A stretch of 64,000 bases of DNA, from the NCBI GenBank assembly GCA_964387615.1, contig CAYLXT010000001.1, forward strand, positions 1,516 through 65,515, read 5' to 3'. The notes under the pieces were generated by a model, which did not search any database, was not told the origin of the DNA, and was given only the letters and a program-made list of their open reading frames with translations. This document shows positions 1-64,000 of the stretch, piece by piece (position 1 is the first letter of the stretch; each line of letters begins with the position of its first letter). Origin of the DNA: an uncultured Ruminococcus sp. Lineage in GTDB: Bacteria > Bacillota > Clostridia > Oscillospirales > Acutalibacteraceae. The translations under genes were made by a program, and so were the position numbers.

Positions 1-741
1 CAGTGGGATATAATCGAAGATATGCACGAGCCGATTATATCAAAGGAAACCTTTTATAAGGCTCATAACATAAGACTGCAACGCGGCAAAGGACAAAAGA
101 TACCGAGCGGTAGCTGTTATTCGCTGGCAAAAAAGGTTTTTTGCGGTGAGTGCGGTAACACAATGTGGAAGATGAGCTACAAGCTTCGTGACGGACGATA
201 TAATTATTTATGTTGCAGAACTCGAAAATCTTCAAACGGAGTTTGCGACAATGAACACAGTATGCGTCTTGACGAATTAGAGCAAATTGTTCTTGATGAA
301 ATAAATAAGCTCTTGGATGCCTATTACGATGAAAAGGCAATCGGTAAAATCAAAGCACCTAAAAAGGATAACAGAGCCCAAAAGTCTATGATTGCAGAAA
401 TTAAGGAACTTGAGGATAAGGTTAAACGCAATGATGCTCGTATGGCTCAAATGTATACTGATAAGCTGGACGGTGTAATCACGGCGGACGAGTTTACAAT
501 TTACCGTGAAAGGTACAAGCAGGAAACAACTGAATTTCAAAATCGCATAAATATTTTAACTGCACACTTAAATCAATTAAGCGGAAACAAGGACAGGACA
601 GACACAAAATTTTTGCTTGATAAGTATAAGCATATCGAAGTGCTGACTTTTGAGATTGCCAATGAATTCATAAACAAAATTCACATTGGAAAGCTGAAAA
701 AGGATGGTAATCGGGAAATAAAAATCGAATGGAAAATTTAG
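1..741 (+). CDS. large serine recombinase, C-terminal part (gene starts upstream of the window)
   Basis: The frame is open from nt 1 (QWDIIEDMHEPIISKETF...). A Cys-rich zinc-ribbon block (CYSLAKKVFCGECGNTMW...YLCC...GVC) is followed by a long coiled-coil tail. This is the architecture of SpoIVCA/SprA/phage large serine integrases. Confidence 0.8.
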   Translation, partial: QWDIIEDMHEPIISKETFYKAHNIRLQRGKGQKIPSGSCYSLAKKVFCGECGNTMWKMSYKLRDGRYNYLCCRTRKSSNGVCDNEHSMRLDELEQIVLDEINKLLDAYYDEKAIGKIKAPKKDNRAQKSMIAEIKELEDKVKRNDARMAQMYTDKLDGVITADEFTIYRERYKQETTEFQNRINILTAHLNQLSGNKDRTDTKFLLDKYKHIEVLTFEIANEFINKIHIGKLKKDGNREIKIEWKI

Positions 742-800
742 TGAAAATCACCGTCTGAAAAAACGACAAATTATGCAATACTAACAAAAAAGTATAGTAT
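742..800. other. candidate element/chromosome junction (att site) between the recombinase gene and truncated cwlD
   Basis: The recombinase stop is at 739-741. The amidase frame opens at 785, right after a TAA at 782-784. The call is positional only; no second att copy is in the window for comparison. Confidence 0.3.
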
Positions 801-1372
801 TAGCGAATGCCTCACACGGTGGGTTTGATGGTGGTGCCTCGGCTGCTGATGGCACGGTTGAGAAGGATATAAATTTGTTAATAGCGACTAAAACTGCACA
901 GATGTTAAGATTTAATGGTTTTAATGTCATTATGACACGTGACAGCGATACCGGTACTGAAGATGATGAGTCACAGGCAATTGCAAAACGCAAAAAAAGC
1001 GATCTTTCCAATCGTCTACAGCTTATGAAGGATAATCCCGACGCACTTTTTGTAAGTATACATCTTAACAAATTTACAACCTCGGCTGCAAATGGCGCAC
1101 AAGTGTTTTATACTAAAAATTACAAAGAAGCCTACAACTTGGCGCAATCCGTACAAAAAAGCATAATAAGTCTTATTCAGCCACAAAATACCCGCGTGGT
1201 AAAGCAGGGAACTGATAGTACATATCTGCTCAAAAATGCGGCTGTACCTGCAATAATTGTAGAATGTGGATTTTTAAGCAATAAGACAGAACTTGAAAAA
1301 CTAAAAAATGATGATTACCAATCGCAAATGGCTTTTGCAATTGTGGGCGGAATAATGGATTATTTAAAATAA
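785..1372 (+). CDS. cwlD: N-acetylmuramoyl-L-alanine amidase, CwlD-like (Amidase_3), 5'-truncated segment
   Basis: The frame reads QKSIVLANASHGGFDGGASAADGTVEKDINL...IHLNKF...VECGFLSN. It begins at the HGG/DGGA metal-ligand motif with no N-terminal anchor and no SD-linked start. The first ATG (875, the ORF-track start) lies downstream of that motif. Confidence 0.75.
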   Translation, partial: QKSIVLANASHGGFDGGASAADGTVEKDINLLIATKTAQMLRFNGFNVIMTRDSDTGTEDDESQAIAKRKKSDLSNRLQLMKDNPDALFVSIHLNKFTTSAANGAQVFYTKNYKEAYNLAQSVQKSIISLIQPQNTRVVKQGTDSTYLLKNAAVPAIIVECGFLSNKTELEKLKNDDYQSQMAFAIVGGIMDYLK

Positions 1373-1383
1373 AAGGAGTTAAT

Positions 1384-2757
1384 ATGGCAGGGAAAATAAA
1401 GACGGTATTTGTTTGTAGTGAGTGTGGCTATGAAACGCCAAAATGGATGGGACAGTGTCCAAATTGTAATGAATGGAATACCTTGGAGGAAGAGGTTATC
1501 GCCGATAAAAAAGCGGTAGGTTCTATGACGTCTACCGCTGTAAAAAGGGTTGTGTCGGGCGCAAAATCCTTATCGGAAATAAACATTACCGATGAACAAC
1601 GATATATTACTGAGATTGGTGAGCTTGATCGTGTTCTCGGCGGTGGTATCGTTAAAGGTTCGGTCGTGCTGCTAAGCGGTGATCCCGGTATTGGTAAATC
1701 AACCATACTTCTGCAAATATGTCACAGTATGCGTGATAAATTAAATATACTTTATGTATCGGGCGAGGAGTCGGCGGTTCAAATAAAGCTTCGCGCAAAG
1801 CGATTGGGCGTATCAGGGGAGAATGTTACCATTATGACCGAAACCGATACACAGGCGATTTGTGAATACATAATGGCGCAAAAACCTGATCTTGTTATGA
1901 TAGACTCGATTCAAACTCTGCAGATAAGTGAGTTATCATCATCAGCAGGCAGTATTGTACAGGTGCGTGAATCAACTAATATGCTGCTGCGCACGGGCAA
2001 ATCACTTGGTATTCCTATTTTTATTGTAGGTCACGTAAACAAGGGCGGCGATATTGCGGGCCCTAAGGTGCTTGAGCATATAGTTGATACTGTGCTTTAT
2101 TTTGAGGGCGAACGCAATCAGTCCTACCGTATATTGCGTGCTATCAAAAATCGCTTTGGCTCTACCAATGAAATCGGCGTTTTTGAAATGCGTGACACAG
2201 GTCTTTGCGAGGTTGAAAACCCTTCTGCTATGCTGCTTTCGGGTAGAATGAGTAATGTGTCGGGCGCATGTATAACCTGCATTATTGAGGGTACACGACC
2301 GATTCTTTCAGAGGTACAGGCTCTCGTTACAACAACAGGCTTTGGCAACCCACGCCGAATGTCAAACGGTTTTGATTATAACCGCTTAAATCTTTTGCTG
2401 GCAATTCTTGAAAAGCGTCAGGGTCTTTATTTTTCAAATCTTGATACATATTTGAATGTTGTCGGAGGTATGCGACTGGACGAGCCTGCCTGCGACCTTG
2501 CCGTTTGTATGGCGTTGGTATCGGGACTGCGTGACACACCGCTTAATGAAAAGCTAATCGCTTTTGGTGAGATTGGTCTTTCCGGAGAAATACGCAGTAT
2601 ATCACGCGTACAAGCCCGTGTGAGCGAGGCGGCGCGTCTTGGCTTTACACAGTGTGTATTACCACGCAGTTGTATTAAGCAAATCACAAAAATGCCAGAT
2701 GGTATTGAATTGATTGGTGTCAGGAATATTAAAGAAGCATTGGCAATTATAAAATAG
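1384..2757 (+). CDS. radA: DNA repair protein RadA/Sms
   Basis: N-terminal CxxC...CxxC zinc finger, Walker A GDPGIGKST, the KNRFG motif and a Lon-like C-terminal domain. Confidence 0.97.
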   Translation: MAGKIKTVFVCSECGYETPKWMGQCPNCNEWNTLEEEVIADKKAVGSMTSTAVKRVVSGAKSLSEINITDEQRYITEIGELDRVLGGGIVKGSVVLLSGDPGIGKSTILLQICHSMRDKLNILYVSGEESAVQIKLRAKRLGVSGENVTIMTETDTQAICEYIMAQKPDLVMIDSIQTLQISELSSSAGSIVQVRESTNMLLRTGKSLGIPIFIVGHVNKGGDIAGPKVLEHIVDTVLYFEGERNQSYRILRAIKNRFGSTNEIGVFEMRDTGLCEVENPSAMLLSGRMSNVSGACITCIIEGTRPILSEVQALVTTTGFGNPRRMSNGFDYNRLNLLLAILEKRQGLYFSNLDTYLNVVGGMRLDEPACDLAVCMALVSGLRDTPLNEKLIAFGEIGLSGEIRSISRVQARVSEAARLGFTQCVLPRSCIKQITKMPDGIELIGVRNIKEALAIIK

Positions 2758-2760
2758 TAA

Positions 2761-2795
2761 AAACCTGTAAGGCTAATCACCTTACAGGTTTTAAA
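2761..2795. terminator. bidirectional intrinsic terminator between convergent radA and upp
   Basis: AAACCTGTAAGG-loop-CCTTACAGGTTT forms a perfect 12-bp stem flanked by A/T runs. Confidence 0.7.
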
Positions 2796-2807
2796 TTTAT
2801 ATTAAAA

Positions 2808-3440
2808 TTATTTTGTACCGAAAATTCTGTCGCCTGCATCGCCAAGACCGGGGAGAATATACGCGTGGTCGTTGAGGCAGTCGTCAAGCCCTGCGCAATA
2901 CACAGGAACATCGGGGTGAGCTTTCGTAAAGGCTTCAATACCTTCAGGCGCTGCGATTATGCACATAAACTTAATTCTTTTTGGGTTAAACTCTTTAATG
3001 CGGGATACCGCGTCAATGGCGCTACCGCCCGTAGCAAGCATAGGGTCAAGCACAAAAACATCACGCTCGGGAATATCTGCGGGTAGTTTGCAATAGTAAT
3101 CTACCGGCTGATGTGTTTCTGGGTCGCGGTACATACCAATGTGTCCCACTTTAGCAGATGGAATAAGGCTGAGCACACCGTCAACCATACCAAGACCTGC
3201 ACGAAGAATTGGTACAAAAGCCATTTTACGACCTGCAAGCACTTTGGTTTTTGCTGTCATCATAGGTGTTTTGGTTGATACCTCGCGAAGAGGAAGATCA
3301 CGCGTCGACTCATAACACATAAGCATTGCGATTTCACTTACAAGCTCGCGGAACTGCTTGGTACCTGTGCGTTCATCACGCAAAATGGTAAGCTTGTGCT
3401 GAATGAGGGGATGGTCCATTACAAATACATTGTCTTTCAT
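2808..3440 (-). CDS. upp: uracil phosphoribosyltransferase
   Basis: [22 protein letters not shown]..., and the PRPP-binding [14 protein letters not shown] motif. Confidence 0.95.
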
Positions 3441-3459
3441 TTTTTGTACCTCCGTTATA

Positions 3460-3900
3460 TCAACCGTTTTCTATGGCGGTAATTTTGTCTACTCGGGTTT
3501 GGTGTCTGCCACCTTCAAATTCAGTATTAATAAATAGGTCTGCAAGTTCAATTGCTGTGCCTACGCCAATAACTCTACCACCAAGACAAAGTATGTTTGA
3601 ATCATTGTGCAAACGTGTGTATTTTGCCGAAAAATGTTCACTGCAACAAGCCGCTCTGATGCCCTTAACCTTGTTTGCCGCAAGTGACATACCAATACCT
3701 GTACCGCAAACAAGAATACCGCGATCACAGTTACCGCTTGTGATCTGCTCGCAAACTTTTACGGCAATATCAGGGTAGTCTACCGATTTATTTTCGTAAA
3801 TTCCGCAGTCAACAACCTCAAAACCTCTGCCTTTAAGATGTTCAGCAATAGCATTTTTATGCTCAAAGCCACCGTGATCACAACCAATTACAATTTTCAT
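3460..3900 (-). CDS. rpiB: ribose-5-phosphate isomerase B
   Basis: [15 protein letters not shown]...[17 protein letters not shown] is a typical RpiB/LacAB family sequence. Confidence 0.93.
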
Positions 3901-4607
3901 TTTTTCGCCTCCGTTTTTGCTAAAAGTTCACGCTCTGCCTGGGGCAAGCGAAGATATTTTGGTAATAATTTTTCGGGCATTATAACATTTGTTTTATCCG
4001 AATTTTTATATGCGTAAAGTCCAATACCTACCGCTGATTGGAATTTTAAATGCTCGGGCGCTAATGTTATATTTTTCAGTTCGCACACATTTTTATAAAA
4101 CAAATCAGCGCCATCACCGCAAATAATTATTCTTGCATCATTTGATATATTTAAGATTTCGGCTTTTAATTCATCCGCCATTAAAGCACGGTCTTCACTA
4201 AGCCTTTTAATTTCACCATTCTTTATTTCAAATAAGGCATTATAAAACTGATTACAACGCGCGTCCATAACAGCGCAAACAACACAGTCACGGTCGCAAA
4301 ACTGCTCTGCCATACCGTCAAGCGTTGACACAGGAACACACGGAATATTATTGGGTGCCGCAAGTCCTTTAACAGCGCTTATACCAATTCTTAGCCCTGT
4401 AAAAGAACCAGGTCCTACGGCTACTGCAATTCGGTCAATGTCGTTGAGATTTGTCGCCGAATTATCAAGCGTATTTATTATCATTTGCATAAGTGTTTGC
4501 GAATGAGTTAGTTTAGCGTTTATAAAAGAGCTTGCTTTGATTTTTTCGTCATCAATAATCGCGCACGAAGCAGGCGAAGCCGAACATTCAATACTTAAAA
4601 TTTTCAT
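3897..4607 (-). CDS. tsaB: tRNA t6A37 biosynthesis protein TsaB (YeaZ)
   Basis: MKILSIECSASPASCAI...VGPGSFTGLRIG is the YeaZ family signature. The gene overlaps rpiB and lies downstream of tsaE. Confidence 0.9.
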   Translation of the reverse strand: MKILSIECSASPASCAIIDDEKIKASSFINAKLTHSQTLMQMIINTLDNSATNLNDIDRIAVAVGPGSFTGLRIGISAVKGLAAPNNIPCVPVSTLDGMAEQFCDRDCVVCAVMDARCNQFYNALFEIKNGEIKRLSEDRALMADELKAEILNISNDARIIICGDGADLFYKNVCELKNITLAPEHLKFQSAVGIGLYAYKNSDKTNVIMPEKLLPKYLRLPQAERELLAKTEAKK

Positions 4608-4613
4608 TTAACT

Positions 4614-5033
4614 TCACCTTTCAACAGTTATTTCGCGTCGGGTTTCATCAAGCCGTTTGATAGTTACTTTGATTGTATTTTCCGGTAAGGCGGCTTCTAT
4701 ATTTTCACTCCATTCAACAGCAAGCACGCCTCCCGATTCCATATATTCAAAAAATCCCGTAGAGTATAAATCATCCCAACCACTAACACGGTACATATCA
4801 AAATGATACAGGTTAAGTCTACCGCCTAAATATTCGTTGATAATTGCAAAGGTGGGGGAGGAGACTTCGCCTGAAAAACCAAGTCCGTCAGCAAGTCCTG
4901 TCACAAAGCAGGTTTTTCCCATTCCCAAATCGCCGTAAAATGCAATAACCTCGCCGCCTTGCAAGGTAGCAGCCAACTCTGCGGCAATTTTTTTGGTATC
5001 AATAGGAGAATTTGATACAAAAACACTATTCAT
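4614..5033 (-). CDS. tsaE: tRNA t6A37 biosynthesis ATPase TsaE (YjeE)
   Basis: P-loop GDLGMGKTCFVTGL, SPTFAIINEY and HFDMYR motifs. Confidence 0.92.
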   Translation of the reverse strand: MNSVFVSNSPIDTKKIAAELAATLQGGEVIAFYGDLGMGKTCFVTGLADGLGFSGEVSSPTFAIINEYLGGRLNLYHFDMYRVSGWDDLYSTGFFEYMESGGVLAVEWSENIEAALPENTIKVTIKRLDETRREITVER

Positions 5034-5175
5034 TTAAAATTCTCCTTTCGGCATAATTCTACTAAATTTTATCATATAAAAAACCTACTGTCAATTGAAT
5101 TAATTTAAAATTTGGTGTTTAATATTCAGAAAATTTGTGATATTATATATTGTACGGATTTTGCGAGGTGTTTAT

Positions 5176-6096
5176 ATGACTTGGATTTGGATAGTATTAA
5201 TTATACTTGTTAGTATTATTGTAGCAGCTTTATTCTGGGCGTTTAAAACTGCATTTATGCGCAGTGATGTTCGACTTATAAGCTTTGAATCCGGACCGCT
5301 TGCTAAATATAAGAATGTTTTTAAAGAAAGTCTTGAATTTCTTGATAAGCTTCAAAGTGACAGGGTATATACAACTAGCTTTGACGGACTTCGACTTGCG
5401 GGCAGTTATTATAACAATCATAATTCTGATACTACAATTTTGCTGTTCCACGGTTACCGTTCTGACGGCAGATTTGATTTTGCCTGCGCTGTGAAATATT
5501 ATATTGAAATGGGACTTAATGTTTTGGTGGTTGACCAACGAGCCAACGGCGAAAGCGAGGGTAAGCTCATTACCTTTGGTATAAAAGAGCGCAGAGATGT
5601 TATAACTTGGGCTGAGTTTATAAATGAAAAATACTCGCCTGAAAATATATTTTTAAGCGGTGTTTCAATGGGGGCTACTACCGTTATGATGGCGGCTAAT
5701 CTTGATTTGCCGAAAAATGTTAAGGGAATTATTGCTGATTGCGGTTTTACCGCCGCGCCCGATATAATCAAAAAGGTTGCGCTTCAGGCATTTAAAATCA
5801 ATGCAACACCTGTTTTACCTGTGCTTAATTTAATGTGCCGGATTTTCGGAAAGTTTAGTCTTTACGAAACAACAACCGTAAAAGCGCTAAGCGAATCGGA
5901 CATACCGATTTTCTTTATTCACGGTAAAAAAGACGGCTTTGTTCCGTGCGAAATGACCGAAATTTCACACAAGTCTGCAAGGGCAGAAAAGTATATTTGT
6001 CTGGTAGAAGAAGCCGACCACGGTATTAGTTTTCTGGTTGATACTGACAATATCCAAAGACAGATTGCAGAATTTGTCAGCGCCCATCGTTCATAA
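5176..6096 (+). CDS. alpha/beta hydrolase with N-terminal membrane anchor
   Basis: The ATG at 5176 is preceded by GCGAGGTG. There is a TM segment WIWIVLIILVSIIVAALFWAF, a nucleophile elbow GVSMGA, and late HG/DH motifs. The ORF-track start at 5137 is probably too far upstream. Confidence 0.75.
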   Translation: MTWIWIVLIILVSIIVAALFWAFKTAFMRSDVRLISFESGPLAKYKNVFKESLEFLDKLQSDRVYTTSFDGLRLAGSYYNNHNSDTTILLFHGYRSDGRFDFACAVKYYIEMGLNVLVVDQRANGESEGKLITFGIKERRDVITWAEFINEKYSPENIFLSGVSMGATTVMMAANLDLPKNVKGIIADCGFTAAPDIIKKVALQAFKINATPVLPVLNLMCRIFGKFSLYETTTVKALSESDIPIFFIHGKKDGFVPCEMTEISHKSARAEKYICLVEEADHGISFLVDTDNIQRQIAEFVSAHRS

Positions 6097-6166
6097 TTTA
6101 TTAAAAAACTGTTGTATTTTTGTTCAAAATGTGTTATCATATTTGGGTATGAAAGGTGGTTATAAT

Positions 6167-7012
6167 ATGAGAGCAGATGGTAAACGTGTAAGGAATGCCG
6201 ATCCAATGTATACAGTCGCGGCTTATATTATGGATAAACGCGTTGACTCTATGAATATGATTACAATAGATATTCCCATTGATCCTATTAAAGAATATCT
6301 TAACCAAAAGCGTAAGCAGGGCATAAATATCAGCCATATGTGCGTGGTGCTTGCGGCGTACTTACGCACTATGAGAGAATTTCCTGAGCTTAACCGTTTT
6401 GTCGTTAATAAAAAGATATATCAGCGAAATGAAATTGCTGTTGGTATGGTGGTGCTCAAAGCCGGTCAGGTCGATAACGGTACAATGTCAAAAATGTATT
6501 TTAACGAGAACAATACAATTTTTGAGGTTAATGATATAATAAACAAATATGTTGAAGAAAACCGAGAATCTCCCGACAAAAACAGCACCGAAAAGCTGAT
6601 CAAGGTTCTTTTAAGCCTTCCCGGTATTTTGCCTGTAGGCGTTGGCATATTCAAGTGGCTTGATAGGCATGGTCTTTTGCCAAAAAGTATTATTGATGCA
6701 TCCCCATTCCATATGAGCCTTGGTATTACAAATCTGGCATCAATCAGAACAAATCACATTTATCATCACTGCTATGAATTTGGTACAACAAGTGTCTTTA
6801 TGGCAATGGGCAATACCCGTGAGGTGCCAAAGCGTAAGGGCGATGAAATTGTTTTTGAAAAGTGTATGCCTATTGGTGTTACTATGGACGAAAGAATTGC
6901 ATCGGGTAGCTATTTTGCGCTTGCCTTCAGACGTATGCGTCATTATTTGCGCAATCCGGAATTGCTTGAATTGCCGCCTGAAGAAGCAGCTTGTTACGCA
7001 AATGTTGAATAA
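6167..7012 (+). CDS. 2-oxoacid dehydrogenase E2-type acyltransferase catalytic-domain protein (stand-alone, CAT-like fold)
   Basis: The ATG at 6167 follows GAAAGGTGG. The product MRADGKRVRNADPMYTVAAYIM...MDERIASGSYFA resembles the catalytic DHRxxDG region of E2/CAT-like enzymes. No lipoyl or E3-binding domain is present. Confidence 0.55.
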   Translation: MRADGKRVRNADPMYTVAAYIMDKRVDSMNMITIDIPIDPIKEYLNQKRKQGINISHMCVVLAAYLRTMREFPELNRFVVNKKIYQRNEIAVGMVVLKAGQVDNGTMSKMYFNENNTIFEVNDIINKYVEENRESPDKNSTEKLIKVLLSLPGILPVGVGIFKWLDRHGLLPKSIIDASPFHMSLGITNLASIRTNHIYHHCYEFGTTSVFMAMGNTREVPKRKGDEIVFEKCMPIGVTMDERIASGSYFALAFRRMRHYLRNPELLELPPEEAACYANVE

Positions 7013-7102
7013 GTTGTAAATTTATGTGTTTTACACTTGATTTTGATACATAATTATTATAAAATAGTTTGGTAAAATTTTAACACACGGAGGACATTTA
7101 AT

Positions 7103-7966
7103 ATGTTAGTATCAGCAAAAGAAATGCTTACAAAAGCAAAGGCAGGCAAATATGCCGTAGGTCAGTTTAATATCAACAACCTTGAATGGACCAAGGCTGT
7201 TCTTCTTACCGCGCAGGAGCAGAATTCTCCCGTTATCTTGGGCGTATCTGAAGGCGCAGGTAAATATATGTGTGGCTTTAAAACCGTAGCAGATATGGTT
7301 AAGGCAATGATTGATGAGCTCGGTATCACGGTACCCGTAGCGCTTCATCTTGACCATGGTAGCTATGAAGGCGCTAAAAAGTGCATCGCCGCAGGCTTTT
7401 CATCTGTAATGTTTGATGGCTCACACTATCCGATTGAAGAAAACATAGAAAAAACCAAAGAGCTTGTTGCAACTTGTGATGAACTTGGTCTTTCTTTGGA
7501 AGCCGAGGTTGGCTCTATCGGCGGTGAAGAGGATGGCGTTGTTGGTGCGGGCGAATGCGCAGACCCCAACGAGTGCAAAATGATTGCCGATCTTGGTATT
7601 ACAATGCTTGCTGCGGGTATCGGCAATATTCACGGTAAATATCCTGAAAATTGGGCAGGTCTTAGCTTTGATACTCTTGACGCAATTCAACAGCTTACAG
7701 GCGATATGCCTCTTGTGCTTCACGGCGGTACAGGTATCCCTGCCGATATGATTCAAAAAGCAATTTCTTTGGGTGTTTCAAAGATTAACGTAAATACCGA
7801 ATGTCAATTAGCTTTCGCAGATGCTACACGTAAATATATTGAAGATGGTAAGGACCTTCAGGGTAAGGGATTTGATCCACGTAAGCTTTTGGCTCCCGGC
7901 TTTGAAGCTATTAAGGCTACCGTTAAAGAAAAGATGGAGCTTTTCGGTTCAGTGGGCAAAGCATAA
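7103..7966 (+). CDS. fba: class II fructose-1,6-bisphosphate aldolase
   Basis: GKYAVGQFNINNLEW...LHLDHG...GNIHG...LVLHGGTG are hallmark class II FBA motifs. Confidence 0.96.
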   Translation: MLVSAKEMLTKAKAGKYAVGQFNINNLEWTKAVLLTAQEQNSPVILGVSEGAGKYMCGFKTVADMVKAMIDELGITVPVALHLDHGSYEGAKKCIAAGFSSVMFDGSHYPIEENIEKTKELVATCDELGLSLEAEVGSIGGEEDGVVGAGECADPNECKMIADLGITMLAAGIGNIHGKYPENWAGLSFDTLDAIQQLTGDMPLVLHGGTGIPADMIQKAISLGVSKINVNTECQLAFADATRKYIEDGKDLQGKGFDPRKLLAPGFEAIKATVKEKMELFGSVGKA

Positions 7967-7980
7967 TTATTTAATATTAA

Positions 7981-8012
7981 AACCCCTAAGGTCTGCTTCG
8001 GGGTTTTATGTT
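7981..8012 (+). terminator. intrinsic terminator after fba
   Basis: AACCCCTAAG-GTCTG-CTTCGGGGTT stem followed by a T-rich tract. Confidence 0.65.
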
Positions 8013-8031
8013 TTTTTTAGGAGTTTATGTT

Positions 8032-8709
8032 ATGAGTTATTATATTGAGTGCTTACGCGAATTTAATTATATAACAATATGCCTGCGGCTTATTTTAGCC
8101 ATTATTACGGGTGGAATAATCGGTTATGAGCGTGGCAAGCACGGAAGCGCGGCGGGGCTTAGAACACATATACTTGTTTGTATCGGTTCGGCTATGACGG
8201 CACTTACGGGCTATTACATATACGATATTCTCAATATATCAAGTGATGTGATGCGTCTTTCGGCTCAGGTTGTATCGGGCATTGGTTTTTTGGGCGCGGG
8301 TATGATTATTGTAAAAAACGGCAATGTTGTTACCGGACTTACAACAGCCGCAGGTATGTGGGCGACAGCGGCCATCGGTATAGCGTTGGGCTTTGGCTTT
8401 TACAGCGGAGCAATAATAGCAGCAGTAGCTTGCGTATTTACTGCCGCCTTCTTATCAAGACTTGAACGCAAGCGCAAAAAGACTGCGCACATATATCTTG
8501 AGGTGGATTTATCAAAAGATATAAATAATATAATGGGCATTATATATAATGAAATTGATAATGAAGCTCTGATTGAGTCCGTATCTCCAAAGAGCAATGT
8601 TCCAAACTCAATTGGGTTATATGTGACGGTATCAAATCCAAAAACCGTTCAAAGTGTTAAAGAACAAATAGATAAAATTGACGGAGTGCGATTTTCGCTT
8701 GCCGAATAG
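8032..8709 (+). CDS. MgtC/SapB family membrane protein
   Basis: The ATG at 8032 follows TAGGAG. The product contains GGIIGYERGKHGSAAGLRTHILVCIGSA...GIGFLGAG, the MgtC family signature. Confidence 0.88.
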   Translation: MSYYIECLREFNYITICLRLILAIITGGIIGYERGKHGSAAGLRTHILVCIGSAMTALTGYYIYDILNISSDVMRLSAQVVSGIGFLGAGMIIVKNGNVVTGLTTAAGMWATAAIGIALGFGFYSGAIIAAVACVFTAAFLSRLERKRKKTAHIYLEVDLSKDINNIMGIIYNEIDNEALIESVSPKSNVPNSIGLYVTVSNPKTVQSVKEQIDKIDGVRFSLAE

Positions 8710-8716
8710 TATAACG

Positions 8717-8750
8717 AAAAACACCTTCACGGCTGTGAAGGTGTTTTTTG
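8717..8750. terminator. bidirectional intrinsic terminator
   Basis: ACACCTTCAC-GGCT-GTGAAGGTGT stem with an upstream A-run and a downstream T-run, between convergent genes. Confidence 0.7.
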
Positions 8751-8765
8751 ATGATATTCCAACAA

Positions 8766-9221
8766 CTATTTTGAAACGGGTGTCTGCTGTTTAAGAGCGG
8801 CGCGTGTCTTGCGTATTTCGCCAAGGTTTGCTGTGAGACCTTCGTCTGCGCGACGCATAATGTCATCAACAAAATCCTGAGCTGCGCGGCGCATTTCTTT
8901 AGCTTTGCCCTGGGCGTTAGAAATAATTTCAGCAGCCTTTTCCTGAGCCATCTTAACTATTTCTTCCTGCGCTACCATTGCTTTTGCTTTTTCTTCTGCT
9001 GTGCGGATAATACCGTCAGCCTCACGCTTTGCAGTGGTGATAATGTCAGCGCGGTCAGCAACAATGCCGCGAGCCTGCTTGATTTCGCTTGGTATGTTAA
9101 GACGGATATTGTCAACAACTGCGCGAAGCTTTTCGATGTCTACTACGGTCTTTTTGCCGGGAATTTTAATACCGCTGTCAAGCATCTCATCAAACTGTTC
9201 CAGTAATTCATCAAGTGTCAT
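8766..9221 (-). CDS. coiled-coil protein, ATP synthase subunit b-like (function unknown)
   Basis: Highly charged Ala/Glu/Lys-rich heptad sequence (AEEKAKAMVAQEEIVKMAQEKAAEIISNAQGKAKEM). It sits downstream of coaD. Confidence 0.45.
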   Translation of the reverse strand: MTLDELLEQFDEMLDSGIKIPGKKTVVDIEKLRAVVDNIRLNIPSEIKQARGIVADRADIITTAKREADGIIRTAEEKAKAMVAQEEIVKMAQEKAAEIISNAQGKAKEMRRAAQDFVDDIMRRADEGLTANLGEIRKTRAALKQQTPVSK

Positions 9222-9256
9222 TTTAATTCATCCTCCGTAAGATATTAATTATTAAA

Positions 9257-9748
9257 TTAGTTTTGTGATGATATTCTCTTTAAAACATCATCATGGATAA
9301 CCTCGGGAAGAAAATCACTGACATCTCCGCCCATACCGGCTATCTGTTTTACCATACTTGAACTCAGGTACATATTCTGAGCGCTTGTGGTAAGAAATAG
9401 GGTTTCTACATTTGGGTTAAGCTTTTTATTGGTAAGCGCCATCTGAAATTCATATTCAAAGTCAGACATAGCGCGTAAACCCTTAATAATTGCGCAGGCA
9501 TTTTGTTGTGCAGCATACTCAGCTAATAAGCCGTCGTATACATCAACCTGCACGTTGGGTAAATCGCTTACACACTTTTCAATCATTTCCTTGCGTTCGG
9601 CAGGGGAAAAGGTGTAATGCTTGCTGGTGTTGTTCATAACAACAACTATAAGTTTATCAAACATTGCGGCTGCTCGGGTAATTATATCAAGATGGCCCAT
9701 AGTGATTGGGTCAAAGCTACCGGGGCATACGGCAATTCTTTCACTCAT
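9257..9748 (-). CDS. coaD: phosphopantetheine adenylyltransferase
   Basis: AVCPGSFDPITMGHLDII, the nucleotidyltransferase (H/T)xGH motif. Confidence 0.96.
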   Translation of the reverse strand: MSERIAVCPGSFDPITMGHLDIITRAAAMFDKLIVVVMNNTSKHYTFSPAERKEMIEKCVSDLPNVQVDVYDGLLAEYAAQQNACAIIKGLRAMSDFEYEFQMALTNKKLNPNVETLFLTTSAQNMYLSSSMVKQIAGMGGDVSDFLPEVIHDDVLKRISSQN

Positions 9749-10295
9749 CGTCAGTCACATCCTTTGTGTAGACAGTTACCAGAGTTTTGCCATAGCGGTA
9801 GACCTTTGTGACTTTGAAACTGTCAATCTTTTCGGGCAACCTAAGTTCGCTTGGATGCTCACAAAAAATTTTGCCGTAATCACTCATAAGAGGAATAACC
9901 TTTGAAACTGCATCTTCAAGTATTCCTGCCTGATAGGGTGGGTCAAGAAAGGCAATATCAAATTTTTGATTTGAGCGCAAAGCGTATGTTGCGTAGTCGC
10001 TTTTATGTACCGTAGCCTTGTCCGCAAGACCTGTATTATCAAGATTTTGTTTAACGGCTTTAAGCGAAGCGTCGTTGCAATCTACAAACGTAGCGCACCC
10101 TGCGCCGCGGCTCAGTGCCTCAATACCAAGCTGACCACTGCCCGCAAACAAATCAAGTACACGTCTGCCTTCTATGTCAAACTGAATTGAACTGAAAAGC
10201 GCCTCTTTAACCTTTTCGCCGGTAGGACGCACAATATCATTACCTGAAACGGTAACTAACCGTTTACCACGGGCGATACCTGTAATAACACGCAT
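9741..10295 (-). CDS. rsmD: 16S rRNA (guanine966-N2)-methyltransferase RsmD
   Basis: MRVITGIARGKRL...RPTGEKVKEALF...LDLFAGSG...DPPY. The start is taken at the ATG at 10295, which is preceded by GAGG. Confidence 0.9.
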   Translation of the reverse strand: MRVITGIARGKRLVTVSGNDIVRPTGEKVKEALFSSIQFDIEGRRVLDLFAGSGQLGIEALSRGAGCATFVDCNDASLKAVKQNLDNTGLADKATVHKSDYATYALRSNQKFDIAFLDPPYQAGILEDAVSKVIPLMSDYGKIFCEHPSELRLPEKIDSFKVTKVYRYGKTLVTVYTKDVTDDE

Positions 10296-10477
10296 TAAAG
10301 AAACCTCACAGCCTTTGCACATAAAATACCAAGCATATTATCGCATTAAATGGGGTGTTTTGTCAACAGTTAATTTTAAAATTATATTGTTTTTTATCCA
10401 TAAATATGTATAATTAGTATGTAATGCAACCTTTTCTTGCTATGGAAAGTATTATTAATGAAAGGGGCGTATAACTA

Positions 10478-10882
10478 ATGAAAAAATTAATTTGTTTGAT
10501 TTTATCATCGTTTTTAATATTTTTGCTTTGTGGGTGTGATGATAATGATACCGAAAGTAACGTTTTTAGCCAAGAGGTTACCATAGTTACATTGCCGTCA
10601 CCGCCAAAATGTAAAACAAGCGATGATATTTCTGACGTGAACAAAATTATTGACATATTGGGATTAATTGAAAAATCACCTGCTGCTTCTGAAAAAGTTA
10701 ACGGTTGGCAGTATATGATAATTATTAACGTGGATGGGCAAAAACTGAATTATACTATCAGCAGTGCTGTTTTTACCGACAGTGACGGTAAGCAGTATCG
10801 TATTGAAAACTTCGAGAAAATTGAAGAAAAAATAATGGAATTATATAACGAGATCAGTGCACCGGAGACCGATTATCAATAA
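10478..10882 (+). CDS. predicted lipoprotein, unknown function
   Basis: Signal peptide with lipobox (FLIFLLCGC). No recognisable domain. Confidence 0.6.
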   Translation: MKKLICLILSSFLIFLLCGCDDNDTESNVFSQEVTIVTLPSPPKCKTSDDISDVNKIIDILGLIEKSPAASEKVNGWQYMIIINVDGQKLNYTISSAVFTDSDGKQYRIENFEKIEEKIMELYNEISAPETDYQ

Positions 10883-10906
10883 AAAATTATTTTTATAAAA
10901 AAATGC

Positions 10907-10935
10907 TTGATTTTTGTAAAGACTTGTGGTAATAT
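10907..10935 (+). promoter_or_regulatory. sigma-A type promoter for rplS
   Basis: TTGATT, a 17-nt spacer and TAATAT, with an extended -10 TGg. Confidence 0.5.
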
Positions 10936-10941
10936 ATTTGA

Positions 10942-11059
10942 GCATTTGATTTCACCTTGCCTTAAAAGGTGGGTTTGATGCCGAAAAATCGACATTGAAG
11001 CGGATGGTCCTCTGACAAAAATTGTTTATGAACGTCTGAAAAAATTTAAGGAGGAAAAT
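10942..11059 (+). promoter_or_regulatory. structured 5' leader of rplS (possible L19-leader-type autoregulatory element)
   Basis: A roughly 120-nt untranslated leader containing the CACCTT-GCCTTAA-AAGGTG hairpin. Firmicute rplS genes are known to carry an L19 leader. Similarity to that leader was not verifiable by eye. Confidence 0.3.
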
Positions 11060-11062
11060 TTG

Positions 11063-11407
11063 ATGGATGCTGTTAAAGAATTAGTTGCTTCTCAGCTTAA
11101 GGCAGACGCTCCCGAGATTTTAATCGGTAGCACTGTTAAGGTTCACGTAAGAATCAAAGAAGGCGAGAAGGAAAGAATCCAGATCTTCGAAGGTACTGTT
11201 ATTGCTAAAAACAACAGCGGTATTTCAGAAACCTTTACAGTTCGCCGTGTATCTTACGGTGTTGGCGTTGAACGTGTATTCCCCGTTCACTCACCAATCG
11301 TAGCTAAGGTTGAGCTTGTAAGAAAAGGTAAGATTCGTCGTGCAAAACTTTACTATCTGCGTGATCGCGTTGGTAAGGCAGCAAAGGTTAAGGAACTTAT
11401 CGGTTAA
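11063..11407 (+). CDS. rplS: 50S ribosomal protein L19
   Basis: AAGGAGG lies 8 nt upstream. The product contains [45 protein letters not shown] at 11060 is an alternative start. Confidence 0.97.
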
Positions 11408-11423
11408 TCTGACTTTAATGAGT

Positions 11424-11456
11424 GGGGGACGGGGCGAAGGCCTTGTCCCCTTTGCT
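11424..11456 (+). terminator. intrinsic terminator or attenuator after rplS
   Basis: GGGGAC-loop-GTCCCC stem followed by TTTGCTGT. Confidence 0.55.
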
Positions 11457-11473
11457 GTATTATTTTATTCTGA

Positions 11474-12142
11474 ATGGTGGTGTTTTTGATGAGCGATATG
11501 AATAGCGAAAAGGATATTAATGTTGAAGAGAATATTGAGGCGGAAATTGAGCCGAAAGAAATAGCAAAAGATGAAAACGATGTATCGGTTAAAGCCTTTA
11601 TATTTGATTGGCTTGAGGTTTTGGTACACGCCATTATCGCTGTTGTTATCTGTTTCAGTTTTTTATTCCGTATTGCCACCATTGACGGTCCTTCTATGGA
11701 AAATACACTTTTAAATGGCGAAAGGGTAATCATCAGCAATTTATTTTATGAACCAAAGGTTGGCGATATTGTTGTTATTTCCCGTAATAAAGAAAACAGT
11801 GTTTATACTATGAACGATAGCAATACTCCTATTATCAAGAGGATAATTGCTATGGAAGGCCAGACGGTTGATATTGATTTTGAAGAGGGTATTGTTTATG
11901 TAGACGGTATCGCTCTTGATGAGCCTTATACCAAGACCCCAACCAATAGAAAATGGGATATTGAATTTCCGGTAACTGTAGACGAAGGTTGTGTTTTTGT
12001 GTTGGGCGATAACCGTAATGATTCTCTTGATAGCCGCGATGCGCGTATTGGTGAGTACGGTATGATAGACACCCGTTATATTTTAGGTCATGCAGTTTAT
12101 AGAATATTCCCGCTTAACAGGATAGGTAAATTAGATGAGTAA
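11474..12142 (+). CDS. lepB: signal peptidase I
   Basis: GPSMENTL (catalytic Ser box), KRIIAMEG and GDNRNDSLDSR boxes. The ATG at 11489, after GGTGG, is an alternative start. Confidence 0.92.
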   Translation: MVVFLMSDMNSEKDINVEENIEAEIEPKEIAKDENDVSVKAFIFDWLEVLVHAIIAVVICFSFLFRIATIDGPSMENTLLNGERVIISNLFYEPKVGDIVVISRNKENSVYTMNDSNTPIIKRIIAMEGQTVDIDFEEGIVYVDGIALDEPYTKTPTNRKWDIEFPVTVDEGCVFVLGDNRNDSLDSRDARIGEYGMIDTRYILGHAVYRIFPLNRIGKLDE

Positions 12143-12995
12143 TAATACGCAAACAATTCAGTGGTTTCCGGGCCATATGGCAAAAACACGCCGCAAAATT
12201 TCCGAACAGCTAAAGCTTATTGATGCAGTTGCTGAGATAGTTGACGCGCGTGTGCCAATGAGCAGCCGTAACCCTGAACTAAAAGAAATAATTGGCGATA
12301 AGCCGCATCTGATATTGCTTAATAAATGTGATATGGCGGATGAGAGCGCCACAAAAAAATGGATTGAATACTTTAAGTCCCAAGGCATTTATGCAATACC
12401 TGTTGACTGCAAGAACGGGAAGGGTATAAACGCTTTTAAAGACACGGTAAAAACAGTTTTGTCAGATAAACTCGTAGCTTACCGTAAAAAAGGGATGGTT
12501 GGCAAACCGCTTCGCGTAATGGTTGTTGGTATTCCTAATGTTGGTAAATCATCGTTTATAAATCGTATTGCCGGTGGTGGTAGAGCAAAGGTAGAAAATC
12601 GTCCCGGTGTTACGCGTGGAAATCAATGGTTTACAATTGATAAAGAGCTTGAACTGCTTGATACTCCGGGCGTTTTGTGGCCTAAGTTTGATGATAATAC
12701 CGTTGGTGAGCACCTGGCGTTTACGGGTGCTGTAACCGACCGGATTATTGATATTGAGTTACTCGCAATGCGATTGCTTGAGATCTTGATACCGTTGTAT
12801 CCTGAGCTTTTAGAAGCGAGATATAAAATATCCGAATTCCCGGAGGACAGTTATGATTCTCTTTGCCTTTTGGGTAAAAAACGGGGTATGGTGATTCGCG
12901 GTGGCGAGACCGATACCGAGCGCGCAGCTGCGATGTTACTTGAAGAATTTCGCAGTTGTAAGATTGGTAAAATTACGCTTGAAAGGGTTGAATAA
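12135..12995 (+). CDS. rbgA: ribosome biogenesis GTPase A (YlqF)
   Basis: IQWFPGHMAKTRR with circularly permuted GTPase motifs (NKCD ... GIPNVGKSS ... DTPG). Confidence 0.95.
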   Translation: MSNNTQTIQWFPGHMAKTRRKISEQLKLIDAVAEIVDARVPMSSRNPELKEIIGDKPHLILLNKCDMADESATKKWIEYFKSQGIYAIPVDCKNGKGINAFKDTVKTVLSDKLVAYRKKGMVGKPLRVMVVGIPNVGKSSFINRIAGGGRAKVENRPGVTRGNQWFTIDKELELLDTPGVLWPKFDDNTVGEHLAFTGAVTDRIIDIELLAMRLLEILIPLYPELLEARYKISEFPEDSYDSLCLLGKKRGMVIRGGETDTERAAAMLLEEFRSCKIGKITLERVE

Positions 12996-12997
12996 AG

Positions 12998-13600
12998 GTG
13001 CCCGATTTTTCTTTTGAAAATGTTGCCCGAAACAACGGATACAAATTTGTTTGCGGTGTTGATGAAGCAGGTCGCGGTCCGCTTGCGGGTCCTGTTTGCG
13101 CTGCGGCTGTTATTTTACCTGTGAACTGCGAAATAGAGGGTCTTAACGACTCTAAAAAAATCAGCGAAAAAAAGCGCGAGGCACTTTTTGATATTATAAA
13201 AGAAAAGGCGATTGCCTATAGTATTGCCTTTGGTTCTTTAGAAGAAATTGAAGAATATAATATTTTAGAAGCTACATATATTGCTATGAATCGTGCAATT
13301 GAAGGTTTAGAAACCAAGGCGGACTTTGCTCTGATAGACGGCAATTGTGTACCAAAAGGAATAACGATTCCTTGCGAAACGGTTGTTAAAGGCGATTCAA
13401 AATCGTGTTCTATTGCCGCGGCATCAATTCTTGCTAAGGTAACCCGTGACCGTCTTATGTTAGAATATGATAAAATGTATCCCGAATATCTTTTTGCACA
13501 GCACAAAGGCTATGGCACCAAAGCGCATTACGAAGCCATAAAACAGCACGGTGTATGCGAAATTCACCGTCTGTCATTTTTGAAAAATGTACTCGGGTAA
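12998..13600 (+). CDS. rnhB: ribonuclease HII
   Basis: GTG start. The product contains GVDEAGRGPLAGPV, SKKISEKKRE and DSK...AASILAK motifs. Confidence 0.95.
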   Translation: MPDFSFENVARNNGYKFVCGVDEAGRGPLAGPVCAAAVILPVNCEIEGLNDSKKISEKKREALFDIIKEKAIAYSIAFGSLEEIEEYNILEATYIAMNRAIEGLETKADFALIDGNCVPKGITIPCETVVKGDSKSCSIAAASILAKVTRDRLMLEYDKMYPEYLFAQHKGYGTKAHYEAIKQHGVCEIHRLSFLKNVLG

Positions 13601-13967
13601 TGAGCGTTCCGCTTTAGTGGGTAAAGCGGGTGAGGATTTTGTGTCGCAGTATTTAAAATCAAAAGGATACATAATACTTAAGCGAAATTGGCGTGACAGT
13701 CGTTACGGTGAGCTTGATATTGTTGCCGAAAATCAAGAGTGTATTGCTTTTGTAGAGGTTAAAACAAGGCAAAAAAACTCTCTTGTGAGCGGTTTGGAGG
13801 CGGTTGATACAGGCAAGCAAAACCGCACAAAAAACGCTTCGCAAACTTTTATGCGTAGGCTTCGTACCAATCTGCCACCACGACTTGACGTTGCCGAGGT
13901 AACTGTCGTTTCCGAAAAAGATGGTCAATTTGAGTTTGAAATTAACTATATAGAAAATGCATTTTAG
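13587..13967 (+). CDS. yraN: YraN family (UPF0102) endonuclease-like protein
   Basis: GELDIVA...IAFVEVKTR, a PD-(D/E)xK-like signature. It holds the conserved position after rnhB. Confidence 0.88.
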   Translation: MYSGNERSALVGKAGEDFVSQYLKSKGYIILKRNWRDSRYGELDIVAENQECIAFVEVKTRQKNSLVSGLEAVDTGKQNRTKNASQTFMRRLRTNLPPRLDVAEVTVVSEKDGQFEFEINYIENAF

Positions 13968-13975
13968 GTGATTTT

Positions 13976-14836
13976 TTGAAGTTTTTTGATTTACATTGTG
14001 ATACTGCATATAGATGCTACCAGGATAATATAAGTTTTGATAACTGTGGCCTAGCGGTTACACCCAAAAAGGCGAGTTGCTTTGATGAGTGGCATCAATG
14101 TTTTGCTGTTTTTATTAAAGATGGCACTAATAATCCGTTTGATTTTTATAAGAACACCCTTAATAATTTTAAAAATCAATTAAAAAATGCACCTGAAAAT
14201 CTTACACCGATATTTACCGTTGAAGGTGGACTTTTAATAGAAGATGACCTTGACCGTATTGAGCAAATGTACAATGATGGCATAAAGGCTTTGACACTTA
14301 CCTGGAACGGAGAAAACCAAATAGCAGGCGGTGCGGATACAGATGTTGGTCTTAAAAACTTTGGTATGGATGTAATAAATGAACTCAACCGATTTAATAT
14401 TATGGTTGATTTATCGCATCTTAATAAAAAAAGTTTTTACGGTGCTATTGAAATTGCACAAAAGCCGATTATTACACATTCTTGTCTTGAGTTTGTTAAT
14501 AACCACAAGAGAAATATTGACGACAACCAACTTAAACTACTCGTGCAAAAAGGCGGTATTTTTGGTTTATGTTTTTACCCTGCGTTTTTGGGTAAGGGTG
14601 ATGTTTTTGAAAATATATACACAAACATTTTTCATATTCTTGATAATGGTTATGAAGATTATTTATGCATTGGATCTGATTTTGACGGTGCCGATATGAG
14701 CGATAAGCTTTACGATGTCTCGGCAGTTCCAACGTTGTACGAATATTTAAAATCACAAAAAATAGATGAAAATATTTTAAATAAAATTTTCTTTGAAAAT
14801 GCATATAACTTTTTTTACAAGGGGAAAACAAAATGA
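13976..14836 (+). CDS. membrane dipeptidase (peptidase M19) family protein
   Basis: TTG start after AGGTG. The product contains FDLHCDT, VDLSHL and GSDFDG motifs. Confidence 0.8.
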   Translation: MKFFDLHCDTAYRCYQDNISFDNCGLAVTPKKASCFDEWHQCFAVFIKDGTNNPFDFYKNTLNNFKNQLKNAPENLTPIFTVEGGLLIEDDLDRIEQMYNDGIKALTLTWNGENQIAGGADTDVGLKNFGMDVINELNRFNIMVDLSHLNKKSFYGAIEIAQKPIITHSCLEFVNNHKRNIDDNQLKLLVQKGGIFGLCFYPAFLGKGDVFENIYTNIFHILDNGYEDYLCIGSDFDGADMSDKLYDVSAVPTLYEYLKSQKIDENILNKIFFENAYNFFYKGKTK

Positions 14837-16320
14837 ATTATGTAAGTACAAGAAATAACGCTGTAAAGGTTTCTTCAGCTTTTGCAATAGCGCATGGTAT
14901 ATCGCTTGAGGGCGGACTTTATGTACCCGAAAACATACCACAGTTGAGTCACGATGATTTTGCAAAACTTACCGAACTCAATTACAAAGGTAAAGCTGAA
15001 TACATTTTAAAGAAATATCTTACCGATTTTACTGATGAAGAAATTTCCGCTTGTGTAAACGGCGCATATACAGGTTCTTTTGATGACGAAAAGCCAGCGG
15101 CTATTGCTCAGCTTGGCAGTAATATAAACATTCTTGAATTATGGCACGGACCTACCTGCGCATTTAAGGATTTGGCTTTGCAACTTTTACCTTATTTGCT
15201 TACAACATCTACAAAAAAGATTTCTGACGGCAAAAAAACTGTCATTTTAGTTGCTACTTCGGGCGATACCGGCAAGGCCGCGCTTGAAGGCTTTAAGGAT
15301 GTAGAAAATACCGAAATTATCGTGTTCTATCCAAGCGAAGGTGTAAGCCCTATGCAAAAACTGCAGATGGATTCTCAAAAGGGTAACAATGTTCACGTTT
15401 GCGCAATAAAGGGTAATTTTGACGATGCTCAATCGGGTGTTAAAAAAATTTTTACCGACGATTCTATTAAGGCGACTCTCGCGGACAACGGTATGGAGTT
15501 TTCCTCGGCAAACTCTATCAACTGGGGTAGACTTGTGCCGCAGATTATCTATTATATTTCAGCTTATTGCGATATGTTGAATAAAGGCGATGACCTTTCA
15601 AACGGATTTAATATTGTTGTTCCTACGGGAAATTTCGGTAATATTTTGGCGGCGTACTATGCCAAAGAAATGGGTGTTCCTGTAAACAAACTTATTTGCG
15701 CATCTAACGCAAATAAAGTTCTTACCGATTTTATAAATACCGGTGTTTATGACAGAAACCGCGATTTTTATACCACTATGTCACCGTCAATGGATATACT
15801 CATTTCGAGCAATCTTGAACGTATGCTTTATATACTTGCCGACGGCGATGACAAGTATGTTGCACAACTTCAGTCACAGCTTGCAAGCAACGGTAAATTT
15901 ACTGTTGATGATGTCATTCTTTCAAAATTGCAAAACATTTTCTACGGTGCTTGTTGTGACGATAGCGGCACGCTTGAAACCATTAAAAAGACCTTTGATG
16001 AATACGGATATCTTTGTGATACGCACACTGCGGTTGCTGTAAATGCTTATGAGCAATATTTGGCAAATACAGAAGACAATCGTCCTGTTCTAATTGCATC
16101 TACAGCATCACCTTACAAGTTTGCTAAGAGCGTTTTATCTGCGTTAACCGATAATATACCCGAAAGTGAATTTGATACTGTAGAAGCATTATCAAATCTT
16201 ACACACACACAAGTTCCAATTCCTATTGCAGAACTTAAAAATGCCACTGCAAGATTTAAAGATATTTACGAAAAACAGGATATGTACTCGGCTGTTTGTA
16301 AGTGCTTAAAAATTGACTAA
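14833..16320 (+). CDS. thrC: threonine synthase (long form)
   Basis: MNYVSTRN...GGLYVPE...GPTCAFKDLALQ (PLP lysine)...ATSGDTGKAA. Confidence 0.95.
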   Translation: MNYVSTRNNAVKVSSAFAIAHGISLEGGLYVPENIPQLSHDDFAKLTELNYKGKAEYILKKYLTDFTDEEISACVNGAYTGSFDDEKPAAIAQLGSNINILELWHGPTCAFKDLALQLLPYLLTTSTKKISDGKKTVILVATSGDTGKAALEGFKDVENTEIIVFYPSEGVSPMQKLQMDSQKGNNVHVCAIKGNFDDAQSGVKKIFTDDSIKATLADNGMEFSSANSINWGRLVPQIIYYISAYCDMLNKGDDLSNGFNIVVPTGNFGNILAAYYAKEMGVPVNKLICASNANKVLTDFINTGVYDRNRDFYTTMSPSMDILISSNLERMLYILADGDDKYVAQLQSQLASNGKFTVDDVILSKLQNIFYGACCDDSGTLETIKKTFDEYGYLCDTHTAVAVNAYEQYLANTEDNRPVLIASTASPYKFAKSVLSALTDNIPESEFDTVEALSNLTHTQVPIPIAELKNATARFKDIYEKQDMYSAVCKCLKID

Positions 16321-16323
16321 AAA

Positions 16324-16358
16324 AACAATATCCGACTCGCTTTGAGTCGGATATTGTT
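16324..16358. terminator. hairpin terminator between convergent thrC and the DUF1540 gene
   Basis: AACAATATCCGACTC-GCTTT-GAGTCGGATATTGTT. The U-run is clear for the minus-strand transcript and weaker for the plus strand. Confidence 0.65.
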
Positions 16359-16365
16359 GCAAAAC

Positions 16366-16533
16366 TTACTGTCTTGACTTAAACGTGTCGCAACAGGTTT
16401 CGCTGCAGGTGCTGGCGGTGCGGTTACCTACCTGAATGTTGCCTGCAGAGCAGGAGTCGTTTTCGGTGTGATGAACGCAGTTTTTAACACTGCATTTAAT
16501 GCAGGTTTCGGTTTTACAACTTGACATATCCAT
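16366..16533 (-). CDS. DUF1540-like small cysteine-rich protein (55 aa; below the ORF-track cutoff)
   Basis: Hand translation of the minus strand gives MDMSSCKTETCIKCSVKNCVHHTENDSCSAGNIQVGNRTASTCSETCCDTFKSRQ*. AGGAAG lies 7 nt upstream of the ATG, and the terminator follows directly. Confidence 0.7.
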   Translation of the reverse strand: MDMSSCKTETCIKCSVKNCVHHTENDSCSAGNIQVGNRTASTCSETCCDTFKSRQ

Positions 16534-16618
16534 AATTAATTCTTCCTTTCTTGGCTTTAGCCAATTTTATTATTTGTAACTTTTTAATTTTTATACAAAG
16601 GCAGGTGAAGCATCAATA

Positions 16619-17326
16619 ATGAATTTATTTACAATTTCGGATTTGCATTTGCCACTTGGTGTAAATAAACCAATGGACATTTTTGGCGGTTGGGATAATT
16701 ATGTCGAGCGTATTCAAAAAAATTGGAAAAAATTAGTTAATAACGAAGATACGGTGGTTATAGGCGGAGATATTTCCTGGGCAAGTTCACTGTCTGAAGC
16801 AAAAGCGGATTTTGAATTTATAAATTGTTTGCCTGGTAAAAAAATAATTCTAAAGGGTAATCATGATTATTGGTGGAGCACCGCGAACAAAATAAAAGAA
16901 TTTTTAATTGAAAATTCTTTTGATACAATAAAAATTCTACATAACAACTGCTATATTGACGGCAGTATTGCTATCTGCGGTACTCGCGGCTGGATTTATG
17001 ACGGTACGGGAGAACGTGACCAGAAGGTTATTTTACGTGAGGCAGGTAGGCTTGAAACATCAATAAAACTGGGATTAGAGTCAGGGACTACACCTATAGT
17101 TTTTTTGCATTATCCGCCTGTATACGGCGAATACACCTGTGAAGAAATAATTAATGTTTTGCATAAATACGATATAAAGCAGGTGTTTTATGGTCACATA
17201 CATGGTAAGGGCATTTATAATATAGTTAATGAATATGAAGGGATTAAACTAAAACTTACAGCGTGTGACGGTGTGGATTTCACACCGGTTTATATAACAA
17301 AGTGCGAAAAGTTTGAAAAAATTTAA
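16619..17326 (+). CDS. metallophosphoesterase (calcineurin-like)
   Basis: ISDLHL, GGDISW, GNHDYWW and GHIHG metal-binding motifs. Confidence 0.85.
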   Translation: MNLFTISDLHLPLGVNKPMDIFGGWDNYVERIQKNWKKLVNNEDTVVIGGDISWASSLSEAKADFEFINCLPGKKIILKGNHDYWWSTANKIKEFLIENSFDTIKILHNNCYIDGSIAICGTRGWIYDGTGERDQKVILREAGRLETSIKLGLESGTTPIVFLHYPPVYGEYTCEEIINVLHKYDIKQVFYGHIHGKGIYNIVNEYEGIKLKLTACDGVDFTPVYITKCEKFEKI

Positions 17327-17368
17327 AAATATTTATGCGTTTTCGTGTAAATATGTCAGTAAAAAGCC

Positions 17369-17396
17369 TTGCTTTTTTTAAAAATTATGGTATAAT
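17369..17396 (+). promoter_or_regulatory. sigma-A type promoter for tig
   Basis: TTGCTT, a 16-nt spacer and TATAAT, with an extended -10 TGg. Confidence 0.5.
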
Positions 17397-17446
17397 CATC
17401 TTAATTTATTATGGAGTTGTATGGCTCTGTGCGGAGGTAAATAAAA

Positions 17447-18787
17447 ATGACTTTAAAAGAAACAAAACAGCTTGAAACAAATCGCTATCAGCTTGAAATT
17501 GTTATTGACGGTGAGCAGTTCCGTGAAGCAATTAAACAGGCTTACCGTAAAGAGAGCAAAAAGATTAATGTTCCCGGTTTCAGAAAGGGTAAAGCACCCC
17601 TTCATATAATCGAAACTTACTACGGTAGCGAGGTTTTCTTTGAAGATGCATTGAATCTTCTTTATGCAGATGCAGTTGAGGCTGCGATTAATGAATCAGG
17701 TCTTAAGGTAATTGATGATAAAATGGATTTTGATCTTGTATCAATTTCTAAAGAAGACGGCGTTGATTTCAAGGTGAGCGTTACAACCTATCCTGAAATC
17801 GAACTTGCCGAATACAAGGGTCTTAAGGCTGAGCGCCCTCTCGTAAAAGTTGAGGCCGCCGAAGTAAATGCAGAGATTAAGTCTTTGCAAGAGCGTAACG
17901 CTCGTATGGTATCCGTTGAAGACAGAGCAGCTAAAAAAGGCGATACTGTTGTAATTGACTTTGAAGGCTTTCAGGACGGAGTCGCTTTTGAAGGCGGCAA
18001 GGCAGAGGGTCACTCTTTAGAACTCGGTTCCGGTCAGTTTATTCCTGGCTTTGAGGATCAGATTATTGGCAAAAACATTGATGAAGAATTTGATGTTAAT
18101 GTTACTTTTCCTGAAGAATATGGCGCAGAAAACCTTGCAGGCAAGCCCGCTGTATTTAAGGTAAAACTCCATGAAATCAAGCTTCGCGAGCTTCCCACAG
18201 TAGATGATGAATTTGCTAAGGACGTAAGCGAATTTGATACACTCAAAGAACTTAAGACCGACATTAAGAAAAAGGCGATGGAACGCAAGAAAAAGGCTGC
18301 CGAAGAAGCAGTTGAAAACATTCTTGTTCAGCAAATTGTTGACGGTATCAAGGGTGAAATTCCTGAGGCAATGTTTACAAATCGTCTTAATCAGTCGGTT
18401 GAAGAGTTTGGCTACCGTTTGCAGTCACAGGGTATGAGTCTTGATTTATATCTGCAGTACACAGGTAGCACTATTGAGCAGTTCCGTGAAACATTCCGTC
18501 CACAAGCTGAAATGCAAGTTAAATATCGTCTTGCTCTTGAAAAGATTGTTGAGCTTGAAGGTATAAAAGCTGATGATGAGGCGGTTGAAGCGGAATATGC
18601 TAAAATCGCTGAAGGTTACGGTGTAGATGTTGAACAGGTTAAGGCTGTTATTCCTGCAACAGAAGTTGAAAAGGACGTAGCAGTAGGAAAGGCTATTGAC
18701 TTTGTAAAGGCTAACGCTGTAATAACCGATGCGGTTGATGAGAAAAAAGAGGCTAAGAAAGCCGCAGAAGAGAAAACAGAGGAATAA
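17447..18787 (+). CDS. tig: trigger factor
   Basis: GFRKGKAP ribosome-binding motif and a central FKBP domain (FEGFQDGVAFEGG...FIPGFEDQ). It sits upstream of clpP-clpX. Confidence 0.96.
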   Translation: MTLKETKQLETNRYQLEIVIDGEQFREAIKQAYRKESKKINVPGFRKGKAPLHIIETYYGSEVFFEDALNLLYADAVEAAINESGLKVIDDKMDFDLVSISKEDGVDFKVSVTTYPEIELAEYKGLKAERPLVKVEAAEVNAEIKSLQERNARMVSVEDRAAKKGDTVVIDFEGFQDGVAFEGGKAEGHSLELGSGQFIPGFEDQIIGKNIDEEFDVNVTFPEEYGAENLAGKPAVFKVKLHEIKLRELPTVDDEFAKDVSEFDTLKELKTDIKKKAMERKKKAAEEAVENILVQQIVDGIKGEIPEAMFTNRLNQSVEEFGYRLQSQGMSLDLYLQYTGSTIEQFRETFRPQAEMQVKYRLALEKIVELEGIKADDEAVEAEYAKIAEGYGVDVEQVKAVIPATEVEKDVAVGKAIDFVKANAVITDAVDEKKEAKKAAEEKTEE

Positions 18788-18907
18788 TCTGTTTATAATT
18801 TGATTTTTTAGTTCATAATATTTATTATTGCGGGTCGGAATAGTGCTATTGCGCTATTCCGACGAGCAATCTTAAAATGCATATTATTACTCAGGAGGTA
18901 TTTTACT

Positions 18908-19495
18908 GTGGATATGACATTAATTCCTTATGTAGTTGAACAAACAAGCCGTGGCGAGCGTTCTTATGATATATTCTCTCGTTTGCTCAATGATAGAATT
19001 ATTATGTTAAACGGTCAGGTTGACGACGCATCTGCCAGCGTAATTATTGCGCAACTTTTGTTCCTTGAGGGTCAGGATCCTGATAAGGATATCAGTTTTT
19101 ATATCAATAGCCCGGGTGGTTCTGTATCTGCGGGTCTTGCGATTTACGATACAATGCAGTACATTAAATGCGATGTTAGCACTATCTGTATGGGTATGGC
19201 TGCATCTATGGGAGCATTTTTGCTTTCTTCGGGCGCTAAAGGCAAGCGTTATGCTCTTCCTAACAGCGAAATTATGATTCATCAGCCATTAGGCGGTGCT
19301 CAGGGTCAGGCAAGTGACATTATTATTCATGCTGACCACATTAAGCGTACTCGTAGTAATCTTAATAGAATTTTATCTGAAAACACGGGTAAACCTATTG
19401 AAGAAATTGAGCGAGATACCGAGCGCGATAATTTTATGACAGCTGCAGAGGCCGCAGAGTACGGCCTTATTGATAAGGTTATTACTAAAAGATAA
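18908..19495 (+). CDS. clpP: ATP-dependent Clp protease proteolytic subunit
   Basis: GTG start 9 nt after GGAGG. The product contains [11 protein letters not shown]...INSPGGSV...[11 protein letters not shown]...IMIHQP. Confidence 0.97.
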
Positions 19496-19507
19496 GAGGT
19501 ATAACGA

Positions 19508-20743
19508 ATGTCTAAAGACATAGAAAAGGATATACGCTGTTCATTTTGTGGAAAATCTCAGGATGAGGTTATGCGTCTTGTGGAAGGCCCCGGCGTGTAC
19601 ATCTGTGACAGTTGTATAAATTTTTGTGCTTCACTTCTTTTTGATGACGAAAACGCTTACAAAGAGAAACATAAAGGCAAAAAACAGCCTGAAAAGGTTT
19701 TGCCGAAGCCACAGGAAATCAAGGCATTGCTTGATGAATATGTAATCGGTCAGGATGACGCCAAAAAAACGCTTTCCGTTGCGGTTTATAACCACTATAA
19801 GCGTGTTTATAAGAACGAGAATTTAGATGTTGAACTTGCAAAAAGCAACGTGCTGATGCTAGGACCTACAGGTGTCGGTAAAACATTGCTTGCGCAGACA
19901 CTGGCTAAAATTCTCGATGTGCCGATTGCTATAACCGATGCTACTACTTTGACTGAGGCGGGTTATGTTGGTGAAGATGTAGAAAATATACTTTTACGTC
20001 TTATTCAGGCTGCCGATTACGATGTTGAAAAAGCAGAGCACGGTATAATTTATATTGATGAAATTGATAAAATTTCACGCAAAAGCGAGAACGCTTCTAT
20101 CACACGTGACGTAAGTGGCGAGGGAGTTCAGCAAGCCTTGCTTAAAATTCTTGAAGGTACAGTTTCAAATGTTCCGCCACAAGGTGGCAGAAAACACCCA
20201 CAGCAAGAATTTATTCAGATTGATACTACAAATATTTTGTTTATATGTGCAGGTGCTTTTGATGGTATTGACAAGGTAATTGAACGTCGTATGGGCGGCA
20301 GTAGTTTAGGCTTTGGTGCCGATGTTAAATCACCAAAAAGTCTTGAAGCTCAGCAGCTTTCTAAGTTTGCTACCCATCAGGATTTGGTGAAGTTCGGTCT
20401 TATACCTGAGCTTGTTGGTAGATTACCTGTTATTACAAGCCTTGACGCTATGGATAAGGATACGCTTATCCGCATTATGACCGAGCCTAAAAACTCAATT
20501 ATTAAGCAATATCAGGCGCTTTTTGCTCTTGATAATGTTAAACTTGAATTTGAGCCGCAGGCACTCGAAAAGATTGCTGAGCTTACCATAAAGAACAAAA
20601 CAGGTGCGCGCGGTTTGCGTTCTATAATAGAAAACACATTGCAAGACCTTATGTTTGAAATGCCTTCTAAAGAAGATGTCGCTGAGATTATTGTTACAGT
20701 TGATACAGTAGATGGCGGTAAAGCAAAAATTATAAACAAATAA
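19508..20743 (+). CDS. clpX: ATP-dependent Clp protease ATP-binding subunit ClpX
   Basis: N-terminal zinc finger CSFCGK...CDSC, Walker [17 protein letters not shown] and the GF pore loop. Confidence 0.97.
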
Positions 20744-20745
20744 TT

Positions 20746-20780
20746 AAAAGCGATTGAGAATTTTCTCAATCGCTTTTAAA
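20746..20780 (+). terminator. intrinsic terminator after clpX
   Basis: AAAAGCGATTGAGAA/TTCTCAATCGCTTTT palindrome followed by a T/A tract. Confidence 0.7.
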
Positions 20781-20802
20781 ATTGCACGATTCCCTTTAAG
20801 AT

Positions 20803-20859
20803 AAAAACAGAAGCTATACCTAAAGGTATAACTTCTAATTTGGAGCAGGTGATGGGAAT
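20803..20859. repeat. direct repeat copy 1: tRNA-Gly 3' 19 nt plus downstream terminator (no tRNA body)
   Basis: Identical over 57 bp to 20986-21042, at an offset of 183 bp. Confidence 0.9.
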
Positions 20860-20983
20860 TTGCCGGCACGACGTGCCAATCGCCTCGCTAACGCTCGTTG
20901 CCACGTCAGCGAAAACAGTCCACAGGACTGTTTTCTTCCGCAACATAAATGTTGCTCCTTCCTTGTTCGATTCCCATCAATAC

Positions 20984-21019
20984 AAAAAAACAGAAGCTAT
21001 ACCTAAAGGTATAACTTCT
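20984..21019 (-). terminator. intrinsic terminator of tRNA-Gly
   Basis: On the minus-strand RNA, AGAAGUUAUACC-UUUA-GGUAUAGCUUCU forms a 12-bp stem with one G-U pair, followed by GUUUUUUU. The plus-strand version would carry a C-A mismatch, which supports minus-strand function. Confidence 0.75.
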
Positions 21020-21042
21020 AATTTGGAGCAGGTGATGGGAAT
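20986..21042. repeat. direct repeat copy 2: 3' end of the intact tRNA-Gly plus its terminator
   Basis: Identical over 57 bp to 20803-20859. Confidence 0.9.
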
Positions 21043-21098
21043 CGAACCCACATAGCCAGCTTGGAAGGCTGGAATTCTAGCCATTGAACTACACCTGC
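21024..21098 (-). tRNA. tRNA-Gly (anticodon UCC), CCA encoded
   Basis: A 75-nt cloverleaf was folded by hand: acceptor GCAGGTG/CACCTGC, D arm GTTC/GAAT, anticodon arm CCAGC-CTTCCAA-GCTGG, and T arm GTGGG-TTCGATT-CCCAT. Confidence 0.93.
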
Positions 21099-21114
21099 AT
21101 ATTTGACGGGGTAT

Positions 21115-21143
21115 ATAATAACACAAAAAGATTGTTCAGTCAA
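21115..21143 (-). promoter_or_regulatory. sigma-A type promoter for tRNA-Gly
   Basis: The minus strand reads TTGACT, a 17-nt spacer and TATTAT, ending about 16 nt before the tRNA 5' end. Confidence 0.5.
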
Positions 21144-21193
21144 GTGTTTTATTAAAAATTTATTTGCATATATAATTATATTATATATATTAT

Positions 21194-21222
21194 TTGACTT
21201 TTTATATTTTTTTTGCTATAAT
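21194..21222 (+). promoter_or_regulatory. consensus sigma-A promoter for the yicC-remA-gmk-rpoZ operon
   Basis: TTGACT, a 17-nt spacer and TATAAT. Confidence 0.55.
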
Positions 21223-21259
21223 ACAATGAAAAATACGAATATTATGCGTGGTGTAAAAT

Positions 21260-22138
21260 ATGGTTACAAGTATGACCGGTTTTGGTCGTGGTAAAGTATC
21301 AGAACAGGATTTTAATATTACTGTTGAAATTAAATCTGTGAATCACAGATATTTTGAATACAGCTCGCGCATGCCGCGTTCTTTTCAGTTCTTAGATGAT
21401 GCTCTTAAAACACAGTGTCAGCAAAAAATTTCTCGTGGTAAGGTAGAGCTTAATGTTCAGTTTGAAGATACTTCTTCAAAATCTATTGAACTTGCTGTAA
21501 ATACCGCTTATGCCGATGCATATATTTTGGCTTTGCATAAGTTTGCAAAGGATTATAAACTAAAAGATGATATCAAAGCTTCTTCAATCGTTGGTAATAC
21601 CGAAATTTTTACCGTCAAAAAACGTGACCTTGACGAAGAACTTATCAAAAAAGCAGTAACCGCAGCCACATCTGAGGCAATAGACAATTTTGTTGCTGCA
21701 CGTGCGCTTGAAGGTGAACGCTTGGTTGCCGATGTCAAAGGCAGAGCGCAATACATACTTTCTCAGGTTGATTTTATTGAGGAACGTTCGCCACAGACAG
21801 TTCGTGATTATCGCGAAAAGATTGAGCAAAGAATGAGAGAGCTTATAGGTGATGTTCAGATTGATGAGCAAAGGCTTATTACCGAAACTGCCATCTTCGC
21901 TGATAAAATTGCTGTTGCTGAGGAAACAGTACGTCTTCGTAGTCATATTGCTTCGCTTTGTTCTATGCTTGATGAGGGTGGAGTTATAGGTCGTAAGCTT
22001 GATTTTATTGTTCAGGAAATGAATCGTGAAACAAATACTATAGGTTCTAAATGTCAGGATATGGAAATCACTAAGGTTGTGGTTGAGATAAAGTCTGAAA
22101 TTGAAAAAATCCGTGAACAAATTCAGAACATAGAATAA
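21260..22138 (+). CDS. yicC: YicC family stress-induced protein (endoribonuclease YicC-like)
   Basis: [11 protein letters not shown]...[10 protein letters not shown]...C-terminal REVNT-like [10 protein letters not shown] motif. Confidence 0.9.
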
Positions 22139-22149
22139 GGGGTATATCT

Positions 22150-22419
22150 ATGCGACTTGTAAATATTGGCTTTGGTAATCTTGTATCTGCTAATAGAATG
22201 ATAGCGATTGTAAGTCCTGAATCTGCGCCGATTAAGCGTATTATTCAGGATGCTAAAGAGCGCGGTACTCTGATTGATGCTACTCACGGCAGAAGAACCC
22301 GCGCGGTAATTATTACCGACAGCGACCATATTATTCTGACTTATTTGCAATCTGAAACGGTTGCTAATCGTATAAGCGATGAAAATGCCGTTGATGATGA
22401 GGAGGATACTGATGAATAA
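22150..22419 (+). CDS. remA: extracellular matrix/biofilm regulator RemA (DUF370)
   Basis: [30 protein letters not shown]...[15 protein letters not shown]. It holds the conserved position before gmk. Confidence 0.92.
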
Positions 22420-23017
22420 GGGCAGAGTATATATTATTTCGGGGCCTTCGGGTTCCGGTAAAGACAGCGTTATGAAAAAGGTTTTTGAAAAGGCTCCCGA
22501 TATTGCTTTTTCAATTTCTTCAATCACACGCGCTATGCGCCCAGGAGAGATTGAGGGTGAAAAATATAACTTTATTTCTCGCGAGCGTTTTGAGCAGATG
22601 ATCGCAAACGACGAATTGCTTGAACATAATGTTTTTGTCGGTAATTATTACGGTACACCGAAAGCGCCGGTTATAAATTGTATTGAAAATGGAAAAGATA
22701 TGTTGATAGAGGTTGATGTTAACGGTGCTGTTCAGATACGTGCAAAAATGCCCGAAGCGGTAAGCATTTTTATAATGCCACCTTCACTTGATGCTCTTAA
22801 AAAACGTCTTACAGGCAGGGGTACCGACAGTGACGAGGTAATTGAAAAAAGGCTTAATGAAGCGCTGCGTGAAATTGCAAGTGCCAAGGATTACGACTAT
22901 ATTGTTGTAAATGATGACCTTGAAACAGCTGCAAATGATTTCGTAAAAATAATGTCAGTTGATAAATTCAGGACTGACAGAAATTCAGAGTTGATTAATA
23001 AAATTTTAAATAAATAA
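22412..23017 (+). CDS. gmk: guanylate kinase
   Basis: The ATG at 22412 overlaps the remA stop. The product contains the P-loop [14 protein letters not shown]-type [11 protein letters not shown] and YGT motifs. Confidence 0.95.
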
Positions 23018-23038
23018 TTTTGGAAGGAAATGTTTGTT

Positions 23039-23221
23039 ATGTTAAATCCAGCTATAGGTAAATTGATTGAAAATTATGAAAACCGTTACGGTCTTGTAAC
23101 CGAAATCGCAAACTGCGCTCGTGAAATTGCAAGTAAGGCAGAGGCTGATGAGGAAATTTTACTTGAAAAGCCTGTCAGCATTGCAATTAACAAGATTGCA
23201 AAGGATAAAGAGCTTATCTGA
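23039..23221 (+). CDS. rpoZ: DNA-directed RNA polymerase subunit omega
   Basis: MLNPAIGKLIENYENRYGLVTEIANCAREI. It holds the conserved position after gmk. Confidence 0.9.
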   Translation: MLNPAIGKLIENYENRYGLVTEIANCAREIASKAEADEEILLEKPVSIAINKIAKDKELI

Positions 23222-23256
23222 TTTTAATTTTATATACTTTTAAGGGGGGGTTCGGT

Positions 23257-25680
23257 ATGTATCGTTTAGTTGCAGAGGTTGTAATAGACGGTGCTGCCGG
23301 CTCTTTTGATAAATGCTATACTTACGCTGTGCCGCAAGGTCTTAAAGAAAAGGCAAAGCCGGGTTGTAGAGTATTGGTTCCTTTTGGTAAAGGAAACATA
23401 AGAAAACAGGGTATGATTTTAAATGTTTCTGAGAGTGAAACAAGCGATAAAACTAAAGAGATTATATCTATTACCGATGAAGAACCTATTCTTAATGATG
23501 AAATGATTAAGATGTGCAAATGGCTAAAATCGCAAACCTTTTGCTCTTATTTTGATGCCATACATACTATGCTGCCTGCCGGTCTTAATTATCGACTTTG
23601 TGATTATTATTCCGCAAACGATGAATTTTGTTCAATATCGCTTTTAAGCGTAAATGAGAAAAGTATATTCGAATTTTTATCGCAGTCGGGGGAACAACCC
23701 TTAAATAAACTTGAACAGCTTTTTGAAAATGCGACCGATACACTTTCATCACTTCTTGAAAAGCAAGCAGTTATAAAAAATCAAGTTCCTATGCGTCGTA
23801 TGCAGGATATAACACGGCGTTGGGTCAGAGTAAATCCCGATAATACCGATATTCCTAAGCTTACCAACCGTCAGCAAGAGATATATGAAATAGTAGAAAC
23901 GGCAGGTTGCGTTTCTGTAAAGGAGCTTCAGTATTTTACTGGTGTTTCTACCTCTGTTATTAATACGCTTGAGAAAAAAAGTATATTAATTTCATTTGAA
24001 AAGCAAGAGTTCCGACTCCCTTTTATTAGTGGTGATAAAATCAGTCGTGAGGATATAATTCTTACCGCCGAACAACAGAATGCTTACAGCGGATTATCGT
24101 CCCTTACAAAATCTCAGCGTGGTGAAACTGCGTTACTTTACGGTGTTACGGGTAGCGGTAAAACAAAAGTATTTTTAAAATTGGTTGATGAGGTATCAGC
24201 GCGAGGCGAAGGCGTAATTATTATGGTGCCTGAAATCGCATTAACTCCTCAGATGATAAAGATATTCAGCGAACGATACGGTAGTAAAATTGCAGTTTTT
24301 CATAGCGCTATGTCACTTGGGCAGCGTATGGATGAATGGAATCGCATAAAGCAAGGCAAAGCGCTGATTGCGATTGGTACGCGCAGTGCCGTGTTTGCGC
24401 CGTTTTCAAAGTTGGGGCTTATAATTATTGACGAAGAGCAGGAGCATACCTATAAATCTGAAAAATCACCGCGTTTTCACGCTCGCGATTTGGCAAAATT
24501 CAGGGCACATTACCATAAATGCCTTTTATGTCTGGCATCGGCTACGCCTTCTGTTGAGAGTTATAGCAACGCTATAAACGGCAAGTACAAGCTTTTTACT
24601 CTTAAAGAACGCTATGGTAATGCTGCGCTTCCACAGGTACAGCTTGTTGATATGAAAAAAGAATTGAATGAAGGTAATTCGTCTGATATCAGCCGAGAAC
24701 TTGCAGTTAAAATCAGCGAAGCACTCAATCATAAGCAACAAGCAATTGTTTTACTCAATCGCAGAGGGCATAATACTTATGTCAGTTGTCAAAATTGTGG
24801 TTGGGTAGCGAGTTGTGAAAATTGCAGTATATCACTGACCTACCATTCGGTAAACCGACGTTTGATGTGTCATTACTGTAACGCGTCGCACGAAATTCCT
24901 AAAAAATGCCCCGAATGTGAAAGTGAATTTTTTCACTTTTCAGGCTCGGGTACACAAAAGCTTGAAGAAGAGCTTAAACTATTGTTTCCTGATGCGCGCA
25001 TATTACGTCTTGATGCCGATACAACAGGTGCTCGTGATTCGTATTCTAATTATCTTTCTGCTTTCGCAAACGGCGAATATGACATTATGCTTGGTACGCA
25101 GATGGTGGCAAAGGGACTTGATTTTCCAAATGTTACGGTTGTTGGCGTAATTGGTGCTGACCGTGCGCTTTACAGTGACGATTATCGTGGATATGAGCGT
25201 ACTTTTTCACTTCTTACCCAGGTTGTAGGAAGAGCAGGTAGAGCAGAGAATCCCGGTATTGCTGTTATTCAGACAAATGACCCCGAAAATAATATTGTTT
25301 CGCTTGCTCAACAACAAGATTATGACGCATTTTTTAGTGAAGAAATTTTAAATCGCAAACTTATGATTTTTCCGCCTTACTGCGATATTTGTATGGTTTA
25401 TGTACAATCATTTGATGCCTGTATTGCAAATGATACCATCAATGATGTTTTTTCAAATATAAAGCAGGCTGTGGCGGGTGATTATAAAGATATTAAGCTT
25501 ATAATTTTGGGCCCTGCGCCTGCTTCAGTACCAAAAGTGAATAACAAATACAGATACCGTATTATAATAAAAACCAAAAACAGTTCCCGTTTCCGTGAAA
25601 TGATTAGGGCGGCTACTGATATTAAACTGAAAAGAGATACTTATATCGGTGTTGATATAAATCCCGAAACAATTATTTAA
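23257..25680 (+). CDS. priA: primosomal protein N' (replication restart helicase PriA)
   Basis: Walker A GVTGSGKT, DEEQE box and Cys-rich zinc-binding insert (CQNCGW...CENC...CHYC...CPEC). Confidence 0.96.
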   Translation: MYRLVAEVVIDGAAGSFDKCYTYAVPQGLKEKAKPGCRVLVPFGKGNIRKQGMILNVSESETSDKTKEIISITDEEPILNDEMIKMCKWLKSQTFCSYFDAIHTMLPAGLNYRLCDYYSANDEFCSISLLSVNEKSIFEFLSQSGEQPLNKLEQLFENATDTLSSLLEKQAVIKNQVPMRRMQDITRRWVRVNPDNTDIPKLTNRQQEIYEIVETAGCVSVKELQYFTGVSTSVINTLEKKSILISFEKQEFRLPFISGDKISREDIILTAEQQNAYSGLSSLTKSQRGETALLYGVTGSGKTKVFLKLVDEVSARGEGVIIMVPEIALTPQMIKIFSERYGSKIAVFHSAMSLGQRMDEWNRIKQGKALIAIGTRSAVFAPFSKLGLIIIDEEQEHTYKSEKSPRFHARDLAKFRAHYHKCLLCLASATPSVESYSNAINGKYKLFTLKERYGNAALPQVQLVDMKKELNEGNSSDISRELAVKISEALNHKQQAIVLLNRRGHNTYVSCQNCGWVASCENCSISLTYHSVNRRLMCHYCNASHEIPKKCPECESEFFHFSGSGTQKLEEELKLLFPDARILRLDADTTGARDSYSNYLSAFANGEYDIMLGTQMVAKGLDFPNVTVVGVIGADRALYSDDYRGYERTFSLLTQVVGRAGRAENPGIAVIQTNDPENNIVSLAQQQDYDAFFSEEILNRKLMIFPPYCDICMVYVQSFDACIANDTINDVFSNIKQAVAGDYKDIKLIILGPAPASVPKVNNKYRYRIIIKTKNSSRFREMIRAATDIKLKRDTYIGVDINPETII

Positions 25681-25694
25681 AAAAGAGGATGAAT

Positions 25695-26141
25695 ATGGCA
25701 AAACGCAATATTGTAAAAATTGGTGACGATGTGCTTCGTAAAATATGTCGCACACAGCTTACCTTTGATGAAAAATTACATCAGACGCTTGATGATATGA
25801 AAGAGACTATGTATGATGCCGAGGGCGTTGGTCTTGCAGCGCCACAGGTTGGAATACTACGAAGATACTGTGTAATTGACGTTGGAGATGGTGTAATTGA
25901 GCTTATCAATCCCGTTATTACCGAAAAAAGTGAAGAAACACAAACGGGCAATGAGGGTTGCCTTTCAATCCCCGACAGGAGCGAGGTTGTGACCCGACCT
26001 ATGAAGGTAAGTGTTCGCGCACAGAATCGATATGGCGAAAATATCACAGTGACGGGCGAGGGTCTGAAGGCTCGTGCTCTTTGTCATGAAATAGACCATC
26101 TTGACGGCGTGCTTTATATTGACCTTGCAAAAAGGAGATAA
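25695..26141 (+). CDS. def: peptide deformylase
   Basis: GVGLAAPQ, EGCLS and HEIDHLDG motifs. The start is placed at the ATG 6 nt after GAGG. Confidence 0.96.
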   Translation: MAKRNIVKIGDDVLRKICRTQLTFDEKLHQTLDDMKETMYDAEGVGLAAPQVGILRRYCVIDVGDGVIELINPVITEKSEETQTGNEGCLSIPDRSEVVTRPMKVSVRAQNRYGENITVTGEGLKARALCHEIDHLDGVLYIDLAKRR

Positions 26142-26149
26142 TTAAGTTT

Positions 26150-27073
26150 ATGCGAATTGTTTTTATGGGTACACCCGATTATGCGGCTGTAACTCTTCAA
26201 AAACTTATTGACGAAAAATATGATATAGTTGCTGTTTTTGCTCAACCCGACAAACCCGTTGGCAGAAAACAAATTTTAACTCCGCCCGAAACAAAGATTT
26301 TGGCAGAGAAATATAATATCCCTGTTTTTCAACCTAAAACTTTGCGTGACGGTTATGCTTACAATATCTTGAAAGAACTTAATCCCGATGCTATAGTTGT
26401 TGTCGCATATGGTAAAATATTGCCAAAAGAAATTCTTGATTTACCCAAATATGGCTGTATAAACGGTCACGCATCACTATTGCCAAAGCTTCGCGGTTCT
26501 GCGCCTATTCAATGGGCGATAGTAAACGGCGAAAAGCAAACGGGCGTTACCACCATGCAGATGGACGAAGGTATGGACACGGGCGATATCTTGGAAACTG
26601 CGATTGTTGATATTGGTGAAGATGAAACCGCCGAAGAATTGTTTGACAGATTATCGGTTATATCGGCCGATTTAATGGTATCAACCTTACAAAAAGCAGA
26701 GCAGGGAACGCTTAATCCTATAGAGCAAAATGAAAATGAGGCCACTTACGCGCCGATTATAAAAAAAGAAATGGCACATCTTGATTTTACAAAGACGGCT
26801 GATGAAATCTGCAATACCGTTCGCGGATTTTATTCCTGGCCCTGTGCTTTTTGCTTTATAAACGGTAAGCGTATAAAGGTTATTAAAGCTAAAAAATCTA
26901 ATTATACCGCAAATGAATGCGGCATTGTGATTTCAAGCGATGATAAACTTGTTATTTCGTGTAAGAATGGCTCTGTAGAACTTGTTATCGTTCAACCCGA
27001 GGGCGCTAAAGCGATGACAGCGGCTCAGATGTTAAATGGACATAAAATACCTGAAGGTACGGTTGTGGAATAA
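26150..27073 (+). CDS. fmt: methionyl-tRNA formyltransferase
   Basis: MRIVFMGTPDYA...HASLLPKLRGSAPIQWAI. Confidence 0.96.
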   Translation: MRIVFMGTPDYAAVTLQKLIDEKYDIVAVFAQPDKPVGRKQILTPPETKILAEKYNIPVFQPKTLRDGYAYNILKELNPDAIVVVAYGKILPKEILDLPKYGCINGHASLLPKLRGSAPIQWAIVNGEKQTGVTTMQMDEGMDTGDILETAIVDIGEDETAEELFDRLSVISADLMVSTLQKAEQGTLNPIEQNENEATYAPIIKKEMAHLDFTKTADEICNTVRGFYSWPCAFCFINGKRIKVIKAKKSNYTANECGIVISSDDKLVISCKNGSVELVIVQPEGAKAMTAAQMLNGHKIPEGTVVE

Positions 27074-28344
27074 TGTCAAATGCAAGAAATACAGCGCTTA
27101 AAGCTTTGCTGTGTGTAAGAGAAAGCGCATATTCAAATATAACGCTTAATAAATTTTTAAAAGAGGATGATTTATCATCTGTTGATAGGGCTTTAGCTAC
27201 TGCTATTTTTTATGGTGTTCTTGATAGAACGATAACACTTGATTATGTATTGTCAAAGTATATAAAAACACCGCTCAATAAAGTACAGCCATTAGCGCTT
27301 GAGGCCCTTCGCATTGCACTTTATCAGATAATGTTTATGGAGAAAATTCCCGATAGCGCCGCTGTAAACGAGTCTGTAAAAATAATTAAAAAATCTAAAC
27401 AAAAGCATCTTTCGGGCTTTGTGAACGGTGTTTTGCGTAACATTTTAAGAGAAGGCATTGTACTACCTGAAGGTGATGACGCTGTTTCGTTAAGCATTAA
27501 ATATTCTTGTCCCGAGTGGATAGTCAGTAGTTTTATCGCTGATTATGGTATTGCTAATACTATAGAATTGCTCAAAGCCTCTTTGCAGACTCCGCCCGTT
27601 ACATTACGGGTAAATACCCTGAAAACAGATACGGATAAGTTAAGAGAAATCTTACAGCAAGAAGGTATAGATACAAAATCTTCAGAGCTTGATAATGCTA
27701 TAGAAGTTGTAGGCGGTATTGATATTACCAAAAGTGCGTCATACCATGATGGCTTGTTTCATGTTCAGGATATTGCTTCGCAAACGGCAGTTAAGATTTT
27801 ATCACTAAGGTCTGATGAAACTGTACTTGATGTTTGCGCGGCTCCCGGTGGTAAGGCCTTCACAATGGCGCAGTATATGTCAGATAGTGGTAAAATTATT
27901 GCCTGCGATTTGCATCAGAAAAGGGTAGAGCTTATAAAGAAAGGTGCAAAGCGTTTAAATATTACAAATATACAAGCACTTCAAAATGATGCGACTGTTA
28001 TTAATGATGTGTTTGGTAAGTTTGATGCAATACTTTGTGATGTTCCTTGTTCGGGATTGGGCGTCATTCGTCGAAAACCTGAAATTAAATATAAGGATAT
28101 TAGTGAATATGCTGATATTACGCTTATACAAAGCACAATTCTTAAAAATGCGGCTTCATATTTAAAGGGAAACGGGCGTATTTTATATTCTACTTGTACG
28201 CTTAAAAAGTGTGAAAATGAGGGGGTAATTCAGCGTTTTCTTGACAAACACCCCCAATATGAGTTAAAATACCAACATACGTTTATGCCGCACATTGACG
28301 GTAGCGACGGTTTTTACTGTGCGCTCTTGCAAAAAAGCAGGTGA
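27073..28344 (+). CDS. rsmB: 16S rRNA (cytosine967-C5)-methyltransferase RsmB/Sun
   Basis: NusB-like N-terminal domain. SAM-methyltransferase motifs DVCAAPGGK, DVPCSGLG and YSTCT. Confidence 0.93.
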   Translation: MSNARNTALKALLCVRESAYSNITLNKFLKEDDLSSVDRALATAIFYGVLDRTITLDYVLSKYIKTPLNKVQPLALEALRIALYQIMFMEKIPDSAAVNESVKIIKKSKQKHLSGFVNGVLRNILREGIVLPEGDDAVSLSIKYSCPEWIVSSFIADYGIANTIELLKASLQTPPVTLRVNTLKTDTDKLREILQQEGIDTKSSELDNAIEVVGGIDITKSASYHDGLFHVQDIASQTAVKILSLRSDETVLDVCAAPGGKAFTMAQYMSDSGKIIACDLHQKRVELIKKGAKRLNITNIQALQNDATVINDVFGKFDAILCDVPCSGLGVIRRKPEIKYKDISEYADITLIQSTILKNAASYLKGNGRILYSTCTLKKCENEGVIQRFLDKHPQYELKYQHTFMPHIDGSDGFYCALLQKSR

Positions 28345-28375
28345 TTTTATTTCTAATAAGCTTGATATTTGCTCT

Positions 28376-29404
28376 ATGAATTTAGAGTCAATAACTCAAC
28401 TTGTGGCTGATTTAAATCAACCAAAATTCCGTTCATTGCAGCTTTTTAAGTGGTTGCAGTCAGGCGTTCAGAGCTTTGACGAAATGACCAATATACCGAT
28501 TGCTTTACGTAAGCAATTGGAGGAGATTGGTTATATTGCGACGGTTAAACCGCTTCGCAAATTTGTGTCTCAAATTGATGGTACGGTAAAATATGTCTAT
28601 GAGCTTTATGACGGAGAGCTTATTGAGTCTGTTCTTATGAAGTATGAACATGGATATACTGTGTGTATTTCTACGCAAGTGGGTTGTCGTATGGGGTGTA
28701 AATTCTGCGCATCAGGACTTTACGGCCTTACGCGCAACCTTACTGCATCCGAAATGTTAGCCCAGATTACATATGCACAACGTGATAACAATATACGGAT
28801 ATCAAATATTGTTATGATGGGAATGGGTGAGCCGCTTGATAATTTTGATAACAGTTTACAGTTCTTAAAACTTGTCAGTGACGATAATGGACTTAATATT
28901 GGTTTGAGACATATATCCCTTTCTACATCAGGTGTTGTAAACGGAATAAAAAAATTAGCAGAACACAATTTGCCGATTACGCTTTCAATATCGCTGCACG
29001 CGCCTAATGATGAAATCAGAAACCAAACAATGCCCGTTAATAAAAAATGGAATATTGAAGCATTGCTGCGTGCGTGTCGCGAGTATCAAAAGGTAACTAC
29101 CAGACGGATTTCGTTTGAATACGCTTTGATAGAAGGTATAAACGACAGTGATTCCTGTGCTAAAGAATTAGCCGCAAGGCTTAAAGGAATAATGTGTCAC
29201 GTTAATTTAATACCCGCCAATCCCGTAAAAGAAAATTCATTCAAAAAACCCGACCGCAAGGCAATTATAGCTTTTCAGAAAAAGCTTGAAGATTTTGGAG
29301 TTAACGCAACAATACGGCGAACGTTGGGCGCCGATATTGATGCGTCCTGCGGTCAACTTAAAAAGAAAACAAAGGAGGAGATAGACGGTGCAAATATTTG
29401 CTAA
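28376..29404 (+). CDS. rlmN: 23S rRNA/tRNA (adenine-C2)-methyltransferase RlmN (radical SAM)
   Basis: FRSLQLFKWL, the radical-SAM cluster motif GCRMGCKFCASG, and GMGEPL. The first in-frame ATG that fits RlmN N-termini is at 28376. Confidence 0.93.
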   Translation: MNLESITQLVADLNQPKFRSLQLFKWLQSGVQSFDEMTNIPIALRKQLEEIGYIATVKPLRKFVSQIDGTVKYVYELYDGELIESVLMKYEHGYTVCISTQVGCRMGCKFCASGLYGLTRNLTASEMLAQITYAQRDNNIRISNIVMMGMGEPLDNFDNSLQFLKLVSDDNGLNIGLRHISLSTSGVVNGIKKLAEHNLPITLSISLHAPNDEIRNQTMPVNKKWNIEALLRACREYQKVTTRRISFEYALIEGINDSDSCAKELAARLKGIMCHVNLIPANPVKENSFKKPDRKAIIAFQKKLEDFGVNATIRRTLGADIDASCGQLKKKTKEEIDGANIC

Positions 29405-30113
29405 AACCGATAAAGGCAAAGTGCGTAGCATTAATCAAGACGCTTTTTATATCAATACTTTGCCCAATGGCTCTGTTATGGCAGTTGTGTGTGACGGTAT
29501 GGGCGGAGCAAGTGCGGGCGATATAGCAAGCAAAACAGCAGTTGAAATAATATCACAATATGTTTTAAACGGCTATAATCCTTCTATGACTTCAGATAAT
29601 ATTTCAAGACTGATTGATAATGCAATTACTTCTGCCAATATTGAGGTATATAATTTATCCAAAAAGGATGGACACTTAAGCGGAATGGGAACAACCGTTG
29701 TTGCTGCGGTTGTATCTGATTCGTATGCTGTTATATGCAATGTTGGCGACAGTCGCGCTTATTTATTAAGTGATGTGCTTGTTCAAATTACACGCGACCA
29801 TTCGGTTGTGCAATCTCTTGTAGAAAGTGGTGAACTTTCGCCGGAGGAAGCACGTGTTCATCCCGAAAAAAATGTCATTACCCGCGCACTTGGCGTGGAA
29901 GAAAACATCTTGATCGATACTTATTGTATAGATATTAAAAATGGTGATAAGGTTTTGCTCTGTACCGATGGACTCAGCAATTACGTAACCTCAGAAGGTA
30001 TTATAAGCATTGTAAATGACAATGCTTTAGATAAGGTGACAGATTTATTAATTAAAGAAGCCAATCTTGGCGGCGGTCGTGACAATATTACAGCGGCTGT
30101 TATATCCCACTGA
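29388..30113 (+). CDS. stp: PP2C-family Ser/Thr phosphatase (Stp/PrpC)
   Basis: GTG start after GGAGG. The product contains TDKGKVRSINQDAF...VCDGMGG...GMGTT...CTDGLSN...DNITA. Confidence 0.93.
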   Translation: MQIFAKTDKGKVRSINQDAFYINTLPNGSVMAVVCDGMGGASAGDIASKTAVEIISQYVLNGYNPSMTSDNISRLIDNAITSANIEVYNLSKKDGHLSGMGTTVVAAVVSDSYAVICNVGDSRAYLLSDVLVQITRDHSVVQSLVESGELSPEEARVHPEKNVITRALGVEENILIDTYCIDIKNGDKVLLCTDGLSNYVTSEGIISIVNDNALDKVTDLLIKEANLGGGRDNITAAVISH

Positions 30114-30134
30114 TTGAAAGGATAGTGCTATATT

Positions 30135-32282
30135 ATGGATAGATTTGTAGGTAAACGTTTAGACGGCAGATATGAAATACAGGAGATTATAGGTGTTGGC
30201 GGCATGGCCGTTGTGTACAAAGCGCACGATAATGTCGAAAACCGTACGGTTGCTATTAAAATTCTTAAAGAAGAATTTGTTTCAAATGAAGAATTTATCC
30301 GTCGCTTTAAAAATGAATCAAAGGCAATTGCGGTGCTTTCGCATCCAAATATTGTTAAGGTTTATGATGTAAGCTTTGGTGATCTAATTCAATATATTGT
30401 TATGGAGTACATAGATGGTATTACCTTAAAAGAATTTATTGAGCGTCAGGGTAGCCTTAGATGGAAAGATGCTGTGTACTTTACTATTCAGATATTAAAG
30501 GGCTTGCAGCATGCACACGATAAGGGTATTGTTCACCGCGATGTTAAACCTCAGAATATTATGGTGCTCTCAGACGGAACAATAAAGGTTGCTGACTTTG
30601 GTATTGCACGATTTGCAAGAAATGAACAGCGAACAATTACCGATAAGGCTATCGGCTCTGTGCATTATATCAGTCCCGAACAGGCACGCGGTGAAAAAAC
30701 CGATGAAAAGGCAGATATTTATTCGGTAGGCGTTATGCTATATGAAATGCTTACCGGTCAATTGCCGTTTGAGGCCGAAAGTGCTGTATCGGTAGCAATT
30801 ATGCAGCTTCAACGTGATCCTAAGTTACTTACTGAAATTAACCCTGCTATTCCTGTTGGCCTTGAACAAATTACAATGCATGCTATGCAAAAAACACCGG
30901 AGCGCCGTTATCAGTCTGCTTCAGAGTTGCTTTGTGATTTAGAACAGTTTAAAAAAGATCCCGAAGCTACATTTGACTATTCTTATTTTGTTGATAATTC
31001 TCCTACAAAATTTGTTGATACTCTCATATCCTCTACGCCCGCATCCGCGGTTGTTGAGGAAGAAGACGAAGTTGTAGAAGAAATAAAAGAAAAGAACAAT
31101 ATGATACCCATTCTTGCCGGTATTGCTTCCGCATTAGTTATTGCTATTATCGTTTTGGCAATAATTTTTGTGCCTAAGTTGTTCAAGGGTACGGGCGCAG
31201 AAATTGAATGTCCTAAATTTGTTGGTATGACTATTGAAGAGGTTAAAAAGCACGAAAACTTTAATTCTTTTGATATTGAATGGGAATACACGGCAAGCGA
31301 AGAATACGAAATTGGTGTTGTTTGCGACCAGTCACAATCCGCAGGTAAAAAGCTTAAAAATGGTGCTGCAATTACACTCTATGTAAGTACCGGTCAGACC
31401 AATATTAAGGTTCCCGATGTTTATGGTAAAACCGAATCATATGCGGTTTCAGAGCTAAAATCAAAAGGCTTTGCAACGGTTGTTAAAGAGGTTGCAGATG
31501 ATGAGGTTGAAGCAGGTCTTGTTATAAAGACCGACCCTGCACGCACTACCGTTATGGCTGAAGGTGCGGAAATTACTGTTTATGTAAGTACCGGCAAGGC
31601 GACAAAAATGCTTGATATTCCTAACGTTGTAGGTCTTACAGAGGAAAAGGCAAAGGCTGATATTGAAAAATTAGGTCTTGTTGTAGAGAGCGAGCCTCGC
31701 GATCTTACTGCCAATGAAAAAGAATATCCAAAGGGATATGTTATCGCACAGGAACCTGATGCAAATTCAACTGAAAAGGTACCCGAAGGTACTACAATCA
31801 AGATTTACGTAAGTACAGGTGTTACAAATTATACCTATGCACCATCTGTTGCAATAAGAAACGACTTTACCGACTACGAAACAACAGGTTACGTATCTAT
31901 TTGGTCTGACGGTAAAATGATCAAGGAAAGCGAAAAACTTGATTTTTCCGAAAAAAGCACATATACCTTTGAAAAGATGATAGGAACTGAAAAAGAACTT
32001 GAATATACCGTTAAGGTTCGTTTTGGTACAGATGAGGAATATTATAGTTACGCTACAATAAAGGTGGATGCTTCCAAGGATAAAACTACCGAAATCAATA
32101 AGAAAAACGACTATAAAAAGTATGTATCAAAAACAGAAGTGCCGGCAACAACTTTCTGTGAGGATTGCGGAGCCAAGCTGGAAGAGGGTGTAACACATAC
32201 TGATGCTGATCACGAAACCTGCGCGGATTGTGGTACTGTTTATCCAAAGGATTCGCTCCACGAGTGTTCGGCTGTAGAATAA
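30135..32282 (+). CDS. prkC: Ser/Thr protein kinase PrkC-like with three PASTA repeats and an extended extracellular C-terminus
   Basis: Kinase motifs GVGGMAVVYKA, HRDVKPQN, DFGIA and SPEQ, followed by one TM segment. Three PASTA units each end in ...YVSTG. The tail is a beta-rich domain followed by a CxxC...CxxC segment. Confidence 0.93.
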   Translation: MDRFVGKRLDGRYEIQEIIGVGGMAVVYKAHDNVENRTVAIKILKEEFVSNEEFIRRFKNESKAIAVLSHPNIVKVYDVSFGDLIQYIVMEYIDGITLKEFIERQGSLRWKDAVYFTIQILKGLQHAHDKGIVHRDVKPQNIMVLSDGTIKVADFGIARFARNEQRTITDKAIGSVHYISPEQARGEKTDEKADIYSVGVMLYEMLTGQLPFEAESAVSVAIMQLQRDPKLLTEINPAIPVGLEQITMHAMQKTPERRYQSASELLCDLEQFKKDPEATFDYSYFVDNSPTKFVDTLISSTPASAVVEEEDEVVEEIKEKNNMIPILAGIASALVIAIIVLAIIFVPKLFKGTGAEIECPKFVGMTIEEVKKHENFNSFDIEWEYTASEEYEIGVVCDQSQSAGKKLKNGAAITLYVSTGQTNIKVPDVYGKTESYAVSELKSKGFATVVKEVADDEVEAGLVIKTDPARTTVMAEGAEITVYVSTGKATKMLDIPNVVGLTEEKAKADIEKLGLVVESEPRDLTANEKEYPKGYVIAQEPDANSTEKVPEGTTIKIYVSTGVTNYTYAPSVAIRNDFTDYETTGYVSIWSDGKMIKESEKLDFSEKSTYTFEKMIGTEKELEYTVKVRFGTDEEYYSYATIKVDASKDKTTEINKKNDYKKYVSKTEVPATTFCEDCGAKLEEGVTHTDADHETCADCGTVYPKDSLHECSAVE

Positions 32283-32284
32283 TT

Positions 32285-33169
32285 ATGACAGGTATACTTA
32301 TTAAAGCAATTTCCGGCTTTTACTATGTCGCTTGTGACAGTAATGTATACGAATGTAAAGCCAGGGGAAACTTTCGCAAGGCGGGAGTTTCCCCTGTTGT
32401 GGGTGATAATGTTAAATTTACTTTAACCGATAATACTCACGGCATAGTTGAAGGTATATGTGATAGAAAAAATCTGTTTAACCGACCGCTTGTTGCTAAT
32501 ATAGATAAATTGTTTATCGTATCTGCTTTCACTACGCCCGCTCCTGATACTCTTATGATTGACAGACTTGCAGCACTGGCGGTTTATAACGATATTGAAC
32601 CTATAATAGTGTTTAATAAATCCGATATGGGTAGCTTTGATGATTTTTACAACATTTATACAAAAGCCGGATTTAAAACCTTTATTGTATCGGCAAAGGA
32701 AAATAAGGGTATTGATTGTTTAAAATCAGAAATGAAAAACAGCGTTTGCGCTTTTTCAGGAAATTCAGGTGTAGGAAAATCAAGTATACTTAATGCTTTA
32801 TTTCCCGAGTTACAGTTAAAAACCGGTGAGGTTAGTGATAAATTAGGTCGCGGACGGCATACAACGCGTCACACTGAATTGTTTTTTGTGGGTGATGGTG
32901 CTTATGTTGTTGATACACCGGGCTTTTCTACCGTTGAAACACAAGAAAATTTATATGAGTTCAAACTTTCACTTGCAGATTGTTTTCTTGATTTCAGCGA
33001 TTATTCAGACGGCTGTAAATTTACCTCATGCTCTCACACGACCGAAAAAGGCTGTGCTGTAATTGAGGCGGTAAATAATGGAAAAATTCAAAAATCGCGT
33101 CATGATAGTTATGTCGCTTTAATGAATGAATTAAAATATGTTACTGCGTGGAATAACAAACAAAAATAA
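32285..33169 (+). CDS. rsgA: ribosome small-subunit-dependent GTPase A
   Basis: The ATG at 32285 gives MTGILIKAISGFYYV. There is an OB domain, circularly permuted GTPase motifs (NKSD, GNSGVGKSS, DTPGF) and a C-terminal Cys/His zinc cluster. Confidence 0.94.
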   Translation: MTGILIKAISGFYYVACDSNVYECKARGNFRKAGVSPVVGDNVKFTLTDNTHGIVEGICDRKNLFNRPLVANIDKLFIVSAFTTPAPDTLMIDRLAALAVYNDIEPIIVFNKSDMGSFDDFYNIYTKAGFKTFIVSAKENKGIDCLKSEMKNSVCAFSGNSGVGKSSILNALFPELQLKTGEVSDKLGRGRHTTRHTELFFVGDGAYVVDTPGFSTVETQENLYEFKLSLADCFLDFSDYSDGCKFTSCSHTTEKGCAVIEAVNNGKIQKSRHDSYVALMNELKYVTAWNNKQK

Positions 33170-33184
33170 TTTTGGGGATAGTTT

Positions 33185-33769
33185 ATGTTTATTACCGTAT
33201 TTTTAACAGGTATTGCGCTTTCGATGGATGCTTTTGCCGTAGCCATTTGCAAGGGTCTTAAAATGCAAAAAATGAATTATAAGCAAATGAGTCTTATAGC
33301 TTTATTTTTTGGCGGTTTTCAGGCACTTATGCCGTTTATTGGTTGGGCGTTGGGTCATAGCTTTAAAAGTTATATTGAGGGCTTTGATCATTGGGTAGCT
33401 TTCGCGTTGCTTGTTTTTATAGGCGGCAAAATGATTTACGAGTCGTTTAAAGGCGAAGACGATGATGATTGCGGCGAATTTGATATTAAAGAACTGTTTG
33501 TTATGGCTGTTGCTACCAGTATAGACGCAATGGCGGCAGGTATCGCTTTTGCGATTGACGGTGTTGATACTTTGGTTGATATTTTATTATCTGTTTTAAT
33601 CATTGGCATTACTACCTTTATTTTATCAGCAATCGGTGTATTTATCGGTCATAAATTTGGCACTGTTTATAAAAGCAAGGCTGAGCTTGCCGGAGGTATT
33701 ATTTTAATACTTATCGGTGCAAAAATTCTTTTAGAGCATTTAGGTATTCTTAATATCAACCTGTTTTAA
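33185..33769 (+). CDS. mntP: manganese efflux pump MntP
   Basis: GIALSMDAFAVAI and a repeated ATSIDAMAAGIAF motif in a 6-TM protein. Confidence 0.9.
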   Translation: MFITVFLTGIALSMDAFAVAICKGLKMQKMNYKQMSLIALFFGGFQALMPFIGWALGHSFKSYIEGFDHWVAFALLVFIGGKMIYESFKGEDDDDCGEFDIKELFVMAVATSIDAMAAGIAFAIDGVDTLVDILLSVLIIGITTFILSAIGVFIGHKFGTVYKSKAELAGGIILILIGAKILLEHLGILNINLF

Positions 33770-33771
33770 AA

Positions 33772-35232
33772 ATGGATATTTTAAAAAGACCGATGTTTTT
33801 TGCGGCGATTGGTTGCTGTCTTGCTTCAGCGATATCAATTTTCGTTATGACGATTTCGTATTTGTTTATAGCCATTACAATTGCGTTTTTGATTTTTATT
33901 GCTGTTTATTACAAAAAATACAAGTACATAACTGTTGTTTTAGCGATTGTGTTGTTTACAGTTAGTTTAATTGTCGAGTTTACAAAAATTAATAACTTAA
34001 ATGAACACAATGGAGAAAAAATAACCGGTAGTTTTTTGGTAACAGAAGAAACCGTTGATCACGGGCTTTTTAATAGTGTTACTTTAAAAGAGGTAAGCTG
34101 TGATTCAATTCCCAACAATATTAAAATATTGATTTTTGATTATGAGAAAACAGAACTTAAAACCGGGGAGATTGTAAATGCAACATTAAAATTAAGTGTT
34201 GTAGACGAGTACAGCAAGTACAGAATTTCCGATTATGGTAACGGAATTTATGCTACCGCAAGTTTATCAGAAATTGAAAAAAGCGGAGATTATAATCCGT
34301 TTTATAAGACAGCGGGAAACATTCGTTCTTATGTCATAAATACTGTAACTTCGCGTTTTAATGACGATACTGCGGGACTTTTGGTAGCACTTACTACAGG
34401 CGACAAAACATTGCTGAGTGACAAATTTCTCGGCAATATAAAAACAACCGGTATCAGTCACGTTGTGGTAGTATCAGGTATGCATCTTGCGATTATAATG
34501 ATGGCAATATTCTGGTGTATGGATAGGCTTTTTTATAACAAATACATACGCTGTGTTTTATCAATTATATCGGTTTTTATTATCTCTGCAGTGTGTGGCT
34601 TTACAATGTCTATTTTAAGGGCGGGTGTTATGTTTGTAATCGCAGGTTTAGCTCCTGTGTTTAACCGTGATAACGATTCACTCAACTCCCTTTTAACTGC
34701 TGTGACGATTGTGCTTATTGGTGCGCCATTTGCGATTTTAAATGTATCTTTTCAGTTGTCGGTTTTATCAACCCTTGCAATAATTTGGGTTGTACCATTT
34801 TATTCGCGACTTATAAAAGAAAGGTTCAGCATAAAATCAAAAATCATAAAGGTTTTGGTTGACACATTCCTCTGTTCAATTTCTGCTATAATCTTTACCT
34901 TGCCGGTAACTATTAAAATTTTCGGTTATATATCAATTGTATCACCACTTACAAATTTTATAATTTCATATCCAGTGATGATAGCGCTGATTTTTAATAT
35001 TGCAGCGTTGATTGTATCGGCTATACCTTTATTAAAAATATTCTGCGAGATTTTATTTTTTGTTGCGGGACTTTCGTCAAGATTTATCGTATATTCGGTT
35101 AATACTATAGCAAAACTTCCTATAACTGTTGCCGTACTTCCTAAAAGTGCATTCTGGTGGTCGGTACTATTAATTGCAGGGGTTATCGGATATATGTATT
35201 ATCATATATTAACAAAGAAAAGAAGTGATTAA
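33772..35232 (+). CDS. comEC: ComEC/Rec2 family membrane protein (short form without the metallo-beta-lactamase domain)
   Basis: Polytopic protein with the competence-domain signature TGISHVVVVSGMHL. No HxHxDH motif is present. Confidence 0.85.
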   Translation: MDILKRPMFFAAIGCCLASAISIFVMTISYLFIAITIAFLIFIAVYYKKYKYITVVLAIVLFTVSLIVEFTKINNLNEHNGEKITGSFLVTEETVDHGLFNSVTLKEVSCDSIPNNIKILIFDYEKTELKTGEIVNATLKLSVVDEYSKYRISDYGNGIYATASLSEIEKSGDYNPFYKTAGNIRSYVINTVTSRFNDDTAGLLVALTTGDKTLLSDKFLGNIKTTGISHVVVVSGMHLAIIMMAIFWCMDRLFYNKYIRCVLSIISVFIISAVCGFTMSILRAGVMFVIAGLAPVFNRDNDSLNSLLTAVTIVLIGAPFAILNVSFQLSVLSTLAIIWVVPFYSRLIKERFSIKSKIIKVLVDTFLCSISAIIFTLPVTIKIFGYISIVSPLTNFIISYPVMIALIFNIAALIVSAIPLLKIFCEILFFVAGLSSRFIVYSVNTIAKLPITVAVLPKSAFWWSVLLIAGVIGYMYYHILTKKRSD

Positions 35233-35233
35233 A

Positions 35234-36289
35234 ATGCCAATAGTATATGAAGAACAACTAAGAAAAGATATTACAGGCAAGCATTTTGCACCTGTATATC
35301 TTATTTTTGGCGATGATTCATATTTAAAAAATTACTATAAAGACACTTTGGCAAAAAAAGCTTCTGACGGCGATCCTTTTTTTAATCTTCAAAAATTTGA
35401 AGGCGATACTGATTTACAAGAGGTGTTTGACGCTGTAAATCAGTATCCAATGATGGCAGAGCGCAAAAGCGTTGTGCTGTCCGATTTTGATTTTGAGCAC
35501 TGTGCCAAAAGTGATTTTGACCGTCTATCAGAACTCATTTTAAATGCTAATAATACCTGTGTTTTAATTATTTGCTTTGATACTGTGGAGTTTGATGCGA
35601 AAAAGGGCGCAAAAGAAAAGAAATTATTGGCAGCTGTTGAAAAGATTGGCGGAAAATGTGCCGAAATAAACCATCGCAGTATTACAGCGCTTGTAAAAAT
35701 GCTCTCCGACGGAGCAAAAAAACGCGGTTGCAATTTTGGTGAAATTGCAGCCAGACGTTTGATAGAAACATCAGGTTCAGATCTGTGCACGCTAAAAAAC
35801 GAGCTTGATAAGCTTTGCGCCTATGTCGGCAGCGGCGATATTACCAAAGAAATTGTAGAGCAAATTGCGGTTAAGTCGGTTGACGCATCGGTTTATGAAT
35901 ATGTAAAACAAATACTTGCTGGTGATGTATCAAATGCCTTAACAATGCTTGATGATATGTTTTTTATGCGCATAGAGCCAATGATAATTTTGAGTGTTAC
36001 TGCATCAAGTTATGTTGATATTTACCGCGCCTACACCGCTAATGTTAAAGGCATATTAAAGGCGGATATTGCCGCCGACTTTAAATATCCAAAAAATAAG
36101 CTGTTTTTAATTGACAGAGCATATCAAAGTCTTAAAAAATTTAATGTTATAAAATTACGGCTAAGCCTTGAGAAAATTGCCGAAGCTGATAAATCACTTA
36201 AAAGCTTTGGCGCTGATCCACGCAATATACTTGAACAGTTAACCGTAAAACTTGTGTATATTCTTGCAAAGGGTGAGACGGTTGATTAA
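35234..36289 (+). CDS. holA: DNA polymerase III subunit delta
   Basis: PVYLIFGDDSYL..., the size and the position after comEC are typical of Firmicute holA. A GTG at 35225 is an alternative start. Confidence 0.88.
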   Translation: MPIVYEEQLRKDITGKHFAPVYLIFGDDSYLKNYYKDTLAKKASDGDPFFNLQKFEGDTDLQEVFDAVNQYPMMAERKSVVLSDFDFEHCAKSDFDRLSELILNANNTCVLIICFDTVEFDAKKGAKEKKLLAAVEKIGGKCAEINHRSITALVKMLSDGAKKRGCNFGEIAARRLIETSGSDLCTLKNELDKLCAYVGSGDITKEIVEQIAVKSVDASVYEYVKQILAGDVSNALTMLDDMFFMRIEPMIILSVTASSYVDIYRAYTANVKGILKADIAADFKYPKNKLFLIDRAYQSLKKFNVIKLRLSLEKIAEADKSLKSFGADPRNILEQLTVKLVYILAKGETVD

Positions 36290-36896
36290 ACTAAGTCAGG
36301 CCGTAATAGTTGAGGGAAAATACGATAAAATTACACTTGAAAACGTTGTTGATGCTACAATACTAACAACAAACGGTTTTCGTATTTTTAAGGACAAGGA
36401 AAAGCGCGATTTAATCCGACTTTTAGCAGAGCGTCACGGTATAGTTGTAATAACCGATTCCGATAGCGCAGGCGCACTTATCCGCTCACATCTTAAACAA
36501 ATCTGCCCCGAAAACACTATAACTAATGTCTATGTGCCACAACTTAAGGGAAAAGAAAAACGCAAAGACAAACATTCTAAAGAAGGTTTTTTAGGTGTTG
36601 AGGGTATGACGCAGCAAACACTTATAGACGCGCTTAACCGTAGTGGTATAACAGGGGATAATGTTACGCAAAAAAGCGGTAAAAAAATTACCAAATCTTT
36701 ATTATTTTCTCTCGGCATTTCGGGTGGAGTAAACAGTTCGTTATTACGCAACGAATTGGCTGAATATCTTAATTTACCGAAAGGTATGTCTGGCAATGCA
36801 TTTTTAGATTGTGTAAATGCCGTATTTGGTTATGATGAATTTATTAAGGCGGTGGAATTATGGCGGAAAGCCGAGCAAGACGTGGACAAAAGGTAA
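36273..36896 (+). CDS. Toprim-domain protein, ribonuclease M5-like (Toprim + DUF4093 architecture)
   Basis: AVIVEGKYDKITL...TTNGF...IVVITDSDSAGALIR parallels the RNase M5 VVEGxxD...TNG...LTDPDxxGExIR layout. The start is uncertain (GTG 36273 or TTG 36282), and the gene overlaps the end of holA. Confidence 0.7.
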   Translation: MRRLIKLSQAVIVEGKYDKITLENVVDATILTTNGFRIFKDKEKRDLIRLLAERHGIVVITDSDSAGALIRSHLKQICPENTITNVYVPQLKGKEKRKDKHSKEGFLGVEGMTQQTLIDALNRSGITGDNVTQKSGKKITKSLLFSLGISGGVNSSLLRNELAEYLNLPKGMSGNAFLDCVNAVFGYDEFIKAVELWRKAEQDVDKR

Positions 36897-37870
36897 AGCT
36901 TTTATATATAATAAAAATACTTACAGAGCTTACCGATGAAGAGCATCCGTTATCTGCAACTGAAATTTGCGAGAAATTAGCGACATATGATGTAACAGCC
37001 GAGCGCAAAGCGATATACGACGATATAGAGTGTCTTATATCTTTTGGATATGATATAGTGCAAACGCGTGTGCCCAAAAACGGATATTTCTTAGCAAGCC
37101 GTGATTTTGAGTTGCCCGAGGTGTTTTTGCTTGGTGATGCTGTGCGAACGGCAAAGTTTATAAGCGAAAAGAAAACTCGTGAGCTTACAAGTAAGCTTGA
37201 TAAACTACTCAGTCGCTATCAATCCAAAAATAATCTGCGTGGTATTTATATTGATGGCAGCAGCAAAACCCACAATGAAGAACTGTTTTATAACATTGAC
37301 CGCATAAATACCGCAATTGAACAGGGCAAAAAAATCAAATTCACATACAGTAAAAAGGTTTTACGTGAGGGCAGACAAATTGTAACCGAATCAAAAACGC
37401 GTGTTGTTAGTCCTTATGCTATGACATGGCAATTTGATTATTATTATCTTATCGGTAATTATGATAAATACGATAATCTTATGAATCTGCGCATTGACCG
37501 TATACACTCGGTTGAAATAACCGATGAACCGATTCGTCATTTCAGTGAAGTAAGTGCCTACCGCGATACGTTTGATGTTGCCGATTACACCAAAAAGCTT
37601 TTCGGTATGTTTGGCGGAAACACGCAGGAAATTAAGCTTCGTTGCAGCAACAAAATACTTGAGCAGGTAACCGACCGTTTTGGCGATAGTATTTTTATAA
37701 TAAACGTGACGGAAACTACATTTGATTTCACCGTAAAAGCCGCCGTAAGCGATGCTCTTGTTACTTGGATTATGAACTACGAAGATAAAATTGAGGTCGT
37801 ATCTCCTGACGAACTGCGTGATAAAATTGTGAGTAGGGCAGAGAAAATTCTAAAGATTTATAAAAATTAA
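36860..37870 (+). CDS. WYL-domain transcriptional regulator (wHTH-WYL-WCX architecture)
   Basis: N-terminal KVKLLYIIKILTELTDEEHPLSATEICEKL (HTH). Central KIKFTYSKK...VVSPYAMTWQFDYYYLIGNYDK...LRIDRIHSVEI (WYL/Sm-like). Confidence 0.85.
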   Translation: MAESRARRGQKVKLLYIIKILTELTDEEHPLSATEICEKLATYDVTAERKAIYDDIECLISFGYDIVQTRVPKNGYFLASRDFELPEVFLLGDAVRTAKFISEKKTRELTSKLDKLLSRYQSKNNLRGIYIDGSSKTHNEELFYNIDRINTAIEQGKKIKFTYSKKVLREGRQIVTESKTRVVSPYAMTWQFDYYYLIGNYDKYDNLMNLRIDRIHSVEITDEPIRHFSEVSAYRDTFDVADYTKKLFGMFGGNTQEIKLRCSNKILEQVTDRFGDSIFIINVTETTFDFTVKAAVSDALVTWIMNYEDKIEVVSPDELRDKIVSRAEKILKIYKN

Positions 37871-37878
37871 AAAAACAC

Positions 37879-37907
37879 TTGCAATTCGCAAAGTGTTATG
37901 ATATAAT
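37879..37907 (+). promoter_or_regulatory. sigma-A promoter for rpsB-tsf
   Basis: TTGCAA, a 17-nt spacer and TATAAT, with an extended -10 TGa. It would give a roughly 125-nt leader. Confidence 0.55.
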
Positions 37908-38041
37908 TTATCGGCTACTGTAAAGGTGGCAAAAAATATTACACACATTCTGTATTATGCTTGCTAGAGGTGTGACCGCTGATACAAGGTCAGTACCGCA
38001 GGCTTTACGGGATGGAGGAAAAACCTCAGGAGGAAAAAACT

Positions 38042-38794
38042 ATGGCAGTTGTATCAATGAAACAACTTCTTGAAGCAGGTGTACACTTTGGTCACCAGAC
38101 AAGACGTTGGAATCCGAAAATGGCTGAGTACATTTTCACAGAAAGAAACGGTATCTACATTATCGACCTTCAGAAGACCGTTAAGAAGCTTAACGAGGCT
38201 TACTTGTTTGCTCGTGACATCGCAGCAGCAGGCGGCGATATCCTTTTCGTAGGCACAAAGAAACAGGCTCAGGATTCTGTTAAAGAAGAAGCAGAGCACT
38301 GCGGTATGCCCTATGTTAACGCTCGTTGGCTTGGCGGTATGCTCACAAACTTCAGCACCATCCGTACCCGTATCGCTCGTTTAGAGCAGCTCCGTGCTAT
38401 GCGTGATGACGGCACATTTGACCTTCTTCCTAAAAAGGAAGTTGCTACCCTTACTCTTGAAATCGAGAAGCTTGAAAAGTTCATCGGCGGTATCCAGAAT
38501 ATGAATAAGATCCCCGGCGCACTCTTCATCGTTGACCCTCGCAAAGAGAGAATTGCTGTTGCTGAAGCAAAGAAGCTCGGTATTCCGATCATCGCTATCG
38601 TAGACACCAACTGCGATCCTGACGAAATTGACGCAGTTATCCCCGGTAACGACGACGCTATCCGCGCTGTTAAGCTCATTGCCGAAACTATCGCTGCTGC
38701 TGTTATCGAAGGCAGACAGGGTGAAGAGATGGGCACCGCTGCAAATGATGCTGAAGAAGTAGCAGAAGAAGCTACCGAAGAAGCAGCTGAATAA
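38042..38794 (+). CDS. rpsB: 30S ribosomal protein S2
   Basis: The ATG at 38042 follows AGGAGG. The product begins [27 protein letters not shown]. Confidence 0.97.
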
Positions 38795-38831
38795 TTTTAA
38801 TTTAATACTACTCTAAAGGAGATATAATACT

Positions 38832-39743
38832 ATGGCTTTTACTGCTAAAGACGTTCAGGCTTTAAGAGAAAAAACCGGTTGCGGTATGATGGACTGCAAA
38901 AAAGCACTTGTTGAGTGTGACGGCAATATGGATGCTGCTGCAGACTACCTTCGTGAAAAGGGTCTTGCATCTCAGGCTAAAAAGGCAAGCCGTATCGCTG
39001 CTGAAGGTACAGTATGCGCTATCTGCGAAAACGGTGTTGGCGTTGCTGTAGAATTAAATGCAGAAACCGACTTCGTTGCTGGCGGTGACGAGTTTAAAGA
39101 ATTGGCACTCAAGGTTGCTAAGGTTATCGCAGCTCAGAATCCAGCTGACGTAGACGCTCTTAATGCTTGCGTAGAGAACGGTCATACCGTTGAAGAAATG
39201 GTTCAGGAACTCTTCCTTAAAGTTCGTGAAAACATCAAAATCCGTCGTTTTGTTCGCTTCGAGGGCAACGTAGTTAACTACGTTCACGCCGGCGGCAAAA
39301 TCGGTGTTCTTGTTAAATTTGATGGTGATATTGCAGCCGACAACGCTGACTTTATCACTATGGGTAAAAATGTTGCAATGCAGATTGCTGCTATGAACCC
39401 CTCTTATCTTGATCAGGCTTCTGTTCCTGCAGAGGTTATCGAGAAAGAAAAGGAAATCCTCATTGCTCAGATGAAGGAAGATCCCAAAATGGCTAACAAG
39501 CCTGACGCAGTTCTTGGTAAGATTGTTGAAGGTAAGATTGGCAAATACTATAAGGAAAACTGCCTTGTTGAGCAGGCTTTCGTTATGGATGGCGACGTTA
39601 CCGTTGGCAAGTACATTGCTAACACTGCTAAAGAAATCGGCGCAGACATCAAACTCGTTGACTTTGTTCGTATGGAAAAGGGCGAGGGCATCGAAAAGCG
39701 CGTTGACGACTTTGCCGCAGAAGTTGCAAGCATGGTTAAATAA
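38832..39743 (+). CDS. tsf: translation elongation factor Ts
   Basis: VQALREKTGCGMMDCKKAL (UBA-like N-terminus)...ELNAETDFVA. Confidence 0.97.
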   Translation: MAFTAKDVQALREKTGCGMMDCKKALVECDGNMDAAADYLREKGLASQAKKASRIAAEGTVCAICENGVGVAVELNAETDFVAGGDEFKELALKVAKVIAAQNPADVDALNACVENGHTVEEMVQELFLKVRENIKIRRFVRFEGNVVNYVHAGGKIGVLVKFDGDIAADNADFITMGKNVAMQIAAMNPSYLDQASVPAEVIEKEKEILIAQMKEDPKMANKPDAVLGKIVEGKIGKYYKENCLVEQAFVMDGDVTVGKYIANTAKEIGADIKLVDFVRMEKGEGIEKRVDDFAAEVASMVK

Positions 39744-39759
39744 TTTAATCGTTAGTTTA

Positions 39760-39790
39760 AACAGCGTTCCGCAAGGGACGCTGTTTTTTT
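39760..39790 (+). terminator. intrinsic terminator after tsf
   Basis: AACAGCGTTCC-GCAA-GGGACGCTGTT stem followed by TTTTTTT. Confidence 0.85.
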
Positions 39791-39901
39791 GTCGCATTTT
39801 GAAAGTATTCACTACAAAATCATTGCTTTTTAAAATTATTGGGTGTATAATATGCGTTACGTGATTTGGTACATTCTACCCTTTGGAAAGGAAATTGATT
39901 T

Positions 39902-40549
39902 ATGTATTCTAAGTTTTTTAAAAGAACCATAGATGTTATATTGTCTTTTTTAGGTTTAATAATTTTATCGCCTATTTTTGCTTTACTCGCTTTATTAATA
40001 ATTATTGATGATCCGGGCCCTGTATTTTTTACCCAAAAACGTGTTGGCATTAATAAAACTTTTTTTAAGTTACATAAATTCAGAAGTATGAAAATGTCGA
40101 CACCGCACGATATGCCTACTCACTTACTTGAAAACCCTGATCAATACATAACTAAAGTGGGTAAATTTTTACGCAAATCAAGTTTGGACGAGCTACCGCA
40201 GATATGGGATATATTTGTTGGCAATATGAGCATTATCGGTCCACGTCCGGCACTTTGGAATCAGGACGATTTGGTTGCAGAACGCGATAAATACGGTGCA
40301 AATGATGTTCGTCCCGGTCTTACAGGCTGGGCGCAGATAAACGGTCGTGACGAACTTGAGATACCGGTTAAGGCAAAATTTGATGGTGAATATGTAAATA
40401 ATATCAGTTTTATATTTGATTGCAAATGCTTTTTTGGTACTATATCAAGTGTGTTAAAGCATGAAGGCTTTGTAGAGGGGAGAGCCTGCGAAGGCGAAGT
40501 AATGTATAACTTAGAACCCGAACACGCCGTTGTTGCTGATGATAAATAG
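39902..40549 (+). CDS. undecaprenyl-phosphate sugar-phosphate transferase (small monotopic PGT, EpsL/WcaJ C-terminal type), copy 1
   Basis: MYSKFFKRTIDVILS...PVFFTQKRVG...KFRSM...SLDELPQ...GNMSIIGPRP...RPGLTGWAQINGR. Confidence 0.88.
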   Translation: MYSKFFKRTIDVILSFLGLIILSPIFALLALLIIIDDPGPVFFTQKRVGINKTFFKLHKFRSMKMSTPHDMPTHLLENPDQYITKVGKFLRKSSLDELPQIWDIFVGNMSIIGPRPALWNQDDLVAERDKYGANDVRPGLTGWAQINGRDELEIPVKAKFDGEYVNNISFIFDCKCFFGTISSVLKHEGFVEGRACEGEVMYNLEPEHAVVADDK

Positions 40550-40600
40550 TATTTCATGCCTCTTGCGCGTTGTAATATTTCAAATTTAATTTTTTTAAAT

Positions 40601-40627
40601 AGCATTCTGTAACGGATGCTGTTTTTT
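40601..40627 (+). terminator. intrinsic terminator after the first priming transferase
   Basis: AGCATTC-TGTAAC-GGATGCT stem (7 bp, one G-U pair) followed by GTTTTTT. Confidence 0.5.
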
Positions 40628-40659
40628 GTATAATTTTGTAGTTTATTACTATAAAAATA

Positions 40660-40688
40660 TTGCAATTTAATTATCAAAGGTGTATAAT
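40660..40688 (+). promoter_or_regulatory. sigma-A promoter for the main polysaccharide operon
   Basis: TTGCAA, a 17-nt spacer ending in TG, and TATAAT. Confidence 0.5.
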
Positions 40689-40744
40689 CTATCTTGTATG
40701 ATTGGGTTTATTGTGCCCGCTTTATTCTTTTAAGAGGTATAATT

Positions 40745-41929
40745 ATGGAGTTTGAACCATTCAAGTCTAAAGTGTATCTTTCTTCACCTACAATGCATGG
40801 CGAAGAACTTAAATTTATGACCGAGGCATACGCAACTAATTGGATGTCTACAGTAGGGAAAAATATCAGCGAAGTCGAACATATTGCATGCGAGTTTGTT
40901 GGTTGTGAAAATTCGGTAGGACTTTCGTGCGGTACTGCCGCGTTACATCTTGCAGTTAAACTTGCTGGAATTAAATCGGGCGATAAGGTATTTTGTTCAG
41001 ATATGACATTTGCTGCAACCGTTAATCCCGTTGTATATGAGGGAGCGACCCCTATTTTTATTGATAGTGAATACGATACTTGGAATATGGATCCTGCAGC
41101 ACTCCAAAAAGCATTTGAATTATATCCAGAAGTTAAGGTTGTTATGATGGCAAACCTCTATGGTACACCTGCAAAGCTTGATGAGATTTGTGATATTTGC
41201 AAAAGGTATGACGCAATTCTTATAGAGGATGCCGCTGAATCTTTAGGCGCAACCTACAAAGGTAGACAGACCGGCACATTTGGTACATACAATGTCATTT
41301 CATTTAACGGCAATAAAATTATAACGGGTTCAACCGGTGGTATGCTTTTGACAAACGATTTTGATGCTGCAAATAAGGCGAGAAAGTGGTCGACACAAAG
41401 TCGTGAAGCAGCTCCTTGGTATCAGCATAATGATATAGGTTATAACTATCGAATGAGCAATGTTATAGCCGGTGTTGTACGCGGTCAGTTTTCATATATT
41501 GATGAGCATATAGCGCAAAAAAAGGCAATTTATGAGCGTTATAAGTTGGCATTTAAGGATCTACCTATTCAAATGAATCCTTTTGATGCCAATAATTCGG
41601 AGCCTAATTATTGGCTTTCTTGTATGATTATTGATAAAGATGCAATGTGTAAGCAGGTTCGTAGTGATAATGAGGCTTGCTATGCTAAGGAAGAGGGTAA
41701 AACCTGTCCAACAGAAATCCTTGAAAAATTGGAAAGGTACAATGCCGAGGGCAGACCCATCTGGAAACCGATGCATATGCAGCCTATATTTAGCGATAAC
41801 GGTTATGTTTCAATTAATAATGATGTTGGAGCAGATATATTCGAACGCGGCTTGTGCTTGCCAAGCGATAATAAAATGACTGTGGAACAACAGGATATTA
41901 TTATCGAAATTATTAAAAGCTGTTTTTGA
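40745..41929 (+). CDS. DegT/DnrJ/EryC1/StrS family PLP aminotransferase (EpsN/PglE/PseC-like sugar 4-aminotransferase)
   Basis: The ATG at 40745 follows AAGAGG. The product contains GTAALHLA...DAAESLGA...SFNGNKIIT (PLP lysine)...YNYRMSN. Confidence 0.88.
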
Positions 41930-41937
41930 GGTTACAT

Positions 41938-42561
41938 ATGTACGCTAAATTTTTTAAAAGAGTAATTGATTTCACATTATCGTTAATAGTGCTTATTGTG
42001 TTGTCTCCGATTTTGTTGGTGCTTGTAGTCGTTACTGCTATCGCTATGAAGGGTAATCCTTTCTTCACACAGCAACGACCAGGTAAAGATGAAAAGATTT
42101 TTAAACTTATTAAATTCAGAACAATGACCAACGAGAAAGATGAAGATGGTAATCTTTTACCCGATGATGTTAGACTTAATAAGTTTGGTAAAATATTACG
42201 TAGCACATCGCTTGACGAACTTCCTGAACTTATTAATATCTTAAAAGGTGATATGTCAATAGTGGGTCCAAGACCGTTGTTAGTTGAGTATTTACCATAT
42301 TATACTGAAGAAGAAAAACACCGCCACGATGTGCGACCGGGTCTTACCGGTTTAGCACAGGTTAACGGAAGAAACGAAATTACTTGGGAAAGAAAATTTG
42401 AATTTGACTTAGATTACATCGATAATATTACGCTTATTAATGATTTGCGAATTATTCTCCTTACCGTAAAGAAAGCACTAATTAAGTCCGAAGGTGTTTC
42501 GTTAAATTATGAGGGCAATCTTGCGGAAATTCGAAGAAAAGAATATAAAATAAAAAAATGA
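41938..42561 (+). CDS. undecaprenyl-phosphate sugar-phosphate transferase (PglC/CapM/EpsL-like), copy 2
   Basis: [15 protein letters not shown]...[23 protein letters not shown]...SLDELPEL...[10 protein letters not shown]...[14 protein letters not shown]. Confidence 0.88.
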
Positions 42562-42603
42562 ATTATGCGTTTGCATTTTATTTTATGACGAGGTATTAGT
42601 ATA

Positions 42604-43322
42604 ATGAAGCAGTTAGTTATTATCGGTGCCGGTGGTCACGGCAAAGTAATTACTGATATTGCCGAAAAAAACGGATATACGGAAATTTAATTTTTGGATG
42701 ATAACAAAGATGTTAAGACTTGCGGCAAGTACCATGTGGTTGGAACAAGTGATGATGCTATGAAATACCTTGGCGGTGTTTTTATTGTGGGAATAGGAAA
42801 AGCTGAGATTCGCAAAAGAATACAAGAGAAACTGATTGCGGATGGATTTCATGTTGTTACACTTATTCATCCTAAAGCGGTGGTTGCACCCGATGTCTTT
42901 TTAGGTGAAGGCTCGGTGTGATGGCTGGTGCTGTTATCAATCACGGAACTTCGATTGGATACGGCTGTATCATCAATACAGGTGCAACTGTTGACCATGA
43001 TAATATCATCACTGATTACGTTCATGTGTCGGTGGGAAGTCATCTTGCTGGAACAGTGAGCGTTGGAACTGGTACTTGGATAGGAGCTGGTGCAATCGTT
43101 AGCAATAATATCAGCGTTTGGGAAAACTGTATGGTTGGAGCAGGTGCGGTAGTAGTAGATAATTTAATAGAACCGGATACATATGTTGGTGTTCCTGCAA
43201 GGAGAATGTGTATGAAGAATGAATCGAAAAAATGGGAGGGGGTACTCCTCCTAACAGATAAATATGCTGAAAATATGCCTTGCTCTATTGTGTATGAAGA
43301 TTTGGCACGGTGGGTAGCATAA
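42604..43322 (+). pseudogene. NeuD/PglD/EpsM-family sugar N-acetyltransferase, disrupted by an in-frame TAA and a frameshift
   Basis: ATG 42604 gives MKQLVIIGAGGHGKVITDIAEKNGYTEI, then TAA at 42688-42690. The same frame continues FLDDNKDV...GEGSV to a TGA at 42919-42921. The hexapeptide-repeat half (MAGAVINHGTSIGYGCIINTGATVDHD...) continues in another frame from 42918. Confidence 0.8.
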
Positions 43323-44305
43323 TGAAGATATTATTTACAAGTGTTGGTCGGCGTGTGGAGCTGATCCAGGCTTTTCGCAAAGCTGCCGATGAACTGAAAA
43401 TTGAATTAACAATCATTGGTGCGGATATTGCAGAGGATGCTCCTGCGTTGTTTTTCTGCGATGAAACACAGATTGTCTGCAGAATCAAAGATAGTAACTA
43501 CATTCCTCAACTTCTTGCTATTTGCGAGAGCGAAAAAGTGGACTGCTTAATACCAACCATTGATACAGATCTTTTGTTGCTTGCAGAGAATAAGAAACGA
43601 TTTGAAGCGATTGGAACAAAGGTGCTGATTTCTGCCGTGGATAAAGTGAAGCTGTGCAGGGATAAAAACTATACCGCCGATTACTTTATTTCTCTTGGGT
43701 TGAAATCCCCTCTGCCTGTAAACAGCGTAGAAAAATATGAGGAAGCATTAGATAACGGTACGGTTTTATTTCCCGCTTTTATCAAACCAAAGGACGGTAG
43801 CTCCAGTATCAATGCTTACAAGGTCGAAACCCTTGATGATTTGAAGCTCTATGCGGAAAAGATTGAAGATTATATTATTCAGCCGTTTATCAGCGGCAGA
43901 GAGTATACGATTGATATTTTCTGTGACTATGAAGGGAATCCAGTATATATTACACCGAGAGAACGTCTTGCGGTTCGTTCCGGCGAGGTTCTGAAAACGA
44001 GAATCACGCAGGATGATACTATGATTGATGAGATGTTGAAGCTGATTGCAGACTATAAGCCTTGTGGCCAGATTACAGTTCAGCTTATCCAAGACGAAAA
44101 GACGGGAGATAATTACTACATAGAAATCAATCCTCGTTTTGGTGGTGGCGCACCTTTGAGCATAAAAGCAGGTGCGGATAGCGCCAAGGCTGTCTTAAAA
44201 ATGTTGAATGGTGAAAAATTGACGTATCAAGGGAAGGTAGCAAAAAATGGTGCGGTTTATAGTCGATTTGATCAGAGTGTTTGCGTGAATGGAGGAGTCT
44301 TATGA
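43322..44305 (+). CDS. ATP-grasp domain protein (carbamoyl-phosphate-synthase-L-like ligase)
   Basis: [15 protein letters not shown]...[13 protein letters not shown]...[13 protein letters not shown]...[16 protein letters not shown]. Confidence 0.8.
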
Positions 44306-45381
44306 TTCGAGTATTGCAGGTGGTAGGTTCTTTAGGATATGCAGGAGTAGAAGCAGTCGTAATGAATTATTACCGTAATATTGATACAGAACAAGTACAA
44401 TTTGACTTTATTTCGTGTTCTCCAAACAAGCAGCGTTATGATGATGAAATTATCAATTTAGGGGGGAACATCTATAGATGTCCTGCTAGAAGTCGCAAGC
44501 CATTTTCTTATATGCGAGAACTTAAAAAGATAATATCTGAAAACAAGTATGATATTGTTCATATCCATCAAAATAGTGCAAGTATTGCTATGGATGCAAT
44601 CGTTGCAAAATCCTGTGGTGTGAAAACAATTATTGGTCACTCCCATAATACCCGTTGTAATGTTTTGTATCAGCATTATTTATTCAAACCGCTTGTCAAT
44701 GTGTTCTTAACCCATCGTTTTGCTTGTTCAAACGAAGCGGGTAGATGGATTTTCGGCAAAAGAAACGATGTCGAGGTTTTCAATAATGCAATCGATGCTG
44801 GTAAATACCAATATAAAGAAAGTATTAGAAATGAGTACAGAAAAAAACTGGGGCTTGAAAATGATTTTGTTGTAGGTTTTGTTGGAAGATTACATGAGCA
44901 GAAGAATTTGTATAGATTTATGGATATTTGCCGTGAGGTGAAAGTCAGAAAGTCAAATGCAAAATTTGTTTTGATTGGCGAGGGACCGCAAGAAATAGAA
45001 CTTAAGGCATACAGTACGAAATTGGGCATAGAAAGTGATACAGTTTTTCTTGGTCAGAGAGATGATGTTCCGAATGTGATGATGGCGTTTGATATTTTCC
45101 TCTTTCCATCATCTTATGAGGGATTAGGATTGGTTGCAATAGAAGCTCAAGCAACGGGACTATCTTGTGTTGTTTCTGATGAGGTTCCGGCTCCGAATCT
45201 GACCGGATATGAGGTCAAATTAAGCTTGGACGAAAGTGATGAGGTTTGGGCGGATAATATCATTAACAACAAGTCTCTCGAAAAAAGAAAAAAAGCCACT
45301 GCCTATATTATAGCTGGTGGATATGATATTAAGACTGAAGCAGGGAAACTTCAAAATTTCTATTTAGAACAAAAACAATAA
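44302..45381 (+). CDS. glycosyltransferase family 4 (GT-B, EpsF-like)
   Basis: The ATG follows GGAGGAG. The product contains GRLHEQKN...[20 protein letters not shown] (EX7E). Confidence 0.85.
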
Positions 45382-45401
45382 TCAAAGCAGGAGATGGTAC
45401 G

Positions 45402-46037
45402 ATGATAGAAATTAAGAACCTAACAGAATTGAGTGACCATCTTCATGGTTTGAAAGCCATAATATTCGACTTGGATGATACTTTATATAGCGAAAAATAT
45501 TATGTACGAAGTGGATACCGTGCCATAGCTGATACTCTACCCCAGGTGGAGCGAATGGAAGAAAAATTGTGGCAGGCATTCGAGCAAAAGAAATCTGCTA
45601 TAGATGAGGTGTTGAACGCAGAAGGGTTGTACACCGAGCGATTGAAGCAACAATGCCTTTCTCTGTATCGCCTTCATCAGCCGGACATCCATTTGCATGA
45701 TGGAGCAAATGGATTATTGTGTCAGCTCCGAGGCAATGGTTATAAATTAGGAGTTATAACAGACGGCAGACCCGAAGGGCAGAGAGCGAAAATAAAGGCG
45801 TTAGGACTTGACGAACTTGTTGATCACATCATTGTGACGGACGAGCTGGGTGGCGTGGAATACCGCAAGCCGAATAAAGTTGCTTTTGAGATAATGCGAG
45901 AGATATTTGATGTGAAGTTTTCGGAAATGTGTTATATCGGGGATAATAGTAAAAAAGATTTTATAGCGCCGAATATGCTCGGTATGAGAAGCATTTGGTT
46001 TAGAAATAAGGACGGATTATATTATCTATCCAATTAG
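45402..46037 (+). CDS. HAD superfamily hydrolase
   Basis: Motif I IIFDLDDTLY, motif II GVITDG, and motif IV GDNSKKDF. Confidence 0.8.
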   Translation: MIEIKNLTELSDHLHGLKAIIFDLDDTLYSEKYYVRSGYRAIADTLPQVERMEEKLWQAFEQKKSAIDEVLNAEGLYTERLKQQCLSLYRLHQPDIHLHDGANGLLCQLRGNGYKLGVITDGRPEGQRAKIKALGLDELVDHIIVTDELGGVEYRKPNKVAFEIMREIFDVKFSEMCYIGDNSKKDFIAPNMLGMRSIWFRNKDGLYYLSN

Positions 46038-46039
46038 TA

Positions 46040-46592
46040 GAGGTAACGTTTGAAATAACCTAATCTCTCCCCGTCGATGGAAAGGCATAGAAACAAAGAC
46101 TACCGCATGGTAGCCGAAAAAACAGTATCAAAACAGATTAAGAAGTTGCAGGGGGTAACAAGATACCCTTAACGTTGGAGAATAAAGATGGCCTCATCTA
46201 CCGAAACGGTACGGTGTGTAGGTGGATCATTAGACCGAGTATAAAGGTCGGCGTTGTAAGGCTCGTTCTTTTGAGAATGTTGTAGATTGCAGTCAATAGC
46301 ATTCTTGCGATAGCGATGATGGCTTTCTTGTGGCCTCTGCGCTTTTTAATAGATAAATACCGATTACGGATTTCAGGATTGCTCTTTTTGCGGATAGCAC
46401 AAGGAGCACATTGAACAAGCAAAGGTTTGATGTAGTTTCCTGCTTGACCGATGCGAGTTGTTTTCTTCTTGCAGGCAATCTCATTATTTTGCGGAGTAAG
46501 ACCAGCCCACGAGCAGAGATGCTTGGAGGTTGGGAACACGGACATATCCACACCGCTATCGGAATCATTTCCGATAGCGGCAAAGGTCTGTA
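46040..46592 (-). mobile_element. IS110-family insertion sequence remnant (3' part only; transposase C-terminal domain)
   Basis: Minus-strand ORF ...DMSVFPTSKHLCSWAGLTPQNNE..KKKTTRIGQAGNYIKPLLVQCA...KKRRGHKKAIIAIARMLLTAIYNIL is the Transposase_20 (IS116/IS110/IS902) domain. The N-terminal DEDD catalytic domain is absent. The boundaries are approximate. Confidence 0.8.
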
Positions 46593-47118
46593 TTATTACT
46601 TTTCCTGTTTTTGTAAAGCCCGTCCGCGGCAGTGCGTCTATTGCCATAAATAAAGTAGACGATAAAGAAACTTTAGAACTGCTCTGGAATCATAATAACG
46701 GCTTAATGATACAAGAGTATCTAAAAGGTCAAGAAATTGGTGCTGACTGTTATATTGAGATGCTTTCTCACGAACTTGTTTCAATATTTACAAAGAAAAA
46801 AATACTAATGCGTGCCGGTGAAACCGATAAGGCAGTATCTTTTAAGGAGGAGAAACTATTTTTTAAATTGAAAAATTTGTTGACTAGTGCGGTTGGATTG
46901 GTCAAATAGATATTGATATCTTTGAGATTGATGGCGAATACTACATTTCCGAAGTAAATCCACGTTTTGGAGGCGGTTATCCACACGCATACGAATGCGG
47001 CTGTGATCATATGAGTTTAATTTGTAATAATTTGCTTGGTAAAACCAACCTTGTAAATATCGGGCAATATGAAAACGGTGTTTATATGATGAAATATAAC
47101 GAGATTTCCATAATATAG
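46593..47118 (+). pseudogene. second ATP-grasp gene, 5'-truncated by the IS remnant and frameshifted near 46895-46905
   Basis: FPVFVKPVRGSASIAINKV...MIQEYLKGQEIGADCY...TSAVGLVK* then continues in another frame as GQIDIDIFEIDGEYYISEVNPRFGGGYPHA...* (stop at 47116-47118). It is colinear with residues from about 150 to the end of the intact ATP-grasp at 43322-44305. Confidence 0.75.
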
Positions 47119-47204
47119 TAAAGCAATAGTTCAAAGTTTGTATTAAGAACTTTGAAATTCAATTGATTTTTATGAATAAATTAGTAATTCAAGGAAGATA
47201 AATT

Positions 47205-48050
47205 ATGTCACTAACACTAATGTACATAACAAATAATCCTGTTACGGCAAAAATTGCGCAAGAAGCAGGCGTTGATCGTATTTGGATTGATATGGAATAC
47301 ATAGGCAAAGCCGAGCGACAAGGTGGTATGGACACTGTTCAAAACCATCATACAATTGATGATATCAAACGTATACGACAGGTTGTTACCGAAGCCGATT
47401 TGATGGTTAGAATTAATCCGATACACGATGCTACAGCCGATTATTGTAGTTCGGAAGAAGAGATTAATAAAACAATTGATGCCGGTGCAGACGTAATCAT
47501 GCTTCCTATGTTTAAAACGGCGCAAGAAGTAGAAAAATTTGTAAAATATGTAGATAGTAGAGCAAAGGTACAACTTTTGGTTGAAACGGCAGAAGCCGCT
47601 GAAAATATCGATTCAATACTTGAAATTGGGGGTATTGATGAAATTCATATTGGTCTTAACGACCTGCATCTTTCGTATAATATGACATTTATGTTTGAAT
47701 TATTATGTGATGGTACCATAGCCACTTTGTGTAAAAAAATCGCTGATAGAGGTATAAAATACGGATTTGGCGGTATTGCCAGAGTTGGTTATGGCATGCT
47801 TCCTGCGGAATATATTATTGCCGAACATTATCATTTGGGCTCAACTGCTGCTATACTCTCACGTGGTTTTTGCAATGCTAATTTAGTTAGCGATCCAATG
47901 GATGTTGAAGATATATTTATCGAAGGCGTTAAGAATATCCGACTTAAAGAACTTGAGGTATCAAAATTCACAGAAGAGGAATATCAGAAAAATCTGGATA
48001 TAATTCGCGAAAAGGTAGAAGAAATAATTAAAACTAAAAAGGCGAAATAA
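47205..48050 (+). CDS. HpcH/HpaI aldolase / citrate-lyase-beta family protein
   Basis: TIM-barrel-like pattern GVDRIWIDMEY...RINP...GADVIMLPMFKT...LLVETAEA...IDEIHIGLNDL. The call is by family recognition only. Confidence 0.55.
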   Translation: MSLTLMYITNNPVTAKIAQEAGVDRIWIDMEYIGKAERQGGMDTVQNHHTIDDIKRIRQVVTEADLMVRINPIHDATADYCSSEEEINKTIDAGADVIMLPMFKTAQEVEKFVKYVDSRAKVQLLVETAEAAENIDSILEIGGIDEIHIGLNDLHLSYNMTFMFELLCDGTIATLCKKIADRGIKYGFGGIARVGYGMLPAEYIIAEHYHLGSTAAILSRGFCNANLVSDPMDVEDIFIEGVKNIRLKELEVSKFTEEEYQKNLDIIREKVEEIIKTKKAK

Positions 48051-48053
48051 TTT

Positions 48054-49205
48054 ATGAAAAAAATTTGCATTTGCACCACCGTTGCCGGTACTTTGAAATC
48101 GTTTGTTGTTCCAACCGCGATATATTTACATGAGAAATGTGGTTACGATATTACTTTAATTTGCAATAACGATGATGAATTTAAAAATTCGTTGCCGGAG
48201 TATATTAATTATATACCTGTGAAAATGGCGCGGGGTATTGACCTATCCGGCTTTAAATCAGTGCTTGAGTTTATAAAAATTTTTAAAAAGCAAAAATTTG
48301 ATTTAGTGCAGTATGCTACTCCAAATGCGGCTTGCTATGCAAGCATAGCGGCAAGGTTGTGCAGAGTGCCGATAAGACTTTATTGTCAGTGGGGTATACG
48401 ATATGTTGGTCTTAGCGGACTTTCACGAAAAATATTTAAGTTTTTAGAAAAAATAGTGTGCAAAAATTCAACCGATATTCGCGCAGTTAGTCCAAAAAAT
48501 TTAAAGTTTGCCGTGTCTGAGGGTTTGTACAAGCCGCAAAAAGCCGTTGTTGTTGGTAACGGCGGAACGATCGGTGTTGATATGTTAGAATTTGATATTT
48601 CACAAAAAAATGATTGGAATAATAAAATTCAAAATCAATATAATATAAATCAAAATGACTTAGTTTTTGGTTTTGTTGGTCGAATTTCGGCAGATAAAGG
48701 CTGCAGTGAACTGCTTTCGGCTTTTAAAAATTTAGTTAAAGCCTATGAGAATGTAAAACTTTTAATTGTGGGACCTTTAGAAAATAGTTGTTGTATAGAT
48801 GATACCCTTATCGACTGGGCAAAAAACAATAAAAATATTATTTTTACCGGCAGAGTTGACCATTGCCGAATGTGCGAATTCTATTCTGCAATGGATATTT
48901 TGGTACATCCAACCTATCGCGAGGGATTTGGCATGGTAATACAAGAAGCTGGAGCGTTGGCAGTGCCTGCTATTACCACAACTATTCCCGGTGCATCTGA
49001 GGTTATGGTAAATGGAATTTCTGGTATACATGTGGAACCAAAAAATGTTGATGCTCTTTACTTTGCTATGAAAAGATTTATTGATGAAAATCAATTAGCT
49101 CAAAATCTTGGTAACGAGGCATATAAACGAACTTTAAGTTTATATGAGCGTAGTATTATGTTAGAAAATTTAAAAAATGATTATATAGAATTATTGGGGA
49201 TTTAA
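48054..49205 (+). CDS. glycosyltransferase family 4 (GT-B)
   Basis: GRISADKG...HPTYREGFGMVIQEAGALAVPAITT (EX7E). Confidence 0.85.
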   Translation: MKKICICTTVAGTLKSFVVPTAIYLHEKCGYDITLICNNDDEFKNSLPEYINYIPVKMARGIDLSGFKSVLEFIKIFKKQKFDLVQYATPNAACYASIAARLCRVPIRLYCQWGIRYVGLSGLSRKIFKFLEKIVCKNSTDIRAVSPKNLKFAVSEGLYKPQKAVVVGNGGTIGVDMLEFDISQKNDWNNKIQNQYNINQNDLVFGFVGRISADKGCSELLSAFKNLVKAYENVKLLIVGPLENSCCIDDTLIDWAKNNKNIIFTGRVDHCRMCEFYSAMDILVHPTYREGFGMVIQEAGALAVPAITTTIPGASEVMVNGISGIHVEPKNVDALYFAMKRFIDENQLAQNLGNEAYKRTLSLYERSIMLENLKNDYIELLGI

Positions 49206-49208
49206 CAA

Positions 49209-50138
49209 ATGAAAATAATTTTATCCGATAAAAAATTGGACAAAAGTTTATTTGATGAAACGGTAGAAATCAAATATATTAATATTAAATCACTTTTAGA
49301 TTACGACAATAATCCTGATGTGTTTGCGATTGTTGGCTCTCGCGCAATGGCAAAGACAGCCTCACAAATGAATCTAAAAGGGCTAAAATTTTTTCAACTA
49401 ACAAGCGCGGGTTATGACGGTGTTCCGCTTGATGTTTTTAAAAACAAAGGTATTATCGTTGCCAATGCGGGCGATATCTATAGCGTTCCAATAGCAGAAA
49501 CTGTAGTTTTTGGGATGCTGAGCTTTGCCAAGAGATTGCATAATAATCCTAATAATCGTATTCCTAAAATACAACGTCATTATTCGTTAATTAACGAACT
49601 TTCGGGAAAGAAGGTTATAATTTTAGGCACCGGAAATATAGGAACCGCCATTGCAAAAAGATTATCCGGATTTGATATTACAATTGACGGTTATTCTGTT
49701 GATATAAAAAAACCACCATATTTTGATGAGATGTTTGCGGGAAGAAATACGCTTCTTGATATAATTGATCAGTATGATTATGTAATATCAACATTGCCCG
49801 ACAATGATGAAACACGAGGGTTTTTAAATTTAGAAGTTTTTAATAAAATGAAAAAAGACGTTGTCGTTTTAAATGTCGGCCGAAGGGCTGTATTTAACGA
49901 AAAAGATTTTTATTATGCTTTAAAAACGAAGAAAATAGGCGGAGCGGTTCTTGATGTGTTTGAACTTGTACCTAATCCTATTCAAAATAAATTCAGACGT
50001 CTTCGTAATGTTATTGTTTTGCCCGGAGTAGCTGCAATTTCAAAGGAAGTTAATGCTCGACTTACAATAAAAATTACCAAAAATATAATTTCTTTGATAA
50101 ATGATAATGTTATAGAAAATGTAATTATTGGAGGATAA
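49209..50138 (+). CDS. D-isomer-specific 2-hydroxyacid dehydrogenase family, NAD-binding
   Basis: Rossmann motif ILGTGNIGTAIAKRL. Downstream LNVGRRAV and DVF...P motifs are typical of the family. Confidence 0.8.
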   Translation: MKIILSDKKLDKSLFDETVEIKYINIKSLLDYDNNPDVFAIVGSRAMAKTASQMNLKGLKFFQLTSAGYDGVPLDVFKNKGIIVANAGDIYSVPIAETVVFGMLSFAKRLHNNPNNRIPKIQRHYSLINELSGKKVIILGTGNIGTAIAKRLSGFDITIDGYSVDIKKPPYFDEMFAGRNTLLDIIDQYDYVISTLPDNDETRGFLNLEVFNKMKKDVVVLNVGRRAVFNEKDFYYALKTKKIGGAVLDVFELVPNPIQNKFRRLRNVIVLPGVAAISKEVNARLTIKITKNIISLINDNVIENVIIGG

Positions 50139-50139
50139 A

Positions 50140-51111
50140 ATGTTTTTTAGTGTTATTGTTCCTGTATACAATGTAGAAAAATATCTCCGTGAATGTGTCG
50201 ATAGTATTTTAGCGCAGACATTTAAAGATTTTGAGTTGATTCTCGTTAATGACGGAAGTAAAGACAACAGCGGTATGATATGTGATGAATACGCTGATAA
50301 AGATGAAAGAATAAAAGTTATTCACAAGGAAAATGGCGGAATTTCTGATGCACGTAATGTTGGAACGCTTTCGGCCAAGGGTGAATATGTTGTTTATATT
50401 GATAGCGACGATTATATATCAGATGTTGATTTTCTTCAAAATGTTTTTGCGAAAGCACAAGGCGGTGCTGAAATTATTTGCTATAAATTTAAAAAATATT
50501 TCGAAGAAACACGGACTTTTTCAAAGTGCAATTTCGAATTCCCTGATTTATGCTTGTTTAAAACTTTTTCGGAACGTATAAACTATCTTGTTAAAACGGA
50601 TTCATTTTATTGTTCGGCGTGGTCAAAATCAGTTAAACTAAGCCTTTTGAAAGATAATAATATTGAATTTGAAAGAGGATTACTTGGTGAAGATCAAGAA
50701 TGGTACTACCATGTGCTTTTAAAGGCACATTCTATTGACGGAATTGATAAAGATTATATTGTTTATCGACAAAGAGAAAACTCCATAACATCCTCTTGGA
50801 AAATGAAAAATCTTACAGATTGTATATATATAATCGATAAATGGCAACAACAAATAACTATTGCAGATATTAGCGTTGATTATAAAAATTCACTATTAAA
50901 TTCAATTGCGAAGCTTTATTGTAATTTGTTAATTGGATATGTCAGATTTGGTGACAAAAACAAAAAATCACAATATATTAAGTTAAAAAAACTTTCACAT
51001 TTATTTAATTACGACCTTAATCCAAGAGTTGCAATCATTAGTAAAATTTATAAAATCTTTGGTTTTGATGTAACACTGTTACTATTAAAGATAATTTGTA
51101 AGGTTAGATAA
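50140..51111 (+). CDS. glycosyltransferase family 2
   Basis: FSVIVPVYNVEKYLRECVDSIL...LILVNDGSKDNS...YIDSDD (DxD). Confidence 0.88.
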   Translation: MFFSVIVPVYNVEKYLRECVDSILAQTFKDFELILVNDGSKDNSGMICDEYADKDERIKVIHKENGGISDARNVGTLSAKGEYVVYIDSDDYISDVDFLQNVFAKAQGGAEIICYKFKKYFEETRTFSKCNFEFPDLCLFKTFSERINYLVKTDSFYCSAWSKSVKLSLLKDNNIEFERGLLGEDQEWYYHVLLKAHSIDGIDKDYIVYRQRENSITSSWKMKNLTDCIYIIDKWQQQITIADISVDYKNSLLNSIAKLYCNLLIGYVRFGDKNKKSQYIKLKKLSHLFNYDLNPRVAIISKIYKIFGFDVTLLLLKIICKVR

Positions 51112-51115
51112 GAAT

Positions 51116-52411
51116 ATGAATAAAACTAAATTACCTAAAGTTTTGGTTGTTTCAACAAATGCGTGGCGGGATAATACTGGTATTAACACATTAATAGAGT
51201 TTTTTAAATGTTGGAATCCTGAGAGTATTGCTCAGATATATACTAAATCTGCGCTACCTAATACCAAAATATGCAACAATTTTTTTCGCATCTCCGAAAG
51301 CAAAATGATTAAAAGTGTATTTAACCGAAAGATTAAAACAGGCGATTGGGTTGTTAATACAAAAGATGATACTAACAACTCCGAGTTTATTGATGAAAAA
51401 AGCCGATATAACAATACAAAATCAGGTAGTGCCCGCGCTATTATGCGTTTTTTTCGTGAATTAGTATGGAAATTTGGAAAATGGAAAACGGCAGAGCTTG
51501 ATGCGTTTATCGAAAATTTTGATGCTGATGTGCTTTTCATTCCTGTTTATCCAACGATATATATGGGCAGAATACAAAAATATATCATCAAAAAAACGGG
51601 AAAGCCTGTTGTATCATATTTGGCGGACGATAACTATACATATAAGTCTATCAGTAAAAATCCTTTTTCTGTTATTAAACGCTTTTTTTTACGAAGATAT
51701 GTCAAATTTATTGTCGATAATAGTAACAAGCTGTTAGTTATTGCACCAAAACAAAAGGAAGAATACGACCGCATTTTCAATAAAAATAGCATCGTAATGA
51801 CCAAAGGAATAGATTTTGAAGAATTTGTTCCATACAAGCCGCAAACTCCAATTAAAATGGTGTATACCGGCAAGCTGATAATTGGGCGTTGGAAATCACT
51901 TGCTTCAATTGCAAAAGCACTCGAAAAAATCAATTTCAATGGTGTAAAGGCCGAGCTTGATATCTATACAACCGATCTACTCACTCCTGAACAAAGCAAA
52001 GCTTTAAATACCGGTAGTAGTAGTGTAAAAGGCGCGTTAACTTTAGACGAGGTTAAAGAAGTTCAAAGCAAAGCCGATATTCTCGTTTTTGTAGAAAGTC
52101 TTGAAAAAAAATATAAAAACGCGGCACGGCTATCTTTTTCCACAAAGATTACCGATTATTTAAAAAGTGGAAAGTGTATTTTTGCTATTGGGGACAAGGA
52201 TATTGCGCCAATTGATTATTTTAATAAACACGATTCAGCAATTACAGCCTCTTCTTATGATGAGATTGAAGAAAAAATTAAATTGCTTATTGATAATTCT
52301 AATCTTATTATAAAATATAGCCGAAGAGCTCATGAATGTGGTATTAAATTTCATAATAGAAGTGTGACAAATAATTTATTAATTAAAGTTATTAATGACG
52401 CAATTATATGA
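51116..52411 (+). CDS. hypothetical protein, possibly a divergent GT-B-fold transferase
   Basis: There is no clear catalytic motif. The C-terminal half (KMVYTGKL...ADILVFVESL...STKITDYL) has a Rossmann-like GT-B flavour only. Confidence 0.35.
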   Translation: MNKTKLPKVLVVSTNAWRDNTGINTLIEFFKCWNPESIAQIYTKSALPNTKICNNFFRISESKMIKSVFNRKIKTGDWVVNTKDDTNNSEFIDEKSRYNNTKSGSARAIMRFFRELVWKFGKWKTAELDAFIENFDADVLFIPVYPTIYMGRIQKYIIKKTGKPVVSYLADDNYTYKSISKNPFSVIKRFFLRRYVKFIVDNSNKLLVIAPKQKEEYDRIFNKNSIVMTKGIDFEEFVPYKPQTPIKMVYTGKLIIGRWKSLASIAKALEKINFNGVKAELDIYTTDLLTPEQSKALNTGSSSVKGALTLDEVKEVQSKADILVFVESLEKKYKNAARLSFSTKITDYLKSGKCIFAIGDKDIAPIDYFNKHDSAITASSYDEIEEKIKLLIDNSNLIIKYSRRAHECGIKFHNRSVTNNLLIKVINDAII

Positions 52412-52470
52412 TTTGATATAAGTTTTGGTTAAACTTGAATTTTTAAGTATATTTTTATAACGGGAGTGTT

Positions 52471-53673
52471 TTGGTGAAAGTAGTGCAAATAAATTCAACA
52501 TATTCCGGCAGCACGGGTTCAATAATGCTTTCTTTGGCAGAGGTTTTTGATCTTGAAGGATATGAAAATTATTTTGCTGTTCCAGAGGTATATTTAAAAA
52601 AAGATTTATCGTATAATCATTTTAAAATTGGTAATTCGTTTGATAGGAAATACCATGCTTTATATGCGAGAATAATCGGTAAGCAAGGTTATTGTTCAAA
52701 AACAGCAACAAAAAAACTTATAAATTGGATCGACTGCATTTCTCCCGATGTAATTATGTTACATAACATACACAGCAATTTTATAAATTTAAACATTCTT
52801 TTTAAATATATTAAGAAAAAACAGGTAAAGACTGTTTTGGTGATGCATGACTGTTGGCTTTTTACCGGAAAATGTTATCATTATTTATACAGTGGTTGCC
52901 AAAAGTGGAAAAATGGTTGTGAAAATTGTCCGCAATTAGATATTGAACAAAAATCTTTCTTTTTTGACAAAACTTGCAGTGTATTACGAGATAAAAAAGA
53001 ACTTATTGGCGAAAATTTGAATATCTATATTGTTGCTGTTTCAGAGTGGTTGGCCAGTCAAGTTGAAAATTCAATTTTATCGGCAAGACCTATGAAGGTT
53101 ATAAAAAACGGTATTGATTTGACTGTGTTTTACCCACGAGATACTGCAAGACAGCGTCTAGGTATTGATACGAATAAGTTTATAATTCTTGGAATGGCAA
53201 ACAAGTGGCTTTCGTCAGAGAATAAGGAAACATTTGATGCGGTTGTTCAGTCGCTGTCTAAAGATGATTTGTTAATTATTGTTGGTTGCGATAAATCAAA
53301 ACTATCCTCTTCAACTGACAAAATTAAATATATGGAAAAAATTAGCGCTGAAAAATTAGCTGAGTATTATTCTGCAGTTGATGTTTTTGTAAATATTACA
53401 AAAGCGGATACTTTGCCGACGGTTAATATGGAATCGATTGCGTGTGGAACACCGGTAATTACATATAATTCAGGCGGGAGCGGGGAGCTTATAAAGCATA
53501 ACATGACCGGATATATTGTGAATTATGGCGATGCGTCAGAATTGATAAAAGCAATAAAATGTGTTAAAACAAACGGAAAATCTTTTTATTCAAAAAACTG
53601 CATCGAATACGCAGCAGAATATTTTGACAAAAATAAGAATTTTAAAGAGTATATCAACTTTATTATTCAATAA
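52471..53673 (+). CDS. glycosyltransferase family 4 (GT-B)
   Basis: Start is TTG 52471 or GTG 52474, after GGGAG. The product contains TLPTVNMESIACGTPVITYNSGGSGELI. Confidence 0.8.
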   Translation: MVKVVQINSTYSGSTGSIMLSLAEVFDLEGYENYFAVPEVYLKKDLSYNHFKIGNSFDRKYHALYARIIGKQGYCSKTATKKLINWIDCISPDVIMLHNIHSNFINLNILFKYIKKKQVKTVLVMHDCWLFTGKCYHYLYSGCQKWKNGCENCPQLDIEQKSFFFDKTCSVLRDKKELIGENLNIYIVAVSEWLASQVENSILSARPMKVIKNGIDLTVFYPRDTARQRLGIDTNKFIILGMANKWLSSENKETFDAVVQSLSKDDLLIIVGCDKSKLSSSTDKIKYMEKISAEKLAEYYSAVDVFVNITKADTLPTVNMESIACGTPVITYNSGGSGELIKHNMTGYIVNYGDASELIKAIKCVKTNGKSFYSKNCIEYAAEYFDKNKNFKEYINFIIQ

Positions 53674-53701
53674 AATATTATGTTTTTCTTTAGGAGTAAA
53701 A

Positions 53702-54760
53702 ATGGGAATTTATTTATGCGCTTTTTTCACATTGGTAGTCGCAAAGATTTCTAATGTTGTTAATAATGCAAAAAACAACAAAAAATTCATTTGCATTTTT
53801 TGGGGTTTAATTTATTTTTTAATTGCCGCTTTGCGTGGACGAAATATTGGTGGAGATACAGATATTTATGTTAATTCTTTTTATATTGTTTCAAGTCTTC
53901 CATATAAAGAAGCGGCTCAATATATAGGCAGAGATCCATTTTTTTATGTGTTTATATCTTTCGTAGGGAAAATATGGTGTAATTATACTTTTTTATTTTC
54001 TATTGTTGCCTTTTTGTTTACATCAGCTATTACTTATTTTATATATAAATATTCGGATGATCCTTTTTTAAGTTGGATTATTATGCTGGCTTTTAATCTG
54101 TACCAGTTTTCGCTTACTGCTATGAGGCAGACTATTGCTATCTCGTTTATAATATTCGCTAGCAGTTTTTTGATTGAAAAAAAATTTTTCAGAGGTTTGA
54201 TTTTTGTATTTATTGCTTCGCTATTTCATAAAACTGCGTTATGTTTTTTGCTCGTGTTTATTTTTTATAAAGTCAAAATAAGCAAGACGTTTCTTTACTT
54301 TTCGTTTGTATTATTGGGAATTACTTATTCTTTTAGGTCTCAGATTGCTGAAATATTTTTTCAATTTTTTAATGAAGACGGTAGAGAATTTTTTGTTGAA
54401 AACAGAAACGCAGGTTTTACAATGCTTTTAGTAATTGCTGCAATTTACGTTTTTTGTGTAATATTTGTAAAAAAAGAGTGGTTGAAAGAATCAGAAATAG
54501 CGCAAAAAATGTTTGTTCTGTCTTTTTTTGCTTTAATTTTTGAAACGTTAGTTCCTTCACAATCTATATTTTTTAGATTTGCGTTCTATTTCTTATTTGG
54601 TTTTACTGCTTTATTGCCAAATATGATAAATAATTGTATTATTGATTCTAAGAAAACAGTATACGCCATATTTTTTGTTGTATTATCTATTCAATATCTT
54701 TTTTTCACGATTGGTTCTTGTCATATTACACCATATTGTACATTTTGGCAAGCATCATAA
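53702..54760 (+). CDS. EpsG-family membrane protein (Wzy-type repeat-unit polymerase candidate)
   Basis: The ATG at 53702 follows TAGGAG. It is a protein of about 10 TM segments with LTAMRQTIAISFIIFA, the EpsG RQ motif. Confidence 0.8.
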   Translation: MGIYLCAFFTLVVAKISNVVNNAKNNKKFICIFWGLIYFLIAALRGRNIGGDTDIYVNSFYIVSSLPYKEAAQYIGRDPFFYVFISFVGKIWCNYTFLFSIVAFLFTSAITYFIYKYSDDPFLSWIIMLAFNLYQFSLTAMRQTIAISFIIFASSFLIEKKFFRGLIFVFIASLFHKTALCFLLVFIFYKVKISKTFLYFSFVLLGITYSFRSQIAEIFFQFFNEDGREFFVENRNAGFTMLLVIAAIYVFCVIFVKKEWLKESEIAQKMFVLSFFALIFETLVPSQSIFFRFAFYFLFGFTALLPNMINNCIIDSKKTVYAIFFVVLSIQYLFFTIGSCHITPYCTFWQAS

Positions 54761-54793
54761 TGATTTATATTTGAAAGGTCAGGTAGCTTTTTA

Positions 54794-55801
54794 ATGAAAC
54801 CATTAGTTAGTATGATCGTACCGGTATATAATTGCGAAAAATATATCAAGGAATGCATTGAGAGTTTACGTCGTCAGAGTTATAATAATATAGAAATTAT
54901 CATTGTTAATGACGGCTCGAAAGATAATTCAGGTTTAATATGTGACGAAATTGCTGAAAGTGATAGTCGGATATTGGTTTTACATATCGAAAATAATGGA
55001 GTTGCAAATGCAAGAAATCTTGGCATTTCTATAGCAAAAGGAGAATATATTGCCTTTTGTGACAGTGATGACATTATGGCGCCTGACTTTATCGAGGAAG
55101 CCGTAAGTGTTATTGAAAATGCTGATTATGTATCTGGCGCATTTAAAACATTAAAAAAAAATAATGAAAATGATTTAATCGATTATATGTATGAATACGA
55201 TAAATTCGTAGATCATAACGATTATTTTAAAAGAATGTCCAAATATCAGGCTGGTGCTTATTGGGGTGCAAATTGGGGTAAGCTTTTCAAATCTAGTATT
55301 ATAAAAGAAAAAGGTATTTTATTTGAATCAAATGTTGATTTTGCAGAGGATTTTCGTTTTAATCTAGAATATTTAAAATATGTAGATAAAATTGCTATTA
55401 TTCATAAACCGGTATATTACTACAGAATTGACACAAGTGGTTCACTTTCAAAGAAATGTGGAAATGCAGAAAAATTTTGGCAAGAATACTTGGAATTGTA
55501 TTATCGCTGTAAGGAACTTTATTGTATGAGTGGTATTTTTGATGAGGTTCAAGTCGAACTTGCTTCATTTATTATTGTTGCATATATTACTGCTATGCGG
55601 CGAGCAATTTATTCAATTACAAGTCTGACTGAAATTTTTGAATTCTCTCGAAGAATTGAACTCTGCTCTGAAGTGGTGGATGCTGCAAAATTTTATAAGC
55701 AAATGTCCGGAAGCACACGAATATATGGAAAGTTAATTTATTTTAAAAAATTGAACATTGTTGCCATTATATTGTTGCTAAGAAAATTTTTCAAATTTTA
55801 A
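54794..55801 (+). CDS. glycosyltransferase family 2
   Basis: VSMIVPVYNCEKYIKECIESL...IIIVNDGSKDNS...FCDSDD. Confidence 0.88.
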   Translation: MKPLVSMIVPVYNCEKYIKECIESLRRQSYNNIEIIIVNDGSKDNSGLICDEIAESDSRILVLHIENNGVANARNLGISIAKGEYIAFCDSDDIMAPDFIEEAVSVIENADYVSGAFKTLKKNNENDLIDYMYEYDKFVDHNDYFKRMSKYQAGAYWGANWGKLFKSSIIKEKGILFESNVDFAEDFRFNLEYLKYVDKIAIIHKPVYYYRIDTSGSLSKKCGNAEKFWQEYLELYYRCKELYCMSGIFDEVQVELASFIIVAYITAMRRAIYSITSLTEIFEFSRRIELCSEVVDAAKFYKQMSGSTRIYGKLIYFKKLNIVAIILLLRKFFKF

Positions 55802-55826
55802 AATCGTTTTTTAAAGGAGTCTATAT

Positions 55827-57776
55827 ATGTTAAACGAAGTTTTGCAATATAGTAGCGAAAAAACAATTAAATGTCTTTTTTTGGACTTTTTCGGAACGGT
55901 TGTGCAGAGAAATTGTGATCCTGAAGAGATTAAGTATTTATGGGCAAAGAGATTGGCTTTTAATCTTAATTTTTTGATTGATGAAAATAGATTATTAATT
56001 CTCAGAAAAAAATCAGAGCAAGCTGTAATTAAAAGATCAGAAAATGGTGAGTTTAATTTTTTAGAACTTTCCACCGAAATATATAGTAGACTAATATCTT
56101 TAATCCCAGAGTTTAAAAACAAATATAATGTTGAGGAATTTTATTCACTTTCACATAAAATTGAAATTGGATCTGAATATGATAGTCAAAATTATATAGG
56201 TGAAACTATAGAATTGATTAATATATGTCATTCGAACGGAATTCGTATAAATATTATTTCCGATTTTTATTTAAGCAAAGATGATATCGAAATTTTTTTA
56301 AAAAAAGATGATATTTACAAAAAAATAGATAATATTTTTGTTTCCTGTGACCATAGAATATCCAAGCGAAATGGTGAATTGTATAATTATGCTTGCAAAC
56401 AATTAGGTTTTAGCGCATCACAATGCATAATGGTTGGTGATAATCCAATATCTGATATTAAAAATGCAGAAAGTTTTGGCATAAAAGGCTTTTTGATGAA
56501 CACTTGTGATGGGATAAACCAACGAAAAAATATAAAAAACAAAATTGTAAGTATATCAAAAAAAAATTTAAAAGGCGAGGGACGATATACCAACTATTGC
56601 TTTTTACTTTATTTGTATATAGAGCGACTATATAAGATTTTGATTTTTGAAGGCATAACTGACATATTTTTTTTATCACGCGAGGGCGAGTTCTTAAAAA
56701 AATTATTTGATTTATATCTTAAAAACAGAAATGATAAAAATATTCGTACGCATTATTTGTATGTTTCGAGAAAATCAACATATCCTGCAACGTTAAAAAA
56801 TCTTGATGAAGAGAAATTTGATTTATTAAGAAAATTCAAAGCAATTTCTGTAGAAGATTTTTTAGACAATATAGGTATGTCTAGCGCTTTAAACGAATTG
56901 AATTTAAACAAGTATGATACAACAAGTCCAATAATTGATTTTTTTAACTCAAAAGAGTTTTTGGAACTTATTGCAAGAGAAGATTTTCAAAAACTATATG
57001 AGTCTTCAAGAATAAAATACAATACCTTGTTTAAAAAATATTGTTTACAAACAGGATTCGTGTCAAATAATATCATAGCAATTGCCGATGTTGGCTGGGC
57101 GGGGACGATGCAAGATAATATTTGTAAGGCTCTTAACGGTATTGATTGTGTTGGTTTATATGTCGGTTTGGTCAATGGTGCTGTTCAAAATTCCAACAGC
57201 AGAAAAAAAGGCTTGGTTTTTTCAGAAACACCATTAGATTCTAAAGATTTAAAAATTTGGAAATACGATAGTGCTTTTTTAGAACGTGTGCTCTGGGCAA
57301 GTCATGATGCTACCGATCATTATGAAGTATTGGACGATAACACGGTTGTGCCTGTTTTTAAAAATTATTCAAGCGAAACAAATAATTATAAATTAATTAG
57401 TCCCTTACAAAATGAAATTTTTAAAAAATTTGATGAGTTGGATAATGTATTGATAAAATCTTGTTTTACTTGCGAAAATTTTTATGACGATTTTTTAAAA
57501 ATACATATACGCATGCTATTTTTACTTAATAATAAACAGTTGGAATTTCAAAGAAAAATGATTGATGGGCAAATGCAAAATTTTGGGCATATTGATTCAG
57601 CTGGAAAAACCATTGGTACAACTTTTTCTATAAAAAGAATCTTTAAAAAAATATGGAATAATCTTTGCGTTTTGAAAAATTGTGAGATTATTTTCAGAAT
57701 TTTACTTAACTACAATCAAAAATTTTTAATTAGATTGATGTACTTTTTCTATTATCAAAAAATTAAAAAATTATAA
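55827..57776 (+). CDS. HAD-like N-terminal domain fused to a roughly 400-aa domain of unknown function
   Basis: The RBS is AAGGAG. Motif I is degenerate (FLDFFGTV), motif II is IISDF, and motif IV is VGDNPISD. The rest of the protein has no recognisable motif. Confidence 0.6.
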   Translation: MLNEVLQYSSEKTIKCLFLDFFGTVVQRNCDPEEIKYLWAKRLAFNLNFLIDENRLLILRKKSEQAVIKRSENGEFNFLELSTEIYSRLISLIPEFKNKYNVEEFYSLSHKIEIGSEYDSQNYIGETIELINICHSNGIRINIISDFYLSKDDIEIFLKKDDIYKKIDNIFVSCDHRISKRNGELYNYACKQLGFSASQCIMVGDNPISDIKNAESFGIKGFLMNTCDGINQRKNIKNKIVSISKKNLKGEGRYTNYCFLLYLYIERLYKILIFEGITDIFFLSREGEFLKKLFDLYLKNRNDKNIRTHYLYVSRKSTYPATLKNLDEEKFDLLRKFKAISVEDFLDNIGMSSALNELNLNKYDTTSPIIDFFNSKEFLELIAREDFQKLYESSRIKYNTLFKKYCLQTGFVSNNIIAIADVGWAGTMQDNICKALNGIDCVGLYVGLVNGAVQNSNSRKKGLVFSETPLDSKDLKIWKYDSAFLERVLWASHDATDHYEVLDDNTVVPVFKNYSSETNNYKLISPLQNEIFKKFDELDNVLIKSCFTCENFYDDFLKIHIRMLFLLNNKQLEFQRKMIDGQMQNFGHIDSAGKTIGTTFSIKRIFKKIWNNLCVLKNCEIIFRILLNYNQKFLIRLMYFFYYQKIKKL

Positions 57777-57803
57777 TTAAATAGATTGGGATTGAATTTA
57801 AAT

Positions 57804-58970
57804 ATGAAAATCGCCATTGTAACTTTTTCAAATCTTCCTGTTCCTCCGGTAGAGGGTGGCGCTGTTGAAACACTACTTGACTATATATGTACCGAAAATG
57901 AAAAATTTTTAAGACTTGAAATTGATGTTTTTGGTATATATTCCGAAGAAGCAGAAACGGCAATTAAAGAACGTAGCACGCAATATACATTTTTGCGGCA
58001 TAAAAAAATTAGAAAGTATTCATTTGCTAATATTTTTAACAGATTGTTTAATACTCGTAAATTCTTAAATTCAAACATAAAAAAATATATTTGTGAAATA
58101 AATAAAAAAAATTATGATTTTGTAATTGTTACAAGTATTTTTAAAGAATTAGAGTATGTTATTGACAAACTTAATTCGCCGGTTATTTGGTATTTGCATG
58201 CCGATGCTTTATCGGTTCTTGATAAAAATGATATTAAGAAAATTTTATTAAACTGTTGTGGAGTTATTACAGTATCAGATTTTGTTTCTAATAGAATAAA
58301 AAGTCTTTCACCTAAGTGTAAAGTATTAACCGTAAAAAATTGTTCTGGTATTACTCCTATAGATGATAATATTGAAAAAGATGTATCTTTGCAAGTGCGA
58401 AAAAATTACAAAATATTACCAAATGACATTTTGTTTACTTATGTAGGAAGAATAACGCGCATAAAAGGAATTAAAGAATTGGTTACTGCTTTTAATGGCT
58501 TAAATGTTAAAAACAAGAAGTTACTAATTGTTGGCGCGCCTATGGTACAAGCGGATTTTGAATATCTTGCAGAAATTAAATCTATTTGTGACGATAATGT
58601 TATTTTTGCAGGATATATAGATAATCAAAAATTGAATTCGATTTTTTGCGCAACTAACGCGGCGGTTGTACCGTCAATATGCCTTGAAGCCGCGCCACTG
58701 TCAGTAATTGAACCACAGATTTGTGGAAGATATGTTATTTGCTCAAACGTTGGTGGTGTTTCCGAATATTGTGAAAACGGGAGCTTAGTTGAATTTAACG
58801 ATAAATTTTCAGATAATTTAAGAGACGCTATGAACGATTTTTGTAATAATATGATTCTTTACAATTCAAAGTGCAAAAAAATTACTAAATATAATAAAGA
58901 AACTTATTATAACGATTTTTGCAATGCATTAAAAATAATTTATGAAGAAAGAAAATTATGTCAAGATTAA
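57804..58970 (+). CDS. glycosyltransferase family 4 (GT-B)
   Basis: MKIAIVTFSNLPVPPVEGGAVE...GRITRIKG...VPSICLEAAPLSVIEPQICG. Confidence 0.8.
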   Translation: MKIAIVTFSNLPVPPVEGGAVETLLDYICTENEKFLRLEIDVFGIYSEEAETAIKERSTQYTFLRHKKIRKYSFANIFNRLFNTRKFLNSNIKKYICEINKKNYDFVIVTSIFKELEYVIDKLNSPVIWYLHADALSVLDKNDIKKILLNCCGVITVSDFVSNRIKSLSPKCKVLTVKNCSGITPIDDNIEKDVSLQVRKNYKILPNDILFTYVGRITRIKGIKELVTAFNGLNVKNKKLLIVGAPMVQADFEYLAEIKSICDDNVIFAGYIDNQKLNSIFCATNAAVVPSICLEAAPLSVIEPQICGRYVICSNVGGVSEYCENGSLVEFNDKFSDNLRDAMNDFCNNMILYNSKCKKITKYNKETYYNDFCNALKIIYEERKLCQD

Positions 58971-60493
58971 ATAATACTATACGAAATACTTACGTTGGAA
59001 TAATTGCGCATTTTATTACTATTGTTTTAAATTTTATAAATAGAACAATTTTTATTAAATTTTTGGGTGTCGAATACTTAGGAATTGGCGGATTGTTTTC
59101 TAATATTTTATCTGTACTATCTTTGGCCGAGCTTGGTATAGGTGTTGCAATGGTTTATAATTTGTATAGGCCACTTTCGGAAAATAATATTCCAAAAATC
59201 AAGGCATATATGAATTTTTATAAGAGTTCGTATATGATAATTTCAATTATAATTTTATTAGCCGGATTACTTATAATGCCGTTTCTTGATTCAATTATCA
59301 AGGAAAAACCAAATGTTGATAATTTTTCGCTAATCTATTTATTGTTTTTATTAAATACTGTAATTTCATATTGGTTTTCATATAAACGTTCAATCTTTTC
59401 TGCTGATCAAAATGAATATGTGAATACTGTTAATCGTACGCTTTTTTCCATAATATTAAGTGTGGGTCACCTTTTGATTTTATGGATTTTTAAGAGTTAT
59501 TTAATTTATTTGATTGTTACTATCGTTTGCACTTTGGCTTCTAATCTTCATATTTCATATCTATGTGATAAAAAATATCCTTTTTTAAAAAACAATAAAG
59601 AAAAACTCGCAAAAGAAGAAAAGAAAAATCTTTTTAAATATGTATTTGCGCAAATGTCACATAAGTTTGGCGGTGTTGTTGTAAATGGGACAGACAACAT
59701 TTTAACTAGCGCACTCGTGAAAAACGGACTCACAATTGTTGGAAAATATAGCAACTATACTCTTTTTACATCTACATTGAGCAGTGTTATTAATATGTTT
59801 TTTTCTTCGGCATTAGCAAGTGTTGGTAATTTGAATATTACAAGCGATAAAACATATTTAGAAAAAACGTTTAATAAAATGTTTTTTATAAATATGTGTC
59901 TGTATGGAGCAACAACGAGTTGTTTGTTTGTTTTAGTAAATGATTTTATATCACTTTGGGTTGGAAGCGAATTTTTGCTTTCTAAACATATCCTCTTAAT
60001 AATTGTCGTTAACTACTACATTTTAGGTATGAGGCAAACTTCAACAGTGTTTTTAAATGCACTGGGTCTTTTTACAATAAATAAATATAAACCATGGATC
60101 GAAGCTGTAATTAATTTGGTGGCATCTCTAATATTTATTAAGTATTTTGGATTTTTTGGGGTTTTGTTAGGCACATTAGTTAGTAATGTTACAACGAGCA
60201 CATGGATTGATCCTTTGGTTGTTTATCGATATGGCTTTTGTAAAAGTTCAGCAGTATATTTTTTAAAATATTTTATTTACTTACTTGCAGTTATCGCAAT
60301 GACGACGATTTCTCTCTTTTGCACATCCTTCATTACTGTATCAGGATGGGGATTGTGGTTTTTTAAGGCAATAATAACACTATTTTGTTGTGGTATCGTG
60401 ATATTAACTTTATTTGGTAAGACGCAAGAATTTAGTGATTTAATTATTTTGCTCAAAAGACTTATTAAAAAATCAATTCAAAGGAATAAGTAA
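58958..60493 (+). CDS. wzx: Wzx-type oligosaccharide flippase (MOP/PST family)
   Basis: A 511-aa polytopic protein with 12-14 TM segments and a typical N-terminus (RNTYVGIIAHFITIVLNFINRTIFIKFLG..YLGIGGLFSNIL). Confidence 0.85.
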   Translation: MSRLNNTIRNTYVGIIAHFITIVLNFINRTIFIKFLGVEYLGIGGLFSNILSVLSLAELGIGVAMVYNLYRPLSENNIPKIKAYMNFYKSSYMIISIIILLAGLLIMPFLDSIIKEKPNVDNFSLIYLLFLLNTVISYWFSYKRSIFSADQNEYVNTVNRTLFSIILSVGHLLILWIFKSYLIYLIVTIVCTLASNLHISYLCDKKYPFLKNNKEKLAKEEKKNLFKYVFAQMSHKFGGVVVNGTDNILTSALVKNGLTIVGKYSNYTLFTSTLSSVINMFFSSALASVGNLNITSDKTYLEKTFNKMFFINMCLYGATTSCLFVLVNDFISLWVGSEFLLSKHILLIIVVNYYILGMRQTSTVFLNALGLFTINKYKPWIEAVINLVASLIFIKYFGFFGVLLGTLVSNVTTSTWIDPLVVYRYGFCKSSAVYFLKYFIYLLAVIAMTTISLFCTSFITVSGWGLWFFKAIITLFCCGIVILTLFGKTQEFSDLIILLKRLIKKSIQRNK

Positions 60494-60529
60494 GACGATA
60501 ATATATTAATAATAAAAAGGAGAACGAAA

Positions 60530-61576
60530 ATGTCACTTTTTAAAAACAAAACCCTACTTATAACCGGTGGTACCGGATCTTTTGGTAACGCCGTACTTAA
60601 TAGATTTTTGAATACCGATATAGGTGAAATCAGAATTTTTTCACGAGATGAAAAAAAGCAGGATGATATGCGTCACGAGTTTCAGGCCAAAATGCCCGAA
60701 GTTGCTGAAAAGATTAAGTTTTATATTGGCGACGTGCGTGATTTGGCTTCGGTAAAAAACGCAATGCACGGTGTTGATTTTATATTTCACGCAGCTGCGT
60801 TAAAACAGGTGCCTTCTTGCGAATTTTTTCCGATTGAAGCAGTGAAAACCAATGTAATCGGTACCGAAAATGTGCTCACCGCGGCAATCGAAGCGGGGGT
60901 TAAAAATATAGTTTGCCTTTCTACCGATAAGGCGGCATACCCCGTTAACGCTATGGGTACAAGTAAGGCTATGATGGAAAAGGTAATTGTCGCAAAATCG
61001 CGTACAGCAGACCCAGAAAAAACCAAAATATGCTGCACGCGCTACGGCAACGTTATGTGCAGCCGCGGTAGTGTTATTCCGCTTTGGATCGATCAAATCA
61101 AAGCGGGTAAGGATATAACCATCACCGAGCCTACTATGACAAGATTTATAATGTCACTTGACGAGGCGGTAGACCTTGTGCTTTTTGCATTTCAAAACGG
61201 TCATTCGGGCGATATTTTGGTTCAAAAGGCGCCTGCTTGTACTATTGAAACACTTGCCAAAGCTGTTACCGAGCTGTTTGATTCCGATACAAAGATCAAG
61301 GTTATCGGTATTCGTCACGGAGAAAAAATGTATGAAACACTTCTTACCAATGAGGAGTGCGCGCACGCTACCGATATGGGTAATTTTTACCGTGTGCCGT
61401 GTGACAGTCGTGGTCTTAATTATGATAAATATTTCAAAGAGGGTAATATTGACCGCAATCCTCCAACCGAATTTAACTCAAATAATACCGAACTGTTAAG
61501 TGTCAGTCAGGTTAAGGAAAAGCTTTTAAGCTTGGAATATATTCGCGAAGAATTAAAGGCTTGGGAGAGCAGATAA
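60530..61576 (+). CDS. capE: UDP-N-acetylglucosamine 4,6-dehydratase (inverting)/5-epimerase, CapE/FnlA/WbjB type
   Basis: Near-colinear with S. aureus Cap5E as recalled from memory: LLITGGTGSFGNAV...IRIFSRDEKKQDDMR...HAAALKQVPSCEFFP...STDKAAYPVNAMGTSKAMMEK...TRYGNVMCSRGSVIPL. Confidence 0.93.
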   Translation: MSLFKNKTLLITGGTGSFGNAVLNRFLNTDIGEIRIFSRDEKKQDDMRHEFQAKMPEVAEKIKFYIGDVRDLASVKNAMHGVDFIFHAAALKQVPSCEFFPIEAVKTNVIGTENVLTAAIEAGVKNIVCLSTDKAAYPVNAMGTSKAMMEKVIVAKSRTADPEKTKICCTRYGNVMCSRGSVIPLWIDQIKAGKDITITEPTMTRFIMSLDEAVDLVLFAFQNGHSGDILVQKAPACTIETLAKAVTELFDSDTKIKVIGIRHGEKMYETLLTNEECAHATDMGNFYRVPCDSRGLNYDKYFKEGNIDRNPPTEFNSNNTELLSVSQVKEKLLSLEYIREELKAWESR

Positions 61577-62739
61577 TGAATATTCTTATAACCGGCGCCA
61601 ACGGTTTTGTCGGTAAAAATCTTACCGAAGCGCTTAAAAATATCCGTGACGGCAAGGATAAAACACACGGCGATTTAAAAATAGGGGAGATATATCTTTA
61701 TGATATTGATTCCAATAAAGAAGTATTAGAAATTGCCTGTCAAAACGCGGATTTTGTGTTTAATCTGGCGGGGGTAAACCGTCCTAAAAATAACGACGAG
61801 TTTATGCAGGGTAATTTTGGTTTTACAAGTCTTCTTTTGGAAAAATTAAGAAAGTGTAATAATACTTGCCCTGTTATGCTTTCTTCTTCGGTTCAAGCAA
61901 CCTTAGAGGGCAGATATGATACCGATTATGGCAGAAGTAAAAAAGCGGGCGAGGAGCTGTTTTTTACCTATGCTCGTGAAACGGGTGCCAAGGTTTTGGT
62001 ATACCGCTTTCCAAACATTTTTGGAAAATGGTGCCGCCCGAACTACAACAGCGTGGTTGCAACCTTTTGTAACAACATTGCTAACGATTTAGATATTACC
62101 GTTAACGACCGAAATACCGAGCTTGAACTGTTGTATATAGATGATTTAATCGAAGAAATGATTTTGTGTTTGCGGGGTAATGCGCGCAAAAACGGCGATT
62201 TTTATGTGTGCCCCATAACACATAAGGTTACACTTGGCGAAATTGTTGATTTGCTTTATCGATTTAAGAATCAACCCCAAACACTTATGATGCCCGAAAT
62301 ACCGCAGGGCAGTTTTGCTAAAAAATTGTACTCAACCTATCTTTCGTATTTACCAAAAGAAAAGGCAATTTTTACTCTAAAAATGAATTGTGATGACCGC
62401 GGTAGCTTTACCGAGCTTTTAAAAACCGAAAAATGCGGACAATTTAGCGTTAATATTTCAAAACCGGGTATCACCAAAGGTCAACATTGGCACCATACGA
62501 AATGGGAATTCTTTATTGTGGTTTCCGGTCGAGGACTTATTCAACAAAGAAAAATCGGTACCGATGAGGTGCTGAATTTTGAGGTTTCGGGCGAAAAAAT
62601 TGAAGCGGTACATATGTTACCCGGATATACCCATAACATCATAAATCTTTCGGACACAGAAAATTTGCTTACACTTATGTGGGCAAACGAACCGTTTGAC
62701 CCAAATCATCCTGACACTTTTTTTGAGGTTGTGGAATAA
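61576..62739 (+). CDS. capF: CapF/FnlB/WbjC-type bifunctional 3-epimerase/4-reductase (SDR plus C-terminal cupin)
   Basis: MNILITGANGFVGKNL...GKWCRPNYNSVVATFC...VTLGEIVDLLYRFK...DDRGSFTE...ISKPGITKGQHWHHTK...MWANEPFDPNHPDT. The ATG overlaps the capE stop. Confidence 0.92.
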   Translation: MNILITGANGFVGKNLTEALKNIRDGKDKTHGDLKIGEIYLYDIDSNKEVLEIACQNADFVFNLAGVNRPKNNDEFMQGNFGFTSLLLEKLRKCNNTCPVMLSSSVQATLEGRYDTDYGRSKKAGEELFFTYARETGAKVLVYRFPNIFGKWCRPNYNSVVATFCNNIANDLDITVNDRNTELELLYIDDLIEEMILCLRGNARKNGDFYVCPITHKVTLGEIVDLLYRFKNQPQTLMMPEIPQGSFAKKLYSTYLSYLPKEKAIFTLKMNCDDRGSFTELLKTEKCGQFSVNISKPGITKGQHWHHTKWEFFIVVSGRGLIQQRKIGTDEVLNFEVSGEKIEAVHMLPGYTHNIINLSDTENLLTLMWANEPFDPNHPDTFFEVVE

Positions 62740-62755
62740 TAATTGAGGTTTAAAT

Positions 62756-63940
62756 ATGAACATGAAATTTAACTATTCAGACGTAAAATTTAAAAAAAAC
62801 GGTAAGCTAAAGCTGCTTATAATCGTTGGCACGCGGCCCGAGATTATTCGTCTTGCCGCAGTTATTGACAAATGCCGAGAGTATTTTGACTGCATTTTAG
62901 CGCATACCGGTCAAAATTACGATTATAATTTAAACGGTGTGTTCTTTAAGGATTTAAAGCTTGATAGTCCCGATGTGTATATGGATGCTGTCGGTGATGA
63001 TCTTGGCTCTACTATCGGCAATATTATTAATTGCTCATACAAGCTTATGAACGCGATTAAGCCTGATGCATTGTTAATTCTTGGCGATACAAATAGTTGC
63101 CTCTCGGCAATTGCGGCAAAGCGGTTGCATATTCCGATTTTCCATATGGAAGCGGGCAATCGCTGCAAAGACGAATGTCTCCCTGAAGAAACAAACCGAC
63201 GTATTGTTGATATAATCAGCGATGTTAATCTTGCTTATTCTGAACATGCAAGAAAATACCTTCACGAATGTGGTCTGCCAAAAGAACGCGTATATGTTAC
63301 GGGCTCCCCAATGGCAGAGGTTTTGAGCAAAAATCTTGACGATATAACATCGTCTGACATACACGGTAGGTTAGGAATAGAGAAGGGTAAATATATTCTG
63401 CTTTCTGCCCATAGGGAAGAAAACATTGATACCGAAAAGAACTTTTTATCATTGTTTAACGCTGTTAATACTATTGCCGAAAAGTATCAAATGCCAATTC
63501 TTTATTCTTGCCATCCACGCTCTAAAAAAAGAATTGAAGAAAGCGGATTCAAGCTTAATCCCTTAGTTATACAGCACGAGCCTTTAGGCTTTCACGATTA
63601 CAACTGCCTGCAGATGAATGCATTTGCCGTAATTTCTGATAGTGGAACACTACCCGAAGAGTCAAGCTTTTTTACAAGCATTGGAAAATCGTTCCCCGCT
63701 GTATGCATTCGTACCAGTACCGAGCGTCCGGAGGCGCTTGACAAAGCCTGCTTTGTTCTTGCGGGTATTGATGAAAAAAGCTTATTGCAATCTGTAGAAA
63801 TGGCAGTGTCACTAAACAACGACGGTTTTCACGGCATACCTGTGCCCGATTATATTGAAGAGAATGTTTCTACCAAGGTTGTAAAGATTATTCAATCATA
63901 TACCGGTGTTGTAGACAAAATGGTTTGGAGAAAATTTTAG
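62756..63940 (+). CDS. capG: UDP-N-acetylglucosamine 2-epimerase (non-hydrolysing), CapG/FnlC/WbjD type
   Basis: LLIIVGTRPEIIRLA...HTGQNYD...LGDTNS...HMEAGNRC...EETNRRIVD, the WecB-family signature. It follows capE and capF. Confidence 0.92.
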   Translation: MNMKFNYSDVKFKKNGKLKLLIIVGTRPEIIRLAAVIDKCREYFDCILAHTGQNYDYNLNGVFFKDLKLDSPDVYMDAVGDDLGSTIGNIINCSYKLMNAIKPDALLILGDTNSCLSAIAAKRLHIPIFHMEAGNRCKDECLPEETNRRIVDIISDVNLAYSEHARKYLHECGLPKERVYVTGSPMAEVLSKNLDDITSSDIHGRLGIEKGKYILLSAHREENIDTEKNFLSLFNAVNTIAEKYQMPILYSCHPRSKKRIEESGFKLNPLVIQHEPLGFHDYNCLQMNAFAVISDSGTLPEESSFFTSIGKSFPAVCIRTSTERPEALDKACFVLAGIDEKSLLQSVEMAVSLNNDGFHGIPVPDYIEENVSTKVVKIIQSYTGVVDKMVWRKF

Positions 63941-64000
63941 TTATTTGTATAAACGGGGTTGACAAAACGGATAAATTTAAATACAACTTTTTAATCTTGA

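Follow-up and report, generated by a model that had tools for sequence, protein, structure and literature searches.

A recombinase-bearing element splits the spore-cortex amidase gene cwlD in gut Oscillospirales and is probably a sporulation-gene intervening element

A recombinase gene end beside a truncated cwlD

The stretch of DNA analysed here (the window) comprises 64,000 nt of a contig from an uncultured Ruminococcus sp. (CAYLXT010000001.1). At its 5' end the terminal part of a large serine recombinase (LSR) gene is followed by a cwlD gene that lacks its beginning and by radA:

1-741, forward strand: LSR gene, 3' part (741 nt, encoding the last 246 aa and the stop)
742-791, forward strand: spacer within the element, from the LSR stop to the att site
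792-840, forward strand: attR, consisting of a P arm, the crossover in a His codon and a B' arm
815-1372, forward strand: cwlD, 3' part (185 codons, beginning with the His zinc ligand in HGGFDGGA and running to the stop)
1384-2757, forward strand: radA (identified with Pfam), a conserved host neighbour of cwlD, showing which side of the junction is chromosomal

The recombinase frame closes with a TAG at 739-741 and its 5' end lies outside the window. Its matches to the Pfam domains Recombinase, Zn_ribbon_recom and DUF4368 agree with the initial annotation, which had read this ORF as the C-terminal half of an LSR. The whole protein, supplied by a Logan contig (L005) with 100% identity, has 528 aa and matches the PHROG 95 integrases (1e-99). 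With full-length relatives that carry Resolvase, Recombinase and Zn_ribbon domains, the fragment thus belongs to a protein with the resolvase, Recombinase and zinc-ribbon domains and the approximately 500-aa length of an LSR. The closest solved relative is SprA/YokA of SPbeta (9dxh), to which the 528-aa protein aligns over residues 9-506, essentially full length, at low sequence identity (E=1e-14). Among NCBIfam models the window fragment matches best the fdxN element recombinase XisF (NF041201), at 50 bits against a cutoff of 375. The LSR gene occupies the right end of the element and points toward the cwlD junction, so that the element's own site-specific recombinase (ending at 741) lies beside one att site (792-840).

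CwlD is the spore-cortex amidase needed for muramic-δ-lactam formation and hence for germination, and its loss blocks germination in both B. subtilis and C. difficile. As first annotated, the amidase frame in the window opens at 785, directly after a TAA at 782-784, and reads QKSIVLANASHGGFDGGASAADG.... From 785 to 1369 it matches Amidase_3 (1.3e-45) and the spore_cwlD model TIGR02883 (198 bits, model positions 2-189 of 189), and its best PDB match is C. difficile CwlD (7RAG_B, 1.8e-37; next 1.9e-21). The TIGR02883 cutoff of 221.55 lies above the score of the window fragment and also above the 206-211 bits that intact orthologues and rejoined proteins reach; no other amidase model comes close to TIGR02883, the second-best scoring 75-85 bits.

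Intact CwlD orthologues have 231-236 aa, with an N-terminal membrane anchor and a single Amidase_3 domain. They extend about 49 residues further at the N-terminus, where the transmembrane (TM) anchor ends in ...IIIDAGHGG, and the 5' truncation claimed in the initial annotation is borne out by this comparison: the window gene is without a start codon, TM anchor and first β-strand (~49 codons). The annotation was also right that no in-frame ATG, GTG or TTG occurs between 785 and 875. It had placed the first ATG at 875, but codon 875-877 is TTG and the first in-frame ATG is at 902; a start at either position would, as it had argued, delete the HGG/DGGA motif.

The gene order cwlD-radA-upp-rpiB-tsaB-tsaE is the same at an intact locus (L007). 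The 20 other window ORFs examined are ordinary housekeeping genes and a polysaccharide cluster, with no sporulation-specific genes among them. An exact-protein look-up of the window RadA gave no match; the window strain was found through a 165-aa truncated amidase ORF, which led to two short Logan contigs.

The insertion site and the two halves of cwlD in related genomes

The boundary between gene and element, taken at first to lie at 785, is placed at the His codon CAC 815-817 by comparison with L011, a different host species whose LSR is 99% identical. The window and L011 are 98.5-100% identical over nucleotides 1-817 and 78% identical from 818 on. Positions 785-814 are therefore element DNA (the P arm of the att site), and the residues QKSIVLANAS that they encode are in frame with cwlD by happenstance. 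The cwlD 3' part begins at His codon 815, and the insertion is thus within the coding sequence of a sporulation gene. The P arm of attR, GTATAGTATTAGCGAATGCCTCA (792-814), is kept in 50+ loci, and the B' arm, GGTGGGTTTGATGGTGGTGCCTC, is host cwlD. The crossover is predicted to fall inside CAC 815-817, at the dinucleotide CA 815-816, which is all that attL and attR have in common in L046. Reconstructed attP sites form imperfect inverted repeats centred on this CA, and the reconstruction as a whole gives short sites (~40-50 bp), an attP dyad and a 2-nt crossover, as is typical of LSRs.

The spacer at 742-791 occurs in the window, L011 and most elements termed "type B". It is deleted in elements of the L001/L008/L010 type, in which the LSR stop falls inside the P arm. 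In L001 and L008 an in-frame GTG ('VENIVLANASHGG') overlaps that stop, and the 3' half might be expressed alone from such a start as an anchor-less amidase whose first β-strand would be mimicked by the P arm, since IVLANAS resembles the native IIIDAG. This likeness is, however, what the similarity of attP and attB half-sites of an LSR predicts. In addition, the window and most type-B elements have a stop directly before this stretch and no start before the TTG at 875, and without its signal anchor the product would not get to the cortex. We consider this reading highly improbable.

The same junction recurs across genomes. Among 59 GTDB species-representative loci with an LSR of at least 45% identity, 52 have the cwlD 3' half directly downstream of the LSR gene, always at the same His codon and 20-80 nt after the LSR stop, and the arrangement is therefore not due to chance. 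These loci are mostly from Acutalibacteraceae and include one isolate genome. Metagenome LSRs of about 40% identity have no cwlD 3' half downstream.

The missing cwlD 5' pieces, which the initial annotation had expected at the other element end, are found in relatives as separate ORFs of 55-89 aa that end in ...IIIDAGH and then run into element sequence. Both halves lie on one contig, 3.9-24.3 kb apart, in five related assemblies:

JAZOGF010000002.1: halves 24,349 nt apart
Marasmitruncus massiliensis (cultured isolate): halves 3,871 nt apart on a 2.08-Mb contig; on NZ_FYDE01000005.1 the His codon of attL is at ~1,902,344 and that of attR at ~1,906,215
L057: halves 3.9 kb apart
L046: halves 7.7 kb apart
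L063: halves 8.3 kb apart

In-silico joining at the common CA, a step proposed at the outset, yields one continuous, full-length CwlD (206-211 bits on TIGR02883); halves in the same orientation rejoin precisely into one ORF in L009/L010, L056, L057, L046 and L063. An empty attB is present in L007, a close relative of the split L008. The split halves, their joining and the empty site all agree with the earlier proposal that the window begins inside an LSR-bearing element integrated in cwlD. Of the three findings that the initial annotation had named as evidence against it, none came up as far as the data reach.

For the window strain itself, none of the 28 recovered 5' fragments fits the expected N-terminus, and its attL was not found among them; this attL would be expected to have the form ...ATHATHGAYGCNGGNCAC, then GCGGCATTAGAAAATACTATAG-like. 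In L001, likewise, no 5' fragment lies in the 890-nt gap before the LSR module, because the element there is ~30 kb long. In L034 the two cwlD halves are inverted relative to each other.

The window ends inside the recombinase gene, its left side lies outside and most comparators are metagenome-assembled genomes (MAGs), all of which would fit an assembly chimera or a decayed remnant without a partner fragment. Two Logan assemblies of the strain that are independent of each other (L005 and L006) nevertheless show an identical junction, and the same architecture occurs in >50 independent assemblies, including the isolate genome on its 2.08-Mb contig, so that such an artefact is next to excluded. 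At the level of sequence comparison, a split gene with both of its halves, att sites, restoration in frame, empty sites and specificity to one LSR clade are established.

Selection, promoters and the fate of the split gene

The cwlD 3' halves are uninterrupted in 55/55 cases, none of them with a change in the zinc or catalytic residues, and dN/dS in close pairs is 0.04-0.10; judged by these values, they are under purifying selection. The ORF is also intact in every recovered 5' fragment, and the LSR has 528 aa in 28/28 analysed cases (pN/pS about 0.06).

A conserved ORF of 45-69 aa lies immediately upstream of the LSR gene in 37/37 loci and in M. massiliensis, overlapping the LSR start in most loci. 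It has no Pfam, PHROG or PDB similarity and no homology to known directionality factors; we regard it as a candidate recombination directionality factor. Upstream of this small ORF, 31/37 loci carry the motif ACAT(T/A)AA-N14-(C/A)ATAAAcAT, and these account for 31 of just 38 matches in 2.06 Mb. Inside the ORF, TTGAAA-N17-TATAAT is present in 35/37 loci. Assigned by consensus resemblance alone, the first would be a putative σE-like and the second a putative σA-like promoter of the small ORF/LSR module. A σE-consensus-like motif also precedes cwlD in L009 and L007 (GCATATA-N14-CATATAAT), and C. difficile cwlD is under σE control (PMC3789822).

Together, these results suggest that the non-phage element in cwlD is probably a sporulation-gene intervening element that would be excised in the mother cell. 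For entry, the LSR would recombine attP with attB at the His codon in the zinc-binding motif HGG and so leave the first 49 codons of cwlD, together with the cwlD promoter, at the far (left) element end, which in the window strain would lie outside the window. In the sporulating mother cell the σE-type promoter might then transcribe the small ORF and the LSR gene together, and the two proteins would recombine attL x attR at CA. This would release the element as a circle and restore an in-frame cwlD, while the forespore chromosome would keep the element. The σA-type promoter within the small ORF would produce the LSR alone, an integration-competent state. That excision is specific to the mother cell during sporulation is what we infer from the conserved σE-like motifs together with the selection on the gene.

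Alternatively, the cwlD codon might be no more than a convenient attB, with the gene knocked out by insertion and excision serving horizontal transfer only. A conserved protein motif is a broad-host-range target, element presence is polymorphic among close relatives, and the elements are mobile between species: LSRs are 98.4% identical between hosts whose radA genes are 81% identical, and LSR and host divergence are uncorrelated (r=0.02). Co-divergence of LSR and host was sought, and the few pairs that seemed to co-diverge were at least as distant as type-B LSR pairs taken at random. Horizontal movement of the elements follows, and many insertions could be recent, which weakens the argument from selection. 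Against a plain knock-out, all 55 of the 3' halves and every 5' fragment are intact, with catalytic residues kept and low dN/dS; the conserved promoter of the small ORF and LSR is σE-like rather than σA-like; and loss of CwlD would be strongly counter-selected, yet 52 GTDB species-representative genomes have a split gene, as does a cultured spore-former. Plain inactivation therefore appears unlikely.

The initial annotation had also offered a prophage, and one integrated in cwlD as SPbeta is in spsM, whether active or defective, can be considered. LSRs are common phage integrases (PHROG 95), distant relatives of this LSR (40% identity or less) occur in 559 phage records, and the interior of the window's own element lies outside the window. 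The cargo of complete or near-complete relatives speaks against this: it consists only of metabolic, regulatory and toxin-antitoxin-like genes (PFOR, S8 peptidase, AraC/GyrI, GH3/GH16/DUF5696, ThiF/PP-loop, Fe-ADH, HipA-like and Fic), varies across the family between 2 genes and some 30 kb of metabolic genes, and includes no capsid, tail, terminase or lysis genes. IMG/VR, moreover, yielded no LSR relative with the patterns used and no attP. A prophage is thus very unlikely.

The search with the attP pattern gave 0 matches in JGI metagenome contigs as well as in IMG/VR, and no excised circle. The sole attP-like sites, in L066 and L069, are best read as junctions of tandem elements.

It is also conceivable, if rather doubtful, that these, far from being domesticated relics, are actively spreading islands of metabolic cargo for which sporulation is the transfer stage, with σE-driven excision as a circle, its release by lysis of the mother cell, uptake and σA-driven insertion by the LSR into the universally conserved HGG codon of cwlD. 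Such islands would reach new hosts across Oscillospirales, where arrivals would stack in tandem (as L069/L012 and L053 may illustrate), and a sister LSR clade would do likewise at cotJC. With inverted halves, as in L034, it would take an inversion by the recombinase, not an excision, to restore cwlD.

Comparison with known intervening elements

Literature searches found no earlier report of a split cwlD, in agreement with the initial annotation, which did not know cwlD as a described target; cwlD is most likely a new target gene for sporulation-gene intervening elements. It would join a short list of split sporulation genes (sigK, spsM, spoVFB, spoVR, gerE and yabG) and makes such splitting common in uncultured gut Oscillospirales, beyond the Bacillus and Clostridium models. 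The interrupting DNA can evidently be a non-phage island with carbohydrate-utilisation, redox and toxin-antitoxin genes. Gene callers will call cwlD truncated or missing in such MAGs, which can make genome-based predictions of sporulation capacity misleading. For genome-integration tools, which draw on material of this kind, the family is a source of dozens of natural recombinase systems (LSR, attP and attB) that have a defined 2-nt core and come with a candidate directionality factor. Because M. massiliensis Marseille-P3646 (CSUR P3646, CCUG 72353) is cultured, is described as spore-forming (PMC9584879) and has an element of 3.9 kb, the hypothesis is directly testable.

The nearest parallel is gin in gerE of Bacillus cereus ATCC 10987, with the LSR GirC and the 42-aa directionality factor GirX. 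There the LSR integrates alone, excision needs the tiny, motif-less protein encoded by the neighbouring gene, and both genes are expressed in mid-sporulation (PMC5595907). Both gin and the cwlD element are non-phage, interrupt a sporulation gene and encode a small protein beside the LSR. They differ in target, which is a transcription factor in Bacillus for gin and a cortex enzyme in gut Oscillospirales for the cwlD element. Unlike gin, the cwlD element carries cargo of such variable extent, and its small ORF overlaps the LSR start in most loci and holds a putative σA-like promoter.

SPbeta, in spsM of B. subtilis (SprA/SprB), has its directionality factor under mother-cell control and its integrase expressed more broadly, and spsM is rebuilt in the mother cell (PMC4191935, PMC5499854). 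Like SPbeta, the cwlD element has its LSR at the element end, and SprA is the closest solved relative of that LSR. SPbeta is, however, a functional 134-kb phage, and the predicted crossover of the cwlD element is at a 2-nt core inside a catalytic-motif codon. The skin elements in sigK (SpoIVCA/Skr in B. subtilis, CD1231/CD1234 in C. difficile) are excised by an LSR with a small directionality factor (PMC5025042, PMC6957869), and in C. difficile the factor CD1234 is σE-dependent and the recombinase is not (PMC5025042, PMC6957869, PMC3789822). The promoter layout of the cwlD element suggests the same logic. In contrast to skin, a defective prophage in a sigma-factor gene, it interrupts a late structural enzyme, and its family spans a much wider variety of cargo and hosts.

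Other split genes are interrupted by prophage-like DNA: yin splits yabG in C. botulinum (PMC10747680), and vfbin and vrin, as cited in PMC6957869, split spoVFB and spoVR. Whereas yin is unique to one strain, cwlD elements occur in 52 of the GTDB species representatives that were scanned. Finally, XisF of Anabaena is also an LSR and acts in a terminally differentiated cell, where it cuts an element out of a gene, although its organism and developmental programme are unrelated to those of the cwlD element.

The split cwlD gene and the element boundary

Features of the window are as follows.

1-741: 3' half of a large serine recombinase (LSR) gene, open past the window's 5' end, stop TAG at 739-741; Pfam Recombinase, Zn_ribbon_recom and DUF4368
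785-1372: cwlD 3' frame, open from 785 after TAA 782-784, beginning QKSIVLANASHGGFDGGASAADG..., stop 1370-1372
Downstream of cwlD, in this order: radA, upp, rpiB, tsaB, tsaE
5-40 kb: ordinary housekeeping genes (fba, signal peptidase, ylqF, thrC, tig, clpX, priA, rsmB, PASTA kinase, comEC)
21027-21098, minus strand: tRNA gene, the sole Rfam match in the window
About 48,000-60,000: G+C of 27-31% (about 39% elsewhere) in a polysaccharide-biosynthesis cluster (LegC-type aminotransferase, ATP-grasp, GT4 glycosyltransferase, HAD-domain protein, WecB epimerase) with several ORFs without family, typical of a variable surface-glycan locus

The recombinase ORF that the initial annotation ended at 741 is borne out by its three domain matches, and re-reading the sequence gave the same amidase frame. 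That annotation also correctly saw no start before the metal-ligand motif, but the codon at 875 that it took for the first ATG is TTG, the first in-frame possible start after 785, and the first ATG lies at 902. The frame matches Amidase_3 (1.3e-45, Pfam) and scores 198 bits against TIGR02883 spore_cwlD over model positions 2-189 of 189. Among solved structures, C. difficile CwlD comes closest (7RAG_B, 1.8e-37; next amidase, 1.9e-21). Because intact orthologues (206-211 bits) also fall slightly below the TIGR02883 cutoff of 221.55, we named the gene from its architecture and best match rather than from the curated threshold.

A homologue search of a 5.8-billion-protein collection gave thousands of matches, the closest of which (79-92% identity) are mostly 231-236 aa long and start M(N)MLKRFTPQLALLAIICLIAAF...TIIIDAGHGGFDGGA, which makes up a membrane anchor and the amidase fold's first strand. 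The natural start of orthologues is therefore not at 785-875, and the window cwlD lacks about 49 N-terminal codons. About a quarter of the top 120 homologue clusters are 189-209 aa long, and most of those inspected start as the window frame does, with (MEN)IVLANASHGGFDGG or something close to it; one protein of 204 aa (P0033) retains the native IIIDAGHGG and is merely shorter at its start.

The boundary was located with L011, a MAG of another species (radA 79% identical at the nucleotide level) whose LSR is 99% identical to that of the window. Identity between the two is 98.5-100% over nt 1-817 and 78% from 818, with the first host-side mismatch at 820, and this drop therefore places the element/host boundary at the His codon CAC 815-817. 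The initial annotation thus rightly put an element junction in cwlD, but the cwlD part does not start at 785, and the residues QKSIVLANAS are element-encoded.

The intact site, found empty in L007, a close relative of the split locus L008 (cwlD 3' parts 97.7% identical in nucleotides), reads GACGCAGGC-CAC-GGCGGGTTTGAC. Right element ends (attR) read TATAGTATTRGCTAAYNNNNNN-CAC-GGNGGNTTYGA and left ends (attL) GAYGCAGGN-CAC-GCGGCATTAGAAAATACTATAG (type A elements) or -GGCGGGTTAACTAATACTA (type B). The reconstructed site of the excised element (attP) consists of imperfect inverted repeats (TATAGTATTGGCTAATGCC / GGCATTAGAAAATACTATA) around the CA of the His codon. In locus L046, attL has CAC and attR has CAT, so that the short shared core anticipated by the initial annotation comes down to the CA dinucleotide, which fits the 2-nt crossover expected of an LSR.

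The element arm P (window 785-814, with an equivalent in all attR sites) shares the cwlD reading frame, and the IVLANAS that it encodes mimics the native IIIDAG of the first beta-strand, probably as a consequence of attP/attB half-site similarity. In L001 and L008 a GTG start creates a 195-198-aa 'amidase' ORF reported by gene callers. In the window (742-791), L011 and type B elements, a spacer of about 50 nt separates the LSR stop from the P arm. In elements of the L001/L008/L010 type this spacer is deleted, and the LSR gene stops within the P arm. By this distribution, the window element has a type-B-like spacer together with an LSR and a P arm of type A.

Complete elements and their cargo

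Using a profile of the N-terminal 48 residues, we recovered 28 separate 5' ORFs of 55-79 aa. In 27 of them, the sequence after ...IIIDAGH (or HGG) comes from the element and runs for 6-18 residues before a stop; the exception, P0124 (79 aa), continues into native cwlD sequence. On contig JAZOGF010000002.1 the two fragments share a strand and are separated by 24,349 nt, and scanning all fetched loci for motifs added four further complete cases: Marasmitruncus massiliensis Marseille-P3646 (L056; 5' fragment 7584-7736, 3' part from 11605, 3,871 nt), a relative of this strain (L057, 3.9 kb), L046 (7.7 kb) and L063 (8.3 kb). Joining halves in silico, as the initial annotation had proposed, here at the His codon, restored an unbroken CwlD in relatives with both halves (protein lengths about 234 and 252 aa).

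Cargo of relative elements
24.3 kb: PFOR, DsbH-like thioredoxin protein, HipA-like, HTH, AAA, S8 peptidase, NUDIX, acetyl/methyltransferase, AraC/GyrI, sigma-70-like protein
About 30.4 kb (type nearest to the window LSR, 94-95% identity): HTH, Fic, HipA-like, CBM30, AraC, GH16, Yip1, DUF5696, GH3
3.9 kb: ThiF, PP-loop ATPase
7.7 kb: LtrA, Fe-ADH, flavin reductase, FAD oxidoreductase, HipA-like
8.3 kb: DUF4886, TIM-barrel, GFO-IDH-MocA, AraC

The alternative that the element is a prophage finds no support in its complete or nearly complete relatives, in which no phage or conjugation genes were found (the interior of the window element lies outside the window); nor did the LSR and attP patterns tested occur in IMG/VR. 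Elements share cargo solely in blocks adjoining the recombination module. HipA-like kinase genes recur in otherwise unrelated cargo (L009:17394-18428, L046:11659-12756, L069:2056-4568), once with Fic/DOC, and may be addiction modules stabilising the islands.

Several loci have unusual arrangements. On contig JAZQFX010000016.1 (L069:1573-1620 and L012:11583-11610), a type B LSR precedes a hybrid site, P(type B)-CAC-P'(type A), and about 30.4 kb further on stand a type A LSR, attR and the cwlD 3' half. Such a site is the outcome expected if a second element integrated into a resident element's attL (tandem stacking). L053:9446-11640 looks like a minimal first element (about 2.1 kb) followed by another, and at L066:9085-9135 an apparently chimeric LSR is directly followed by an attP-like site that is intact (P arm-CAC-P' arm) and may be either a further tandem junction or a copy that has not integrated. 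In one Hadza-gut MAG (L034), the cwlD 5' fragment and attL lie inverted on the minus strand at 128-330, about 1 kb upstream of a small ORF, LSR, attR and 3' cwlD (949-3352); there, recombination would restore cwlD through inversion instead of excision, although this single assembly is possibly a misassembly.

Host range, mobility and selection

L005, a Logan contig that matches the window exactly, provides the full LSR (528 aa), whose nearest solved relative is SPbeta SprA. Scanning one genome per GTDB species returned 59 loci, mainly MAGs of Acutalibacteraceae or other Oscillospirales from animal and human guts. At 52 of these a cwlD 3' half beginning with the same His codon comes 20-80 nt (rarely more) after the LSR stop, and radA follows. 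This arrangement persists down to 46% LSR and 41% CwlD identity, and the cwlD link is clade-specific, because LSRs at about 40% identity had no such association in L062, L064 and 76 of 80 metagenome loci.

In four metagenome loci (L078, L089, L093, L137), an LSR about 40% identical to the window's directly precedes, in place of cwlD, an ORF for the last ~70 aa of a CotJC-like Mn-catalase (about 11,530-11,900; Pfam Mn_catalase positions 147-198 of 284). This sister clade may split another sporulation gene, cotJC, for which no such report was found in the literature searched. At L060:6280-6560, a 46%-identical LSR abuts a cwlD 5' fragment on the opposite strand that keeps HGGY; insertion in this lineage has the opposite orientation and a crossover about 10 nt deeper in the same motif.

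LSRs are far more alike than their hosts (L001 vs L008: LSR 98.4% identical, radA 81%; median synonymous difference 0.46 for LSR vs 0.73 for radA), and LSR and radA differences do not correlate (r=0.02), so the elements move between species. Each of the 28 LSRs analysed has a length of exactly 528 aa, and pN/pS is about 0.06. Likewise, all 55 split cwlD 3' halves are uninterrupted (182-202 codons), with H1, E16, H83 and E150 invariant and dN/dS of 0.04-0.10 in close pairs. These patterns argue that the split gene is still useful but are not proof, since insertions may be recent.

Candidate regulation and known systems

Immediately 5' of the LSR, in every locus reaching far enough, lies a small ORF of 60-69 aa (45 aa in Marasmitruncus), overlapping the LSR start codon in most loci and with no homologues detectable in Pfam, PHROGs or PDB. 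Upstream regions of this candidate directionality factor share ACAT(T/A)AA-N14-(C/A)ATAAAcAT about 25 nt before the ribosome-binding site and are otherwise unrelated between element groups; of 38 occurrences of the strict pattern in 2.06 Mb of fetched DNA, 31 are upstream of the small ORF. At the consensus level, the motif appears to have the form of mother-cell sigmaE promoters, which in C. difficile have an ATA-type -35 and a CATA-type -10 (PMC3789822). Upstream of cwlD itself stand GCATATA-N14-CATATAAT in L009 and TAATAAA-N14-CATAAAAT in L007. Of 37 loci, 35 carry TTGAAA-N17-TATAAT within the small ORF, 50-62 nt ahead of the LSR ATG (e.g. L051:9914-9942, L001:8342-8370), a candidate near-consensus sigmaA promoter kept at the nucleotide level across element types even where residues differ (L-E-I vs I-E-K).

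With this two-promoter layout, vegetative cells would make only the LSR, and the mother cell would make both the small protein and the LSR. SprA/SprB, CD1231/CD1234 and GirC/GirX are established cases of the same expression logic. M. massiliensis is cultured and described as spore-forming, so a direct test is feasible.

Split sporulation genes found in the literature are sigK, spsM, spoVFB, spoVR, gerE and yabG. Full-text searches of the literature within reach returned no report of cwlD as a target, in agreement with the initial annotation, which took cwlD as a possible new example. The closest analogue is gin, an element of B. cereus situated in gerE, which is non-phage like the cwlD elements. 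What is unusual in the latter is an enzyme target struck at a catalytic codon, a spread over at least 52 lineages at the species level, cargo that is metabolic, and stacking in tandem.
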